A stretch of 64,000 nt of DNA from Spirochaetia bacterium (GTDB lineage Bacteria > Spirochaetota > Spirochaetia > DSM-16054 > Sediminispirochaetaceae): positions 96,001 to 160,000 of the forward strand of contig JAXHMY010000007.1 of the NCBI GenBank assembly GCA_034520965.1. The letters run 5' to 3'. The translations under genes were made by a program, and so were the position numbers. The number at the start of each line of letters is the position of its first letter. Position 1 is the stretch's first letter. The notes beneath the pieces are model-generated. The model saw only the letters and a program-made list of their open reading frames with translations. It searched no databases and was not told where the DNA came from. Positions 1 to 64,000 of the stretch are shown here, in pieces.

Positions 1-64
1 ATAAAGAAAAAAATGAAGCATCAATCTGTGGCTACTGTTGAGGAAGTTTAAGTTTGGATTAGCC

Positions 65-1366
65 TCAAAATTGTATACCGATAAAGAATTCGGACTGAAC
101 GGTACGTGTGAGAGTATTCAAACCCGCATGAAACCCGAATACTGGAGCTTCAACTCTGTGTGCATAGAATCTGAATCCTAAACCGGGGCCAAAAAAAAGT
201 TCATGGCTGTCTTCTACAGGGCTATAATAACCGGTTTCTATAAAACTGAAGGTGGTGAAGGTTCCAAAAGAAGGTTGAGCAAGGGGAACCTCGTATTCAA
301 CGCCTGCACTGGAATAGAGCCGATCCACGGTATTTTTCATAGGCAGAACCCGAAAGCCGGGCCCGTAGAGCTTGTTGTAATGAAGGGGATCGGTAAAGTT
401 AAAACCGGCTTTCGCAAACATCGACAAATTATGGCGGAAGATGTTACGGACTGTTTTTTCGGCCGACAAGCTTCCATATAGATTCCCAGTGCGGGGGCCA
501 ATAATAAAGCCGCGGGATAAGTTAAGTGAGATTATTGTTCCTTCCCGAAAATAGTATACGAAATAAGTGGTATCGTAGGTCAGTCTTGCTCCTACTCCCA
601 ACATTTCAGATGAATCGGCCAGTTCGTAATGTGGATCCCAGCTAGAATATAGGTCGAGCATTTCATATTCCAGGCTAAAACCGGGTTGAAAATTCCTGTT
701 CTGGTTGAATGCAAGCTGAGAGGAGAGGTCTCCTGAGTATCCGGAGAAAGTTCTCAGTTCTGTGCCGTCGGTGTAACTGTGGTGCTGTTCTTCGTACCCG
801 CCGGAGAAAAAAAGTGAAAATGTTCCGTTCCCGTCATACAGTTCCGGATTTATGTAACCCAGTTTTCCTGTTAGGCCACCATGCTGCCACACAGTGGTGG
901 CCAGCAATTCTGAGGTGCTGCCCTGAATTTCTGAATTGATGCGTGCACCGCCGGTGATAATTGCGCCGCTACTAAGTGAAAAGTATGGTTTAAGATCAAC
1001 ATAGGAACGCTCATTCACCTTGATTATGATTTTGTAGCCCTCAGGAATAAGCTGATAATAGAACCTAACGGACTCAAACATATTGGTGCGCAGCAACCTT
1101 CTGCGAGCTTGGTTCAGGTTTAAGGTGCCCAGGGGCTCCTCGCTGTGCACATCAATAACCGCTGTAAGGGTAGTGGCACTGATACGGTTTAAGCCTTCAA
1201 CCTCAATAGAAGTGATATTTGCATCGGGGTTTTTGCTGATAATGTCTTCGGAAAGAATCATCGGACCGGGAAGGTAGGTGATGGTTGTTACTGTGTCTGC
1301 TGCGAGCTGTGAGTCGAGCAGACAAAAAAACACAAACACTATCTTAAATAAACGCTTGGGAAGCAT
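65..1366 (-). CDS. BamA/TamA (Omp85)-family outer membrane protein with one POTRA domain
   Basis: Signal peptide; POTRA-like segment (ITSIEVEGLNR...LLRTNMFESV...IIIKVNER); beta-strand-rich C-terminus ending in Phe (FFIGIQF). Confidence 0.75.
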   Translation of the reverse strand: MLPKRLFKIVFVFFCLLDSQLAADTVTTITYLPGPMILSEDIISKNPDANITSIEVEGLNRISATTLTAVIDVHSEEPLGTLNLNQARRRLLRTNMFESVRFYYQLIPEGYKIIIKVNERSYVDLKPYFSLSSGAIITGGARINSEIQGSTSELLATTVWQHGGLTGKLGYINPELYDGNGTFSLFFSGGYEEQHHSYTDGTELRTFSGYSGDLSSQLAFNQNRNFQPGFSLEYEMLDLYSSWDPHYELADSSEMLGVGARLTYDTTYFVYYFREGTIISLNLSRGFIIGPRTGNLYGSLSAEKTVRNIFRHNLSMFAKAGFNFTDPLHYNKLYGPGFRVLPMKNTVDRLYSSAGVEYEVPLAQPSFGTFTTFSFIETGYYSPVEDSHELFFGPGLGFRFYAHRVEAPVFGFHAGLNTLTRTVQSEFFIGIQF

Positions 1367-1481
1367 AATGTCACTATAGGAAATATGAAGAATACTTCCA
1401 AGGTAAGTGAAGTTCAGTTAATATTAATTGTACAAATTCTCACCATCTTGTTATACTCTCATAAATCAAAAGGAGTGTACT

Positions 1482-2522
1482 ATGCGGAGAATTACAGCGT
1501 TCGTGGTGTGTGGACTGATTGCAGTGTGTGGGTTGGCTGCTCAAACGGAGATAGACTATTGGATTACAGGAGATTTGGCATATTATCCGCCCAACCTGGG
1601 AGGTTACGGGATAGAGAAATTTGCACCCATAGATTACAGCACGGTGACCCATGAGGAGCTGGAAAATTTGTCCAACTCGGATATAAAAGATGAGGGACGC
1701 GATTTGGGCGGTCAGGCTGTTGAGATGCGAGCGACCTTCGGCCAGGAGCTGGAGTTTCCACTTTTACGGGGAAATTCAATCCTGACTGCCGGAAACAATG
1801 TGAAAATCCGTTTAAAAGAAGAAATCTCGCCGGTAACTGCGAATTTGGTAGTTGAGTCGGTATTCACTCCGGTGGCCTTTCTCTTAATCGACAGCGCCCT
1901 TTCAATCGGAACGGGATGGGCAGTAGGCGATATCAGCGGCCTTTCCTATAATACCCCTGAAAAAACTTTTGAGCCGGCCCCGTTTAAAGGTGCCGTAACA
2001 ACGGCGGAAGTCGGCGCCACATTCCAGTTTGATTTTGGCCTGCTGGTTCCCGGAGACTGGACCCATATTGTTACGGTGTACCGTGCCGGGCTTCAGTACG
2101 AGGCTTTTACTGCAGCTAATGCGGACGAACCATGGATGTGGCAGGCCGATAACGGGGAGAACTTTAACGGCTGGAACTGGAAGCAGACCGGAGTGCTCGG
2201 ATACCAAATGCCGGCGCTGCGGCATATCGATACAACCGGATTACTGATAGAGACGGAACAGCGGATTACTAAGCGGGATGAGTCAACGATGGATGCCGGC
2301 GGCTGGGGCTCGGATTTTATGAAGGTTTATGTAAGCCCTTTTGTGGTTGTACAGATAAACCCTAGCCATGCTCTGACGCTGCAGCTGCAGTTTGCCCGTG
2401 GTCGGGACTACACCGAGGAAACCATCGGGAACGCCCATTTTTCCTACCGGAAGGTGGATACCGACAGCCCTGTGTACTGGTACTTTCGACGTGCAGCCCT
2501 CTCCTACCGGTATGAGTACTAG
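1482..2522 (+). CDS. Hypothetical exported/outer membrane protein
   Basis: AGGAG RBS at 1471 before ATG 1482; signal peptide MRRITAFVVCGLIAVCGLAA; aromatic-rich beta strands, ends YRYEY. Confidence 0.65.
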   Translation: MRRITAFVVCGLIAVCGLAAQTEIDYWITGDLAYYPPNLGGYGIEKFAPIDYSTVTHEELENLSNSDIKDEGRDLGGQAVEMRATFGQELEFPLLRGNSILTAGNNVKIRLKEEISPVTANLVVESVFTPVAFLLIDSALSIGTGWAVGDISGLSYNTPEKTFEPAPFKGAVTTAEVGATFQFDFGLLVPGDWTHIVTVYRAGLQYEAFTAANADEPWMWQADNGENFNGWNWKQTGVLGYQMPALRHIDTTGLLIETEQRITKRDESTMDAGGWGSDFMKVYVSPFVVVQINPSHALTLQLQFARGRDYTEETIGNAHFSYRKVDTDSPVYWYFRRAALSYRYEY

Positions 2523-2535
2523 TCCCTCAAACAGC

Positions 2536-3054
2536 TTATTTTAGGTATGCGATAATCTCCCGCATATATGCAGGCAGGTCAGGCGGACGGCGGCTGGAGA
2601 TGATGTGCCCGTCGCGAATGACATCGGTGTTTTTCCAGATTGCTCCGGCGTTCACCAGATCGTCCTTTATGGCCGGAGTACTGGTAACCTCGCGTCCCTT
2701 TAATATGTCCGCCGAAATCAGTACCCAGCCGGCATGACATATTTGGCCAATCAGTTTTTCCTCTTTATCAAAAGCGCGTATAAGTTCAATTACCTCGGGA
2801 TATCTGCGCAGTTTATCGGGGGCCCAGCCGCCGGGAACCAATATACCTTGGAAATCGTTAGAGTGAAGCTCATCGTAGGAAAACTCGGCGACGGCGGGAA
2901 CTCCATGTTTCCCGTGATATTCTTTGCCGGCTTCCTCACCGACTAAAACTACTTCGGCGCCTGCTTCCCTGAGGCGGAGAACCGGGTACCATAACTCTAG
3001 ATCTTCAAACTGGTCGTGAACCAGGGCAATAATTCGTTTGGATGTAAGTTCCAT
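2536..3054 (-). CDS. PfpI/DJ-1 family type 1 glutamine amidotransferase-like protein
   Basis: FEDLEL, VPGGWAPDKLR, ICHAGW (catalytic Cys), SSRRPPDL motifs; start at MELTSK after AAGGAG RBS. Confidence 0.9.
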   Translation of the reverse strand: MELTSKRIIALVHDQFEDLELWYPVLRLREAGAEVVLVGEEAGKEYHGKHGVPAVAEFSYDELHSNDFQGILVPGGWAPDKLRRYPEVIELIRAFDKEEKLIGQICHAGWVLISADILKGREVTSTPAIKDDLVNAGAIWKNTDVIRDGHIISSRRPPDLPAYMREIIAYLK

Positions 3055-3212
3055 TACTATCTCCTTAGATACTCTTTCTATCAACTTAGTAAATTAAAAG
3101 GGGAAAGGCAAATTGTAAATTTCTATTATAATTCTCTATCGATAATCCTTTGCGTTTCACACAGGCAGCATGTATAATGTGGTTCAACTAGGATGCCGAA
3201 AGGAGTAGCAGC

Positions 3213-3749
3213 GTGCATGATGATGTAAAAGAGGTTCTTTTCTCTGCTGAGGAGCTTGAGAAACGGGTAAAGGAGTTGGGAGAGCAGATAACCGCCGATT
3301 ATAAGGGTAAGGAGCTGTTGGTTATCGGAGTTCTCAAGGGGGCGAATGTTTTTCTGGCTGACCTTGTTCGGCGTATAGAGCTTCCTCTGGAAATAGATTT
3401 TATCGCCGCCGCCAGTTACGGAAGCTCTACTGAAAGTTCCGGAGTGGTGAGACTGATGAAGGATTTGGATTATCCCATCGAGAATCGGCATGTAGTGTTG
3501 GTCGAAGACTTAATAGACACTGGGCTTACTTTGCACTATTTAGCGGAAAACCTAAAAGCCCGTCTGCCGGCAAGCTTTCAAATTTGTACCCTGCTGGATA
3601 AACCGGAGCGACGGAAGGTGCCCATGGAGGTAGATTACAAGGGTTTTGATATACCCGATGAATTCATAGTTGGGTATGGAATAGACTTCAATCAGAAATA
3701 CCGGAACCTTTCTTATATCGCAACCTTAAAACCGGAGGTGTATGCCTAG
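3213..3749 (+). CDS. hpt: Hypoxanthine phosphoribosyltransferase
   Basis: GVLKGA, VVLVEDLIDTGLTL PRPP loop, FIVGYGID..QKYRNL. Confidence 0.95.
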   Translation: MHDDVKEVLFSAEELEKRVKELGEQITADYKGKELLVIGVLKGANVFLADLVRRIELPLEIDFIAAASYGSSTESSGVVRLMKDLDYPIENRHVVLVEDLIDTGLTLHYLAENLKARLPASFQICTLLDKPERRKVPMEVDYKGFDIPDEFIVGYGIDFNQKYRNLSYIATLKPEVYA

Positions 3750-3772
3750 AGCTCCGGCTTGATTATATTACA

Positions 3773-4135
3773 ATGGAGGAGAAATATATGTTTATTTCGC
3801 ATAGGAATGAGATTCCCGGAAAAAAACTCAGCGGAGAAACGCTGAAGAATGTAACTAAGCAGGTACTGATAGGTCCCGACCAGGGATGGGAAGATTATGT
3901 CATGCGTATGCTAACTATAGAAAAGGGAGGCTTCTCACCGCGACATAACCACGATTGGCCGCATATCCTGTACATAGTAGAGGGTGAGGGAACCCTTCAC
4001 ATGGATGGTGTTGATCACCCGGTAGAGGCTGGGTCTACGGCTTTTGTCTCCCCGGGAATCAGAGCATCAACTGATGTATAGGGGGGCGATAAGTTTGTGT
4101 TTATCTGCATAGTTCCGAAAGAGGGTGATAAGTAA
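3773..4135 (+). CDS. Cupin domain protein (compensating indels near 4060-4082)
   Basis: [16 protein letters not shown] cupin motif; EHQL lies in an alternate frame at 4062 and the tail [16 protein letters not shown] resumes in the original frame after the TAG at 4079-4081. Confidence 0.8.
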
Positions 4136-4170
4136 TACTTTCTATCCAGTACAGCTAAAAAAAGGAGCCG

Positions 4171-5790
4171 GTGTGTTTTCATATTTATACAACAGGTATT
4201 CCCATGAGAATGTGATTATTCAGGATAAGGCGATCTCCCTTTTGTTTTTAGATGCAATGTTGAGCATCGGTTTTATCGGACTGGGAGCAATTCGAATTGC
4301 CGACGGTTTCCTTCTATTAGGGAGCATGGAGATAGGAGTCAGTCTGGTATTGGCGCTGCTTTGTGTGTTGATTTTGAAGGGCCGCTTTAGAGTAGCGAGT
4401 ATGAGCACGGTGGTGTTGTTTGGAATTGCCGCTTCCGGTCTGTTTTTACTGCGCGACGTGGAGCTTTCAAAAGATATTTATATACACACCAGCTATATGG
4501 TACCCGCTTTTCTCACCTTGCCGCTGCTGGCCTATAACAATCGCCAGGTGTTAGGGGCTGTCCTGTTTGGGCTTCTCTCGCACGTACTGCACAACTTTTT
4601 GCGGGTCGCCCCGGCAGTGCGGTTGGCAGGTAATGTATACGGTAACTCGGAATTTTTGGTCTCTTTTATTCTGATGTTTTTCAGCGGGATTTTTATTTTT
4701 CAGATCTTTAATATGCAGCATAAGAACTTACACACCATTGAGAGTACCGCCGAGAAAGCGCGGCTGCAGTACAATCAACTGAAAAGCCTTCTGAACCAAA
4801 CCTCGGGCAGTTTCAATGTGGGTGAACAACTGCAGGTTCATGCACGTATTAACGCAGATGTGGCCCAGACGATTGCCGGGAGTTTAAAAGAGATGCAGAG
4901 TGAAATGCAGGGGCTCGATGATGATGCCTCGGAGACACGGAAGGTTCATACCCATATTATGGAATCAAAGCTGGTTGTACAACAGAGTATGGGGCGGCAG
5001 ACCGAGGCAATTCAGAACGCCACTACTGCTACCGAGCAAATCGGGGCTCAGGTTGAAACCACCGTGAGCTCTACACAGCAAAAGAAAACGGCGGTAGAGG
5101 AGCTGGTGAAGGTTGCAAAGGAAGCAGCCGAGAAGATGCGCACTACCGTCGAGGCCTTTCATTCGATTTCCAGTTCTTCGGAGCGGATTATCGAAGTGAT
5201 AAAGGTTATTGAGGATGTTGCGGACAGGACCAACCTGTTAGCGATGAATGCGGCCATAGAAGCTGCCCACGCCGGACATTCGGGGCGTGGTTTCGCGGTG
5301 GTGGCCGGTGAAATTCCGCAGTTTAGCCGAGGAGACCAACGAGAATTCACGCACGATTCGGGCGACTCTTGAGGAGAACCGGTCCTTAATCGGGAATGCG
5401 GTGCAGGCAGGGGACTCTCTGCAGGGGGTCTTCTCTGAGATAAGAACAAAGATAAGCGATGTACACCAGGGGCTGATGGAGATAATTGCAGGGATGGATG
5501 AGTTTCGTTCCGGGCATATGGAGATGCAGCAGTCGATTGAAAACCTTAATCAAGTAAATGAGACTGTACACGAGTCACTTGGGGTAATGGAAAAGAACCT
5601 TGATTCAGGTACCGAATCGGTTGAGCATATTGCCGCTACTATCGCCGAATTGCGACAGCAACTGGATGAGATTACCATCCATACCGATTCAATACTTTCC
5701 GAGTCGAACAAGCTCACGGAAATTGGCCAGGAGAATGCAGACAGCTACGCCAATCTGCAGTCCGAAATTATGGCGGCAAGCAAGGTTTAG
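4171..5790 (+). CDS. Methyl-accepting chemotaxis protein (one frameshift near 5315)
   Basis: N-terminal TM helices; [36 protein letters not shown] continues as [11 protein letters not shown] in another frame; start position approximate. Confidence 0.9.
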
Positions 5791-5806
5791 AGCTTGTTTT
5801 GAGTGC

Positions 5807-6556
5807 TTAATCGGGGCTGTTTTGCTTTTTCCAATCCTCAAAGCTCTGCTGCTCTTCTGCTCGCCAGGCAGCGTAGTCACCCATTACATAGCCGTCCCAG
5901 TTGTCCCAGGGTGACTCTGATGATTCAGTAGAAGGGCTTTCTTGGCCCTGGAATACTCCGTTTTGAAACTCGCCTTGATACACATCTCCATCGTTCATCT
6001 TTAATCTGCCCTGGCCGTGGGGCTCGCCGTTTTTGAGCTCTCCCGAATAGGTCCCATGTGCAAATTGTACTGTGTCTACAGTTTCTGAAGTTGTTGCAGT
6101 TGAGGGGAGGGTAGATAAGATACGAGCAGCGCTATGATAGTGTTTTTTCCAGTATCGGGCAGTGAGAGACGTAATATTTACTCCGCGTTCCGGTCCGTCT
6201 GATATGGCGTGGATAATTGAATTAGCCCCGATATAGAGCGCCACATGGGAGATTACGCCTGCTGCCGGGCTGGTTGCAAAGAAAACTAAGTCGCCGGGGA
6301 CCAGTTCATCTTTGCTGATTTGTCGGCCGGAGCGGGCTATATCCCGTGAAACTCGGGGCAAGTTACTTACATGGGGTTCAAACAGAAAGTATATAAAACC
6401 TGAACAATCGAAACAGGGAGGAGAGGAGCTGCCGTTACAGTAGCTGCTGCCAAGATACTGCTGAGCCGGCTGAATGATATCATTTTGTACATCGACAGCC
6501 GGCAGCAGTTGACCGGCCCAGATTAATAGTATAATTAAACTGAGCTTGTATTTCAT
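5807..6556 (-). CDS. NlpC/P60 (C40) peptidoglycan peptidase with MORN repeat
   Basis: FDCSGF, PGDLVFF, SHVALYIG..IIHA; YSGELKNGEPHGQG MORN motif. Confidence 0.9.
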   Translation of the reverse strand: MKYKLSLIILLIWAGQLLPAVDVQNDIIQPAQQYLGSSYCNGSSSPPCFDCSGFIYFLFEPHVSNLPRVSRDIARSGRQISKDELVPGDLVFFATSPAAGVISHVALYIGANSIIHAISDGPERGVNITSLTARYWKKHYHSAARILSTLPSTATTSETVDTVQFAHGTYSGELKNGEPHGQGRLKMNDGDVYQGEFQNGVFQGQESPSTESSESPWDNWDGYVMGDYAAWRAEEQQSFEDWKKQNSPD

Positions 6557-7279
6557 TTACGGTGCTTCGGCCTTAATTTTACCGTCGACCCACACCCCAA
6601 GGCGGTTTTCACCCTCTTTTTCAGGGATTTCCATAATCATACCCGGAAGAATTAGATCGGGATTGTCGGGCTCAGGGAGTTTATTCTTATTTGCCTGGTA
6701 TATTGGCCACCAGCCGGCTGGGTCATCATATATAAAGTCGTAGCTGGATATTCTCCAAAAACAGTCTTCTTCACCGGGCATATCACGAACTACATAGGCA
6801 GCCGGCAGTAAATTTTCCGCTTTCGGCGGTTCAATACTATCGAGTATCTCCACCGCTTTGTTACTGGCTTCTTGACTCTCCTTAAACGCTTCCTCGGTAT
6901 CTTCTTGAAAAAGTTCATCCGCCTTTGCTATAAGGTCTTCAGCAGTAGAAAACTTTGCAGGTTCGCTAATATGTCCATCTGCCCTTTTTACCTGACCTCT
7001 TCGGTTGCGGGCTTTCCAGAGAGCACTGTTTGCGCGGTATTTTGCCAACATAAACTGGATGTATTCCTCGGATTTTTGGGAATATTCCTTTGATTTTTCA
7101 GCATATTCAATGGCTTTGTCGTATTCACCTTCCTCTATCGCTTCCTGTGAGAGTCGTTTATAGCGCAGCGATTCCCGGTAATCCTCGTTATTTTTCAGGC
7201 TTTGAGCACCTGCTGTAACCAGCGGAAGCAGTAGCATGAATAGAGCGAGTAGTAGTAATAGTGTCCATTTTTTATTCAT
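6557..7279 (-). CDS. Secreted LysM-domain protein
   Basis: C-terminal YVV...DCFWRIS...IYDDP..WWPIYQANK..LPEPDNPDLILPGMIMEIP. Confidence 0.85.
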   Translation of the reverse strand: MNKKWTLLLLLALFMLLLPLVTAGAQSLKNNEDYRESLRYKRLSQEAIEEGEYDKAIEYAEKSKEYSQKSEEYIQFMLAKYRANSALWKARNRRGQVKRADGHISEPAKFSTAEDLIAKADELFQEDTEEAFKESQEASNKAVEILDSIEPPKAENLLPAAYVVRDMPGEEDCFWRISSYDFIYDDPAGWWPIYQANKNKLPEPDNPDLILPGMIMEIPEKEGENRLGVWVDGKIKAEAP

Positions 7280-7754
7280 TTTCTTCCCCCCCTGCTGCGG
7301 CTTCTTCTTCAGCTTCTTGGGCGTTCTTTTCTACGTTCGAAATGGCCTCTTCGGCTTCCTTGAGGGCTTGCTGTGCCTGTTCTCGTAGTTTTTTAGCTTT
7401 TTTGGCCGCTTCCTCAAAAGTGACCTTTGCCTGCTGGTAGTTCTCGGTGGCGGAAAGGTAATCCTCGTCAGTTTCATCTGCCTGCCCTTGGAGAATAAAT
7501 TCTTCGCCCTTTTCGTATAAATCGGGAACAGCCTTTGCGGCCTTGAAGGAATCGGCTTTTGCTCGGGCATCCTTCGCCTCTTTTAGTGCTGTTTCGGCGG
7601 TTTGCTGATATTCGCTTACGGGTTTTTCCGGTTCTTCTTCGGCGGGCATCTCCTGTGCAGGTTCTTCGACTGCTTCAGGCTCCTCCTCCGGTGCTGATGC
7701 ACAAGCGGCCATCAGCAGCAAAACGATTGGAATAAGAAAAAGTAGTTTTTTCAT
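7272..7754 (-). CDS. Helical lipoprotein
   Basis: Lipobox LMAAC; Ala/Glu/Lys-rich helices; overlaps the LysM gene start. Confidence 0.75.
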   Translation of the reverse strand: MKKLLFLIPIVLLLMAACASAPEEEPEAVEEPAQEMPAEEEPEKPVSEYQQTAETALKEAKDARAKADSFKAAKAVPDLYEKGEEFILQGQADETDEDYLSATENYQQAKVTFEEAAKKAKKLREQAQQALKEAEEAISNVEKNAQEAEEEAAAGGEENE

Positions 7755-7924
7755 ATGTACATCCTTGCTTAAAGATCTTACTTATTACAATGGTAATAGG
7801 TTTACCGAATTACTGCAAGTTTTTCTTTTTTAAGCACCTGACACGGTTTCTATGTTTTACTTTTGTTGACCGATTGGAGGGAATGACTTACTATTTCAAT
7901 CCAACAGAGGAATAGGGTACAAAA

Positions 7925-9709
7925 TTGAAACGCTTCATCGTTAGTATTCTCATCGTGATAATATTTCTCAATTCTCTTGCGCTCGCCTCGTTTTTTATTG
8001 TGCATTCGCACAATAGTTTTGCCGTAATGCGGAACCGCAATATAGATGATATTCAGCGGCAAGTGATGGACCGACTGGAAAGTTTCAATGTGTTTGTTCA
8101 ACCCTTTGAGCAGCAAATACGGGAGTACAATGAAACAGCAATTATGGAAATATACCAGGAGCTGATAGAACGAACGAAGGATGACCCGTTGTCTGTTGAA
8201 CAGGGTGTACTGGAGAAGCTCGTTGCTCAGTACAATGGACTCGATGTGTATCTTATAGATAGTAAAGGGGTTGTACAGAAAAGTACACTAGAAAGTGATA
8301 TTGGACTCAATCTGTTAAGATTGAACGAGGGTTTTTCTAACTATATTCGTTCTATTTATGGCTCCGGCAGCGTTTCTACCCAGAGATTGAGTATTTCTAC
8401 CATGCAGGGAACCAAAATGATTTACACCTACTTCAGTCCGGAAGGGAGTAACTGGCTGCTGGAAACTTCGGTGTCCTTTGAGGAATACATGCGGGGCCGC
8501 TATCAAGATGGACTGTACACCCAGCTGTTCCACACTTTCTTTACTGAGATCCAGACTTCAAACAGTGAACTTACCGAATTCGATGTAATCTACCAGACTG
8601 ATATCAGTTCTCGTTCTCTGTTGAGCGGTCAGGAGATACCCCTGGACCAGAAAGTTTTAAAGGTCTTAGAGAGAGAATCTTTCTTTCGAAATCAGGAAGG
8701 ACGTTCCCTGGTCATCTACCGGAAACTACAGATGACCCGCTCGGGTTTTGATTTTGTGCAGTACCCTATCATCTATTTGGAATATGATCTGTCCTACTAT
8801 TATGAGTTCCTATCTAAGTTTTATTTTATAGCAGGAGCAAGCATGCTGCTGCTGATTGTCCTTTTTTCGGGGGTGGCATATAAGCTTGTGGAGAAAAAGC
8901 TGGTTCAGCGGGTGGAGGAGCTGGATGAGGTGCTGCAGAGGGCGGCCAATGAGGACTACAGCGTGAGAGCGCGTTATACCTCAAGAATTCCTGAATTAAT
9001 GACCCTCTCAAGTTCGGCAAATCGTCTTATACAACAAGTACACAGCCGAGAACAAGAGCTGCGTACTGCCCTGGAAGAGCGGGAGATGCTGCTGGATGAG
9101 ATTCACCACCGGGTAAAAAACAACCTTAATGTGGTGATTAGTCTGCTTAATCTGCAGCATGAGCAGGTTACTAGTGTAGAAGAGGTAAAACAGGCCTTGC
9201 TGAAAACCCGTAATCGTATTTATTCGATGGCCCTCACCCACGAAAAACTCTACCAATCGGAAAATTTTTCTGATGTGAATATGAAAATGTATGTAGAGTC
9301 ATTTTTATCAACTTTTACCACCTCGGTTGGGGAGCAGCTTCCCTTTCAAATCGAATCGTTTGTGGAAGAGGTGAATTTGTCCATTACCCATGCAGTTCCG
9401 TGTGGAATAATTCTGAACGAACTGTTGATGAATGCAGTCGAGCATGCCTTTCCTGCTGTACAGGACGGTCTTATAAAGGTGAGCTTTACAAAACGCTCCG
9501 ACAACCGGTTTAGCATGATAGTTGAAGATAATGGAGTCGGGATGCCGGCAGATTTTTCTTTGCAGGAGGCTGACTCACTTGGGCTCGTGCTTGTGGATGC
9601 TCTCATAAAGCAGCTGCGAGGTGAGCTCAAGATTAGTAAAAGTACCGGTGTCCCTTCCGGCACTCGCTTTGAGATACTCTTTGAGGCAGCCGAAACCGGC
9701 TATTCCTAG
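7925..9709 (+). CDS. Membrane sensor histidine kinase (HAMP + HisKA_2 + HATPase)
   Basis: Two TM segments; EIHHRVKNNL H-box; NELLMNAVEHAF, EDNGVG, SLGL. Confidence 0.92.
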   Translation: MKRFIVSILIVIIFLNSLALASFFIVHSHNSFAVMRNRNIDDIQRQVMDRLESFNVFVQPFEQQIREYNETAIMEIYQELIERTKDDPLSVEQGVLEKLVAQYNGLDVYLIDSKGVVQKSTLESDIGLNLLRLNEGFSNYIRSIYGSGSVSTQRLSISTMQGTKMIYTYFSPEGSNWLLETSVSFEEYMRGRYQDGLYTQLFHTFFTEIQTSNSELTEFDVIYQTDISSRSLLSGQEIPLDQKVLKVLERESFFRNQEGRSLVIYRKLQMTRSGFDFVQYPIIYLEYDLSYYYEFLSKFYFIAGASMLLLIVLFSGVAYKLVEKKLVQRVEELDEVLQRAANEDYSVRARYTSRIPELMTLSSSANRLIQQVHSREQELRTALEEREMLLDEIHHRVKNNLNVVISLLNLQHEQVTSVEEVKQALLKTRNRIYSMALTHEKLYQSENFSDVNMKMYVESFLSTFTTSVGEQLPFQIESFVEEVNLSITHAVPCGIILNELLMNAVEHAFPAVQDGLIKVSFTKRSDNRFSMIVEDNGVGMPADFSLQEADSLGLVLVDALIKQLRGELKISKSTGVPSGTRFEILFEAAETGYS

Positions 9710-9727
9710 CCGGTTACTAGGGGCCGG

Positions 9728-10207
9728 CTATTTTGCTCCCTGTTCCAATGCAATTTTACCGGTTCGGATAGACTCAAGAATGGTGTACTGGCTCAACATG
9801 TTGATTGCGCTGTCGACCGCTTTTGAGTCTCCAGTTATTTCCAGTACCCAGATAGAACCGGAGGAGTTGAGGATACGAGCCTGCAATACAGTGATAAGCT
9901 GCAGCAGATTAGCCCGGTCCTGCTCGTGGACTTCCACTTTTACCAGGGCATGTTCGCGTTCAAGAATACGCTCATGATCTAAATCCCACACCTTGATCAC
10001 ATGTACCAGTTTCTGGAGCTGTTTGCGTACCTGCTCCAGCACTCCATCGTCCCCCTCCACCACAATGGTGAACCGACTTTTGCCCGGCCGTTCTGTGTGG
10101 CCGACGGTGAGGCTTTCGATGTTGAATCCGCGTCTGGAAAACAGGCCGGAGATTCGAGTCATTACTCCGGGTATATCGTCACAGAGAATAGAAATTGTGT
10201 GTGTCAT
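9728..10207 (-). CDS. ilvN: Acetolactate synthase small (regulatory) subunit
   Basis: PGVMTRISGLFSRRGFNIESLTVG ACT domain; directly downstream of ilvB. Confidence 0.95.
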   Translation of the reverse strand: MTHTISILCDDIPGVMTRISGLFSRRGFNIESLTVGHTERPGKSRFTIVVEGDDGVLEQVRKQLQKLVHVIKVWDLDHERILEREHALVKVEVHEQDRANLLQLITVLQARILNSSGSIWVLEITGDSKAVDSAINMLSQYTILESIRTGKIALEQGAK

Positions 10208-11931
10208 TACGCCTCTCCTTCGGTGAGTTCGAGTAAATTTCGGCCGGTAACCATGGGATACACGTGCTCTTCTTCGCCGATTTTGCAGTCGATAACGGTT
10301 ACCCCCTCAGCCTGTGCGGCAGTGGTAACCGCTTTCTGCAGCTCAGTTTCAGAGGCGGCCCGATCTCCGCGGCAGCCGAAATTTTCGGCCAAGCGATCAA
10401 ATTGAATATCCTGACTAAAGCGGCTGACATCGAAGCGGCTACTGTAAAAGCCGTCCTGCAGCTGCTGAATCATCCCCAGACGACGGTCGTTCATTACCAG
10501 CACCGTTAAATTAATTCCTGCTTCAGCGGCGGTGACCAGCTCTTGAATATTCATCAGGAAGGAGCCGTCTCCGGTAATCAGTACTACCTTTTTTTCAGGT
10601 TGTGCAAGGGCTGCCCCGATTGCTGCCGGAAGGCCGAAGCCCATGGTTCCCAGCCCTCCGCTGGTGATAAAATTACGGCCGGCGGCCACTGGAAAGTGCT
10701 GGGCCGCAAAAATCTGATGCCGTCCTACATCGGTAACCAGCAGGGCATTCGGAAAGGCCTCGGCGGCAGCAGCCAAAGCAATTGGAGTGGTAAGTCGTTC
10801 TTGATCGAAACTTTTGCTAGTGGATTTGCCGTTCTTCCCATTGTTGCCGGACTGTCTTTGTTCAAGCAGTCCGGCGGTCCACGTTGCCCGCGGATGCTCG
10901 GTGTGCGGTTGGGAATCTGATGAGTCCGAAAGTAGAGAGGTAAGGCGGGGAAGAATATCGGCGATGTCTCCGACTATCGGCAGGTAGGCGGGCACATTTT
11001 TACCGATTTCGGCAGGGTCTACATCGATATGGATGATCTTTGCATCCCGGGCAAAGGTGGCCAAGGGCCCGGTTGATCGGTCGCCAAAACGGGTGCCGAT
11101 TGCCAGGATAAGGTCGGATTTAGAGACGGCGGTGTTGGCAGCTCTGCTACCGTGATATCCGAACAAGCCCAAGTTAAGGGGGTTGTAATTATCGAAGGCA
11201 GACTTACCCATTAAAGTGTGAACCACCGGTATCCCAAGGTTTTTCACGAAATCGGCAACATCGGTATATGTGTTAGAGGAGATAATGCCACCACCGGCGA
11301 TAATAACCGGCCGCTGGGCTTCGCGCAGCACCGCAGCGGCCCGCTTTATCTGGCCCGGGTGCCCTTTAGTGGTTGGGTTATACCCTTCCAAAACCCTGCG
11401 CTTCTCGTGCTGGTTGGCAAATTCATCGGTCTGTACATCCTTAGGAATATCTACCAGCACCGGCCCTCGGCGGCCGGTTCCAGCCAGGAAAAAAGCCTCT
11501 TCGATAGTCGGGGCTACCTGTGGGGCGGATTGGACTAGATAGTTATGCTTGGTAATGGGCATGGTGATTCCGGTTATGTCTACCTCCTGAAAAGCATCAT
11601 TGCCGATCATTGTACGGGAAACCTGCCCGGTGATTGCCAGCATAGGCGATGAGTCCATGTAGGCGGTGGCTATACCGGTGACCAGGTTTGTGGCGCCGGG
11701 TCCGCTGGTGGCCATACAGACCCCGGTTTTCCCGCTCGCCCGGGCATAGCCGTCGGCCATATGGGCGGCTCCCTGTTCATGGCGGGCTTGGATGTGACGG
11801 ATTGTCGACCGTTGCAGTGCCTCATAGATAGGCAGGTTCGCACCGCCTGGATACCCGAATATGATTTCCGTCCCGGCCTTCTCTAATGTTCGTACCAGTG
11901 CTTTTGCCCCGGTTGATTTACCCTTCTTCAC
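10207..11931 (-). CDS. ilvB: Acetolactate synthase large subunit
   Basis: FGYPGGA, RHEQGAAHMADGYAR, TSGPGATN, SGGLGTMGFGLPAAIGA, GDGSFLMN TPP motif. Confidence 0.96.
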   Translation of the reverse strand: MKKGKSTGAKALVRTLEKAGTEIIFGYPGGANLPIYEALQRSTIRHIQARHEQGAAHMADGYARASGKTGVCMATSGPGATNLVTGIATAYMDSSPMLAITGQVSRTMIGNDAFQEVDITGITMPITKHNYLVQSAPQVAPTIEEAFFLAGTGRRGPVLVDIPKDVQTDEFANQHEKRRVLEGYNPTTKGHPGQIKRAAAVLREAQRPVIIAGGGIISSNTYTDVADFVKNLGIPVVHTLMGKSAFDNYNPLNLGLFGYHGSRAANTAVSKSDLILAIGTRFGDRSTGPLATFARDAKIIHIDVDPAEIGKNVPAYLPIVGDIADILPRLTSLLSDSSDSQPHTEHPRATWTAGLLEQRQSGNNGKNGKSTSKSFDQERLTTPIALAAAAEAFPNALLVTDVGRHQIFAAQHFPVAAGRNFITSGGLGTMGFGLPAAIGAALAQPEKKVVLITGDGSFLMNIQELVTAAEAGINLTVLVMNDRRLGMIQQLQDGFYSSRFDVSRFSQDIQFDRLAENFGCRGDRAASETELQKAVTTAAQAEGVTVIDCKIGEEEHVYPMVTGRNLLELTEGEA

Positions 11932-11996
11932 ACAATACCTCCTTGTGTCTGTTCGACCTGTTTCAAGGGAGGCGGATAGACTGGTGATTGGAGCAT

Positions 11997-12030
11997 AAAA
12001 AAAGGCCCGTCGCCGGAGGGCGACAGGCCT
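11997..12030 (-). terminator. Attenuator (intrinsic terminator) upstream of ilvB
   Basis: Minus strand AGGCCTGTCGCC-CTCC-GGCGACGGGCCT followed by a T run; 12-bp stem with one G-U pair. Confidence 0.9.
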
Positions 12031-12051
12031 GTAATATACTCTTTGTACAGC

Positions 12052-12168
12052 CTAACCGCTACCCGACGGTTTGAAAAAACCCGGAACCAGTACGAGGACG
12101 ACAACTAGTAGAACGACACGCAGCAGAGTTGTGGGTAGTAGTTGTGTTCTGTTGTCTAAATTTCTCAT
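12052..12168 (-). CDS. ilvBN leader peptide (38 aa)
   Basis: Hand translation MRNLDNRTQLLPTTLLRVVLLVVVLVLVPGFFKPSGSG*; Leu/Val run with two CTA-CTA pairs; stop codon 21 nt before the terminator stem. Confidence 0.88.
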   Translation of the reverse strand: MRNLDNRTQLLPTTLLRVVLLVVVLVLVPGFFKPSGSG

Positions 12169-12238
12169 AATTCCGTTTTCCTTGGCAGTAACTATAGATA
12201 GAAACTGTACTGCTGTCAATAAATTCTATAGGAATAGT

Positions 12239-13045
12239 TCAACTTTTCTTTTCCCAAGTAGTGTTCATGAAGGCCGCATCTTCAGCTCGCTGGTTGTAGA
12301 GGTGATGATAGAAGGCGTTATGCTCTTCGTTTGGATAACAGCTGCAGGTAAGCTGGTCGCCGGTTACAGCCTCTTTATTGTACTTGATGTGCAGGCTGGT
12401 TATACCGTGGGTATTGCGGAACTCTAAGGGGATTGCCTCCAGCGCACCTCCCATGTAGCGTACGCTGTTGAGGTGGCCGTTAAAATCGATATCGTAGTTG
12501 TGGACCCGCTGGCTGAAAGTGGTGGCCGGCCCTTCGAAGGCGGTGATTTTGCGCAGCTGGACGTCCGGACAGGCTGATTCATTTACTTCGGTAAGGTGTT
12601 CGGCGATGTCGGGACGTCGGACCGGCCTCCGGCTCTCTTCATCAATAATCGACCAACTGCTGGTACCTCTGGCAAATACCTTTGGTGTGGGCGACGGCTT
12701 GTCCTCTACAGAAGTGCCCCTTTGAAAATTGCTGTTATAGAAACCTTCGTTCTGCAGCCCGCTAATTTCAAAATCGATAAAATATTGGATTCCGCGGATT
12801 TTGCGGGCCCAAATGGAGACATTCAGGTTAGTTCGCCATTTGGGGCGATCAAGGGTAAAGCTGGAGTACATTCCGGTGAGTATCCAGGACTGATTCTGTT
12901 TTTGTAAATCGTATGAGGCGTAGTTCATATCCGCCAGCCAGCTTGCCACGGTATCTTGAGCATAAGAACACAGGTGGTACGGCTTGATGCGGTATTCCGG
13001 ATCCATTTCAATAGTACGCACGGTGTAGGTGTTGGTGTATTTCAT
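12239..13045 (-). CDS. Acyl-ACP thioesterase (FatA-like)
   Basis: Double hot-dog pattern; YDIDFNGHLNSVRY motif. Confidence 0.88.
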   Translation of the reverse strand: MKYTNTYTVRTIEMDPEYRIKPYHLCSYAQDTVASWLADMNYASYDLQKQNQSWILTGMYSSFTLDRPKWRTNLNVSIWARKIRGIQYFIDFEISGLQNEGFYNSNFQRGTSVEDKPSPTPKVFARGTSSWSIIDEESRRPVRRPDIAEHLTEVNESACPDVQLRKITAFEGPATTFSQRVHNYDIDFNGHLNSVRYMGGALEAIPLEFRNTHGITSLHIKYNKEAVTGDQLTCSCYPNEEHNAFYHHLYNQRAEDAAFMNTTWEKKS

Positions 13046-13245
13046 TCTATCTCCTTACTTTTTTATAGCTGCCTTCGCAACACTTATGGTAGGTGGAATT
13101 GTAGAGAGATTCCCCGTTTTTGAAAAGTCCGGCTTTGGCTGTACCAGAGACCGCCGGAGAAGCAGTTTCAGCGATTCTAAGAATAGCTGAAACTGTTTGC
13201 CTTTCCGGTGCAAGATTACTAATTTTGAATGATAGGAGGAATCTA

Positions 13246-13677
13246 ATGAACACGAGTAAAATAGTAAAGCAAATTATTCTGGTATTGTTTCTGGTCGCTC
13301 TTGGGGCGTGTGCGGCAGAATCGGGAAATATAGCCGAAAAAAATATGGAAGACAGCACTTCAGAGAGTGCAGATTATAAGGATCCGGAGGCACTTGCACG
13401 GTTAATTGAAGAGGGGGAGACGGAGCATATTGTGGTGGATGTGCGGACTCCTGCAGAATATGCCGACGGGCATATTCCTTCGGCAATAAATATTCCCGTC
13501 AGCGAAATTGGAGGACAGCCGCCCTCAGTTCCAAAGGACAGTTTGGTGGTGGTATATTGCCGCAGCGGAGCCCGTTCAAGCCGTGCTGCCGAAAGTTTGC
13601 AATCTCTGGGCTACACAAGGGTAGTGGATTTTGGGGGTATCTCTCGCTGGGATGGAGAGACAGTAACTGGGGAGTGA
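13246..13677 (+). CDS. Rhodanese-like domain lipoprotein
   Basis: AGGAGG RBS; lipobox LGAC; VDVRTPAEYADGHIPSAINIP, VYCRSGARS. Confidence 0.9.
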   Translation: MNTSKIVKQIILVLFLVALGACAAESGNIAEKNMEDSTSESADYKDPEALARLIEEGETEHIVVDVRTPAEYADGHIPSAINIPVSEIGGQPPSVPKDSLVVVYCRSGARSSRAAESLQSLGYTRVVDFGGISRWDGETVTGE

Positions 13678-13683
13678 TGGAGT

Positions 13684-14034
13684 ATGCATGAACTGGGAAT
13701 TACCCATGAGATTTTGGAGATAGTCCTTCGGTATGCACGGCGGCACCGGGTGACACAGGTAAGCAAGGTTCAGCTCGAAATTGGAGAGCTCAGTGATCTT
13801 GAACAGGAGTGGATCCAGCACTATTTTGATGCTATCAGCCGCGGAAGCGTGGCTGAAGGGGCCAGGATCGAAGTAAAAAAACTGCCGTGTCGCTTTTTCT
13901 GTCGTGAGTGTGGAAACGAGTTTGTTGCAACTTTAACAAACGATGAGCCGCTTATATGCTACGGATGTGGATCGGAGGCGGTAGAGATGATTTCGGGGTC
14001 CGAGTATACTGTAAAGAGTATGGAGGCAACATGA
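13684..14034 (+). CDS. hypA: Nickel metallochaperone HypA
   Basis: N-terminal MHE; two CxxC motifs (CREC, CYGC). Confidence 0.93.
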   Translation: MHELGITHEILEIVLRYARRHRVTQVSKVQLEIGELSDLEQEWIQHYFDAISRGSVAEGARIEVKKLPCRFFCRECGNEFVATLTNDEPLICYGCGSEAVEMISGSEYTVKSMEAT

Positions 14035-14702
14035 GGGAAGTAAGACTTATACAGATTGAGGAAGATATTCAGGCCGATAACCGTCTAGAGGCGGCGAAGG
14101 TACGCAGCCGCCTGGCGGAAGCGGGAACCTTTATGCTGAATCTGATGTCCTCGCCGGGTTCAGGGAAAACCAGCCTAATTTTGAGGACTATAGAAGCTGT
14201 GCAGTCCATGAGGACTCCGGCAATAGGAATGGCGGTTATAGAGGCGGATATGGACTCTCAGGTGGATGCCGAGACTATTATCGATGCCGGGGTTCCAGCG
14301 GTGCAGCTGCGAACCGGCGGCTTTTGTCATGTGGACTCTTATATGGTGGCAAAAACCCTTCCGAGCCTCGATTTAGAGCCCACCGACCTGCTTATTCTGG
14401 AAAATGTGGGAAACCTCATTTGTCCCGCCCAGTCGGATACCGGGGCCAATGCTAATGTCATGATATTGAGTGTTCCCGAGGGGGATGATAAACCCCTCAA
14501 GTATCCTGTGATGTTTCGAGAGTGCGAGGCGCTGGTGGTGAACAAGGCCGATTACCTGCAGATGGGGGATTTTGATATGGACAGCCTCCGTCGGCGGGCA
14601 AAAAAGCTGAACCCGGAGATTGAAATATTTGAAGTGTCCTGCAAAACCGGTGCCGGTGTGCAGCAGTGGGCGGAGTGGCTGCTTGAGAGGATCGGCAGAT
14701 AA
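14031..14702 (+). CDS. hypB: Nickel incorporation GTPase HypB
   Basis: SSPGSGKT, TGGFCH, ENVGNLICPA, PEGDDKPLKYP; ATGA overlap with hypA. Confidence 0.95.
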   Translation: MREVRLIQIEEDIQADNRLEAAKVRSRLAEAGTFMLNLMSSPGSGKTSLILRTIEAVQSMRTPAIGMAVIEADMDSQVDAETIIDAGVPAVQLRTGGFCHVDSYMVAKTLPSLDLEPTDLLILENVGNLICPAQSDTGANANVMILSVPEGDDKPLKYPVMFRECEALVVNKADYLQMGDFDMDSLRRRAKKLNPEIEIFEVSCKTGAGVQQWAEWLLERIGR

Positions 14703-14712
14703 GGCTCTCTTT

Positions 14713-15879
14713 TCAAACCCGCATACCTAAACCGGCTTTAATTAACAGGCCGGTTGCCCGCAGAAAGCCGAAACGGCCGTACAGCATCCTGACATACATT
14801 TCCATTGCACTTCCCGGAGGGGCTTGGTGCTTTTTGTGTGCCCGCAGCGTGATGGCCCCTGAGGGGCAGGCTCCAACACAAAGTCCGCAGCCGATACAGC
14901 GTTCCGGCGCTACCATTGCTTTGCCTTTGGTGCTTTTGGAGCTGCTTGTAAGAGAGAGGGCATCCATGGGACAGCGGGGCACACAGAGCCCGCAGCCGAT
15001 GCATGCAGCCGGGTCGATACGGGCGGAGTAGTTTGACTGCAGGAACTTCCCGGGGTTGGGCAGCTTTTTGGCCCGTGAGAGGATGGCACAGCAGCAGCTG
15101 CAGCAGCAGCAGATGAACACCGGTTGTCTGGTGTTCTGGGCCTGCAGTACCAGGCCTTCAGCTTCAGCCTGCTGTAAATAGTCCAGGGTCTCTTGCTTGC
15201 TCAGCTGCGGGCCTCGCTGCTCCTTGATGACCTGGGTGGCGGCGCTTCCGAGGGCCAAACAGGTTTGCTTCAGATTGGTCTGTCGGCACTGCTGTCCCAA
15301 AAGCTCACGCCCCTGCCGGCAGACACAGTTTTGTAGGGCAAAGGGGCCGGGGGAGAGTTCAATGACCCGCCGAATGCTGTCGTAGTGACTGACCGCGCGG
15401 TCGGGGAGGATCTGCTCGTTGATGGGGATGGTGCGCATTTGTCGCGGCTGCTCGCGTAAGAACTCATGCATAAAGGTCGAGTTCATATAGGCTTCAGCCT
15501 CCTGTTCGAAGCCGCGGGTAAGCCGGTCTACCTGAAACTCGTACAGCCCCACTGCAAAGGGAAGCTTCCCGTACACCCGGACAGGACGGCCCCGTTTTTT
15601 TACCAGGGCACTATTGACGGCCTTTTTCTCTGCCAGGTTTTCCAGCAACCCTTGAACGCTAGAGAGGGGCAGGCGGTAGCCGGTACGGCTCAGCCGCCGG
15701 TGGATTTTGCGGGCCGGCTCGGGGAGCATACTTAGGCAAAGGGCAATTCTAGCCTCCTCCTCGGTATAAAAGCGTTTGAGAATATCTATTTCTATGCCCG
15801 ACTCGGACCGGGGGAATGCGACGGGCATTACGTCGAGGTGGGCTTGCAGTGTCCGGTATAGCTGCTCGGTGGTTTTCAT
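14713..15879 (-). CDS. 4Fe-4S dicluster-binding protein with Cys-rich central region
   Basis: Two CxxCxxCxxxCP motifs; CVCR and ICCCCSCCC motifs. Confidence 0.85.
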   Translation of the reverse strand: MKTTEQLYRTLQAHLDVMPVAFPRSESGIEIDILKRFYTEEEARIALCLSMLPEPARKIHRRLSRTGYRLPLSSVQGLLENLAEKKAVNSALVKKRGRPVRVYGKLPFAVGLYEFQVDRLTRGFEQEAEAYMNSTFMHEFLREQPRQMRTIPINEQILPDRAVSHYDSIRRVIELSPGPFALQNCVCRQGRELLGQQCRQTNLKQTCLALGSAATQVIKEQRGPQLSKQETLDYLQQAEAEGLVLQAQNTRQPVFICCCCSCCCAILSRAKKLPNPGKFLQSNYSARIDPAACIGCGLCVPRCPMDALSLTSSSKSTKGKAMVAPERCIGCGLCVGACPSGAITLRAHKKHQAPPGSAMEMYVRMLYGRFGFLRATGLLIKAGLGMRV

Positions 15880-15999
15880 AAACAGGTTTAGTGTAATAGC
15901 TGCCCACCGGAGTGTCTACTGCAGGGGGATGGGCAGTTAGACTGGATCGTTGCCCGGCTGCTTTTGAACGGGGCCACAGAGCTGCCAAAGAGCATCTGT

Positions 16000-16044
16000 A
16001 AAAAAAATAAAAAAAAGGGAGGGTACCCATACCGAGCCCCTCCC
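16000..16044 (-). terminator. Intrinsic terminator downstream of the Dps-like gene
   Basis: Minus strand GGGAGGGGCTC...GGGTACCCTCCC followed by a long T tract. Confidence 0.8.
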
Positions 16045-16059
16045 ATGCGCGTTCAGCAG

Positions 16060-16611
16060 TTATTTGAGGAATTTGCTGACAAAGGGGGAGGTTTGTCCTT
16101 CGCGCATAAAGTGGCCTGAAGGGCCTTCGCCTAGGAATTCGGAGAACCATGATTCGTGCTCGATCTCTTCGTTCAGTATTGCCTGGGCGAGATCGTAGGT
16201 GCGGTGGTCCTTGCCGGCGGTGAGGTTGCAGATTTCCGTGTAGCCCCGGACTGCGCAGCGCTCGGCCTCGACCAGTACTTTCATGATGGCTTTTACATCA
16301 CTGGGGTCGGAGGGCAGGGATGCCGGCGGGCAGGCGGAGATGTCGTGGAAATCGACCATGTTGCCCGGCAGTTCGCCGCCAAGCTCGTAAATGCGGGGAA
16401 CCAGTGCCTCGAAATGATTCCGATCTTCGATGCGTGCGACTTCCGCAATTTCCTTGAGTCCTTCACCTTCAAGTCCGATGAGGTTTACCCGTAGGATTGT
16501 GTAATAGTAAAATGTTGTCAGTTCTGCGGATGCGTTTTTCACAAGTAGATCTACCAGTTGATCTACATCAACTCCAGCCTGTTCGACAACTTCTCTTGTA
16601 ACTCTAGCCAT
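16060..16611 (-). CDS. dps: DPS-like (DpsL) ferritin-superfamily antioxidant protein
   Basis: AELTTFYYY, EDRNHFE, EEIEHE di-iron ligands; Cys pair (SACPP/AERCA) typical of DPSL. Confidence 0.88.
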   Translation of the reverse strand: MARVTREVVEQAGVDVDQLVDLLVKNASAELTTFYYYTILRVNLIGLEGEGLKEIAEVARIEDRNHFEALVPRIYELGGELPGNMVDFHDISACPPASLPSDPSDVKAIMKVLVEAERCAVRGYTEICNLTAGKDHRTYDLAQAILNEEIEHESWFSEFLGEGPSGHFMREGQTSPFVSKFLK

Positions 16612-16659
16612 ATTCGGCCTCCTTAATTATTTTGGCGACGGGGTCGCCGTTTTATATAA

Positions 16660-16686
16660 TAAGAATAATAATAGGTATTATTCTTA
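16660..16686. promoter_or_regulatory. Putative PerR/Fur operator upstream of dps
   Basis: Inverted repeat TAAGAATAATA-N5-TATTATTCTTA; shares half-site TAAGAAT with the palindrome upstream of the regulator gene. Confidence 0.7.
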
Positions 16687-16786
16687 AATATTCTCTATTT
16701 CTATAGGCTTCTCTTGGCCTTCATCGCTGCTCGCTGGCTTGTTCCAGCCCTTTAGTTTCTAAATTTTAGTTCCTGAACTTGTATTC

Positions 16787-17191
16787 CTATTCCTTTGCGG
16801 CTGCATTTAAATTTCTGCAGTGCTCGCAGAGTCCGTAAAAATCGAGTCGGTGGTTGTGAACTTCAAAGCCGGTTTGACTTGATACCTTGCGCTCTATATT
16901 TTCATCAAAGGGAATGTCCAGATCGCGGATAGCACCGCAGTTTTCACAAATAAAGTGATAGTGTTTAGCGGTATTGGCATCGAAATGATCGGTTGCATCA
17001 TCAAAGCGAACATTTTTTAGCTTCCCCTCGGAGACCAAAATATTCAGGTTTCGGTATACCGTGCCGATGGCCACTTTAGGATGCTCCTGCCGCAGCCGGT
17101 CATGTACCCAGGCGGCGGTGGGGTGGGAACCGGTATGTTCGAGTAAATGAAGAATCCTTTCCCGTAAATCACTCTTGTTCAGTCGAGCCAC
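16787..17191 (-). CDS. Fur-family transcriptional repressor, PerR-like
   Basis: HPTA, GTVYRNL, HYHFICENCG, CEHC; adjacent to dps. Confidence 0.9.
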   Translation of the reverse strand: MARLNKSDLRERILHLLEHTGSHPTAAWVHDRLRQEHPKVAIGTVYRNLNILVSEGKLKNVRFDDATDHFDANTAKHYHFICENCGAIRDLDIPFDENIERKVSSQTGFEVHNHRLDFYGLCEHCRNLNAAAKE

Positions 17192-17231
17192 TGTGTATCC
17201 GCCTTTACTATAGTGCCCTTATCTTTATAAA

Positions 17232-17258
17232 TAAAAATAAGAATTATTCTTATTTTTA
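17232..17258. promoter_or_regulatory. Putative PerR/Fur autoregulatory operator
   Basis: Perfect 13-1-13 palindrome TAAAAATAAGAAT-T-ATTCTTATTTTTA 40 bp upstream of the regulator start. Confidence 0.75.
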
Positions 17259-17392
17259 GTATAAGGCCAATGTCTCTTCGGGTCAATGAAAATTGCATAC
17301 ATTTTACTTTTTTCTTGCCCGTCGCCCTAAGCGGGTTTAACATCTTCTCGAAGTAGTACTAAACTATCCTAGTATTCAGCCCGGAGATAGCT

Positions 17393-18394
17393 ATGGAACA
17401 CACAATTTACGTTATTTTTAACCCAACCGCCGATCATGGTAAGGCACTGAAACATGTATCGCAGATTGAGGCCAGTTTGGATAGGCATAACATCGTTTAC
17501 AAGTTAGAGTTGACCCGCAGTTCCGGGCATGCCATTAAACTTGCTCGGGAAGCGGCCCGTCAATCTGTTGAAAACTATCGTGCGGGAAGGGCAGGGTTGA
17601 AGGCTGTTGTGGCCGCCGGTGGTGACGGGACGGTAAATGAGGTAATCAACGGGCTGATGGAAGCAAATGCGGACCTGAACATGTCCGGTCCGCAGGTTGA
17701 GTTTCCCGCTCTGGGGGTAATTCCCGTCGGACGGGGGAACGATTTTGCCTACGGGGCGGGGGTTGTTCATGACCTTGAGAAGGCCTGCCGGCTGTTGAAG
17801 GGTGAGAAGCGGTACGATATGGATGTGGGAGTTGTAAGGGGCGGGCTGTTTCCGCAAGGCAGATACTTCGGCAACGGTATCGGCATTGGGTTTGATACTC
17901 TAGTCGGGCTCGAGGCGGCAAAAGTAGCCTGGATACCCGGATCTTTGGGGTATGTGTACGGAGCCCTGAAAACTTTGATGGTTTATCCGCAGTCTCCGAT
18001 TGTTCGCCTCTTCTACGATGGCGGGGCTTCCGGAACCCAGAGAGTCGAGGTTCACAGTCAGCAGATATCCATTATGAACGGTAGACGCATGGGCGGGGCC
18101 TTTTTTATGGCCCCTGGGGGAATCAATTTTGATAAGATGCTCGACCTGTGTATGACAAGGGGCGAGCTGCGCCGGGGACAGTTGTTATCGGCCCTGGGCC
18201 AATACACCCGGGGTACTCAGGCCGGAAACCCCCACGTGTTAACCGACAGGGCGAAAACCTTTGAGATCGAATCCGATAAAGGGGGACTCGTATGCCACGC
18301 CGACGGCGAGACAGTGTGTACCGACGGGAAAAAACTGCAGGTTGAGTGTATTCCCCATGCGCTTCAAATGCTGGGCGAAGCCCGGGAGGGCTGA
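17393..18394 (+). CDS. Diacylglycerol/lipid kinase family protein (YegS/DgkB-like)
   Basis: NPTA, AAGGDGTVNEVING, PVGRGNDFA, GIGFD, HADGE. Confidence 0.92.
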   Translation: MEHTIYVIFNPTADHGKALKHVSQIEASLDRHNIVYKLELTRSSGHAIKLAREAARQSVENYRAGRAGLKAVVAAGGDGTVNEVINGLMEANADLNMSGPQVEFPALGVIPVGRGNDFAYGAGVVHDLEKACRLLKGEKRYDMDVGVVRGGLFPQGRYFGNGIGIGFDTLVGLEAAKVAWIPGSLGYVYGALKTLMVYPQSPIVRLFYDGGASGTQRVEVHSQQISIMNGRRMGGAFFMAPGGINFDKMLDLCMTRGELRRGQLLSALGQYTRGTQAGNPHVLTDRAKTFEIESDKGGLVCHADGETVCTDGKKLQVECIPHALQMLGEAREG

Positions 18395-18395
18395 G

Positions 18396-19100
18396 ATGGC
18401 GCGTGTGAAGATGAGCCTCTGGGGACATGGCGTAACCCGTGGAATCAAAGCCTTGCTTCATATGCTGTGCAGAATCACTAAAGAAGGTGTTGATGCTGTT
18501 CCGGACGAGGGACCACTGATTGTTGTGACGAATCATATTAATTTTTTAGAAGTCCCACTGATTTACACCCATCTGTATCCGCGCCCCAGTAGTTCGCTGG
18601 TAAAGGCGGAAACCTGGGAGAATCCGGTGCTGGGGCGGCTGGCTAACCTGTGGAGCGGGATTCCGCTTACCCGCAGAGCCACAGACTTTACGGCTTTGCG
18701 GAGCGCCGAGGCTCGGCTAAAGGAGGGGCAGCTGCTGTATGTGGCACCCGAGGGAACCCGCAGCTACACCGGCCTGCTGCAGCGGGGTAATCCGGGGGTG
18801 GTTACCCTGGCATTAAGGTCTGGAGCGACGATAGTTCCGGTAGTCCATTTTGGCGGAGAGAGGTTTTGGCACAATGCGAAGCGCCTTCGGCGAACTCCGG
18901 TTAGCCTGCGGGCGGGACGGCCCTTTCGTATAAAAGTACCCTCCGGAGGGGTGAACCGCCGGCTGCGGCAGGAGATTGTAGATGAGGTAATGACGTATAT
19001 GGCCTCACTTTTGCCGGAGGACTACCGGGGACATTATGCTGCAGAAGCCGGTAGCCCTCCCGGGAAGGTTGAGTATGAGTACCTTGAGTTCATGGAGTGA
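18396..19100 (+). CDS. Lysophospholipid acyltransferase (PlsC family)
   Basis: NHINFLE, APEGTRS motifs. Confidence 0.9.
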   Translation: MARVKMSLWGHGVTRGIKALLHMLCRITKEGVDAVPDEGPLIVVTNHINFLEVPLIYTHLYPRPSSSLVKAETWENPVLGRLANLWSGIPLTRRATDFTALRSAEARLKEGQLLYVAPEGTRSYTGLLQRGNPGVVTLALRSGATIVPVVHFGGERFWHNAKRLRRTPVSLRAGRPFRIKVPSGGVNRRLRQEIVDEVMTYMASLLPEDYRGHYAAEAGSPPGKVEYEYLEFME

Positions 19101-19154
19101 CTTTCTTCTAAATATTTTCTTGATTTTTCAAAAAATACCCCGTAGTGTTGAGCC

Positions 19155-21647
19155 ATGGAAAAGAGCATAGATGTGACAGTGGAGGCCTTGCGACGGGCTG
19201 TGGTGAGTTTTCTGGATGCCTATGGCGAGGCGTCTCTACTAGGGGCGGACTTTACTGCCCTGCTTGAAGGTCGGGGCGTCAAGGAAGGCAGTGTGACAGA
19301 GACCGGCGGGCAGCGGCTATCGGGACAGGCAAAATTCGAAAACCTGCTGCAGGCGGCCGGCGTACAAGAAAACGAAATTTTCCGGCAGGCAGCGGAACAA
19401 CTCGAAACCGCTAATCATCTGCAGGCCGGACCCCTTGAAGTTGGGGGCGTGGAGCTGCCGAAGCGCTTTCTGATGTCGATTTTGGAGGTGCTGCTGCCGG
19501 GGGAGGAGTTGGTTTCGGTGAGGGATGTGGGGCAGTTTGAAAGGCTGGCCAATGTCCGGATTCCAGCGGACGACCGGGAGGACCTTCAAAGGGTAATCGA
19601 TACCTATCCTGTACGGCTGTCAAAGCATGTAATCCGACAGGCACGGTTGTCCGGCAATATTGCCTATCAGTTTATGCCCTTTGTGGAGGAGCTGGATGAT
19701 GCGGGCCTGAAAAATACCTGGGTAGGCCAGTTTCACCGCGGGCTGATAGAACAGATGTATCAGAACCGACCGATCTTTGTTCTGCACATGAGTTGCCCGG
19801 TCTATTGCCGGTTTTGTTTCCGCAAGCATAAGGACACCCGCAATCAGACCGCCCCGACCGTGGAGGATGTGGATGAGGCGATCGAGTATATCCGCACCTC
19901 CCCGCGTATAAAGGAGATTGTACTTACCGGGGGCGAGCCGCTTCTGAACAAGCGGACCCTGACTCGGGCGGTGGAGGGTTTGAAGACGATTCCCCATATT
20001 CAGACCATCCGCATCGCCTCGCGCTGTATATCTTACTACCCCCACCTGTTTTATAAGGATGAGGCCTTCTGGCTCAACTATCTCATGGACACCAACCGTG
20101 AACTGCAGGGGATGGATAAGCGGATCGAAATTGCAACCCACTTTATTCACCCCGATGAGGTATCGCCGCAGAGCCTCGAAATTATCTCCTCCCTGGTGAA
20201 GGCGGGGGTAGAGGTATATACCCAGACACCCTTTCTGAACAACTGCAATGACCAGGGCCCGGAACTTACACAGCTCTATCGGGAGCTGCGGGGGGCCGGA
20301 TCGGAGCTGCACTATATCTACATTCCCGCCAGCCCGATTCAGGGCAACAGCGTCTACTGGACTCCCCTGTCGAAGGGGCACCGCGCCTTTTACCACCTGC
20401 GGGGACACCTCTCCGACCGGGCTATTCCAATACTGTGCACCGCCACCCGCATTGGGAAAATTGATTGGAATGCCAGCGGCTGGGCGGTGGAGCAGAGCCG
20501 GGAGAACCCTGAAAATGTGTGGATCCGCACCCCTTACAACGCCGACTACTACCGGGAGTTTGTACCGGACTTCAATTTTGAAGGGGCCCGGGAGAATGCC
20601 GGCGGGACCATCGATGTTGAGTTTATGGCGAAGATTGGGGAGGATCGGCTATTTCTGGGCAGTTTTGACGGCCGGCCGGCTTTTGAGCGGGAGTTTGATG
20701 CGGAAAAGCTGCGGAGGGTTCAAGACGACCTGGTTGAGATGCGCCGACTTGATGAGGGAGTAGTGCTGACCGGAGTTGAGTCGGTCTTTCGCTCCCACCT
20801 TACCCGGGTGGATGTAGATATCGCCGCAGCAGCCGGAAGCGAGGCGGAATTTGCCGCCGCCCTGGACTATATTCGGCGCGAGCCGGACATTAGCGATGTG
20901 GTACTGTCGGCCAACGTTTCAATTCTCACCCTGCTGGATGAGATCCGCCGCTTTGCTGAAGGAATACATGCAATCCCTCATGTGAATGCCCTGCGGCTGC
21001 GCAGTACAACCTTTACCTATGAGCCGCAGCTGTATACCGACGAGGTGATAACTCAGCTGGCGGATCTACAGAAGCTGACGGCGGTAAATCCGACCAGGAT
21101 AGAAATTGAGGCCCAGTTTATTCACTCCTCCGAGTTCAGACTGGAACACCGGGCGGTTATTTCTAAGTTCCTGGCCCGGGGAATTACCGTGTACAACAAC
21201 ATAATACTTCTAGCCGGTATAAACGACAATGTCGAGGAGATGAAAAAAATCTGCTACAACTGCCGGCAGATCGGTATCGAGCTTTTTCAGCTGTATGTGG
21301 CGGGATTGCCGGTGCAGCAGCGCTACAACGCCGAGCTGCCGATCGATGCAAGCACGGTAATAAACATTGCCACTCACTTGCGGCGCCACCAGAGCGGGCG
21401 GGAGATCCCTCTGTATGTGGTACGGACTCCCTTAGGAGAGGTAGACTTTAACCTGAGCGGCATCATCACCGGCAGCGAAGAGGGCCGGGTGTTCATGAAA
21501 CTGCTTCCCTATTCCCTGGAGTACTTTCAGGGAATAGACCGGAATTTTCGCCTCCCCGAAGAGATACAGGTGAAGGAAGGGTCTCTTATTGCGCCGGTGT
21601 CGGGGCTGACGGTGCAGAGCAACCACTCCTACTTTATCCGCCCCTAG
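19155..21647 (+). CDS. KamA-family radical SAM protein with duplicated domain
   Basis: CPVYCRFCFRK, IVLTGGEPL, THFIHPDE; second half repeats the fold without CxxxCxxC. Confidence 0.85.
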   Translation: MEKSIDVTVEALRRAVVSFLDAYGEASLLGADFTALLEGRGVKEGSVTETGGQRLSGQAKFENLLQAAGVQENEIFRQAAEQLETANHLQAGPLEVGGVELPKRFLMSILEVLLPGEELVSVRDVGQFERLANVRIPADDREDLQRVIDTYPVRLSKHVIRQARLSGNIAYQFMPFVEELDDAGLKNTWVGQFHRGLIEQMYQNRPIFVLHMSCPVYCRFCFRKHKDTRNQTAPTVEDVDEAIEYIRTSPRIKEIVLTGGEPLLNKRTLTRAVEGLKTIPHIQTIRIASRCISYYPHLFYKDEAFWLNYLMDTNRELQGMDKRIEIATHFIHPDEVSPQSLEIISSLVKAGVEVYTQTPFLNNCNDQGPELTQLYRELRGAGSELHYIYIPASPIQGNSVYWTPLSKGHRAFYHLRGHLSDRAIPILCTATRIGKIDWNASGWAVEQSRENPENVWIRTPYNADYYREFVPDFNFEGARENAGGTIDVEFMAKIGEDRLFLGSFDGRPAFEREFDAEKLRRVQDDLVEMRRLDEGVVLTGVESVFRSHLTRVDVDIAAAAGSEAEFAAALDYIRREPDISDVVLSANVSILTLLDEIRRFAEGIHAIPHVNALRLRSTTFTYEPQLYTDEVITQLADLQKLTAVNPTRIEIEAQFIHSSEFRLEHRAVISKFLARGITVYNNIILLAGINDNVEEMKKICYNCRQIGIELFQLYVAGLPVQQRYNAELPIDASTVINIATHLRRHQSGREIPLYVVRTPLGEVDFNLSGIITGSEEGRVFMKLLPYSLEYFQGIDRNFRLPEEIQVKEGSLIAPVSGLTVQSNHSYFIRP

Positions 21648-21687
21648 GATCATAGCGGGAACGGGGCTAAGGGGTGGGGCCGGCGGC

Positions 21688-22371
21688 TTAAGACAGGGTC
21701 TGCAGTTTAAGGACTAAGTTGGGGTCCGGGCAGAGCTTCAAGAACTCTTCCCGGTCCTCCGGGGCGCAGACCCCGGGGAAATCTCCGCTGCGTCCGCCTA
21801 GGTCTTCAATTACTTCAAAGTGGAGGTGGGGCGGCCAGTTGCCGTTTACGGTGCTGTCGCCTACATCGGCTATTTTCTGTCCTGCGGTAACGGCCTGTCC
21901 CGGTGTCGGCCAGGACAGGGATTCACGGGACAGGTGCCCGTACAGCGTGTAAAACTGCAGCCCCTCTAAAGTGTGCGAAAGGATAATAGTGGGCCCGTAG
22001 TCGCCGATTCCCCGGTTCTCCTGAAAGCTGTGCACATGTCCGTCATAGGGGGTCAGCACCGGAGTTCCGGCCTCGACCCAGAGGTCGATGCCCAGGTGGA
22101 AGGACCTTACTTTCCCCTGGGCAAACAGACCGCTGTGGCGATAGATGCTGCGGTCCTCTTTATAGCCCCCGAGGCCGATCCGGCTGCCGGCCTGTCGCAT
22201 TTTTCCAAACACGTAAGCGGTAAATTTGGCGGTATCCGCCGGATCGATTCCCTGCAGTTCGGGGTTATCCTCGGTAAAATCGAAGAGGACACACTCCTCT
22301 TGGTCCGGATCGAAGGGGAGGACATGCGCTTTGGCTTGGCGGCGTAACAGCTGTTCCAGTTTTTTGCTCAT
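21688..22371 (-). CDS. M23 family metalloendopeptidase
   Basis: HLGIDL, YTLYGHL, PHLHFE; start reassigned to MSKKLEQ. Confidence 0.9.
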   Translation of the reverse strand: MSKKLEQLLRRQAKAHVLPFDPDQEECVLFDFTEDNPELQGIDPADTAKFTAYVFGKMRQAGSRIGLGGYKEDRSIYRHSGLFAQGKVRSFHLGIDLWVEAGTPVLTPYDGHVHSFQENRGIGDYGPTIILSHTLEGLQFYTLYGHLSRESLSWPTPGQAVTAGQKIADVGDSTVNGNWPPHLHFEVIEDLGGRSGDFPGVCAPEDREEFLKLCPDPNLVLKLQTLS

Positions 22372-22402
22372 GGGCTGATAATAGGACAGCAGGGCGAGTG
22401 AG

Positions 22403-23482
22403 TCAACGTTTAACCCGGGCGTTGCCCTCAAAGATGCTCCACACCTGCTCTTCGTCGGCGGGCTGGCCGTAGTCGGTTTCGAAGGTGGTTGCCAGGGCTC
22501 CGGTTGCCCAGCCGAACTGGGCCCATTTTTCCGGCTCCCAGCCGCGGAGCACTCCGTAGAGCAGGCCTCCGACAAAACCGTCGCCCCCGCCGATGCGGTC
22601 CAGCACGTCGATCTCGCGCGGTTCGATGACATGCCACTGGTCCTCGGCGAACATGATTGCTCCCCAGAAATGGCGGTTTGCACTGACCACCTGCCGCAGG
22701 GTGGTGGCAAAGACCGACGCGTTGGGGTACTCTTTTTTGACCCGCTCTATCATTCCCTTAAAGCCGTCGATCTTTGCGGCGATGTCCTTACCCCCGGACT
22801 CCGGCCCCTGGATACCCAGGGTAAGCTGAAAATCCTCTTCATTCCCGACTAAAATGTCCGCCAGTCCGGCAATTTCGCTGAAAATCTCACGCAGTTCCTG
22901 TTCGCGGCCTTCCCAGAAGGAGGCACGATAGTTTAGGTCGAAGGAGACGCGGGTTCCGTGTTCCTTTGCCGCCCGGGCCAGTTCAAGACAAAAACGGCCG
23001 GTTTCCGGGGACAGTGCCCCCACCAGGCCGGAGATATGGATAATCTGTACGCCCTCTTGGCCGAATATCCGCTCCAGGTCGAAGTCCTTTACATTCAGGG
23101 TACGTCCGACTTCACCGGCGCGGTCGTTGAACACCCGCGGGCCCCGGGCGCCGAAACCGCCGTCGGCTATGTTGATCTGATGCCGGTAGCCCCACGGGCC
23201 GCCCTGTTCTACCTCTTTGCCTTCAAAATCCATGTGGCGCTGCTGGAGGTTGTCCTTGATCATCCGGGCGATCGGGCTGTCCTTTACAAAGGTGGTGAGA
23301 ATTTTCACGGGGAGCCCCAGAAAGGAGGAAACACTGCCGACATTCGACTCGGCGCTGGTAACCTGCATTTTGAACATGTCGCTCGAATGAACGGGCTGAC
23401 GGTTCTGCGGGGTAATTCTTATGCCCATGCTGGTGGGAATAACTAGGGAATAACGATAATCTTTTTTCAGTGAAATACTCAT
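22403..23482 (-). CDS. PfkB-family sugar kinase, 2-keto-3-deoxygluconate kinase-like
   Basis: SFDLNYRASFW, GNEEDF, DRIGGGDGFVGG. Confidence 0.88.
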   Translation of the reverse strand: MSISLKKDYRYSLVIPTSMGIRITPQNRQPVHSSDMFKMQVTSAESNVGSVSSFLGLPVKILTTFVKDSPIARMIKDNLQQRHMDFEGKEVEQGGPWGYRHQINIADGGFGARGPRVFNDRAGEVGRTLNVKDFDLERIFGQEGVQIIHISGLVGALSPETGRFCLELARAAKEHGTRVSFDLNYRASFWEGREQELREIFSEIAGLADILVGNEEDFQLTLGIQGPESGGKDIAAKIDGFKGMIERVKKEYPNASVFATTLRQVVSANRHFWGAIMFAEDQWHVIEPREIDVLDRIGGGDGFVGGLLYGVLRGWEPEKWAQFGWATGALATTFETDYGQPADEEQVWSIFEGNARVKR

Positions 23483-23582
23483 AACTTACACTCCAATTTC
23501 ATGGTTTCGTTTAACTTCGAATAACAAAAGTATTACATAGTTATAGTAGCATAGCTTGCTTTTAGAGTATAGATCAAAGTGG

Positions 23583-23610
23583 AAAAAAACGGCCGCCCCG
23601 CAGGGCGACC
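23583..23610 (-). terminator. Intrinsic terminator
   Basis: Minus strand GGTCGCCC-TGCG-GGGCGGCC then GTTTTTTT, downstream of the Ig-like lipoprotein. Confidence 0.75.
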
Positions 23611-23646
23611 TATTAGATTGGGGGAAAAATGAAGACAAATTAAAGA

Positions 23647-25578
23647 TCAATAAATCTCGACTTCATATACCTGAAAGTGCGTCAACGAGTTGGCGTTACT
23701 CCCGCTGAGCAGGTAAATATAAGTGCCGTCAAAATAAATATCGTGCACTTCGCCGGAAACATCCGGAATTTGCGCCGATACCAGGATCTGGTTGCTGGAA
23801 GAACGGAGGTCAACGAAACCGATACCGCTGCCCCCGCGGGCTACCGCGGCGTACTGGTCCCAGACCGACACATCCTCTACGCCGGAGATGTTAACTGAAC
23901 GATCATAAGTGATATCGCTTGGAACGGTGACATCATAGATCACTATACCATTGGTACCGCTGTTGCCGATAACCATATATTCACCGTCGTACTGATCGAT
24001 GGAGGTGATATCGGCGCCGTTAGATAGATCTGAGTCTAAAGATTGAGTGTCCGCCAATGTTGCACCGCCCTGGGAAAAGTCGGTGGTGTCATAGGCCTGC
24101 AGTGTGTTGAGGGGTTCATTGTCGTAATATACTGAGCCTATATAAGTGTAACCGCCCATAGTTTCCATTACCTTGGCGCTATTAAGGTACCAATTATCGT
24201 AATAAATAGTGCCGGACCCCAAATTACTGCGGAATACCCCGATAAGGTCGTTTGAATACACCTTCACAAGCTGCCCGTTGCCGCTGTGGGCGATCAGCCC
24301 TGTATTGGTATAATTACTGGATTCATAGTCTACGTCTGAAAAATCATTGATATTTACTTTACGAATCGGATCTGATCCATGGCCGATGTACACATATGAG
24401 CCGTCGGATAGGATGGTTTCGGGATCAGTGCGGATGTCGTAGTTTTCGGTTATGGCGATGTTGTTTATATTGTTCAGATTGATTCGGTACAGTCGTCCGT
24501 ATGTCTTCCCGCTGAGGTTGCGGCTGATGACAAAGGCTTGGTCGCCTTCCACCACGAAATCTTCAAAATAGGGGTTTGTAGAGGAAACTGAATCGAGAAA
24601 GGTGATGTTCACCTCTTTGTACTTGGTGGTGAAGCTGCTGGAGAATGTTGCGGCGAGGGAATTTCCGGCCAGGTCCTCTACACCGGTAGAAACTTCCACC
24701 GTGTAGGATTCGTTGTTGTAGTCGAGGTTTCCGGAAAGTGTGAGTGTAGCAACCCTGGTGGTCGAATTGTAGCTTACGCTGGTGCCTCCGAGGTTGGAGC
24801 CGGAAGTGCGGCTGATACGGAGGGTAGAGGTAGTTACAGTTGCGGCGTTTACCGGCTCGTTGAACTGGATCTGTACGTTCGTATCTACGTCCACTCCACT
24901 GGCTCCGTTAGAGGGGGTGGCAGAAGAGACCTGCGGCGGGTCGACATCGAGAATGATGCTGTCGGAGTAGCGGGGTGAAACCGTACCGGTGTCGTCCTTG
25001 AACCAGGCATATACTGTTTTCGCACCGCTGCTGCTGGTAAGAGTCCAGGCGCTGCTGGTGGAGTAGTCCTGCCAAAAGTCATCGGCGTAAGTGCCGGAGT
25101 TGGAGATGCGCATGTCGGTAATGGTATTGCCGTTTTCGGCGTACAGTTCGAGGGAGACTGAAGGGGTGGTGCTGTATTGGGCGCCGCCGTTGATTTCGAT
25201 TGAACCGACGCTGTCGGCAATCACCGGGCGTATAGTGGCATCTCCACCGCTGACGGTCACTTCAACCGTAGCAGAATTGGCGTCACTGAAGCTAACTGTT
25301 CCCTGGCTTGAAGAAGTATCAACCTCCCATTCGATGAAGAAGTAGCCATTCTCGGGAAAGACTTTGATAGTTTCAGGATATCCCTCTTTTACATTGAAAG
25401 TGCCCTTGGGAGAGACCTCGGCATTAGTCGCATCTTCCACATTCAGAGTAAAGGAGAGGGCTTTGGCGTATTTTACCTCTTCCCGCACTACCTCAGAGAG
25501 GGGATTCTGACAACTTATGAGCGCCACGCTCAGAAAAACTAGTAAAAGTGTCGCCCTTGTGTTCTTGCTTGGATTCAT
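23647..25578 (-). CDS. Surface lipoprotein with bacterial Ig-like domains and C-terminal beta-propeller (LVIVD-like)
   Basis: Lipobox LISC; DPPQVSSATPSNGA...FNEPV...VEDLAGN Big_5-like domain; GIVIYDV/GIGFVDL repeats. Confidence 0.75.
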   Translation of the reverse strand: MNPSKNTRATLLLVFLSVALISCQNPLSEVVREEVKYAKALSFTLNVEDATNAEVSPKGTFNVKEGYPETIKVFPENGYFFIEWEVDTSSSQGTVSFSDANSATVEVTVSGGDATIRPVIADSVGSIEINGGAQYSTTPSVSLELYAENGNTITDMRISNSGTYADDFWQDYSTSSAWTLTSSSGAKTVYAWFKDDTGTVSPRYSDSIILDVDPPQVSSATPSNGASGVDVDTNVQIQFNEPVNAATVTTSTLRISRTSGSNLGGTSVSYNSTTRVATLTLSGNLDYNNESYTVEVSTGVEDLAGNSLAATFSSSFTTKYKEVNITFLDSVSSTNPYFEDFVVEGDQAFVISRNLSGKTYGRLYRINLNNINNIAITENYDIRTDPETILSDGSYVYIGHGSDPIRKVNINDFSDVDYESSNYTNTGLIAHSGNGQLVKVYSNDLIGVFRSNLGSGTIYYDNWYLNSAKVMETMGGYTYIGSVYYDNEPLNTLQAYDTTDFSQGGATLADTQSLDSDLSNGADITSIDQYDGEYMVIGNSGTNGIVIYDVTVPSDITYDRSVNISGVEDVSVWDQYAAVARGGSGIGFVDLRSSSNQILVSAQIPDVSGEVHDIYFDGTYIYLLSGSNANSLTHFQVYEVEIY

Positions 25579-27674
25579 TCTTCTTCTGTCCATACCATGT
25601 CCCTCCTTTTGTCGGCCGAGCTGGCCCGGCCGGCTGACTGCGAATTGGTGTCGAGGTAGGCAAAGCGATTCGCCAGGTTCTCGTCCTGGGCGGCCGCCTG
25701 CTGGTAGTACTGCCCAGCGATTGATCCGTTTTCGAGCTCGTAGTGGACCTTTGCCAGAGAAATGAGCACGCCCTTGTGGGCCGGCTCCATTAGGTAGGCT
25801 TGGGTAAACAGCTCGAGTGCCTTACTGTAGTCCTCTTCTAAAAAAGCAATATTGCCGAGGTTTACATAGGCCGGAAAATATTTGTTAGTCATTTCCATTA
25901 TTTTGCGGAATTCACGCTCGGCCTCCGCATAGCGTCCGTAGCGTGCATATATGCTGCCGATTTTGTTGAGTGCCGCCGGTGAGGCCTGTCCGTTATATCG
26001 GGCAGCAATCTTACTCCTCCACTGCTCTATTTCGAGGTCGACAATCTTGAGGCTGCTGCGTTCTATGCGGTTTGCAGTTGCGGTTTCAGTTGGAAAGCTA
26101 ATCTCGGAGCCGGTAGTTTCACTGCGGGTAAATCCGACAGGCTGGTAAACCTTCCAGGCATTGGAAACTTCAACAAAAACCGCCTGATCTTGGGGCTGGT
26201 ATTTCCTCCATTCGGATGCACCGTAATCCCAGGCGGAAGTAAAAGATTCACCGACCATGGTAATTTCCACCGGCAGCCAGACCCTCTGATCGTGCACTAT
26301 GAGCGAATCGGGTTTGGAGAAGGTACGCAGGGCTTCCTGCGGGATGATCCCGAGGTCAAAGGCCACATAGATGTGGCCAGGCACGGTAATAAAGGCCGAT
26401 GAGATTCCTAAAGATTCCAATAGGGCGGCATACAAAATAGACAAATCGTCGCAGTCCCCCGACTTGTACTGAATGGTTTGCCGGGGAAACTGCAGATAGT
26501 CAATCGCACTTTTGTTTTCATAGAACTCTTCATACGGAGTTTGCGGGTCGATGACATAAGAGAGCCCGTATTCTCCGAGCACCTCATACAGTGCTAATGC
26601 TTTGACGAAGTTGTCATTGATCACTTCCAGCCCTTTCCGACGGGTGGTTCCTGCTGCCAGCCGTGACAATTGAAGGACCATTGGATCTTTGGCCGATACG
26701 AAGGCGGCTGCTTTGCGGTCATCATCCCAGGTCATGCCGTTGCGGTTGATAATGTTGATGGTTTTTGAGAGGCCGGCGGTTTTCTCGACTCCGCGGTAAG
26801 TGTACTTTACCTGGATCTCTCCCGAAACGGCAGTTTCCTCAACAACCGAAAGGATATCGTCACGAAAGAGGGCATAGAGCGGAATTTCGGTGCTTTCACC
26901 GCGCTTCAGCACTTCGACCTCTGAACTGAGCTTAGAGCGTTCCATGAACTGGTCTACAAAGAAGGAGACCCGCACGTTTTTGATTTCTCCGGGTTCATCG
27001 TTTTTTATTGTTACAGTGCCAAGGTTATTGGCATCGTAGTAGCTGTAGAATACCGGGAAAACCGGTCGAATTTGCGAGTCTTCGAACCTGAGACGAACCG
27101 GGCCGGCTTTCCGGCTGCCGAACTCCCAGGTAATGCCGATGCCGCTGTGAAGGCCTTCGAACACTCCCGGTTCATAACGATACCCGGCCGATACTGCAAC
27201 CTTGAATCCGGGGGAGAGAGCTGTTTCGGTGCGCAAGCCACCGGTTACAATACTACCGCTTCCTGTGGCTGTATCGCCATCAAAGGTCTCTATAAAGCCG
27301 TAGGAGTAACCTCCGCGGGCGAACAAAGAGAGGTCGAGCCAGGGCGCGACCGGGAGTTTGAGCCCGCCGCCGCCCGAAAGGGATACGTTAGTCAGAGCCT
27401 TTTGGGCGCTGGTCTGGCTGTAAAGATTTGTTAGTGATGTTTCCAGGAAGAAAGGTGCCAGGCCGGGAGAAGAGTAGTGCAGTGCCACTTCTCCACCGGC
27501 GGCCATTGAATAGAGCTCCTGATATTCACCGGTTGGATAAGAAGCTAAAGGAGTGATGCTTAGGCCGACGGAATTCTGATTTTGGGCATGAATGTTTAGA
27601 ATGGACCATTGACCGAAACCCAGCAATAAAATAAATACTACAGCGAATCTAAAAAACCTGGTGTTTTTAAGCAT
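25575..27674 (-). CDS. Exported protein: beta-rich N-terminus, transglutaminase-like domain, TPR repeats
   Basis: GDCDDLSILYAALLESLGI...PGHIY..PVE; AYVNLGNIAF TPR motifs. Confidence 0.8.
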   Translation of the reverse strand: MLKNTRFFRFAVVFILLLGFGQWSILNIHAQNQNSVGLSITPLASYPTGEYQELYSMAAGGEVALHYSSPGLAPFFLETSLTNLYSQTSAQKALTNVSLSGGGGLKLPVAPWLDLSLFARGGYSYGFIETFDGDTATGSGSIVTGGLRTETALSPGFKVAVSAGYRYEPGVFEGLHSGIGITWEFGSRKAGPVRLRFEDSQIRPVFPVFYSYYDANNLGTVTIKNDEPGEIKNVRVSFFVDQFMERSKLSSEVEVLKRGESTEIPLYALFRDDILSVVEETAVSGEIQVKYTYRGVEKTAGLSKTINIINRNGMTWDDDRKAAAFVSAKDPMVLQLSRLAAGTTRRKGLEVINDNFVKALALYEVLGEYGLSYVIDPQTPYEEFYENKSAIDYLQFPRQTIQYKSGDCDDLSILYAALLESLGISSAFITVPGHIYVAFDLGIIPQEALRTFSKPDSLIVHDQRVWLPVEITMVGESFTSAWDYGASEWRKYQPQDQAVFVEVSNAWKVYQPVGFTRSETTGSEISFPTETATANRIERSSLKIVDLEIEQWRSKIAARYNGQASPAALNKIGSIYARYGRYAEAEREFRKIMEMTNKYFPAYVNLGNIAFLEEDYSKALELFTQAYLMEPAHKGVLISLAKVHYELENGSIAGQYYQQAAAQDENLANRFAYLDTNSQSAGRASSADKRRDMVWTEEE

Positions 27675-27910
27675 ACTGTTCCCCTTTCTGAGACAAATAA
27701 AACATTACATAATTACTAATCTATAGCATCGGCAACTTGAAATCAAATTATATGATAAAAAAAGTCATGTTTTTACATGCAGAGAAGGGTGGCAGTTGTG
27801 TATGAGAAGGAGAAAATGAAAAGCTGCCCTGTGCTCTCTGTCTCTTCTTGAAAATAAAAGTTTTGGATTGACGGGCTGAAGCTGTTATACTCCATAGAAA
27901 GGAGTTATAT

Positions 27911-28102
27911 ATGCTTAGATTTATTGTAGGAATTATATTCGGAGTTTTAGCGGTAATTTTTATCCTGCAGAACGTGCAGGTAGTTGAGTTCAGCTTTCTG
28001 ATGTGGACCATATCTATGTCAAGGTCGGTACTGTTCGCACTGATGCTGGGGGTCGGGTTCGTACTGGGCTGGGGGGGTCGGCAGCTAGGTATGCTCGGCT
28101 GA
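27911..28102 (+). CDS. LapA (DUF1049) family small membrane protein
   Basis: IFILQNVQVVEFSFLMW motif; AGGAG RBS. Confidence 0.75.
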   Translation: MLRFIVGIIFGVLAVIFILQNVQVVEFSFLMWTISMSRSVLFALMLGVGFVLGWGGRQLGMLG

Positions 28103-28232
28103 CCCCACGCCGACCCGGTGCTTATCGCGGTGCCGCGGAGTGGGGGCGGCGGCGGCGCGAGCAGGGCAGTGCTAGAACCCGGGCTGGGTGGCCGTTGCGA
28201 TGAGGTTTTAAAAGTCTATGATGGAGAGTTAA

Positions 28233-29174
28233 ATGGCCGATCGGATTGAGACCTGTCTGGCCTGCGGTTTGGAGGAGCTGCAGACGTGGGCTTTTTTGCC
28301 GGCACAGATGCATACGACCCATGAGGAGTTTGAGTTTCAGCGGTGCGGGAATTGCGGGCTGGTGCAGCTGAATCCGCGGGTGAGCCCGGAGGAACTGGGC
28401 CGGTACTACAGCCAGTATTATCTGCCCTTTCGGGGGCCGGAGGCGTGGGGAAAATATGCGCATCTGGTGGCGATGAATCTGCGGAAGACCGATCGGAAGC
28501 GGGCTGCACTGGCGCGGAGAGCTGTTTCGAGGCAGCACCCGGGGACGGCCGGACGGGTGCTGGATGTGGGTTGTGGGAAACCGACATTTTTGGAGCTGCT
28601 GCAGTCGCAGACCGGATGGTACGCCAAGGGAATCGACTTTAGCGACGAGGGGTGGCGCAGCGAGTCTACGCGGTTTGCGGGGCTGGACCTGGAAGTGGCG
28701 GAGTTCAAGCATTTTGAGGCTGATACAGCCTTTGATTTAATAACTATGTGGCATTATCTGGAGCACGATTACCACCCCCATGAAACGCTGCGCCGGATGA
28801 AGGCAGTTGCCCACAGTGATACGCGCTTGCTTATTGAAGTGCCCAATTTTGCTTCGTGGACCCGAACGGTGCAGGGGCGTTACTGGGAGGGGTTTCATAC
28901 TCCCCGGCATACGGCTGTGTATTCACCGGCAACGCTGCAGAGGCTGCTGGAGCGCAGCGGCTGGCGGGTTGAGCAGCTGCGGCGCTATGGTACTCTCGAT
29001 GCGTACCCCCTGTTCTGGATGGGCCTGCAGGAACGAGGCGGGATAGACTGGAGCACCTCGATGGAGGGGAAGTTTATCGGATTCATGGCGGGGATGCTGC
29101 TGACCGCACCCCTGTTTCTGTTAAAACGCTGGCTGCCGGCGGGGGTTATGACCGTGGTTGCCAGGCCGGAATAG
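28233..29174 (+). CDS. Class I SAM-dependent methyltransferase with N-terminal Zn ribbon
   Basis: CLAC/CGNC; VLDVGCG; FDLITMWHYLEH; IEVPN. Confidence 0.9.
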   Translation: MADRIETCLACGLEELQTWAFLPAQMHTTHEEFEFQRCGNCGLVQLNPRVSPEELGRYYSQYYLPFRGPEAWGKYAHLVAMNLRKTDRKRAALARRAVSRQHPGTAGRVLDVGCGKPTFLELLQSQTGWYAKGIDFSDEGWRSESTRFAGLDLEVAEFKHFEADTAFDLITMWHYLEHDYHPHETLRRMKAVAHSDTRLLIEVPNFASWTRTVQGRYWEGFHTPRHTAVYSPATLQRLLERSGWRVEQLRRYGTLDAYPLFWMGLQERGGIDWSTSMEGKFIGFMAGMLLTAPLFLLKRWLPAGVMTVVARPE

Positions 29175-29200
29175 AGCCGGCGGGGGTATTACCGTGGTGG

Positions 29201-29908
29201 CTAAAAAGGAAGCAGGGGGCTGCCGCCCCAGGTTCCGACGCTTTTGAAGGGGCGGAAGCGGGCGAATAGCTCATCATTATACCAGTTGAATTTGTGGGTT
29301 TTTTTGATTGCCTCCAGGTGGTCGGGGTTGTGGTAGGCGAAGGCCTTTATTGACTCCGCATCCCGCCAGATACTGAAGGTGGCCATCTGCTTAACCGGCC
29401 ACTCACCGATACCCTTTGCACATATGAGCCCGGAGAACCTGTCCAGGGAACCACTGGTGCGGGGCACCTGTCGCCAAAATCGTACCAGCTGTTTGTTTGC
29501 AATGGTAGCCCGGGTGATAACGGCGGTAATATCGCCCTCGGCCTGTCCGTCGGGTTTGAAGGGATTGACCCCTCCCCACTCTCCGTGGGAACGCAGGGGA
29601 GTCATAAACACCGTCACCGTTTCAAGGCAGTGAGCCCGGTATTCGTGATGAAGCTTTGAATTGTGCAGAAACTCGTCGGCCTGGGCTTCGGTTTCCCACA
29701 CGGTAAGCAGGGCATAAGTAGAAAAATCGGCGTACCAACTAAAGCCGTTGCCGCCCCCGGTACCGAGCAGCCGGTAAAACCGCAGCCCCTCTGCATTTTT
29801 AAGGTGGCCGTGGGCGAACTGCATCATGGTAAATGCCCAGAACTTGTTGCGCAGCCCAGAGTATTTGAACAAACTAAGTGTAACTACCGGAGGAGCTTCG
29901 TTTTCCAT
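29201..29908 (-). CDS. Spheroidene monooxygenase (CrtA)-like / DUF3291 protein
   Basis: GLRFYRLLGTGGGNGF, SHGEWGG, KGIGEWP..QMATFSIW, ELFARF. Confidence 0.7.
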   Translation of the reverse strand: MENEAPPVVTLSLFKYSGLRNKFWAFTMMQFAHGHLKNAEGLRFYRLLGTGGGNGFSWYADFSTYALLTVWETEAQADEFLHNSKLHHEYRAHCLETVTVFMTPLRSHGEWGGVNPFKPDGQAEGDITAVITRATIANKQLVRFWRQVPRTSGSLDRFSGLICAKGIGEWPVKQMATFSIWRDAESIKAFAYHNPDHLEAIKKTHKFNWYNDELFARFRPFKSVGTWGGSPLLPF

Positions 29909-30010
29909 AGACTTAAGTCTAAGTGCTGCGGGCAGAGACCGCAAGGGGGGGGAGCAGCGCGAGCCGGCCGGGCTGAGGGGCTCGCTGCGGGAAGAGGATT
30001 TAAATAAATA

Positions 30011-31096
30011 TTACAGCAACAAATATCCGAAGCGCTCCAGGAGTAGGTAGTTTTTGATGGTAAGGTTGGCCGCCCAGTTGCGGCGGCTCTGTTGCCGGGG
30101 AGGGGAACTCCTTCCGGGCGGCGAAGAGCAAGACCGCCCGGGAAGCCATGGCTTCTACCTCGACGGGGGTAAAGCGGCTTAACAGTTGGCGGTAGCGCAG
30201 GAGAATGAGCCGATAATACTTGGCATGAGGGATCGCCGCCAGTGGTCGGTTGATGCAGCTGGGTCACTCCTTTCGCTGTCGTTCCAGTGCCATTAGGGTG
30301 CATGGGGATGGTCGTTGATCGCCGGCCCGACGGCGTACCAGCCATCGCGCTCGTCAACATAGCTTTGCTCCAGGTAATGTACTGCCTTGGTTATCATTGG
30401 ATTACATGCAGAAGGGGCCTCAGAGTCTACGGTTTCAAAGCCCACAGCCTCGCCGAGCGCGCGCCCCTCAAGTTCTTCTATAATCTGGAAAGCTATTGTT
30501 GTGGCCATGGGCGAGGAGTCGGGCAGGAGGAAGTCCGGCTCGAGGCCGCGGCCGAAACCGCCGTCGGGGTTTTGATATGCCTTCAGGGCATCCTTTACGG
30601 AATCTATTACCTCGGTAGGGTTGCCGCCGCCGAAGTGAAGGTCGAAGCGGGCCAGGTTGATCGGGGCGCATTCGGCTGCAATATATCTGCGGGTACCTCC
30701 AGATCGGTGCGGCCGGGCCGTTTGAGGGCGGGGCTGAGGTGAGGCTTGTCGGCAAGCCCGCTGCCGGCCCCGCGGTTGGATCCACGACCTGGGCTTTGGT
30801 CGGATTTTTGGCTGGAACCTTGACCAGGGCTTGTATCGAAATTGTGGTCGAGGCGGAGGGTAATCCAATGGCGTTTGTTCAGGTGATAGCCTGCGGTGAT
30901 TGACGGGTAGGCCTGGCGCAGCACCATGGCGCTCGTCGGGCTCGGCATCGAGGAGATATCAGGAAGAGTCGTGAAAATTGGTCAGAGCGAAAATCTTGCC
31001 TTGCAGCTTATAGACCAGGGTTTGTTCATCGAAAGGAAAGCCGGCTGCGGTTCCGGGCAGGAGCTCGCAGTAGTTTTGAAAGTCTCTCAGCTCCAT
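30011..31096 (-). pseudogene. Frameshifted MmcQ/YjbR domain followed by a prenyltransferase-repeat-like domain
   Basis: MELRDFQNYCELLPGTAAGFPFDEQTLVYKLQGKIFAL...AGYHLNKRHWIT, then YQNPDGGFGRGLEPD in other frames; several indels. Confidence 0.65.
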
Positions 31097-31239
31097 GCAC
31101 CCATTTTACCGGTTTAGGTGGTGTCTGTCGTCTATAACGAGTCCAAATTTTCATAACTAATAGAGGCTGCCTACCGGGCGACCCGACGCGTATTCGAGCC
31201 GGCCGGGCTGAAGGAGCGGCTGCGGAAAAAGCTTTTTTT

Positions 31240-31767
31240 TTATACCAGTACGTCAATAACTTTGACGGTATCGGTTATGGGGATAGTCTGGTGTTCGTAG
31301 CGGGCGTTGAAATAGAGCCCGTCTCCGGTTTTCAGATTATATTCAGTAGCACCGATTTTTAGTATCATCTCACCTTCGAGCACATAGATAAACTCTTCGC
31401 TCTCGTGGGCGGTGGTATGAACTGTCCTGTGCGTTCTTTCATGTGAAACACGGAACGGCTGCATTTCTTCAATCGCGCCGTACTCGGAGGCGTACGGGAA
31501 CATTGAGTACCCCTGGGCGGTTTTTATCAGGCCTCCCTCGGCTTCGGTAACGGGGTTATGGACCACCTCCCGGTGGATCTCTTCACCAAGCAAAAACCCT
31601 ACTTTGGTATTAAGGGATCTGGCGATTTTATCCAGAGCCCCTAAAGAGGGAATGACCTTTCCGTTTTCGATTTTTGAGAGGTGGCTTTTGGTGTAGCCGC
31701 AATTATCAGCAACTTCCTGCTGCGACCTTCTCTGTTCAAGCCTGATCTTTTTTACGCCGAGTGCCAA
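31240..31767 (-). CDS. XRE-family HTH + cupin transcriptional regulator
   Basis: SQQEVADNCGYTKSHLSKIENGK; HESEEFIYVLEG; true start may lie slightly upstream (frameshift). Confidence 0.88.
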   Translation of the reverse strand: MALGVKKIRLEQRRSQQEVADNCGYTKSHLSKIENGKVIPSLGALDKIARSLNTKVGFLLGEEIHREVVHNPVTEAEGGLIKTAQGYSMFPYASEYGAIEEMQPFRVSHERTHRTVHTTAHESEEFIYVLEGEMILKIGATEYNLKTGDGLYFNARYEHQTIPITDTVKVIDVLV

Positions 31768-31913
31768 TATCTTCGTTGTTCATTTTTTCTTTACAAGATT
31801 ATATCCGTATTCGATTTCATTTGCAAGCGTTAAGTTAACATGTTATGTTATCGTTCGACAAACAGAAATCAACGAAAAATCAGACTAAGTTTCATAATAC
31901 CAGGAGGTAATCT

Positions 31914-33427
31914 ATGATCGATCTCTACCGTGCACGAAGATGTGAAAAAGAAAAATGTTCAAGCAAGCGCCGGGCACAAAATATTATTTACCCGACCTTT
32001 GCACAGATGAAAGATCCTTCCCTCATCCCAGACAGCATTCAGCGAAAAGCTTCCGCAACGTGGGACTGTGGGACATCGAATTCACTCGAACCTTTTCCGC
32101 GAAATTACCTGGAAAAACGGACCGACCCACCATGGCGGCACCTATAAAGGCGTAAACTGACATTGAACTGCCCCGTGTGATCACCGGCAAGGAGGGCCCG
32201 CATTCTGGCCCTGGTTGGAAAGTGGTTTCCCACCGGCGCTCATAAAGTAGGAGCCACTGCAGGGCGTCTGGCCCCCGGCCCTGACCACCTGGCAAACTTC
32301 GACTCCAGCCGTCAGAGAAGCCGTTTGGCCGTCTACCGGTCACTACTGCGCGGCGGTGCGTACACCATTCAGTACCTGCCGGCCTGTGATCCAAATCGCC
32401 ATTCTGCCCGCAAGAGATGAGTGAAGAGCGGTTCAACTGGCTCAAGAAGGTCGCCGGCGAGGTTATCGCCACCCCCGGTTGCGAGAGCAACGTAAAAGAG
32501 ATCTTTGACAAGTGTAACGAACGGAACGCCGAGCGCAGGCGACGATATTGTAATCTTCAACCAGTTTGACCAGTTCGGAAATTACCTGTGGCACTACGAG
32601 GGTAACCCGCCGAGGCGATTGAAGAGATGAGATCAAAAAAGAGGTTCCCAACGCCGAGAACTTCAAGGGTTACCTGACCACCACCGGATCCGGCAGTACA
32701 CCTGGCAGCCGGAGAGTACCTGAAAACAGAAGTACCCCCACCTGAAGCTGGCCGCCGGAGAGGCGCTGCAGTGCCCCACTCTGCTGGACAACGGCTTCGG
32801 AGGACACCGCATCGAGGGAATCGGGGACAAGCACGTGCCCTGGATCCACAATGTGCGGAACACCGATATGGTGATTGCGGTTGACGATAACGATGCGATG
32901 AATGTCAGATGCGCCTGTTCAAGATGAGCCCGCCGGTCAGGAGTACCTGAAGCAGCAGGGCGTCTCCCAGGAGTTTCTCGACAACGCAGACCTGCTGGGC
33001 ATCTCGGGTATTCCGCAAATGTAATTGGCGCGATTAAAACGGCCAAGTACTACGAGATGGATGAGGATGATGTGATTGTGACCGTGCTGACCGACTGGGC
33101 GATGGAGCATGTACGGAATCACGGGTGACCCGAAATGAAAAGGAACCACGGCGAGTTTACCGCCACCGACGCGGCCAAGGTGCACTTCCAGGCCCTCGAG
33201 AAGCAGGGGCACCGATAACCTGCTTGAGCTGCGCTACCGAGGACCGGCAGCGGGATGCAGCGCGGCCTGAAATACTACACCTGGATCGAACGAGCAGGGT
33301 GAAGAGCTCGAAGAGCTGAACGCCCAGTGGTACGACAAGGAGTACTGGACGAACATCCAGAAAGAGACCGGAGAGATTGATAAATTGAATCGAGCAGTTT
33401 AACCGTGAAGTCGGTCTGCTGGATTAA
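31914..33427 (+). pseudogene. PLP-dependent enzyme, cysteine synthase/Trp synthase beta fold (many frameshifts)
   Basis: AGGAGG RBS; fragments GKWFPTGAHKVGA, MSEERFNWLKKVAGEVIATPGCESNVKEIFDK, ALQCPTLLDNGFGGHRIEGIGDKHVPWIHN scattered across frames. Confidence 0.75.
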
Positions 33428-33457
33428 ATCCAGCTTGTTAAGACAAGAGGGCAAGGG

Positions 33458-34631
33458 CTACTTCCCGATAGATGTCTTTGCCTTCACGATATCATCGATG
33501 TAGATATGCTCATCGACCACGTGGGCCATATTTGATGGGGCCGGTCCAATGCCGATAGTCGGGAATACCCGTCTGCCCGGCGCTTTCGCTGCCGTCGGTG
33601 CAGAAGGGGTAGTAGTGGGGACCTGGGTTTCATAACCCAAATTACTGCAGGCTCGAAGCGCTACTTGTACCTGTGGCGCGGTTTCGGGATAATGCAGCCC
33701 GGAAAAAAGCGCTTTCTCCGGCAGGTTGCGCCGGTGTAGGTGCGTTCGGTGGCATGTTTTATGGCAGCACTTGCCTTAAATTGGGGGTTGCGGGACTCGA
33801 ACTGGCTAATCACTTCGGTAATAGGGGTGAGTACATCCTCTTCAGTTTCATTGCTGACTAACCGTCGGTCATAGGTGGCGCGACGATGGGTTTAGGAACT
33901 AACCGAAGATCCGGGATAAGGAGAGGAGATAATGTCGGTCAGCTCCAATATACCCCTGCCGAGGAACTCACACTGCTGCATTTCAATCTTATCTATCTTC
34001 GGTAAGAGAGAAATCATGTGGCTGGCCGCATTGATACCTCGATCGGGAGTAGCCGAATGGGCGTTCTCTCCGTCAGTTTCGATTACAATTTACGAGCCCG
34101 TCCCTTCTGGCCTATGCACAATTTGAAATCGCTGGGTTCTCCCAACACCACACAATCCACGGAAAGATGATCTAAAACCTTTCCTAGTCGCGAGTCCCCT
34201 TCAAGGGTTTCCTCATAATTACCGCAGCGCAACGTAGCACATCGCCTGCCAGAGCGGCTTTGTTCAACAGCAGTTCGGCTATTCCATAGATCATAGCTGC
34301 AAGGGCACATTTCATATCGGCGGTACCCCGGCCGTAAAGTATGTCGTCTTTAATAATTCCGGAGAAGGGAGAATCACCCCAACGCTCCGGTGAGGGAACT
34401 CCCACAGTATCCATATGTCCGTCAAATAGAATGCTTCTTGGGTTTCGGCCCGTTCCCGAGGTCCCTTGAATACGGCCGACAACGTTCCCATATGCATCCA
34501 CCCACACTTGGTCGTACCCGAGGTTCTCCATCTCCGCTTTCACCAGTAGCGGCCATCTGCTCTTCTTTTCCCGACAGGCTTTCGGTTTGAATAATCCTTT
34601 GGCAAAAATCTATGAGCTGTTCAGAGTGCAT
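33458..34631 (-). pseudogene. M20/ArgE-family hydrolase, YgeY-like (many frameshifts)
   Basis: ILFDGHMDTV, YGRGTADMKCALAAM, VVLGEPS, IGIGP...AHVVDEHI fragments. Confidence 0.8.
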
Positions 34632-34656
34632 AGTATGTCTCCCGTTTGTTGTCAGT

Positions 34657-35953
34657 CTAAATCCAGAGCTTTCTGCTTGTGCTGAGGGTTCGACAGCCTT
34701 CTTTTGTTATGAGCACGTTTTGTTCATAAGTGACGGTTCCCACACCTGGACTGTAAAGGGCCTTTTCCACGGCCATGTACATGCCCTCTTGCAGCACCGC
34801 CTTTTCATTTTCTACTATCCAGGGCTGCTCCCAGGTAAGGCCTAATCCATGGCCCCAGTGCGGGGGAAAGGCAGCATAAATAGTGCCGGTTTCATCCTGC
34901 ACCGAATCGAGTGATATGTCATGGGCTTCCAGATACTCATTTCCCCGATGAAATAATTCATTTACTTTTATCCCGGGGCGGATAATAGAAATAATATCCT
35001 CGCAGGCCGAGGTAACTGTCTCTATCATCTTTCGTTGAAGGGGGGAAGGACCGGCCTCTGCTTGTGCTTGGACTCCAGCTGTGGCTTTTGTTTTGGCCTC
35101 GGGCTCAACTGTTGACCCCGCTGCAGCCCTTGGGGCCGTAGCGCCGACCACGGTGGTGCGGCCAAAATCGGAGATGTACCCTTCGTAGCTGATAATTAAA
35201 TCAACCTTAAATAGTTCTCCCGCTTCAAGCTTCCTGATAGAATCGTAGCCCGGAAAATCTATGCTGTGTACCGCATCGCTGTAAGGGCCGGAGCTGGTAA
35301 CCACAAAGTAAAGCGCGGCACCCTGTTCGATGCAATAGGCGATGGCCGGAGCAATTACCTCACTTTCAGTTTTGCCGGGCTGTACTCCGTTCATAATCAT
35401 CTCTAAGGCTGCACTGCCTATCCACGACGCCGACTCTATCGACTCAATCTCACGTGGAGATTTTATAGAACGCATTTCTTCGAATAGATGCTCACAGGGA
35501 ATCAGCTCTAAACGGGGAAGTCCTTCTTGCATGCGCCGGTACATACTCACCGGAAGCACATCCTCGCCAATAATTCCGATACGTCCGGCGTCCATCTCCT
35601 TCTCTTGGGCCGTACGTGCAAATAGCTCGTAGAAGTCATCCCCGTATCGCACATCTTTGAGCGAGATAAGGTCTTGCCGAAACTCTAGGGTGCTTGCCAG
35701 TAAAACCGGCTCGCCGGAGGAGGGAATGAGGAGAAGTGAGTGGGATCGGCCGCTCCAGAGGGGCAAATTGTCAGGTAGATAACAGCGCTGTTGGTAATGA
35801 TTGGCAAAATAAGCCCCGCCGGCATAGCGGTCAAAGGTTCCTCCGCCTCTGGAGCATATCAGAATGCCTTCAAACCCAAGCTTGTGTGCAGAACTTTGCA
35901 GCTGTTTGTCTTCTGCGGAGGAACTCACTATGTGGAACATTCGTCATAAACAT
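34657..35953 (-). CDS. M24 (Xaa-Pro peptidase/creatinase-fold) hydrolase; frameshift near 35890
   Basis: RSIKSPREIE, DLIISYEGYISDFGRT, HWGHGLG, VEKALY, YEQN; N-terminus MFMTNVPHSEFLRRR in another frame. Confidence 0.85.
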
Positions 35954-35977
35954 AAAACCCTGCCCTCTCTAATAAGC

Positions 35978-36007
35978 CCCGGAGCTCCTGTATTCAGGAA
36001 CTCCGGG
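35978..36007 (-). other. Intercistronic stem-loop after dctP
   Basis: CCCGGAGTTCCTG-AATA-CAGGAGCTCCGGG on the minus strand, no U tail. Confidence 0.55.
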
Positions 36008-36027
36008 ATAAGTGTGTATACTAATGA

Positions 36028-37056
36028 TTATCTGTATTCCTGCAGTTCCTCAACCAGAAGTTCCATTATTTCTTTGCCCTTTGGACCAACACTGTTGATA
36101 TAATACTCGCGAACCGGTAGGGCTGCTTCTCTGAAGTCGGCCACCTGAGCATCGGTAAGCTCTACTATCTCGATGTCGTCTTTAATTTTATCTTCAGCCC
36201 GCTTATTGTTTGCCAGTTGCAGGTCGTAAGCAACTGAATGCATCTCTTGGGATACCTCTTTAATTGCGGTTTGAATATCTCTGGGAAGAGCTTGGTAGAT
36301 GTCGTTGTTGAGAATAGTGGAGAGCATATATGGGAAATGGTTTGATTTGATGATATAATCCTGTACCTCGTAGAATTTCATCTCTTCAATAGGACCTATC
36401 GGGTTTTCATGGCCGTCGGCCATATTTAGTTGCAGTGCACTGTACACTTCGGTGTAGGGAATGGGAGTGGGGTTTGCACCGTAGGCTTTATAATTCTCTA
36501 ATATCAGCGGAGCCTGCATGGTTCTTATTTTCTGTCCCTCAAAATCTGCCGGAGAGAGAATTTTTTTGTTGGCCGTCCACTGCATCATACCCTGGGACCA
36601 CCAATCAATTACGTACATGTTTTTATCCAGGTACAACTCATTAAGGTTCTTATTAAGGGCGACACTGTTCTCCATAAATTCGAAACTTTTCTCTATATTC
36701 GCGGGAAGCAGAAAATGAAGCAGAAACAACTGTGCCTCGGGAACCAGAGTTCCCGTATTACCGGGGTTCATGACCACCATATCGATGCCACCAGTAAGTA
36801 GTTGCTCTACAAGCTCTACCCCAACTCCAAGCTGTCCGACTGGGTATACCTCGACTTTGACTCGTCCTCCGGTGCGTTCTTCAAGACGCCGGCCGAACTC
36901 TTTGCAGTAATTGTCCGGTACTGTATCGGCAATATCCTCATGGGCCATCCTAAACACAATCGGCTCATCGGAGTTCTCCTCCGCTTGTCCACCGGCCATT
37001 AGGGGGATAGTACTCACCAACACGAGAAGAGTAAAGAGAAACAATTTTTTTAACAT
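36028..37056 (-). CDS. dctP: TRAP transporter substrate-binding protein (TeaA/UehA-like)
   Basis: DFEGQKIRTM, GANPTPIPYTEVYSALQ, DGHENP, KFYEVQ. Confidence 0.92.
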   Translation of the reverse strand: MLKKLFLFTLLVLVSTIPLMAGGQAEENSDEPIVFRMAHEDIADTVPDNYCKEFGRRLEERTGGRVKVEVYPVGQLGVGVELVEQLLTGGIDMVVMNPGNTGTLVPEAQLFLLHFLLPANIEKSFEFMENSVALNKNLNELYLDKNMYVIDWWSQGMMQWTANKKILSPADFEGQKIRTMQAPLILENYKAYGANPTPIPYTEVYSALQLNMADGHENPIGPIEEMKFYEVQDYIIKSNHFPYMLSTILNNDIYQALPRDIQTAIKEVSQEMHSVAYDLQLANNKRAEDKIKDDIEIVELTDAQVADFREAALPVREYYINSVGPKGKEIMELLVEELQEYR

Positions 37057-37129
37057 ATTGACCTCCAATTTGTAAAGCATTGCAAAATGCTTTTATAGGG
37101 TTACATAATGTACGGGCGGCGCCGATACA

Positions 37130-38396
37130 TTATCCGACAAAAAACAGGGAAACCGTGGGAAACAGGGTAATAATTATCGCCGACAGAAGCAGTAAGATAA
37201 AGAAAGGCGGTGTTCGACGAATTACATCCAGATAAGGTTTATCAAAAATTGCACAGGCCGTAAAAATATCATACCCAAAGGGCGGCGTTGCGGAGCCGAT
37301 GGCAACCTGCAAAGTAATGATAATTCCCAGATGTACCGGATCGATACCGGCGGCTATGGCGGAGGGGTAGAATATTGGAGTGAGAATGATGATAACAACA
37401 AGGGGGTCTACTAGCATACAGCCCAGGAAGAAGGCAACATTAACTGTAAGCAGTACTTTCAGGGTTGATGGATCGACACCAAGTACGGCCGAGGTAATTG
37501 TCTGGGGTATCCGTGCGTAGGAGTACCCAGGCAAAGGCGGTTCCGGTACCGACCAGCACGAATACCACTGTGGTGACAATACCAGTAGAGACGGCTATTT
37601 TAGATAAATCCGACAGCTTAACCGATTTGAAAATGAATACTTCAAGCACAATAGCGTACAGCACAGAGAACGCCGCCGCTTCTGTAGGGCTGAAGAAGCC
37701 GGAATAAATACCGCCGATGATTATCACCGGAAATCCGAAGGTGAGAAAGCTGTTTTTGGTAGCCTGCACACGCTCCCTCCAACTGGCCTTAGGAAGGAGA
37801 GGGATGTTCTTTGCCTTTGCGTAGAAGATACTGAAAAGAGAGAAAAGCACCAGGACCAAAATACCTGGTACAATTCCTGCAATAAACAGGTCTCCGATCG
37901 AAGTACCGCTGATAACCCCGTACATTATCATGCCGATGCTTGGCGGGATAAGATAGGCCAGGTCGCTAGAATTGATTATCAGGGCCATAATATCGCTGTC
38001 GTGGTAGCCTCGTGCCAGCAACTTCTCGCGCATTGGCCGGCCAATAGCTACCACCGTAGCCTGTGTTGAGCCGGATATAGAGCCAAACAGAGTACAGGTG
38101 GTGGCGGTGGTTACTGCTAAACCTCCCCACAAATGTCCTACAAAGCTTTCGACAAAATCCAGCAGCTTATGCGCAGTCCTGCCGGCGACCATAATATCGG
38201 CGGCAAACATAAACATTGGTACGGAGAGCAGTACAAAACCCTGGACACCAAGCATCATCTGCTGAACGATAACAATCGGCTGAATATTCGGGAGAAACAC
38301 CATTACCGTAACTATAGTGGCCGCCAGCATGGTTATCATCATGGGAAAACCCAGTATCAAGAGACCTACCATAATTAGTAACATTGTTGTCAGCAT
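37130..38396 (-). CDS. dctM: TRAP transporter large permease (frameshift near 37530)
   Basis: FGSISGSTQAT, LIPPSIGMIMYG, FSPTEAAA, GIDPVHLG, TPPFG across two frames. Confidence 0.92.
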
Positions 38397-38408
38397 GAAA
38401 TTATCACC

Positions 38409-39002
38409 TCAGTCTTTGGATTTTTTAGTTTCTTCGGATACCTCACCCATGTGTAATGGAAGTTCTTCAATTATACCGGTCTTGGCTTCGGATACAGTTT
38501 TTTCAGTACCAATGAAGATTTCTGTACTGCCTAGGTTCATAATAATATTCAGCAGATACTGCACTCCGCCGAGGAAAAAGCCTATTGAAAGGGGGATGGC
38601 AAAATACCACGCGGGCAGCCTTAAGGCGGGGGTTACTTTACCCAGCATGTGAATATATTGTGTGTACTTTACACTGTAGTAAGCCATATAAAAGAGGATA
38701 AGCATGGTAACCAGGGATATAAAAATAATGGTGATCTTCTGTAGTTTCGGGGGAAACACATCGAAGAAGGCGGACATTCTAATGTGCCGTGCCTTTTTGG
38801 CCGCATAGCCGATTCCAAGAAAGGTACAGATTACCAGCAGTGCCGCACCCACCTCCTCTGCAAAGGAGAGGCTGTGGCCGATCTTGCGGGCGATTACATT
38901 TGCAATCAGAATAAGGGCCATCAGGATAATGCTCATCCCGAGAATCTGCTCTTCGATTTTGGAAATTACATCGTTGATCTTTCTGATCATATTAACACCC
39001 AC
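38409..39002 (-). CDS. dctQ: TRAP transporter small permease
   Basis: Four TM helices; SFAEEV, ARHIRM. Confidence 0.9.
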   Translation of the reverse strand: MGVNMIRKINDVISKIEEQILGMSIILMALILIANVIARKIGHSLSFAEEVGAALLVICTFLGIGYAAKKARHIRMSAFFDVFPPKLQKITIIFISLVTMLILFYMAYYSVKYTQYIHMLGKVTPALRLPAWYFAIPLSIGFFLGGVQYLLNIIMNLGSTEIFIGTEKTVSEAKTGIIEELPLHMGEVSEETKKSKD

Positions 39003-39028
39003 CTACTGGATTGATTTGAATACAACCA

Positions 39029-39047
39029 AGTTGATTATATAACAACT
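39029..39047. promoter_or_regulatory. Putative operator upstream of the TRAP operon
   Basis: Near-palindrome AGTTGATTATATAACAACT about 30 bp upstream of dctQ. Confidence 0.45.
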
Positions 39048-39212
39048 ATATTAACCAGTCAAATTTTTTCTGCATTAATTTTTTTTTTGAAAAGCTTCCT
39101 GCCGGCGTTAGGCGGCCTGTCAATTGAAGGTGATGAGATAGGCGCAACTGCCCTGTTCCTGAACCTCTCCTCAAAGTAGTGGCGCTAAGAGCCGCGGTAA
39201 AGTAATGCAGTC

Positions 39213-41765
39213 TTATCTGCCGCCCCTGGGTTTACTGCGGTCGGTGGGTTCGGCGGACAGGGGGTCTTCCGGCCAATAGTGCTTGGGGTAGCGGCCGCGC
39301 AGCTCCTTCCGTACCTCCGGGTAGGTCTGCCGCCAGAAGGAGTGGAGGTCGCGGGTTACCTGCACGGGCCGCCCGGCGGGGGAGAGGAGCTCGATTTCTA
39401 CCGGCACCCCGGCCACTCGGGGGGTAACCGGAAGCCCGAAGAGCTGCTGAATGCGGGCGGCCAGGATACAGCGGCCCCCCTCGTAGCGCAGCCGCCGGGA
39501 TGTTCCTGAAGGCAGGGTCAGCTGCTCCGGGGCCAGCTGATCAATTTTGCGTTGCAGCTGCCAGGGCAGCAGCGAGCGCAGTGCCTGGGCCAGGGGCAGC
39601 TCTTTCAGGGAGTTCTGCTTCAGCCTGCGCGGCAGGAAAGGCTCCAGCCACTCCTCAAGCCCGTCCCCCAGGGCCTCGTCGCCGACATCCGGCCACAGCT
39701 CTCCCTGTACCTCCCGCAGAAAGGCAATCCGCCGGCGCAGCTCCTGGGCCCCGCGGCTCCAGGGCAGGCGGCTAAGCCCTTCTTTGTTCAGTATTTCCTG
39801 TTTCAACAGCTCTAAGAAGGCCTCCCGGGGAGAGGACAAGTCCGCAGGCGCAATTGGGGTAGAGGAGACTTGCAGGCCTCCTGCTGGTTCTGTGCCTTCC
39901 CCCAGGATTTTGAGCCGTCGGGCTCTGAGCAAGCCATTTTCATCGATACTCAACTGCTCCTGCTCTCGGGCGTGTTCGGTAATAAAGGCCTGTACTTCCG
40001 CCTGAGACAGGGCCGCAGCAAGGTAAATGAGCCCCTCCCGCTGGCCGCGGTGCAGGGCTCCGGCCACAATCCACTCCGGTGCGAACCCCCGCTTCCCCTC
40101 GATAAGGCGCGCCTCCGGCCCGCTTGCCAGACGGTATCGGCCTTGCTCGGTACGCCGGGCAATCCGGTCAGGATACGCCCCCAGCAGCAGCCATCCGGGA
40201 CTGTTTGCTGGGCCTTTGGTGTCAGCAGCCCCTGAGTTGCGCGCGTGGCCGGCGGCCAGGTACTCGAGTCGCTCCGCCTCCTGTAAAACTCGCTCTGCCG
40301 GCCTGCGGGAAAGTTCTGGCGGAAGAGCACCGCGAGCCTGCTCAAGCAGCTCTACCCTCAGAGCCAGGTCGGCCCCAAAGGTATCACGCAGCTCCGGCCG
40401 CAGGGGATCGCCGTGCTCCAGAATCGCTGCTGTGAGGGCTGCGGTCTGGACGGAGGAATATGTGGGGCTCCCGCTGCTGTGGCTTGCTGCGGCCGCTTCG
40501 GTCAGCATGGAGGCCAAACGCGGTGCTACCGGCATGCGGGCCATGGCCGCCCCCTTGGCTGTGGGAACTCCCTTCTCATCGATGGCAGCGAGCTCCCGCA
40601 GCAGCTCCAGCGCCTCTGTGCGACGTTCTGCCTCCGGCGGGTCCGGCCAGGGGCAGGAACTGCCCTGGGTGTCTCCCCACACTGCCAGGGTCAAGAACAG
40701 TCCGGAGAGGTCGGCCTGTTTAATTTCCGGCGGGTCGAACTCATCCAGACGCTCGTAGCTTTCCCACAGACGTATCACCGTTCCAGGGCCCAGTCGGCCG
40801 GCCCGTCCTGCCCGCTGGGTGGCGGAGGCGGCGCTGATGCGTACTGTCTGCAGACGGGAGAGTCCGGTATCCGGGTTCCAGCTGCTGCGGCGGCGCAGGC
40901 CGGAGTCTATCACACAGCGGATACCCTCGATGGTCAGGCTTGTCTCGGCAATATTGGTGGCAATCACAATTTTGCGTCGCCCCGCCTTGGGAGGAGCAAT
41001 GGCCTGGGATTGTTCCTGTGGGCTCAGACGCCCGTAGAGGGGATGCACTTCTACCTCCTCGGGGAGCTGGGAGGCACGCAGGGCCTCGGCCGCCCGGCGA
41101 ATCTCCGCCTCTCCGGGTAAAAAGAACAGAATGCTTCCCTGGTTTTCGCTTATCCAGCGGCGGCACTCCTCGGCCCCATGCTGTTCGGGGTGGTAGTGAA
41201 CCGTGAGCGGGTGGAGGCTTCCTTCGGCCTGCAGCACGGTAAAGGGGTCGGCGGAGAACTGTTTCGTATTCAGGGTGGCCGACATTACCAGCAGTCGCAG
41301 GTCGGGGCGAAACAGGTCGCGGCACTGCCGGGCAAGAACATAGGCCAGGTCGGTGGCCAGGGAGCGTTCGTGAAACTCGTCCAGAATAACCGCCGCCGTA
41401 TCTTGCGCCTCGGGGTCTTCTAACAGCCGCCGGGTGAAAATACCCTCGGTCATTACGATGATATCCGAATTTTTGGGCACCGAGCGCTCGTAGCGGGTAA
41501 CGTAGCCTATACGGGTCTGCCCGCCGCCGAGTTCATTGAGCCGGGCCGCCAGGGCACGGACCGCCGGGCGCCGGGGCTGCAGCAGCAGGATCGTTCGTCC
41601 CTGCCGCCACTCCGCATCCAGCAGAAAAAAGGGAACCAGTGTCGATTTGCCGCTGCCCGGCGGGGCCTCGATTACCGGAATGCGCTGTGCCTTAAGCTCT
41701 TGCTGAATGGCCGGCCGCAGAGAGAGCACCGGATAGGAGGGCAGTTGTACTTCCTTGTTGTGCAT
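39213..41765 (-). CDS. hrpB: ATP-dependent RNA helicase HrpB
   Basis: APPGSGKST, DEFHER, MSAT, ATNIAETSLTI, QRAGRAGR, C-terminal LRGRYPKHYWPEDP. Confidence 0.95.
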   Translation of the reverse strand: MHNKEVQLPSYPVLSLRPAIQQELKAQRIPVIEAPPGSGKSTLVPFFLLDAEWRQGRTILLLQPRRPAVRALAARLNELGGGQTRIGYVTRYERSVPKNSDIIVMTEGIFTRRLLEDPEAQDTAAVILDEFHERSLATDLAYVLARQCRDLFRPDLRLLVMSATLNTKQFSADPFTVLQAEGSLHPLTVHYHPEQHGAEECRRWISENQGSILFFLPGEAEIRRAAEALRASQLPEEVEVHPLYGRLSPQEQSQAIAPPKAGRRKIVIATNIAETSLTIEGIRCVIDSGLRRRSSWNPDTGLSRLQTVRISAASATQRAGRAGRLGPGTVIRLWESYERLDEFDPPEIKQADLSGLFLTLAVWGDTQGSSCPWPDPPEAERRTEALELLRELAAIDEKGVPTAKGAAMARMPVAPRLASMLTEAAAASHSSGSPTYSSVQTAALTAAILEHGDPLRPELRDTFGADLALRVELLEQARGALPPELSRRPAERVLQEAERLEYLAAGHARNSGAADTKGPANSPGWLLLGAYPDRIARRTEQGRYRLASGPEARLIEGKRGFAPEWIVAGALHRGQREGLIYLAAALSQAEVQAFITEHAREQEQLSIDENGLLRARRLKILGEGTEPAGGLQVSSTPIAPADLSSPREAFLELLKQEILNKEGLSRLPWSRGAQELRRRIAFLREVQGELWPDVGDEALGDGLEEWLEPFLPRRLKQNSLKELPLAQALRSLLPWQLQRKIDQLAPEQLTLPSGTSRRLRYEGGRCILAARIQQLFGLPVTPRVAGVPVEIELLSPAGRPVQVTRDLHSFWRQTYPEVRKELRGRYPKHYWPEDPLSAEPTDRSKPRGGR

Positions 41766-41922
41766 ATCACTCTAGTGTACCCTACAATCCCTTAGAGTTT
41801 GAACCACTAGGGTCGGCTGTTTGTTTTGAACTGTGGGGCGACAGCCGGCCAAGAAAACTTTTTGGAATTATCGTGGATTGACGGCTATAACAGAGTTACA
41901 TTCTACTTATAAGGAGCACGCA

Positions 41923-42504
41923 ATGCACAAAACACATATCTACTGGCTGGTGATGCTGTCCGTTTTTCTGCTGGGTCCCGTATTTCACGGAGCTGCCTTG
42001 GGCGGACGTGAGGCTGAAGAGGAGAGCCCGGTTCTTACAGAAGAGGAATCACGGGAGATAGAACTGTATATGATTCATCCGGCACCGGGAACATCCGCTG
42101 TCGCCGCAGTACCGCGGCCGACGGGGCAGGCCGCCTGGTATCTGTTCCAGAAAGTAGAGACCTCCGGAGGAAGGGTCCGTGTGACGGGAAACAGACAGCT
42201 CTCCGGCCCGATTCTATCACGGGAGATGAGCGGTCTTACCGGTCAGCTGCGGCTCAGCCGCTTCAGAATGTCCCTGGAGCCCCAGGCTACACTATCCTAC
42301 CGCAATCCCCGGGAAGTGCAAGTGAGCTTTGATCTGGATGATATGCTTAATGGGAGCAGGGTGGATCTGCAGCCGGCCCAGCAGGCGGTGGTCCAGGCTG
42401 CCCGCTCGGAGGACACCGGCACTTTCCTTATGCGGGTGAAGTCGATGTCGGTTGATGGCCGTAGGTGGACTGCGGTGGTAGAGGTGGCCGACCCGGTTCA
42501 GTAA
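41923..42504 (+). CDS. Hypothetical exported protein
   Basis: AAGGAG RBS; signal peptide followed by ALGGREAEE. Confidence 0.65.
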   Translation: MHKTHIYWLVMLSVFLLGPVFHGAALGGREAEEESPVLTEEESREIELYMIHPAPGTSAVAAVPRPTGQAAWYLFQKVETSGGRVRVTGNRQLSGPILSREMSGLTGQLRLSRFRMSLEPQATLSYRNPREVQVSFDLDDMLNGSRVDLQPAQQAVVQAARSEDTGTFLMRVKSMSVDGRRWTAVVEVADPVQ

Positions 42505-42708
42505 AGCCTGCCGGAAAAGTGGAGAAAACTGGTGCAGTAGGGTACCCAATGCCTGTGCCTCGATGCCGTTAGTCAATGTTTTCAGGCGCCAAATTTGATT
42601 GACTAACCGTATCGGGCTCAAGCTGTTTTGGTTGCCTTCTCCCACCACCTTTTCCCGCCACCTTATCCCAGCAAAATGACCGTCCGGCGGCCCACAATCA
42701 CTATATCA

Positions 42709-43473
42709 CTATATTGGAATTACCGTTGGGTGACCGCCGGCCTCCACCACTTGCGCATCCATAGCGTATACCTCTCGTATGGCAGGGGGGCTTATTATTT
42801 CTCTGCCCCCGGCAGCGTAGATTCGGCCATCCTTGAGCAGGAGAAACTTGTCGGAATAACGCAGCGCGAGGTTGATGTCATGCATGCTCATTACCGCAGC
42901 CCGGGGGGCGGCGTGAATAAGGGATTGGATCTTTCCCATAAGACGGTGCTGGTTGCTTATGTCCAGGCTGCTGGTGGGCTCGTCGAACAGGATTGCCCGG
43001 GGCTCCTGTGCCATGGCCCGGGCAATTTGGACCATCTGGAACTCTCCGCCGCTTATTTCGTCGGCATAGCGCAGGGAAAGATGTTCCAGCCCCATCATCC
43101 GGATTGCCTCCATCGCCTGCCGATGGTCCTCCTTGCCGGGGCTCCACTTGAAATGGGGTTTGCGGCCCAGCAGTATCAGGTCGTACACCTTCATGCTGGA
43201 GACCTCGCCCCGCTGGGGTACCCAGCCCATCTTTCCGGCGATCTTCCTGCGGCTCATTTCCCGGGTATCTTGGCCGTCGATAAGCACCGTTCCGCCCCGG
43301 GGCCCTTTCCGGGGAGAAAGGACCCGGTTGAGGCACTTGAGCAGAGTGGTTTTGCCCGCTCCGTTCGGGCCGAGAATGGAAAGTATCTCTCCCTCATGAA
43401 CGGACAAAGCTACGTCCCGGATGACTGGAACGCTGTTATAGCGGAAGTTCAGTCCGTCGACCTGTAGAATCAT
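42709..43473 (-). CDS. Metal-chelate ABC transporter ATP-binding protein (FecE/BtuD family)
   Basis: GPNGAGKTT, ISGGE, LFDEPTSSLD, MHDINLA. Confidence 0.92.
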   Translation of the reverse strand: MILQVDGLNFRYNSVPVIRDVALSVHEGEILSILGPNGAGKTTLLKCLNRVLSPRKGPRGGTVLIDGQDTREMSRRKIAGKMGWVPQRGEVSSMKVYDLILLGRKPHFKWSPGKEDHRQAMEAIRMMGLEHLSLRYADEISGGEFQMVQIARAMAQEPRAILFDEPTSSLDISNQHRLMGKIQSLIHAAPRAAVMSMHDINLALRYSDKFLLLKDGRIYAAGGREIISPPAIREVYAMDAQVVEAGGHPTVIPI

Positions 43474-44531
43474 CTCTTCCCCCTGGCGACCAGCAGATAT
43501 ATGAACAGGGGGCCTCCTAAAAGTGAGGTGAGTATTCCCACCGGCAGGACCATCGGGGACAGCACCGTCCTGGCCGCTGTATCAGCTGCAAGCAGGACGA
43601 TTGCCCCTATCAGGGGCGAGGCGATGAGCAGAAAGCGGTGATCTCCTCCCAGAATCCGTTTTGCTATATGCGGGGCGAGCAGACCGATAAAGGCTATAAT
43701 TCCGAAAAAAGATACAATGACTGCGGATAGAAGGGATGCGGCGGTCATACCGGCAACCCTGACGGCTCCTGTTTTCACGCCGAGGCCCTTGGCCGTCTCT
43801 TCCCCCGTATCCAGCACATTGAAGTCCCAGCGGTAATAGAGAAACAGCAGACTGACAGGGAGCAAGGTCAGCGCGGTAATCGTGAGCACGTGCCAATCGG
43901 CCCTGCCCAGATCGCCGAAGCTCCAGGATACTATGCTTGCCAGCTGTATGCTGTCGGCCAGGTATTGCATAAGCGTGAGGCCGGCGGAGAAGAGCGAACC
44001 TATGGCAATGCCTGCCAGGACAATACTCTCGGCGGAGATTTTGGTTAACACCGCCAGCAGGAGAATAGCCACGGTGGAGAGAATGCAGAAGAAGAAGGCG
44101 GATAAAGCGACCGCGAAGCTGTTGCTAATAAGAACGGTAGAAGTAGTACCGGTTCCCGCCCCGAAAAAAACGATTGCAAAGGAGGCGCCGAAGGCTGCCG
44201 CGCTGGAAAGACCCAGGGTGTAGGGTGAGGCCAGGGGATTGCGGAGGACAGACTGCATCACCGTACCCGACAGGGAGAGTCCTGCCCCCGCCAGCAGGGC
44301 CGCAATTATCCGCGGCATCCTTACTTCCCAGACGATCCTACCCGGTCCGGTGGCGTCCAGCCGCAGGAGCAACGACAGCACCTCTTTCAGGGGTATCCGG
44401 ATAGTTCCTGCGGCGGCAGAGATAAGCAGCAGCAGCACAAGTATGAATCCGACAGCAGCCAGGAAAAGAATCTTGCCTTTAATGTAGCCCCTGTAAAGGT
44501 TCTGTACTGAGTCCGATGTGCTGCGCATCAT
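43470..44531 (-). CDS. FecCD/BtuC-family ABC permease
   Basis: RMPR, LRNPLASPYTLG, FIGLLAPH, LPVGILTSLLGGP. Confidence 0.93.
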   Translation of the reverse strand: MMRSTSDSVQNLYRGYIKGKILFLAAVGFILVLLLLISAAAGTIRIPLKEVLSLLLRLDATGPGRIVWEVRMPRIIAALLAGAGLSLSGTVMQSVLRNPLASPYTLGLSSAAAFGASFAIVFFGAGTGTTSTVLISNSFAVALSAFFFCILSTVAILLLAVLTKISAESIVLAGIAIGSLFSAGLTLMQYLADSIQLASIVSWSFGDLGRADWHVLTITALTLLPVSLLFLYYRWDFNVLDTGEETAKGLGVKTGAVRVAGMTAASLLSAVIVSFFGIIAFIGLLAPHIAKRILGGDHRFLLIASPLIGAIVLLAADTAARTVLSPMVLPVGILTSLLGGPLFIYLLVARGKR

Positions 44532-44535
44532 GCTC

Positions 44536-45657
44536 TTAATTAAACCAATCTACCCTGCCGAGTCCGGCTTTCTGATGGGAGATAACCGAATTGTAGTCCA
44601 AATGTACATTGAAAAAGAGTTTCCACATCTCCTCCGCCTTTTTCTTTATATCTACATCACTGTACAGCTGCGGATAGAGGACTTTTCCGATATAGTAGAC
44701 ATTGATCAGCTGATTTTCCCAGTTGGTTCCGTAGTATTTGTACACCAGGGTGGTGTACACCTGCCGGTTGCCGAAAGCCGGGACCTGTTCTTCCAACACC
44801 TTTTGGTGCTGCATAAATCCGGATTTGGACAAGTTCACATTGGCCGCGTCGATAAACGCGTAGTCCGGGGCGGCGGCAATGAGATCCTCCAGAGAAGTCA
44901 TGTAGGGCTGGCGGTTATTGGCAGGATTACTGGGCATGACGTTATCAGTACCGGTAAGGTCAAAGGGGAGGTAATCGCCGGTGGTACGGAGAAGATCGGC
45001 GGGGCCGTAAAACATCATTCCCCCGGCATAGGCCCGCTTGGGGGACTCAAGCCGGGCAGCCCGGCTCTCAATATCTGTAAGAGCTGCGCTGATACCCTCA
45101 ATCAGCTTTTCGGCCCGGTTCGATTTGTCCAGCACTTTGCCTAGGCTTCTGAGCTGATGATAAAACTGTTCCGGGTCATACAGCTCGACATCGGCATTGA
45201 CGGCGAAGACCGGTATTCCCAAGACTGACTGCAGCTGATCCAACTCGCCGACATCTACAGTGGAGGAGATGATAATATCCGGGTCTGCCGCGATTATCCC
45301 TTCATGGTTCTCCGCGCTTCCTATGCTCGGCAGGTCTCTGAGCCCGGGATAGGCCAGGCGGTAGGTGGCTAAAGAAAAGAAATTATTTTCTGTTTTTTCA
45401 CGGCCATGGCCCTGATCTTCCACGGCAATAACTTTATCCACCGCATCTAAATAGCTTATCAGTCGCAAAGCGCCCGCTTCGAGGGCAACTATACTGTCTA
45501 TTTTTTCAGGGACTGAGACTGTGCGTCCCCGCATGTCGGTACTTTCAAAGGCTCCTCCGCTTTCAGGCACTTCCTGCTCCGCCATTGCAAACAGCCCGGC
45601 ATTGATGCAGATGAACAGAAGGACAATAAGTTTTTTACCGATAGATCTGTATTCCAT
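44536..45657 (-). CDS. FecB/BtuF-type ABC substrate-binding protein
   Basis: TDMRGRTVSVP..IDSIVAL, EGIIAADPDIII. Confidence 0.88.
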   Translation of the reverse strand: MEYRSIGKKLIVLLFICINAGLFAMAEQEVPESGGAFESTDMRGRTVSVPEKIDSIVALEAGALRLISYLDAVDKVIAVEDQGHGREKTENNFFSLATYRLAYPGLRDLPSIGSAENHEGIIAADPDIIISSTVDVGELDQLQSVLGIPVFAVNADVELYDPEQFYHQLRSLGKVLDKSNRAEKLIEGISAALTDIESRAARLESPKRAYAGGMMFYGPADLLRTTGDYLPFDLTGTDNVMPSNPANNRQPYMTSLEDLIAAAPDYAFIDAANVNLSKSGFMQHQKVLEEQVPAFGNRQVYTTLVYKYYGTNWENQLINVYYIGKVLYPQLYSDVDIKKKAEEMWKLFFNVHLDYNSVISHQKAGLGRVDWFN

Positions 45658-45680
45658 TGTAAAACCTCCGATGAGTTGGT

Positions 45681-45710
45681 AGTAACACGAATAGTCTAAT
45701 GCGTGCTACT
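45681..45710. promoter_or_regulatory. Putative NikR operator
   Basis: AGTAACACG-N12-CGTGCTACT (core GTAACAC-N14-GTGCTAC, 28 bp) between nikR and the SBP start. Confidence 0.7.
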
Positions 45711-45775
45711 CACAGAGAGGCTACAGGGTATCTTTTTCTCTGTCAATGCGGTGCTCGCCTGCACGCGGTAGGCGG

Positions 45776-46202
45776 CTATTTTTGTTTTGTGAGTACTTTC
45801 TGCAGTTCATCGGTGGCGGCGATAGTCAGGTCTCCGATTACTTTTCGACTGGAAAGCAGTTTCTCCGCCCAGGCATGCACTTCCTTGCCTTTGCCCTGCA
45901 CAATGAGAACCTTCACACACACCTCTTTGTCTGCATGCAGCTGGAGGTTGGCGGTAATTCTCACGGAAGGAAAGGGCTCTACCGATACCCGGGGCAGGCC
46001 GCTTTCGTAGTGGTACAGCAGCGTCAATGTCCCGAGTACCTGGTGCTCTTCATCTCCGGCGTAGGTGTTGATCGAGTTCCTGCCTGACCAGCCCCCGTAA
46101 GGTTTCCGAGCGGTTCGGATGGCCCTTTTCACGGGTCATCTTATCCAGCAGGTCCACCAGATCGCTGTCCATAGATACCCCGAAGCGAATAGTCTCTCCC
46201 AT
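45776..46202 (-). CDS. nikR: Nickel-responsive regulator NikR (frameshifted)
   Basis: Hand translation MGETIRFGVSMDSDLVDLLD...NRSETLR (RHH domain); C-terminal GTLTLLYHY...LQLHADKEVCVKVLIVQGK; indels near 46050-46100. Confidence 0.8.
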
Positions 46203-46227
46203 ACATCCTCCTGGACCAATACTACCA

Positions 46228-46258
46228 CGGATGGGGAGGTTATATAAACTACGGATAT
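46228..46258 (+). repeat. Module-boundary motif copy 1
   Basis: CGGATGGGGAGGTTATATAAACTACGGATAT. Confidence 0.85.
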
Positions 46259-46272
46259 CTGGGGTTTTTTTA

Positions 46273-46301
46273 TTGACTAGTCAGACTAGTTAGTTTATAC
46301 T
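46273..46301 (+). promoter_or_regulatory. Sigma70 promoter with overlapping operator for phd-vapC
   Basis: TTGACT-N17-TATACT; palindrome TGACTAGTCA plus a second GACTAGT overlapping the -35 and spacer. Confidence 0.75.
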
Positions 46302-46320
46302 AATACTAAGGGAGGAATGT

Positions 46321-46563
46321 ATGCGTATATGGTCGCTACAGGATGCAAAGGCTCGTTTCAGTGAACTGGTGAATGTGTGCCTGGAGAGCGGGGCTCAGGT
46401 GATAACCCGGCATGGCCGGGAGGCGGTGGTGGTGTTGCCCGCCGATGAATACAGGCGGATCACGGCTCCGAAGCAGAGTTTAAAAGAGTTTTTTGTCGCG
46501 GCGCCGCGGGTTGAGTTACAGATCGATCGCTCCGGGGATACTGGACGGGAGGTGGAGCTGTGA
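46321..46563 (+). CDS. Phd/YefM family antitoxin
   Basis: WSLQDAKARFSELV, QVITRHG. Confidence 0.92.
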   Translation: MRIWSLQDAKARFSELVNVCLESGAQVITRHGREAVVVLPADEYRRITAPKQSLKEFFVAAPRVELQIDRSGDTGREVEL

Positions 46564-46979
46564 TTTTGCTCGATACCTGTGTGATTTCCGAAGTTTTGCG
46601 TCCGGATCCTTCGGCGGAGGTTGTTGAGTGGCTGGACAGCTTGCCGGAAGAGCAGGTGTATCTGCCGGCCTTGGTACTGGGGGAGCTGGAGAAGGGGGTC
46701 GAGCTGCTGCCGGAGGGGTCCAAGCAAACCGCCCTAAGGGTGTGGCTGGAGCAGCTGCGCCGGCGTTTTAGCGGGCGGATTTTGAGTTTTGACGAGGAGA
46801 CGGCGGTACGCTGGGGCGATCTAAGTGCCCGCTGTCAGGGTACCGGCCGGCGCCTGCCGGTGGTGGACGGGATGCTGGCGGCCACGGCTTTGCAGTATGC
46901 AGCCTTGCTGGCAACCCGCAATGTGGAGGGTTTTCGCGAGACCGGGGTAACGCTTATCAACCCCTGGGAGGCGGGATAA
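46560..46979 (+). CDS. vapC: VapC (PIN domain) toxin
   Basis: LLDTCVISE, DGMLAATA, LATRN; overlaps the antitoxin stop. Confidence 0.92.
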   Translation: MILLDTCVISEVLRPDPSAEVVEWLDSLPEEQVYLPALVLGELEKGVELLPEGSKQTALRVWLEQLRRRFSGRILSFDEETAVRWGDLSARCQGTGRRLPVVDGMLAATALQYAALLATRNVEGFRETGVTLINPWEAG

Positions 46980-46994
46980 GTAAACTAAGGATAT
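46973..46994 (+). repeat. Module-boundary motif copy 2 (partial)
   Basis: GGGATAAGTAAACTAAGGATAT overlapping the vapC stop. Confidence 0.55.
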
Positions 46995-47183
46995 AGTAAG
47001 TGTGTACAGACTGACACACAAGCTCACTCGGGCCGGCTACCGGCGATGGCCGGCGGGCTTCGGGCGGGCGGCAGCCGTCGCGCAGCGCGATAGCCATCCG
47101 CCCGGGCGGCCCCGGCCGTCTATGGAATTGCATTTTTAGAAAAAAGTTAAAGAGAGATACTGTACTCTCCAGCTTCCTTGTTG

Positions 47184-48518
47184 TCACCGGAATACGAAGG
47201 CCTGGGCATTTTCACTTGCTAAAAAGGTGTTGCCTTCAATTGCGAGAGCATCACCAAAAAAGAGATCGTCTTCGGGCGGGACAGGTGCGTAGAGTTTTGC
47301 CGTCAGCCCGTAGCTGCCGTTCTGATCATCAAAGACGAATACCGCCCCGGTGTTCCAATAGTCGGTGAAATCGACGTTGTTGTTTTCGTAGGGGGCCGCA
47401 ATCAGCACCCGGTTGCCCGAAATGGCTACGTTGTCGCCGAGCCGGCTGTGCTGATGCAGATCAAGCTGGATTTCATCCGTTGTATCGAGGTCGTCTCTTC
47501 CAAGTATGTAGGTATCGAGTGCCCAGCTGTTGCCGTCGTGAAGGTAAATATACCCCTTGCCGGTCCAGCCTCCGGTACTCTTGTCCAGATGGGATGCGCC
47601 GATAACCGCCGTATCCCCATCCAAATCGACACTTCGCCCGAAATTGTCCTTTGGGCTGCGGCTGTCAGTGGGGGGGACAAACTGGTCGGTCCGGCTCCAG
47701 GAGCCGTTGCTGTATTCGAAGGAGGCCACCGATCCGGAATTCGTGCCGTAGGTATCGTCGCCGGGCATACCGACCAGTGCCCGATTGCCTGAAATAGCTA
47801 CCTCCCAGCCAAAATTATCATTGTCGTTTTCCGTGGCCGGCTGCAGCTGTGTAGGTTCCCACACATCGGCACTGTTGAGGTCGAAAATATAGGCCTCTCC
47901 GCGGGTGGTAGATGTGGTATCTGTATTGCTGTTGTAGTGATCAGCCACCGGGGCCGATGCAATGATGCTGCTTCCATCCATATCCAGCATCCAGCCGAAC
48001 TTTTCCCCTCCCTCAGGGGTTTCTGCCCAGAGGCTGGTCATGTAGTCCCAGTTGTCGGTGGACGAGTTATATTCGAAAACCTGCACATTCCCAAGCCCGG
48101 TAGTATTACCTTCTTTGTAGTACGGGGTTCCAACCACCAGGTACTCATCCGTCATTGAGACGGCGGTGCCGAAGTAATAAAAGGTATGGCTCGGCCAGCC
48201 CTGCTCGGAGACCGGCTCTACAGTACCCTTATGGCTCCATGGCGAAGTGCTGCGATCGTAGATATGCACGACTCCCCGTCCGTTGGTGGGGCTCGTGTCA
48301 CCAGTATCACTAATTGCGGCAAAGCTCGGCGACATCGCCAGGCCCTGTCCAAAGCCGCTGCTGACTCCGTCGTCTATGGTATCCAAATGTTGCAGCTCGG
48401 CCGGCGGTTCGGGAGGGGATGCGGTCTCTCCCCCGCCGTTGTTCCCGTTATTACCGAGGGGCTGGTTACAACCCAAGACTATGAGTCCGGTAGCTAAAAG
48501 TAGAAGTACGTGTTTCAT
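47184..48518 (-). CDS. FG-GAP repeat beta-propeller lipoprotein
   Basis: Lipobox VLGC; repeated FG..VA.SG...VGAP...G.VY units. Confidence 0.85.
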   Translation of the reverse strand: MKHVLLLLATGLIVLGCNQPLGNNGNNGGGETASPPEPPAELQHLDTIDDGVSSGFGQGLAMSPSFAAISDTGDTSPTNGRGVVHIYDRSTSPWSHKGTVEPVSEQGWPSHTFYYFGTAVSMTDEYLVVGTPYYKEGNTTGLGNVQVFEYNSSTDNWDYMTSLWAETPEGGEKFGWMLDMDGSSIIASAPVADHYNSNTDTTSTTRGEAYIFDLNSADVWEPTQLQPATENDNDNFGWEVAISGNRALVGMPGDDTYGTNSGSVASFEYSNGSWSRTDQFVPPTDSRSPKDNFGRSVDLDGDTAVIGASHLDKSTGGWTGKGYIYLHDGNSWALDTYILGRDDLDTTDEIQLDLHQHSRLGDNVAISGNRVLIAAPYENNNVDFTDYWNTGAVFVFDDQNGSYGLTAKLYAPVPPEDDLFFGDALAIEGNTFLASENAQAFVFR

Positions 48519-48532
48519 GGGTGGTATCCTTT

Positions 48533-49789
48533 TTATTTAGGTGATTGGTAGACGAAGAGCTCATCCCCGATGCTGCCGTTGTCGGCATTGAAATAGAGCC
48601 GGCCGTCGATCGCGGTCATACCGTAGGGGTAACTGCTGCCGGATCCCGGGTTGATGTCCCACACCAGCTCGGCGTTTTGTCCGTTATAGCGCCAAAGCTC
48701 ACGTCCGTGGCTGCCGTCGTCGGCTGAGAAGTAGAGCTGTCCGTCGTAGACTTCCAGGCTTCCGGGATAGTAGGGGGTATGTCCACCGGCGATATCATCG
48801 TGCCGGGTTACCGTATTCCCATCGTAGGAGTAGATGTACTCGCGCACGCCGTTGTTCGCGGTAAAGTAGAGCTTTGTACCGTATACCGTGACATCGCCGA
48901 TTTGCGCGTTGCCGCCGCTGCGAATAGTGGTTATTTGTTCATAGATTTCATTGTTTCCATCGGAATCGCCCTGATCGTACATGTACAGCTCGCGTCCATC
49001 TCCGTTGCCGCTGTCGGCCTCGAAGTAGAGATTTCCGTCGTAGACGAGCAATTCCGCGGGCATTGAACCGGTGGCACTGGGATTCACTTCTTCAAGGGCC
49101 GGCAGTTTCATGCTATTGGAAGCGCTGTCGTAGTAGTAGAGCTCCGAGTCGGAGTTGGTTTCGGCATTGAAATAGAGGGTATTGTTGTAGACAGTAATGT
49201 AGGCCGGCCATGAGGAGTACGTTCCGCTGAGGCCGGTGCGGAACTCTACCGTCGAGCCGTCGTAGCGGTAGAGGTTTTTCCCGTTACTGCCGTCATTGCC
49301 CTGAAAATAAATGTAGCCGTCATGGACGACCGCATGGCCCCAATGGCCGTCGCCGGCGCCGCTGTTGATATCTGCGGCCAGCGATGCACTGTCGCTGCCA
49401 GAGTTCACTTTCCACAGTTCCATCCCGCTGGCACTGTTTTCGGCCTGGAAATAGAGTGTGCCGTCGAACACGACAAAGGAATCAGGGTCGGAATCGTCAC
49501 TGCCGGAGTAGATGTCCTCTACCAAAGTGGCACTTGTCCCGTCGTATTTCCACAGTTCTACGCCATGGCTGCTGTCCTCGGCAGCGAAGTAGACTGCACC
49601 GGCATGGCCGATGAAATACTCCGGATCTGAGCTGCCGGAGCCTGCAACAATATCGGCGGCCAGCTCTTTGATTTCCGGTCGCGCATTGGTACCTCCGGCA
49701 CCGGTGCTCTCACAGCTCATAAGAATACTCAATGCCCCAATAAGGGTCACGGCCATTATAGCTGTCGTCATAATCTTGTTTGTTTTCAT
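48533..49789 (-). CDS. ELWxxDGT repeat lipoprotein
   Basis: Lipobox LMSC; repeats LYF.A....G.ELW.YDG, DI..GSGSS.P. Confidence 0.88.
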   Translation of the reverse strand: MKTNKIMTTAIMAVTLIGALSILMSCESTGAGGTNARPEIKELAADIVAGSGSSDPEYFIGHAGAVYFAAEDSSHGVELWKYDGTSATLVEDIYSGSDDSDPDSFVVFDGTLYFQAENSASGMELWKVNSGSDSASLAADINSGAGDGHWGHAVVHDGYIYFQGNDGSNGKNLYRYDGSTVEFRTGLSGTYSSWPAYITVYNNTLYFNAETNSDSELYYYDSASNSMKLPALEEVNPSATGSMPAELLVYDGNLYFEADSGNGDGRELYMYDQGDSDGNNEIYEQITTIRSGGNAQIGDVTVYGTKLYFTANNGVREYIYSYDGNTVTRHDDIAGGHTPYYPGSLEVYDGQLYFSADDGSHGRELWRYNGQNAELVWDINPGSGSSYPYGMTAIDGRLYFNADNGSIGDELFVYQSPK

Positions 49790-50198
49790 TTAACCTTACC
49801 TCCTAACTCAAGAATACTGCGCTTCCGGAGGATTACACATAGTCAATTTGTCCAGGGGGTAAAGGCCTGGAGTTAGGATAAAAGGCTGTAACAATAGTTG
49901 GTTGGAAGAGGGAGGGCCGGTGCGGCTTACTTTTTGTCGTGTGTTTCGGTTGCGCCCTGCAGTCGCCCGCGGAGCCAGACCAGCTCGGTTCGTGATCCGA
50001 GACCAAGTTTGACAAGTGCATTCGAAAGATGGCTGTCCAACCTAATCACAAGTGCGTGAAAACCCGGGGTATCGAGCTCCAATAGGGATAATGGCGTCGA
50101 TATTTGCTCTCTGCTTATAAAGGGTTTCTCTGCCATACATTATAGTAATAGTAATGTATGGCAGGAAAATCAAATTCTCACTCTATTTCCCTTTAAAC

Positions 50199-50685
50199 CT
50201 ACTCTCCAACCACGATCGTGAGCGCGCCGCTTGATGGCAGAGTCTCACCGTCGGGATAAGTCCCATTGAAACTGACCGAATCGGCGAGGTTTCCATCCAC
50301 ATAGATGCTCAAGGTAACGTTGGTAAGGGTAACCCCATCGTCTTCGCCGTCCGAGTCCAGCATGGTGATGTTGATACTTGCACCCGTGCAACCGGGAAGG
50401 GTCTCGGTAAGGAGCGTACCATCATCCGGATCAATGGAGGCGTACTTGGGATCCGATGGGTCGGAGAAATCTCCCGAGGGTTTCACCCAGGTGGTCGCTA
50501 CACTTACGCTGTCGGTGTAGCTTCCACTGAACCTCCACTCGACTGTGTGGGTGGTAGTATCATCGCAGGTGCTGCTGCTCCCTCCATCCATCTGCACCGG
50601 CACTCTCACAACCGATGAGCAGTACGATCAGGCTTACCAGAATCAAAGTTCCGAATAGTGCTGTTTTTATGTATTTGTTACTCAT
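50199..50685 (-). CDS. Hypothetical lipoprotein (frameshift near 50590)
   Basis: AGGAGG RBS; MSNKYIKTALFGTLILVSLIVLLIGC signal joins the DGGSSSTCDD... ORF in another frame. Confidence 0.7.
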
Positions 50686-50863
50686 ATTTTCCTCCTTTTA
50701 TAGTAACTAATATGGGGCGGAAAAACGGGAATCTCTGTAGTCAATTTGTCGAGGTGGTTTCGGTTTCGCCGGGAGGTATGGAAGAAACACTAAGATGCAG
50801 GTAAAAGAAATTCTAAACAGGGCTGTTAAGCTATATATTAAGGCCGCTGTGGCTGTCTTCATC

Positions 50864-50980
50864 CGGATGGGGAGGTTATGTAAACTACGGATATATCGGG
50901 TAGGGCAAGGTGGGCAACACGGATGGGCACAGATGGTGTTGGCAGGTTAACCGGCTCCTAACTGTGTTTATCAGTGGTTG
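50864..50980 (+). repeat. Module-boundary motif copy 3 with extended imperfect palindrome
   Basis: CGGATGGGGAGGTTATGTAAACTACGGATAT...CAACACGGATGGGCACAGATGG...CTGTGTTTATCAGTGGTT. Confidence 0.85.
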
Positions 50981-51116
50981 CGGAAATATTTTTAAAATAA
51001 CTGAAAAGTGAACAACAGAAGGTTTCTTCCGAGACCATCTACAATTATATTGACTAATGCTGGAATGGAGTTAGGCTTGAATTGTTGCAGCTGGGACACA
51101 TTTAAGACCTGACCTT

Positions 51117-53999
51117 TTACTCCACAACTGGCTCAGGTTTTTCAACTGGGAATTTGATGGTAAATTTTGGAGAGGGGCTCTTTTCTAATTCCAGGGTTCC
51201 CTCTAACTGCTTTATGAGGATAGATATTAGCTTTAAGCCTGAGGTTTCCGTATTCTCTATATCAATATCATCGGGAAATGGATTTCCGCTATTCGAAAGG
51301 CTAAAGCGATAGAGCTTGCTGTCTTTATCTTCTACGAAGCTCACGGTAAATATAGCTCCATCTTTTGGAGGTAAAGCCGTATTTAATAGCGTTTGTGGCT
51401 ATCTCGTTTGCGATTAAACCCAGGGAGATCGTAGTCTTGGTGGAAATGCTCAGCTCTTCAATTTCATTGATTATTCGTACATTCCTGTCGGCGGTGGAAG
51501 AGAATATTGTTTTCAAAAGTTCCTGGAAGTATTCTCTTACCTCAATTCTGTCTAATTCAGTGTAATGCTGGAGCTTCTCATGCACCAATTGAATTGCATC
51601 TATTCTATGTTTCAGGTCGGATAGATCAGCTTCAGACTCTGAGTCTTTTAAGCTGATAAGAGAGGATACCATGGAGAGGTTGTTTTTTACCCTGTGGTTG
51701 AGCTCTTTCATCAGGAAGTCCTTTTCTATGAGAGCTTTTCTGAGGGCTTTTTCATTGTTCTTGCGCTCGGTAATATCGCGAATGCTCGATACCACGAACT
51801 TCTTTTTTCCTTCGGTGTAGAGGTAGGCACTGGCACTTCTATCGGAATAACGCAACACCGTCTTTTCTTATATTCTCGGTTTCGAAGGTAAGATGTTGTT
51901 TACGCTTTAGTTCTTGGGCATACTGATGCATTGCAGATACGCTGTTCTCCGGTATTACACTTTTAGCAGACATATTCAGGAGCTTTCCCTGCCGTACTGC
52001 AATAAAATACTGGCCTGTTCATTTACCGCGATATTCTGGCTCGGCAGATCATCCTCGTCTATCCCATGGACGAAGATGGCGTCGTTTGAGTAATTAAAGA
52101 GCAAGCGGTATTTTTCTTCACTCTCTTTCAAGGCTTTCTCTTTTTCTCTTCTTTCTGTGAGGTTCCGGGAAACCCCGAAGTGATACTTCTCCTCCGTCGA
52201 GCATGAAAAAGATGCCATTCACTTCGACGGGTATCTCCTTTCCGCTTTTGTGTCTATGGATAGTCTCAAACAATACAGTGGTCCCCTCCGGTTGGTCCTT
52301 CCAGAATTCGATAAAACGCGCAGATGGAAAGTTTAGGTCGACATCGTCGATTGTTAATTGCAGCAGCTCTTCCTTTGAATAGCCGAGCATTTTACAGGCA
52401 GTATAATTGGCCTGGAAAATTTTGCCCGTTTCGTTTAGTAAATACACCGCATCGATACTGTTTTCCATCAAATTGCGGTACAGAGCCTCCTTTGCGCGAA
52501 GCTCCTTTTCCGCCTGTTTTTGCTCGGTAATGTCCATTACGGTAAAGGTAACCCCCTGGGAGATGTCGGCCGGATGGATGGGGGATGAGGCAAGAAGAAC
52601 TTCCATGATCGTCCCGTCTTTTTTTTGCCAGCGGGTTTCAACCCTTCCGCTGCCCTGTGTATCTATCTGACGGTACTTCTCTGAGCCGACGTACTCAAAA
52701 TCCTCTTGAGACGCATAGAAAATCCGGGCGGGCTTACCGATAAGCTCATCACGGCAGTAGCCGTCATAAAACAGAGTTTTTCGTTTGCTTCTACTATTGT
52801 CCGTTTTTTTCTGCCTTGAACGACCCCGATGCCCGTGGGAGCCGCCTTCAAGATGCTCGTGATTTTGTCGCTGCTCTCCTTCAATTCCGCCTCCACCTGT
52901 TTTTGGGCTGTCAAGTCATGGCCAATAATGAGGGCTGCGGGTGAAGAGTTGAAGGTTATCGGTATCGAGGTGGATTCGCAGCAGCGGGTTTTTCCGTCCC
53001 GGCGAAGGATAATAATTTCCTCGGCAGGATTTTTACGGCCGGCTTCGAGTTTTTCCATTCGTTCTTTGACTCTTTTGAGCGAGTCCGCGGAAACAGTCGG
53101 CCCCACGGGTGTACCTATGAGCTCTTGGGCAGAGGCATACCCCCACATTTCCGCCGCACTGGGGTTGCTGTAGACATATTTCCCATCTTGAACTACGAGT
53201 ATAGGAGTAGGTGCGGAACGCAGCAAAAGATCGTACTGTTCCCGCTGCCTGTCGAGTTCCTCCTGCATGAGCTTGGATTCGGTTATATCCTGGACGTGGG
53301 TTACGAAGTGGAGGGGTTTTCCCTCTGAATCACGCAGAAGCATGCTGTTGACATCGGCCCATACTACCGTGCCGTTTTTGCGGATATAGCGTTTGATGAA
53401 CTGTCTGCTATCGGTCTTCCCATCGAGCATTGATTTCATTTGATCGACACTCATTTCGACATCTTCCGGGTGGGTCAGTTTCGTAAAATTAACCGAGAAA
53501 ATTTCCGTCGGTGAATAACCGAGCATAGAGGCAAAGGCCTCGTTTACCCGCAGGAGTTCTCCGGTGGGGGAGGTGAGGACCATTCCAACGGAGGTATACT
53601 CAAAGGCTTTGCGGAACTTATCCTCGCTCTCCCAGAGGCGAAAGGCCATCCTGATAGAGGCAAGCAGTACCGTCTCGCCAGAGTTTTTAACGATGTAGCC
53701 GTAGGAGGTAATGCCCTCGGTCTTTTCCACTACCGCCGGCTCAGTATGGGAGGAGAGAAATACAACCGGCAGGTCGCGGGTCTCGAGTATTTTTTCGGCA
53801 GCTTCGGTTCCGTCCATTCCAACGCCCAGATCGATGTCCATGAGTATAAGGGAAATGTCGGGATCCCAGGCAGCCTCTTCGACGGCTTTCCGGCCGCTGT
53901 AGACGGTGCTTACCTCAAAGCCGGTGCTTTTTCAGCATCCGGGCTTCGGACATTGCGATAATTGCCTCATCTTCGACTCAAGAGGATCTTTCTGGACAC
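51117..53999 (-). pseudogene. REC + multi-PAS + HisKA_2 histidine kinase (several frameshifts)
   Basis: KILL(V)EDEAIIA...LMDIDLG receiver; several PAS/PAC units (THVQDITE, VMDITE); ELNHRVKNNL; NEIATNAIKY split over five ORFs. Confidence 0.85.
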
Positions 54000-54150
54000 T
54001 AGACACCTTCTTCGGTTGCTTCTTCAGCTCCTTCTTCGGAGGAACTCTCAGGCTATACCTGATTCGTAAGCCATAGCCATATCGACTATCAAGTTAAATA
54101 AAGTGCTTGATTAAATTGGGACCATACTTGAAGTGGGTCTGGAGCGATCT

Positions 54151-54312
54151 CTATGTCGCATTACTAAAAGCTCGCTGTTGGCTTCCGGCTCCGCTGGTAT
54201 CTCCTGCACCGGCGCTCTCGCAACCGGTAAGCAATACCATAAGGCTTGCCAGAATCAAAGTGCCGAATAGGGCTGTTAAGCTATTTATTAAGGCCGCTGT
54301 GGCTGTATTCAT
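54151..54312 (-). pseudogene. Short lipoprotein or orphan lipoprotein-signal remnant (53 aa)
   Basis: MNTATAALINSLTALFGTLILASLMVLLTGCESAGAGDTSGAGSQQRAFSNAT*; paralogous to the 5' end of the 50199-50685 gene. Confidence 0.55.
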
Positions 54313-54313
54313 C

Positions 54314-54390
54314 CGGATGTTATATAAACTAGGGATATATTGCCCTGGTGGCGTGCTTTACGCGTATACTCGTCGCGCATACTCGTAGTT
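54314..54390 (+). repeat. Module-boundary motif copy 4 (lacks GGGAGG)
   Basis: CGGATG-TTATATAAACTAGGGATAT...CTCGTAGTT. Confidence 0.8.
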
Positions 54391-54443
54391 ATTTAACTTG
54401 TCTCTGCTGCACAAGACGTGTATGATCTAGTTCAGTTAACATC

Positions 54444-55646
54444 ATGTTGTATTTAAGCTTGCAGTTGTGGAACCTGGTCTCGGTATTTCTCTGGTACCGG
54501 TTCCTGTCGGACAAATTACACTACGTTATTGACAAGAACAGCGTGCACGGACTCTGGGGTTTCTTTTTTGCGGGAGTGGTCAGCACGTTCACTATTGAGA
54601 CCCTACATGCCATTTATCCCCTCTCGATTTTTGTACAGTCGATTTACGAGAGCGATTTTCTCTACAGTGTTCTGGTCACCGGGGTAATCGAGGAGTTTGC
54701 CAAGTGGACGGCCTTTATCCTGATTGCCCACTATGTGGGCACGGTGAAGGAGCCCCAGGACGGGGTGCTGCAGGGAGCCGCGGTGGGCCTCGGGTTCGGC
54801 TTTATCGAGAACATCATGTATATAGACAGATACACCGAGCTATTTATAGGCGTGCGCCCGATTCTCAGTACCGGCGGGCACATGCTCTACGGTGCGGTGT
54901 GGGGCGGACTGTATTCGGCGGCCCGATGGAGCAACGTGAGTTCGCGCGACCCCGGGGCTTACCGGGTAGCGTTTTTGGGGCTGTTTTTGATGGCCTGCGT
55001 GCACGGGCTGTACAATTCAGTGGTGGTGTATGGCTTACTTTTTGGCGTACTGGTAGATTCAGTTGTCTTGCATTCTTCGTTTGTTCTTTTCATGCATCTG
55101 ACGAAGCACTCGCCCTACCGGAACTTTCCGCTTAGTAAGGCCAAAACGGCTATTCCGGGGATCAGGCGCGGGCTGTTTTTTAACCCCAAGAGCCCCATTC
55201 TCAACGACCGGATGGCCACCTACCTGATGCACTTAGGTGAGCACAGGCGGGCCATTCAGTATTTTTATGACGCCCTTCCCCGGGCTGCGCAGAAAGATAG
55301 AATTAGGTTTCTAGCGGCGGTCTGCGAGTTTGCCTTTCTGAAGAATGAGAAGGGGCGGCAGCGGATTATCAAAACTTGGGGCCGCCTTTCGGACAGCGAC
55401 CGCAAGAAGGCCCGCAGCCAGCTTGAAAGGATTTTGGCGCGGAACAACACCCTGCTGCACAATGTGGAACAGGTGATCGACTCGCCCTTCAGCGTGCGTC
55501 GCGGAAAACAGGGCTATGTACTGGCCAAGGATTTGAAGGCCCGCAGAATCAACCGCAAGTACCGGCGCAGCAAAGCAATCGATGCGGTGGTGAAGACGTT
55601 GTCGGAAGAGGAGAAGCTTAAGCTGCGGCGGAAGCTGGGGCTGTGA
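54444..55646 (+). CDS. PrsW-family intramembrane protease with soluble C-terminal extension
   Basis: IEEFAK, GLGFGFIENIMY, GHMLYG, VHGLYN. Confidence 0.88.
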   Translation: MLYLSLQLWNLVSVFLWYRFLSDKLHYVIDKNSVHGLWGFFFAGVVSTFTIETLHAIYPLSIFVQSIYESDFLYSVLVTGVIEEFAKWTAFILIAHYVGTVKEPQDGVLQGAAVGLGFGFIENIMYIDRYTELFIGVRPILSTGGHMLYGAVWGGLYSAARWSNVSSRDPGAYRVAFLGLFLMACVHGLYNSVVVYGLLFGVLVDSVVLHSSFVLFMHLTKHSPYRNFPLSKAKTAIPGIRRGLFFNPKSPILNDRMATYLMHLGEHRRAIQYFYDALPRAAQKDRIRFLAAVCEFAFLKNEKGRQRIIKTWGRLSDSDRKKARSQLERILARNNTLLHNVEQVIDSPFSVRRGKQGYVLAKDLKARRINRKYRRSKAIDAVVKTLSEEEKLKLRRKLGL

Positions 55647-55757
55647 GGTTTCTATGAAGCGGCATGGCAAATTCCGGTTTTACTCAATTTGCTGGGTCGC
55701 CGATAAGTAGACAATAAGATAAATTTCAAAAAAGAATGTTATAAAAAGGAGTCAAAA

Positions 55758-57296
55758 ATGAGTATCAGTAAAAAGGTATGTATATTATTCGTACTTATTA
55801 CCATTCTGGCTGGTTGTGCTACTTCTCAGTCGACCAGTGCAGAGAAAAAGGATGATTATTATAAAAGCTGGAGTATAGATTACGGCCGGCCTAAAGAGTA
55901 TGTAGAGCAGGGGCCCTACACTCAGATTGATCCGCAGTACCTCGCCGAGCTGGATATGATCGGTGAGATTTCTACTACTGATGATTTGCATAAAATCTAC
56001 CGTTATGTGTTTGATGAATACGCCCATCCTTCGGAAGTCGGGTATGAAGAGGACCCACTGCAGCGGGTTGAACAAATCAAGACAAATACGATACTCGAAC
56101 TGAAAATCCTGAGCGGTGAATTGTCTTACGCAACCTTGATGGCAAGTGTACTCCGGTATAAAGGTATACCGGCGCTCGTTGCACACGGAATGGCAATTGG
56201 CGGTGTACTGAATACTAATTCCGATTCAGATTATACCTTTGTTGAAGCGTATGTTGACGGCCGCTGGGTTCTATTGGATCCCACCAACCGAGATAAGCCA
56301 GCCCGCATAGGAGAGAGCTATGATCCTGCAAAGCCTGTAATCGATTTCGATGAGATCGATCTTGTTTCCCGACGAGGAGAGCAGATTGGCTATTACATTG
56401 TTGCGAAAGGATTAGATATGGCAGAAAGCGGATACCCCTCTCAGAAATCGCTGGAAAAAATCAAAGAAATTCATGAGGATTATATTAGAGAATATTTTTC
56501 AACCGAATCTTTCGAAAACACTTCTGGTGAAACAGAGAGCGCAGAGAAGGGCAAACCTCAAAATTCAGAGGAACCTGAGCTGAAAACAGTTTCCCTCACA
56601 AAGGAAGATGTGCAGAAGAAAATTCAAAACAGGTGGGGCATTGATTACAGCCGGCCCTCTCAATATCTGAAGCAAGGTCCGCAAACTCGAATACCACAAG
56701 AGTATCGGGAAGAGATTGATAATATTCTGGGGCCGGTAGAAAAAATCGGGTCAATTAATACAGGTATACGACTACATCCACGGTAATTATCGCACCGAAC
56801 CCGCCGGGGGGCGCTATATCGGAACAATGACTGTTGAAAAAATTTTGAGAGAAAGATTCTTACCGGCTGTCATGATCATGGCTTGTTTGTTGCTGCAATA
56901 CTAAGGCATAACGGAGTCCCGGCGATTCTTGTGGATGGTGTCGACTTGAATTTTGTTGAAAAGTATCCGAATCATGACGGGTACGGCGGCCATGTGTACG
57001 TAGAGGCGTATGTTGCTGGCAGTTGGGTTTTACTTGATTCAACGAACAGCCGCTATGTTGTCGACTACGATTATACCGACCCGGTGATAAATGAATTTGA
57101 GAACGAAAATGATCTTGAGCACCTCGGCAAATATGTGATGTTCAAAGGTCTCGACAGCAACTCTTACGGGATTGAAAAGCATGAAGATTTGATCAGTTAT
57201 TTGATAGCATATGCTGAATACCTGAATGATGAATATCAAGTTGAACCGTATTTTGAGAGATATCCGCGGCCGGAGAGCCGGCACATTCAGGATTAG
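55758..57296 (+). CDS. Lipoprotein with tandem transglutaminase-like domains (frameshifts near 56760 and 56853)
   Basis: Lipobox LAGC; duplicated W.IDY.RP..Y..QGP.T.I and VEAYV.G.WVLLD.TN; second copy has TGCHDHG and GHVYVE. Confidence 0.78.
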
Positions 57297-57470
57297 GACT
57301 AAAGATAAGTGTAATTTGGCGGATCCCTCCCATCTATTCGAGCGGTAGTTTTCTTCAGGCGGGTGCATCAGACTGAATACCTCGGTCTGTTCGTAGTGGC
57401 TGATTGTTAGAATAGATGTTGTGGCCGGCGAAAGCCGGCCCTTCATCCTTTCTTTATCCGCGGTTATACT

Positions 57471-57815
57471 TCACACATCACTGCTTACCGAGAGAACTCC
57501 GTACATTTGTGTAATGACGTGTCGAAGCTGTTCTGCTGTTATCTCTTCAATAAAACCTATTCGGTTTCCGATTCTCTGTTTTGAGATGGTCCGAATCTGG
57601 TCGACCGCAATTTCCGAGGCTTTGTCGGTAACCGAAGTTTGAACCCGGCTAGGCCAGGACGGGTGAACCTGGGAGGTTATCGGGCAGACGACGATTGTGT
57701 GAAGATAACGGTTCATAAGTTGATCGCTTACGACAACCGCCGGCCTGGTTTTGATCATTTCACTTCCGGTACCTGGATCAAGGTGTACCCAGTATACCCC
57801 GTAGCGCTCAATCAT
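57471..57815 (-). CDS. mazF: MazF/PemK toxin
   Basis: YWVHLDPGTGSEMIKTRPAVVVS, CPITS, DQIRTISKQR. Confidence 0.92.
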   Translation of the reverse strand: MIERYGVYWVHLDPGTGSEMIKTRPAVVVSDQLMNRYLHTIVVCPITSQVHPSWPSRVQTSVTDKASEIAVDQIRTISKQRIGNRIGFIEEITAEQLRHVITQMYGVLSVSSDV

Positions 57816-58062
57816 CGATTCCGTCCTCATCGGTCGTTTGCCATGCTTCCCACTCCATCGAATCCTCCCGTTCGGCCGCCATTTGCTGATACGCCGCTTC
57901 CCATGAAAGGGTATATTCCTGCTGTATGGGCCTGAGAAATAGACCGTTACGGTTTTGCTCTATTTCCATGTCGGAGCCTTCTTTCAGGCCGTACAAGTTA
58001 AGAAGCTTTTTGGGAAGGCGAATTCCGCGGGAGTTTCCGATCTTGATTATCTTTGCTTTCAT
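57808..58062 (-). CDS. mazE: AbrB/MazE antitoxin
   Basis: KIIKIGNSRGIRLPK; acidic C-terminus; overlaps the toxin start. Confidence 0.92.
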   Translation of the reverse strand: MKAKIIKIGNSRGIRLPKKLLNLYGLKEGSDMEIEQNRNGLFLRPIQQEYTLSWEAAYQQMAAEREDSMEWEAWQTTDEDGIDD

Positions 58063-58097
58063 GTAATTACAGTAATAACATTTTTAGTGCATGTCAA
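58062..58097 (-). promoter_or_regulatory. mazEF promoter and operator
   Basis: Minus strand TTGACA-N17-TACTGT ending 6 nt before the ATG; palindrome TGTAATTACA plus GTAATAAC. Confidence 0.7.
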
Positions 58098-58157
58098 ACC
58101 ATTGCGGATGGGTGGGAGTAGTTTTATTTTCTTTTCCAATGGATAACACTGAAGCGT

Positions 58158-58540
58158 TTATACCTGCATGACCATATACGCTTCGCGAAAAGCCGCTCCT
58201 GCCAGAATCAGTACCGATAGCGTCACCGCTAACCACTGTTCGGTTTTCAATGAACTACGGTCCTGTCTTGGAACCGGTTTTGAGGGGGTTCGAAATGTCT
58301 CTGAGTGATTGGCCGAAATGGAATTGGTGGCGACGGCCAACAAAACTGCCGCTGCCATTTCATAAAGGCCGGTGCGTCCGAACACCGGCCATCTGTGAAA
58401 GCGGCGACAGCCCACGAATGAGGCCTTCCGGCAAAAAGAGGTAGCTAAGGGTCCAGCTGGCAAAAAACAGCGCCAATCCCAGTAGGTACAGGCTGATAAA
58501 GCGTACCACGACATGTTCGTGTTCCAAGTAGCGAAGCATC
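58158..58540 (-). pseudogene. Membrane protein remnant
   Basis: MLRYLEHEHVVVRFISLYLLGLALFFASWTLSYLFLPEG then a frame change to YEMAAAVLLAVAT...LILAGAAFREAYM. Confidence 0.45.
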
Positions 58541-58613
58541 GCGTTTCTTCCTTGGTGGTTTTTGTATCGATGGGTAGAGTGTAGCAAAGCAAGCAGTATT
58601 AATCGAGCAATTT

Positions 58614-58643
58614 AGATAGGGAGGTTATATAAACTAGGGATAT
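58614..58643 (+). repeat. Module-boundary motif copy 5
   Basis: AGATAGGGAGGTTATATAAACTAGGGATAT. Confidence 0.85.
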
Positions 58644-58769
58644 ATGGTTCTGACCGCACGCTTTGCGTGATTGGCATGTGACCACTGGAGGGCAGTTGTT
58701 GCCGGTTTCATCTATTTTCTACTTGAGCTTTTAGTTTACCATTTTACCCTGAATCCCTATACTGTGACC

Positions 58770-60134
58770 ATGAAGTTGATCATAAAAGTATTTATCAGCC
58801 TGGCAACTATGCTTTGTTTTTCGCCTTCCCTCTTCGGATTGGAATGGGAGTTGCGACTGCAGAACGACGCGCTGGCCTGGGCTCACTCCACGGAGTGGGA
58901 TGATTTTCGCACTGCCGGAGGCAGCCTGCTGCTAACTGAGGGGCAGATGGAATTCCAAACAGGATACTACGTCCTCACCCGCCGGTCACCAGACGGCATT
59001 GAGCCTACGGAACGCATCGACGAGATACTCCTGGGGGCGGCGCGCCGCTTTACCCTACTGCAGAGTAAGCAGCTTGAACACCATACAGAGGAGGGGGTCT
59101 TTCTCCGCCCCGGGCTTATGTTGAGGCTTTTCGGAAACTTCGGCGGCTTGGCAATGCAGAAAGGGTTTCACAGCGGCATAGAGGCAAAACGAGCCATCCC
59201 GGAGAACTACAGCAACCCGGACTGGGAGATGGGTATCAACGCCGATATCTCTGCCCGTTACGAGATTATTCCCGCTACCGGCTTTTTTTGGACAGCAGAA
59301 GCTACTGCCGAGGTGCGCAGCTCTCGCTCGATGTCGGTGAGCATTGAAAACGGTCTGAATCTGCCCGCCTCGGACTTCGACAGCCGCCTGGATGCGGGAT
59401 GGAAGTATAGGTTTGGAGAAAGCCCAATCGCTTCGCTTGAGGCACTTCGGGCTCAGACTGATGGACCCTACCTCCGGCTGCGCTATGGCACCCCGCCTTT
59501 GCTCATATCCCGCACCGCCTATCTTTTTACAGGCTGGGGTGAAGGCCGGGTTGAAGTTTCGTTTCCGGTGGTGCGCAGCGAAGAAGGGCGTTCCGGTAAA
59601 ACTGGAAATGAGCAGATACGAGAGATTCGCAACCTCACGGAGTTTGGGGCACATACTGACCGGGGTACCCTATTCCAAAATACCCTCATCTATCCCGTTG
59701 CCATACCGGTATCAGAGAAGGCTCGGTTTCTATTGGGCACCGGAGCCGGGTGGAATATCGGCTTTGTCGACATCATAGAAGGGACAGACATAGAACGAAG
59801 CAACGGATTTCGGCTTTTGCTGGAGGCGTCTGTAAATTGGCGAGTCGGTGGGTGTGAGAGCTGGCCTTATCTATTTGCCTCACCTGGTGTGGAATGGTTT
59901 CGTTTGGTGATAGATTCAGGCAACAGAGCAGAAGTGCTTGATGAGGATCTGATCCTCTCTCTTAAGGCCGGAAGCGGCATCCGTATTGGAGTCCGAAGCG
60001 GAGAGCGTGGAAGTGCAGGGATAGAGCTCTCATGGTGGTGGAATTTACGTGCTGGACGTAACGGAACCGGCGAATACAAGGGCCCCGGAAGCAGGGCCGG
60101 CACAAGTCTCTCTTTCTATGTTGCCCGGCTTTAA
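58770..60134 (+). CDS. Hypothetical exported, probably outer-membrane beta-barrel protein
   Basis: Signal peptide MKLIIKVFISLATMLCFSPSLFG; amphipathic beta strands. Confidence 0.6.
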   Translation: MKLIIKVFISLATMLCFSPSLFGLEWELRLQNDALAWAHSTEWDDFRTAGGSLLLTEGQMEFQTGYYVLTRRSPDGIEPTERIDEILLGAARRFTLLQSKQLEHHTEEGVFLRPGLMLRLFGNFGGLAMQKGFHSGIEAKRAIPENYSNPDWEMGINADISARYEIIPATGFFWTAEATAEVRSSRSMSVSIENGLNLPASDFDSRLDAGWKYRFGESPIASLEALRAQTDGPYLRLRYGTPPLLISRTAYLFTGWGEGRVEVSFPVVRSEEGRSGKTGNEQIREIRNLTEFGAHTDRGTLFQNTLIYPVAIPVSEKARFLLGTGAGWNIGFVDIIEGTDIERSNGFRLLLEASVNWRVGGCESWPYLFASPGVEWFRLVIDSGNRAEVLDEDLILSLKAGSGIRIGVRSGERGSAGIELSWWWNLRAGRNGTGEYKGPGSRAGTSLSFYVARL

Positions 60135-60261
60135 AGGACGGTGGCAAAGCCTTCAACCTGTCAGCAGCTCGACTATTTCGAATCTGTGCTCTCTGGCCAC
60201 TTGACCTATCGTGTTAGTGTGTATCTAATATTTAAAGATTAAAAATGTCCGGGGAGGATTT

Positions 60262-61746
60262 ATGAAGAATGTACGGGAAGTGAATTTTAGAAATCTGCTG
60301 GCTTATGGCTCGGGTGATATTTACGGCGGCGGATCTTTTCTGCTTATCAGTATGTTTTTTCTCTTTTATCTTACGAATGTGGTTGGCTTAAGCCCCGCAG
60401 TAAGCGGTATTATTATTGGGCTGGGAAGCATCTGGGACGGTCTTTCGGACCCTATGATGGGTTATATCTCGGATAATACCCGTACCCGTTTAGGCAGAAG
60501 GCGGGTTTTCTTTTTAATTGGAATTATTCCAATTGCGGTAAGCTTCATTTTGATGTGGCTTCCTATGCGCTTTGACAATTCTGCAATGACTGCTGTGTAC
60601 TTTGGTTTTGCATATATTCTTTTTAAAACTGTTTTTACCATGGTCATGGTTCCCTATGCTGCGTTAAATGCTGAGATGACTCCTGATTACAAAATCAGAA
60701 CCAGGCTTTCAGGTGCTAGGATCATTTTTTCTCAATTTTCCGCCCTGCTCGCGGCAACTATACCTGCTTTGATTATTAAGGCCTTTCAGCCCATTGAAAA
60801 AGGCTATGTTGTTATGGCGGTTATTTTTGGTATTTTTTATGCGGCCCCCTGGATTTTAGTTTTTCTCGGTACCTGGGAAGACTCAGACCTGAATGAGGCT
60901 AAAGACCCAAAGGCGATAAAACAGGTTTTTTCAGAATTTTTAACTTTAAGAAAAAATAAGACTTTTCTGTATCATATCTTGATGTATCTTTTCGCTTATA
61001 CCGCAATGGACGGACTGATGAACCTTTTCAAATTTTATCTTGAATTGAACCTGCAAAAGGGGCATCTTTTTTCGTTAGCTATGGGTTCTTTGATGGGTAC
61101 ACAAATTCTTATGATGAGTGTGTATGTGTATATTTCCAATAAGAAGGGCAAGGGTTTTTCGTACAGGATGGGTTTTATCCTCTGGGCAATTGGTATGGGT
61201 GCGGCCTTTTTTCTGACAGAGGATTCTTCTACCCTGCTGCTTGTGCTCACTTCAATTCTGCTCGGTACTGGTGTCAGCGCCGCAATTATGATTCCCTGGG
61301 CGATTTTACCATCTGTCATTGATGTTGATGAGCTTATTACCACTAAACAAAGGGCAGGGACCTATTCCGGTTCTATGACACTGGTGAGGAAAATTGCTCA
61401 AGGTATAACTATCGCCGGTATTGGAGCTATGTTGTCGCTTATTGGTTTTGTTTCACCCGAGATTGTAGTAGTGAATGGAATACCAAAGGCTGTTGCCCAG
61501 GTGCAGAGCCCTGAAACCCTTGCCAATTTAAAGCTTCTCTTCTTTGCCACACCTGTGGTTTTTTTAATTACGGGTTTTCTTGTTTCATTGAAGTTTAAAA
61601 TTACTCCGGAGACTCATAAAATTCTTACCGATGAAATAGCCCGTCTTAAAGCCGGTGGAAGCAAGGCGGATGTGAGCCCTGAAACAAAGGCCGTGTGTGA
61701 AGAACTCACAGGCAGTAAATATGAAAAGCTTTATAAAAAACAGTAG
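60262..61746 (+). CDS. MFS glycoside-pentoside-hexuronide:cation symporter
   Basis: AYGSGDIYGGG, WDGLSDPMMGYISDNTRTRLGRRR, DVDELIT..QRAGTYSG. Confidence 0.92.
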   Translation: MKNVREVNFRNLLAYGSGDIYGGGSFLLISMFFLFYLTNVVGLSPAVSGIIIGLGSIWDGLSDPMMGYISDNTRTRLGRRRVFFLIGIIPIAVSFILMWLPMRFDNSAMTAVYFGFAYILFKTVFTMVMVPYAALNAEMTPDYKIRTRLSGARIIFSQFSALLAATIPALIIKAFQPIEKGYVVMAVIFGIFYAAPWILVFLGTWEDSDLNEAKDPKAIKQVFSEFLTLRKNKTFLYHILMYLFAYTAMDGLMNLFKFYLELNLQKGHLFSLAMGSLMGTQILMMSVYVYISNKKGKGFSYRMGFILWAIGMGAAFFLTEDSSTLLLVLTSILLGTGVSAAIMIPWAILPSVIDVDELITTKQRAGTYSGSMTLVRKIAQGITIAGIGAMLSLIGFVSPEIVVVNGIPKAVAQVQSPETLANLKLLFFATPVVFLITGFLVSLKFKITPETHKILTDEIARLKAGGSKADVSPETKAVCEELTGSKYEKLYKKQ

Positions 61747-61803
61747 AAGCGTAAGACCCTCGGCTGCGCTTACTGCGGCCTGGTTTTGTAACCTGAGGTT
61801 TGG

Positions 61804-61877
61804 GTTGTATCCTGGGGTCTATGTTGTATCCTGGGGTCTATGTTGTATCCTGGGGTCTATGTTGTATCCTGGGGTCT
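61804..61877 (+). repeat. 19-bp tandem repeat, ~3.9 identical copies
   Basis: Unit GTTGTATCCTGGGGTCTAT at 61804, 61823, 61842, 61861. Confidence 0.95.
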
Positions 61878-61895
61878 GGGCGGGGGGCCGGCCCG

Positions 61896-62058
61896 CGGAT
61901 GGGGAGGTTATATAAACTACGGATATATCGGGCTGCACACGGGGCCCTTCGGCGGGCCTATCAGGGGGGCAACACGGATGGGCGCGGATGGGGATGAGTA
62001 TAAAAATTTAGGGTTTATAAATATATCTGTGTATATCCGTGAAAATCCGTAGTTAAAT
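61896..62058 (+). repeat. Module-boundary motif copy 6 with extended imperfect palindrome
   Basis: CGGATGGGGAGGTTATATAAACTACGGATAT...CAACACGGATGGGCGCGGATGG...ATCTGTGTATATCCGTGAAAATCCGTAGTTAAAT; AACTACGGAT/ATCCGTAGTT is a perfect 10-bp inverted pair. Confidence 0.88.
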
Positions 62059-62202
62059 TCTTTTCTTTTCTTTTTTGAAGCAGCAGGCTGTTTTGAGGCC
62101 CCGTAGAGTTAACCTGAATAATTCGGGTGGGCAGCTTTGTTATTCCTCAGTATATCCTGCATATCTTAAATCTGGTACTCTTTAAGATATTTAAACATGG
62201 GG

Positions 62203-62640
62203 TTACCCGAATTTCTTGTGCATGAACCTTCGGTAGGCTTTGCCGAATTTGGGAATATTATCAAAAATATCCCCCCACAGGTCATAGTAGTCTCTCTGTT
62301 CGATGATCATAGAATTTTCATCAAGGGTCAGCTTTGAGCAGCCATAAAGGGTCGAGCTGGGAAACTTTTTAAACATCATTGTCATCTCCCATTGCATAAA
62401 GATTACCTGCTCATTCTGTGCCATGGAAACAATCTTGAAATTCAGCTCTTTGCAGCGACCTGCCAGGCGGTTGCAGAGGGCCTCAAAGTTCTGTTTCCCC
62501 TCAACCCTTTGAATGGAATCCTGGAAAATGATGTTCTCGTGATAATAAGGAAACAGATGGGACCAGTCGGGCTTGCCGCTGGTGTTATATGTGTTAGACC
62601 ACAGCTCCCTTATTGTTTCAAGGCTCAGTTTTTTTTCCAT
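62203..62640 (-). CDS. SnoaL/NTF2-like protein
   Basis: YHENIIFQDSIQRVEG, IIEQRDYYDL. Confidence 0.85.
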   Translation of the reverse strand: MEKKLSLETIRELWSNTYNTSGKPDWSHLFPYYHENIIFQDSIQRVEGKQNFEALCNRLAGRCKELNFKIVSMAQNEQVIFMQWEMTMMFKKFPSSTLYGCSKLTLDENSMIIEQRDYYDLWGDIFDNIPKFGKAYRRFMHKKFG

Positions 62641-62660
62641 ATACGTCCTTCATTTTTTCT

Positions 62661-63107
62661 TTAGGCAGTATGAAAATTTATCAGATAGATAATAAGTGCA
62701 ACGGTGAAGGTAGCGATAAACCCGATAATCATTATGCCGAGTGTTTTGGAATATCCCCTGGGAGAAATCTGGCCGGCCCTGTCCATCTGTTTAATGGCCG
62801 GATACAGCCGTGAGAAGAAGGTCGATATCGAGAATATGAGTGCGATAATAGTGAATACCTTTGTAGTACTGTTTCCGGTTATTATGATGCCTATCAGCAG
62901 GACAATAAATATCAATTTTGTCCCGGCTAGCCAATCTATTAGATAGGTTACCAGTGCGTGTACTTCAGGGTCGGTTTTTGATTTTTCATATGCCTTAAAA
63001 ACCCCCATGCCGTTTCCCCGGCGTGTTTCAGGAGTCAAATAGAGCATCAGCACATTCGAAAGTTCCAGAATACCAAAAACAATCAGGACAATAGATAGAA
63101 TGTCCAC
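62661..63107 (-). CDS. Hypothetical membrane protein
   Basis: Four hydrophobic segments; GGGGAG RBS. Confidence 0.7.
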   Translation of the reverse strand: MDILSIVLIVFGILELSNVLMLYLTPETRRGNGMGVFKAYEKSKTDPEVHALVTYLIDWLAGTKLIFIVLLIGIIITGNSTTKVFTIIALIFSISTFFSRLYPAIKQMDRAGQISPRGYSKTLGIMIIGFIATFTVALIIYLINFHTA

Positions 63108-63205
63108 AGCAATCTCCCCGATCAGACTGTTTCCTGCCTATAGTTCCGTTCCCCACCTGGTCACTCTTCATTTAATAATAGTTTGTAATGATGCCGGCAG
63201 CAAGG

Positions 63206-63232
63206 GGATGGGGAGGTTATATATACAACGAT
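63206..63232 (+). repeat. Module-boundary motif copy 7 (degenerate)
   Basis: GGATGGGGAGGTTATATATACAACGAT. Confidence 0.7.
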
Positions 63233-63293
63233 TGACCAGCAGTTTGAACAGTGCTACTTTAACTTACTATTGATAATCTGAAGAGAAGAGAGT

Positions 63294-63641
63294 ATGAAAA
63301 AAATAAGTGAGCGGGGTCGGTTTCTTTTCAAGCTTGTCGGTGTCAGTGCATTAGTGTTGTTTATGATCTCGGCAACATCCTGCGCCACAAGCGGCGTGCT
63401 CGGATTCGGCGATCCCCTGGCAACTGCAAGCTATGTAGACAGTGGAGATTCAAATGCATCGGAACGTATTTCTACATCCGAAGAGGAGATCGAAGCGTTA
63501 AAAGCCGAGATTGCCGTTCTGAAGAAGGAACTTGAGAGGGTCAGCAATATCAAGACCGACATTGATGAAATGCCGAAAGAGATGCTCCGTCAGCTGGTGG
63601 AAGCCCTGGAGTCCTATCTTGAGACATTCGAGGAAGAATAA
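63294..63641 (+). CDS. Coiled-coil lipoprotein
   Basis: Lipobox ATSC; heptad-rich C-terminus. Confidence 0.7.
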   Translation: MKKISERGRFLFKLVGVSALVLFMISATSCATSGVLGFGDPLATASYVDSGDSNASERISTSEEEIEALKAEIAVLKKELERVSNIKTDIDEMPKEMLRQLVEALESYLETFEEE

Positions 63642-63664
63642 AGGAACCGTACACGAGGCCGCCC

Positions 63665-64000
63665 ATGGAAGAATCTTTTATCAGGTTCAGTATTTTCCTC
63701 GGATTATTGCTGCTGTTCTCGATTCTGGAGAGCCTCTTTCCCCGCCGGGGCCGTGTCTATCGGCGGAAATTCCGATGGCCGAATAACCTGGGGGTACTGG
63801 CTGCCGGATCGCTGGTGAGCCGGGTTGTACCCTCTCTGCTTCCCCTCAGCGCGGCCTTAATGGCTGCACAACAGGGGTTTGGTCTCTTTCATATCGCCAC
63901 AATCCCAGGCTGGGCGGCATTTGTACTGACCATCCTGCTCCTCGACCTGCTCATCTACTGGCAGCACCGCCTGCTGCACACCGTGCCCCTCCTGTCGCGT
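63665..64000 (+). CDS. Sterol desaturase/fatty acid hydroxylase family protein (runs off the window end)
   Basis: Hand translation MEESFIRFSIFLGLLLLFSILESLFPRR...RWPNNL...LLDLLIYWQHRLLHTVPLL (HxxxH box); absent from the ORF track because no stop falls in the window. Confidence 0.85.
   Translation, partial: MEESFIRFSIFLGLLLLFSILESLFPRRGRVYRRKFRWPNNLGVLAAGSLVSRVVPSLLPLSAALMAAQQGFGLFHIATIPGWAAFVLTILLLDLLIYWQHRLLHTVPLLSR

Follow-up and report, generated by a model that had tools for sequence, protein, structure and literature searches.

Mosaic inverted-repeat elements border shuffled gene modules in a Spirochaetia genome

What kind of site divides an accessory region of this spirochaete into gene modules, and by what means are the modules exchanged? 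In the 64,000-nucleotide stretch of DNA that was analysed (the window), the first-pass annotation had described seven co-oriented, intergenic, dif-like motifs of about 30 bp between self-contained cargo genes, and had attributed them to a tyrosine-recombinase system that adds modules. A sequence search of the window located all seven copies on the + strand; the - strand and the first 46 kb contain no copy (Table 1). Copies 1, 3, and 6 match a 25-nt probe exactly; the left flank of copy 5 has diverged, GGGAGG is missing from copy 4, and copies 2 and 7 are half copies. Because the left side of copy 2 lies within the last codons of vapC, this copy is not wholly intergenic. Most of the named cargo is supported by Pfam (Phd, PIN, FG-GAP, HisKA_2/PAS, PrsW, transglutaminase, MazE/MazF, MFS, and SnoaL); the exceptions are the 'OMP', two of the three lipoproteins, and the membrane protein, for which no Pfam match was found.

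Table 1. Element copies and gene modules in the window
Feature	Position	Strand	Basis
Copy 1, left end only; first array site, directly upstream of nikR-type gene	46228..46260	+	motif search
phd-vapC toxin-antitoxin module	46321..46979	+	PF02604, PF01850
Copy 2, right half only; abuts vapC stop codon	46976..46996	+	motif search
Three lipoprotein-like genes; first with FG-GAP repeats, third frameshifted	47184..50685	-	ORFs, Pfam
Copy 3; left end, inner CACGGATGG units, decayed right arm	50864..50979	+	
PAS/HisKA_2 sensor kinase in four frameshifted pieces	51117..53841	-	ORFs, Pfam
Lipoprotein-leader remnant, duplicate of the leader preceding copy 3	54204..54319	+	86% identity over 74 and 81 bases
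Copy 4; short decayed element, one right arm	54314..54390	+	folding z about 0
PrsW (+), frameshifted transglutaminase-like (+), and mazEF (-) module	54444..58062	mixed	ORFs, Pfam
Copy 5; diverged left end only	58613..58645	+	motif search
487-aa gene without Pfam match, plus MFS transporter	58671..61746	+	ORFs, Pfam
Copy 6; complete element with left end, inner units, AT-rich spacer, and right arm ending ATCCGTAGTT	61896..62054	+	
SnoaL-like gene and membrane-protein gene	62203..63107	-	ORFs, Pfam
Copy 7, left half only	63205..63223	+	
Lipoprotein gene opening the next module	63294..63641	+	ORFs

The motif is real, but at 33 bp it forms only the left end of a mosaic inverted-repeat element of 90-300 bp with the layout AACTACGGAT ... 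0-4 inverted ATCCG(T/C)(A/G)GTT arms. The parts of the element are the left end, inner units of 9-10 bases, an AT-rich spacer, and the inverted arms. A 21-bp core is identical in 69 of the 101 catalogued copies, and the interior is variable. From these copies, 84 were kept for arm counts and 54 for a six-genome test; the locus L032 (a match within a gene), reversed right arms, and sites with too little flank were left out before counting. Right arms number 0, 1, 2, 3, and 4 at 33, 30, 10, 8, and 3 of the 84 sites. The arms start with AAC and end with GTT, and the 51 sites with a right arm have AAC...GTT fold-back ends. Predicted folds of 6 of 8 elements have z values of -1.5 to -5.8, in some cases for both strands and in others for the top strand, the bottom one being weaker, and the predicted outer stem is continuous over 10-14 bp. 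Copy 6 folds as DNA at -20.9 kcal/mol (z -2.15). No target-site duplication was evident in aligned flanks, Rfam gave no match for the array loci L001, L055, and L020 at E 0.5, and no tRNA lies in the window or in four array loci, the sole tRNA of the window's contig (C7) being 100 kb upstream.

A weight-matrix scan of the window's genome (G000) recovered 17 sites at 27.8-52.3 bits; two half-copies score about 14, and the best score outside the arrays is 16.9. The 19 copies in total are limited to three contig stretches, not dispersed by the hundred in both orientations, and a reversed-pattern control had no match in G000. The array extends about 19 kb past the window, to about G000:C7:179000. 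Among congeners, whose genus is represented by genomes 68-97% complete, the motif is present in 5 of 9. Over the 23 multi-site loci catalogued, neighbours point the same way in 58 of 58 adjacent pairs. The left-end motif turned up in a single uncultured genus, and a search of 400 other genomes of the phylum, a sample whose tallies include no congeners, gave no match to the inner-unit pattern.

The idea of a cassette array is borne out by relatives, in which the sites lie in variable regions and border modules that have been gained, lost, or re-ordered. Of the module classes present in at least two of the six genomes compared, 10 of 12 upstream and 8 of 11 downstream have at least two different neighbours. 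The longest cargo ORF lies on either strand (25 + and 19 - for upstream classes, 16 + and 24 - for downstream classes). Synteny conserved across the motifs without breakpoints was not seen: when G000 was aligned to congeners with BLAST, homologous blocks began or ended at elements, for example at C5 -8/+137 vs G002 -8/+132 and at C7 -15/+64 vs G004 -15/+64. At copy 1, homology to G002 stops 18 bases into the element, and a decayed counterpart occupies the same place in G009. The phd-vapC module follows the first site in G003, L053, L057, and G009 and is absent there in G002. Complete copies follow the same upstream sequence as copy 7 at L050 and L056, and the TTTGAAGCAGCAG leader that comes after copy 6 also precedes Rpn genes. 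Copies 3 and 4 are preceded by a direct repeat of 130 bp, which exceeds the motif in length. The missing GGGAGG of copy 4 had been taken as the loss of a 6-nt central region; however, copy 4 lies within a 214-bp stretch that is absent from related contigs, where the flanking genes stay adjacent, and therefore it is not evidence for such a region.

Contigs from other runs carry single-base indels in the PrsW module at 56748 (four runs) and 56852 (three runs). In the contigs of four runs, joints were found against window positions 44001-64000, for example from 63127 to 46225 and from 46970 to 61896, with only 27-41 letters on the short side. Mapping of one repeat copy onto another accounts for these joints, so they provide no evidence of circular junctions.

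The position of exchange within the element can be followed in identities between pairs of copies that share the upstream module only, the downstream module only, or neither. These are 0.75, 0.60, and 0.55 upstream of the element, 0.76, 0.73, and 0.66 in its interior, and 0.66, 0.77, and 0.65 just before the last arm. In these alignments, from which Rpn-defined pairs were removed, the identities form a gradient along the element and not a single switch point, a gradient that is confounded by kinship, some rows being near-identical strains. Truncated junctions break at -1/0, +5, and +7, and the breakpoints in the aligned copies look scattered through the element. Several half-sites, however, break exactly at G/TTATAT, which counts against exchange by homology.

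We give an even chance to the reading that direct copies of the element recombine with one another by sequence homology, in the manner of NIME- or BIME-like repeats. Recombination between two copies would delete, duplicate, or exchange the intervening genes as a block. An element-flanked nuclease gene may have seeded the locus, and exchange between direct copies, either within the chromosome or involving incoming DNA, would add or remove one module together with one element. All copies would therefore keep one orientation whatever the direction of the cargo. Crossovers would fall at several points inside the element and so produce the mosaic interior and the changed number of arms. Nicks by Rpn or GxxExxY, the PD-(D/E)XK nucleases to whose genes the element is physically linked, may start some of these events, toxin-antitoxin modules may slow loss, and the part in the window would be the older, decayed end of the array. 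From sequence comparison, it is likely that blocks have been swapped by recombination between repeats, possibly helped by the adjacent nuclease genes. Also, G002 contains a 16.7-kb variable stretch without any site, so genes turn over without the element as well.

Known repeats offer partial parallels to recombination between such copies. As described in the available text, NIME (arrays of dRS3 and RS repeats) consist of short inverted repeats around variable interiors of 50-200 bp and were proposed to promote exchange of adjacent genes via homologous recombination or a specific recombinase (PMC1797815). Like these, the present element has inverted repeats around variable interiors, with a number of units that varies, and its copy number differs at syntenic places. 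Its sequence, however, is unrelated to dRS3, its 19 copies lie in few loci, single elements part whole gene modules in one orientation, and the modules are re-ordered and not only replaced by alleles as in that account. The element is also an intergenic fold-back mosaic similar to REP/BIME and REPIN-RAYT repeats, which the accessible part of PMC3184786 links to recombination and plasticity. It differs from REP/BIME in not being dispersed genome-wide, and no bias to gene 3' ends was seen. As in REPIN-RAYT systems, a nuclease-type gene stands beside some copies, but the genes linked to the present element are PD-(D/E)XK nucleases; of the 10 genomes of the genus, just one has a RAYT-type gene (PF01797), and it lies on a different contig. 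A literature search, with most subscription papers and bioRxiv supplements outside its scope, found no paper on this repeat. Even if only plain homologous recombination is at work, the locus would be a clear case of a short repeat organising the exchange of multi-gene modules independently of their orientation.

Alternatively, a dedicated enzyme whose crossover point is fixed could act on the element: either Rpn or GxxExxY, cutting the folded element, or a recombinase. The near-invariant core beside a variable interior fits a protein-binding or cutting site better than neutral homology. Also, Rpn nuclease genes are the commonest module and are touched by 25 of the 101 junctions, and the close Rpn matches of a whole-genome search lie on array contigs. 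Among the Rpn genes examined, an element touches the start in 17 of 19 and the end in 18 of 22, counts that are partly circular as the loci were mostly picked by the motif. In three other lineages the element accompanies nuclease genes: it adjoins one in G016, of a different genus, and in G182, of a different family, where 2 of 2 copies do so; in G088 it stands on either side of a GxxExxY gene. Of 30 GxxExxY genes, 12 are flanked by AAC-led 9-mer arms, compared with 15 of 106 control windows (p 0.004, uncorrected for kinship), the exact arm type being present at 2 of the 30 loci. GxxExxY fragments occur within element loci, and in G000 PF13366 gave no match beyond a fragment.

Several results oppose such an enzyme and make it unlikely. 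The scattered breakpoints and the mosaic interior are at odds with a fixed crossover. Among the genes searched, none is common to all array-bearing genomes: G007 has 9 motif copies and no Rpn match, and an intact GxxExxY gene is present in 1 of 5. RpnA is described as a nonspecific endonuclease in the available text of PMC5350276. The lack of Rpn in G007 also counts against the homology reading with its nuclease help, as do several other findings. G001 has an Rpn gene (54%) without the motif, and the element is lacking at four distant Rpn genes in the family and at nine distant ones elsewhere; of 12 loci from a GTDB scan with Rpn, three are on array contigs, whereas the nine distant ones have no more than a single chance unit. 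Rpn proteins are argued not to be transposases in the available text of Zhong et al. (PMC10400941).

Rather unlikely, too, is an integrase-free cassette system in which Rpn and GxxExxY would cut their own fold-back repeats and repair would capture, excise, or re-order multi-gene modules. If true, a nuclease-cut cassette system would parallel the two integron-type arrays of this genome and provide a DNA target for two large orphan nuclease families. In any case, the element is a defined DNA substrate with which to ask if the Rpn and GxxExxY nucleases target a sequence or a structure. The rpn arrays in the accessible portions of PMC10400941 and PMC5350276 likewise have several Rpn/YhgA-like genes per locus with variable ends, and are thought there to grow by direct duplication; that portion of PMC10400941 does not report inverted repeats at the flanks of rpn genes. 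The present close Rpn copies differ from that account in lying between inverted-repeat elements and alternating with unrelated cargo.

That the elements are passive REP/MITE-like debris in variable islands, with modules turning over by other means, we consider quite unlikely. Related arms do occur singly in 9 genomes outside the genus (301 Spirochaetia searched), one arm lies inside a cassette of the C1 integron-type array, copy 4 is an extra piece between genes that are adjacent in relatives, and site-free variable stretches exist. Debris, however, accounts poorly for uniform co-orientation beside cargo on both strands, for homology blocks that end at elements, and for the lack of genome-wide dispersal and of a RAYT-type gene in most of the genus.

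It is improbable that an integron-type integrase acts in trans on the hairpins as attC-like sites (CALIN), although the arrays resemble integrons in their co-oriented fold-back sites, exchangeable modules, toxin-antitoxin cargo, and AAC/GTT ends (PMC4889954, available text). G000 encodes intI plus a short integron-like recombinase, and at least one of the two is present in 5 of 6 array-bearing genomes. Cassettes of yefM-relE type and higBA type have 69-75% identical relatives among element-bounded modules, and one G002 toxin-antitoxin module ends in a possible collapsed attC joined at G/TTATAT. However, each integrase has its own array, with 25 and 14 copies of unrelated sites that did not turn up in the element loci, and the genome's own attC layout differs from the element. 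In the predicted folds, the bases beside AAC/GTT are fully paired, with no unpaired central spacer and no L box with extrahelical bases, and many sites (the 33 above) lack a right arm. Cargo faces both ways, and the multi-gene modules, of up to 4.3 kb and a host-like 41-62% GC, contrast with about 28-38% in cassette-dense bins of the C3 integron. Neither integrase was found in G002 (94% complete, 14 copies). Judged by gene content, neither integron-type integrase tracks the element arrays, and no tyrosine recombinase was found that does, contrary to the system first envisaged. The result would be a cassette-like array with sites neither attC nor dif, alongside two integron-type arrays in the same genome.

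The dif reading had rested on an 11-6-11 layout with an 11-mer resembling a XerD arm and on toxin-antitoxin modules between sites. The dif criterion, as given in the available text of PMC3025954, is complementarity between the inner bases of the XerC and XerD arms. All 101 sites fail it, with 0-3 of 6 complementary inner pairs (positions 7-12 and 17-22) and none at 72. Sites in pdif arrays normally alternate in orientation, which the co-oriented copies do not. A candidate at G000:C2:178561 is likely the true host dif: it is a single copy at the GC-skew shift, is present in 9 of 10 genomes of the genus, and has 4 complementary inner pairs. Its left arm has 1-4 of 11 bases in common with the window copies. 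A pdif-like role in XerC/XerD recombination, or binding of XerD alone to half-sites, is very improbable, although xerC/xerD-like genes are present, the 11-mer has 6-8 of 11 bases in common with the right arm of the C2 candidate, and the G-rich motif strand is the leading-type strand on all three contigs, for there is no XerC arm, the most conserved bases run 10 past the supposed XerD arm and pair as an inverted repeat with the right arm, and no skew shift was found on C7. A KOPS-like reading of the G-rich left flank was set aside, such words being skewed on most contigs. The C2 candidate was picked from a loose dif scan, mostly noise, after comparison with published spirochaete dif rows; a 17-copy 'dif-like' family from the same scan proved to be part of a longer dispersed repeat.

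The array is judged to be real and cassette-like, built on a hairpin repeat that is neither dif nor attC; its most probable driver, held with about even confidence, is recombination between copies. Such recombination between element copies would drive the exchange of modules, the gene blocks between elements. The window covers C7:96001-160000 of the source genome. Its seven motif copies lie where the first-pass annotation placed them; every one is on the + strand, and the first 46 kb are free of them. The scan of the genome and its relatives that it proposed was carried out with a weight matrix on the whole source genome (G000; 3.35 Mb, 86% complete), giving 17 strong sites of 27.8-52.3 bits, against 16.9 for the best outside match, and two half-sites. 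Sites on contigs C3 and C5 probably form one locus, because two congeners (G002 and G004) carry both module sets on single contigs. With at most 2 mismatches, a 20-base pattern had 4-14 copies in each of 5 congeners out of 9; none of the 7 other family members carried it, and the 24 genomes further away held a single match. Searched for exactly, a 24-base pattern turned up 28 times across 24 metagenome contigs.

A longer element has the motif as its left end. After this left end, CGGATGGGGAGG-TTATAT-AAACTACGGATATAT, there are inner units of the CACGGATGG type, then a spacer rich in AT, then inverted arms whose last bases are ATCCG(T/C)(A/G)GTT. At the 84 sites with full context, 0, 1, 2, 3 and 4 right arms were counted in 33, 30, 10, 8 and 3 cases. 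Folded as DNA, seven of eight elements gave z from -1.5 to -5.3 on the top strand and -1.2 to -5.8 on the bottom strand; the eighth, decayed copy 4, gave 0.1. Copy 6, the only complete element in the window, scored -2.15 against the folding tool's own shuffles. The predicted folds have a gapless outer stem pairing AACTACGGAT with ATCCGTAGTT. The left end is a variant of the arm unit: directly after the arm at C7:178925 comes a nearly exact inverse of the left end. Intact elements are clustered downstream of the window.

Coordinates of element sites and neighbouring features (C, contigs of G000; L, loci; other G numbers, compared genomes)
Feature	Location	Description
Element sites	C7:142-176 kb	15 sites
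Element sites	start of C3	two sites
Element sites	C5	two sites
Genes among downstream intact elements		mazEF, HEPN/nucleotidyltransferase, SNF2, methyltransferase, WYL, three Rpn
Defence-like genes	L002:3251-19670	BREX-type and others, directly after array; assigned from reading sequences
Split motif	C7:162410-162612 (L001)	left half and right half, 191 bases between, folding into two hairpins
Tandem repeat	window 61786-61880	19-bp unit, five in tandem, immediately before copy 6; mostly missing from a related contig
Hairpin cluster	window 47020-47125	GC-rich, past vapC; similar small hairpins nested in many elements of relatives
Frameshifts	window 51117-57296 and elsewhere in G000	many: PAS kinase, transglutaminase, Rpn, intI, xer-like gene
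Dispersed palindromic repeat	C7:73326, C2:178082 (examples)	GAAGTC/GACTTC, at least 80 bp, 17 places in G000, both orientations; also in variable regions of G003 and G004
Candidate dif	C2:178561-178588	occurs once per genome, in 9 of the genus's 10 genomes
intI	C3:79.7-81.0 kb	frameshifted, at head of its own array
C3 integron	C3:40000-81000	attC ~130 bp; low-GC, partly duplicated cassettes (toxin-antitoxin, Fic-like, methyltransferase-like); interrupted by insertion-sequence-like genes
Second array	C1:843000-866000 (L147)	integron-like, low-GC, toxin-antitoxin cassettes; 357-aa tyrosine recombinase at its end (865 kb)
Fic-like gene	C1:846680-847420	inside second array, flanked by two 9-mer hairpin relatives
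Tandem array	L065:1067-1588 (G101)	units of 65-95 bp, eight or nine in number; a same-family hairpin arm closes each
In-frame arm	L059:1470-1520 (G241)	family arm in start of restriction-specificity-like gene

Some of the frameshifts may be assembly errors, because related contigs lack two of them.

The proposed array of gene modules is borne out by their varied neighbours, by the ends of homology and by orientation. Across 101 junctions at 43 loci, at least two neighbours were counted for 15 of the 20 upstream and 14 of the 18 downstream classes that occur at least twice. These counts are somewhat inflated, since short contigs split certain classes and part of the rows come from near-identical strains; a six-genome subset gives 10 of 12 upstream and 8 of 11 downstream. 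All 58 pairs of adjacent left ends are co-oriented, and the longest cargo ORF is found on both strands across modules. The suggested alignment of relatives showed several homology blocks that start and finish at elements in both genomes compared. Homology with G002 spans core genes and breaks off within copy 1, 18 bases from its start; beyond this point the genes of G002 are different. The first core gene beside the array also varies between genomes. Two observations count against a strict cassette view: a variable stretch of 16.7 kb in G002 has no site, and copy 4 lies within 214 bases skipped by contigs of two other runs, which keep the PAS kinase-PrsW adjacency, as does G004.

Exchange at several points within the element is favoured by the alignments. 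Sequence upstream of -13 follows the upstream module, and that close to the last arm, on either side of it, follows the downstream one; the interior follows both weakly (identity 0.76 with the upstream module shared and 0.73 with the downstream, against 0.66 with neither). Breaks in truncated junctions fall at -1/0, +5 and +7, and copies 3 and 4 are each preceded by a direct repeat of ~130 bases, longer than the motif. Kinship confounds this reading, and a 21-base core identical in 69 of 101 copies weighs against it.

An integron-type integrase acting in trans on the elements is a possible alternative. The 14 tyrosine-recombinase matches of the source genome all lie on contigs other than C7 and C5; intI has 21 attC of its type on C3 and 4 elsewhere, and the second array has 13 sites of a different type, with one more on C9. 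The 357-aa enzyme of that array scores well under the integron-integrase cut-off. At least one of the two enzymes occurs in 5 of 6 array-bearing genomes (intI was found in 3 of the 5 congeners that bear arrays; the short enzyme was found in 2 of all 9 congeners, and one of those 2 lacks the motif). Two toxin-antitoxin cassettes also have 69-75% identical relatives among element-bounded modules, one of which ends in a possible collapsed attC. However, neither enzyme was found in G002, and neither type of site was found in the element loci.

Binding of the sites by XerD alone is a remote possibility. Of the 11 bases in each arm of the candidate dif on C2, window copies match 6-8 on the right and 1-4 on the left. 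The dif identity given to the motif did not stand. In the available part of Kono et al., dif is checked by complementarity of positions 7-12 with 17-22 (PMC3025954); the 101 catalogued sites have 0 (72 sites), 1 (7), 2 (21) or 3 (1) pairs. The C2 candidate has 4, equal to and not above their threshold, and resembles the Leptospira and Brachyspira dif published there. Lying 0.7 kb from the maximum of cumulative GC skew, it is likely the chromosomal dif; C7 has no skew shift.

Rpn may be cargo, trigger or both, judging by linkage data for and against and by two partly available papers. Rpn (PF04754, TIGR01784) adjoins 25 of 101 junctions, and in whole-genome searches all matches of at least 74% identity are on array contigs or beside an arm. 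The sole element match in G016, of another genus, directly follows an Rpn gene. In G182, of another family, both matches precede nuclease-like genes resembling Rpn only in the C-terminal part; these elements have the same leader motif and an inverted interior. Two metagenome loci contain GxxExxY nuclease fragments, as does the G000 array at its end; among 30 GxxExxY genes of the class, 12 are flanked by family arms, compared with 15 of 106 control windows, and in G088 two direct copies of one hairpin enclose such a gene. Conversely, G007 has sites and no Rpn match in the whole-genome search, G001 has Rpn and no sites, the intact GxxExxY gene of G007 has no element downstream, and the distant Rpn genes examined lack the element. 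In the portions available, Kingston et al. report RecA-independent Rpn recombination and nonspecific nicking (PMC5350276), and Zhong et al. describe variable rpn ends and duplication-type arrays without flanking inverted repeats, doubting a transposase role (PMC10400941).

No description of the element repeat was found in the literature searched, preprint supplements lying outside the search. Judging by the available parts of the sources, CALIN are alike in arrangement, but the element falls outside attC criteria (PMC4889954); closest in working are neisserial NIME mosaics (PMC1797815) and BIME/REP clusters (PMC3184786). Of 10 genomes searched, one yielded a RAYT-type gene.
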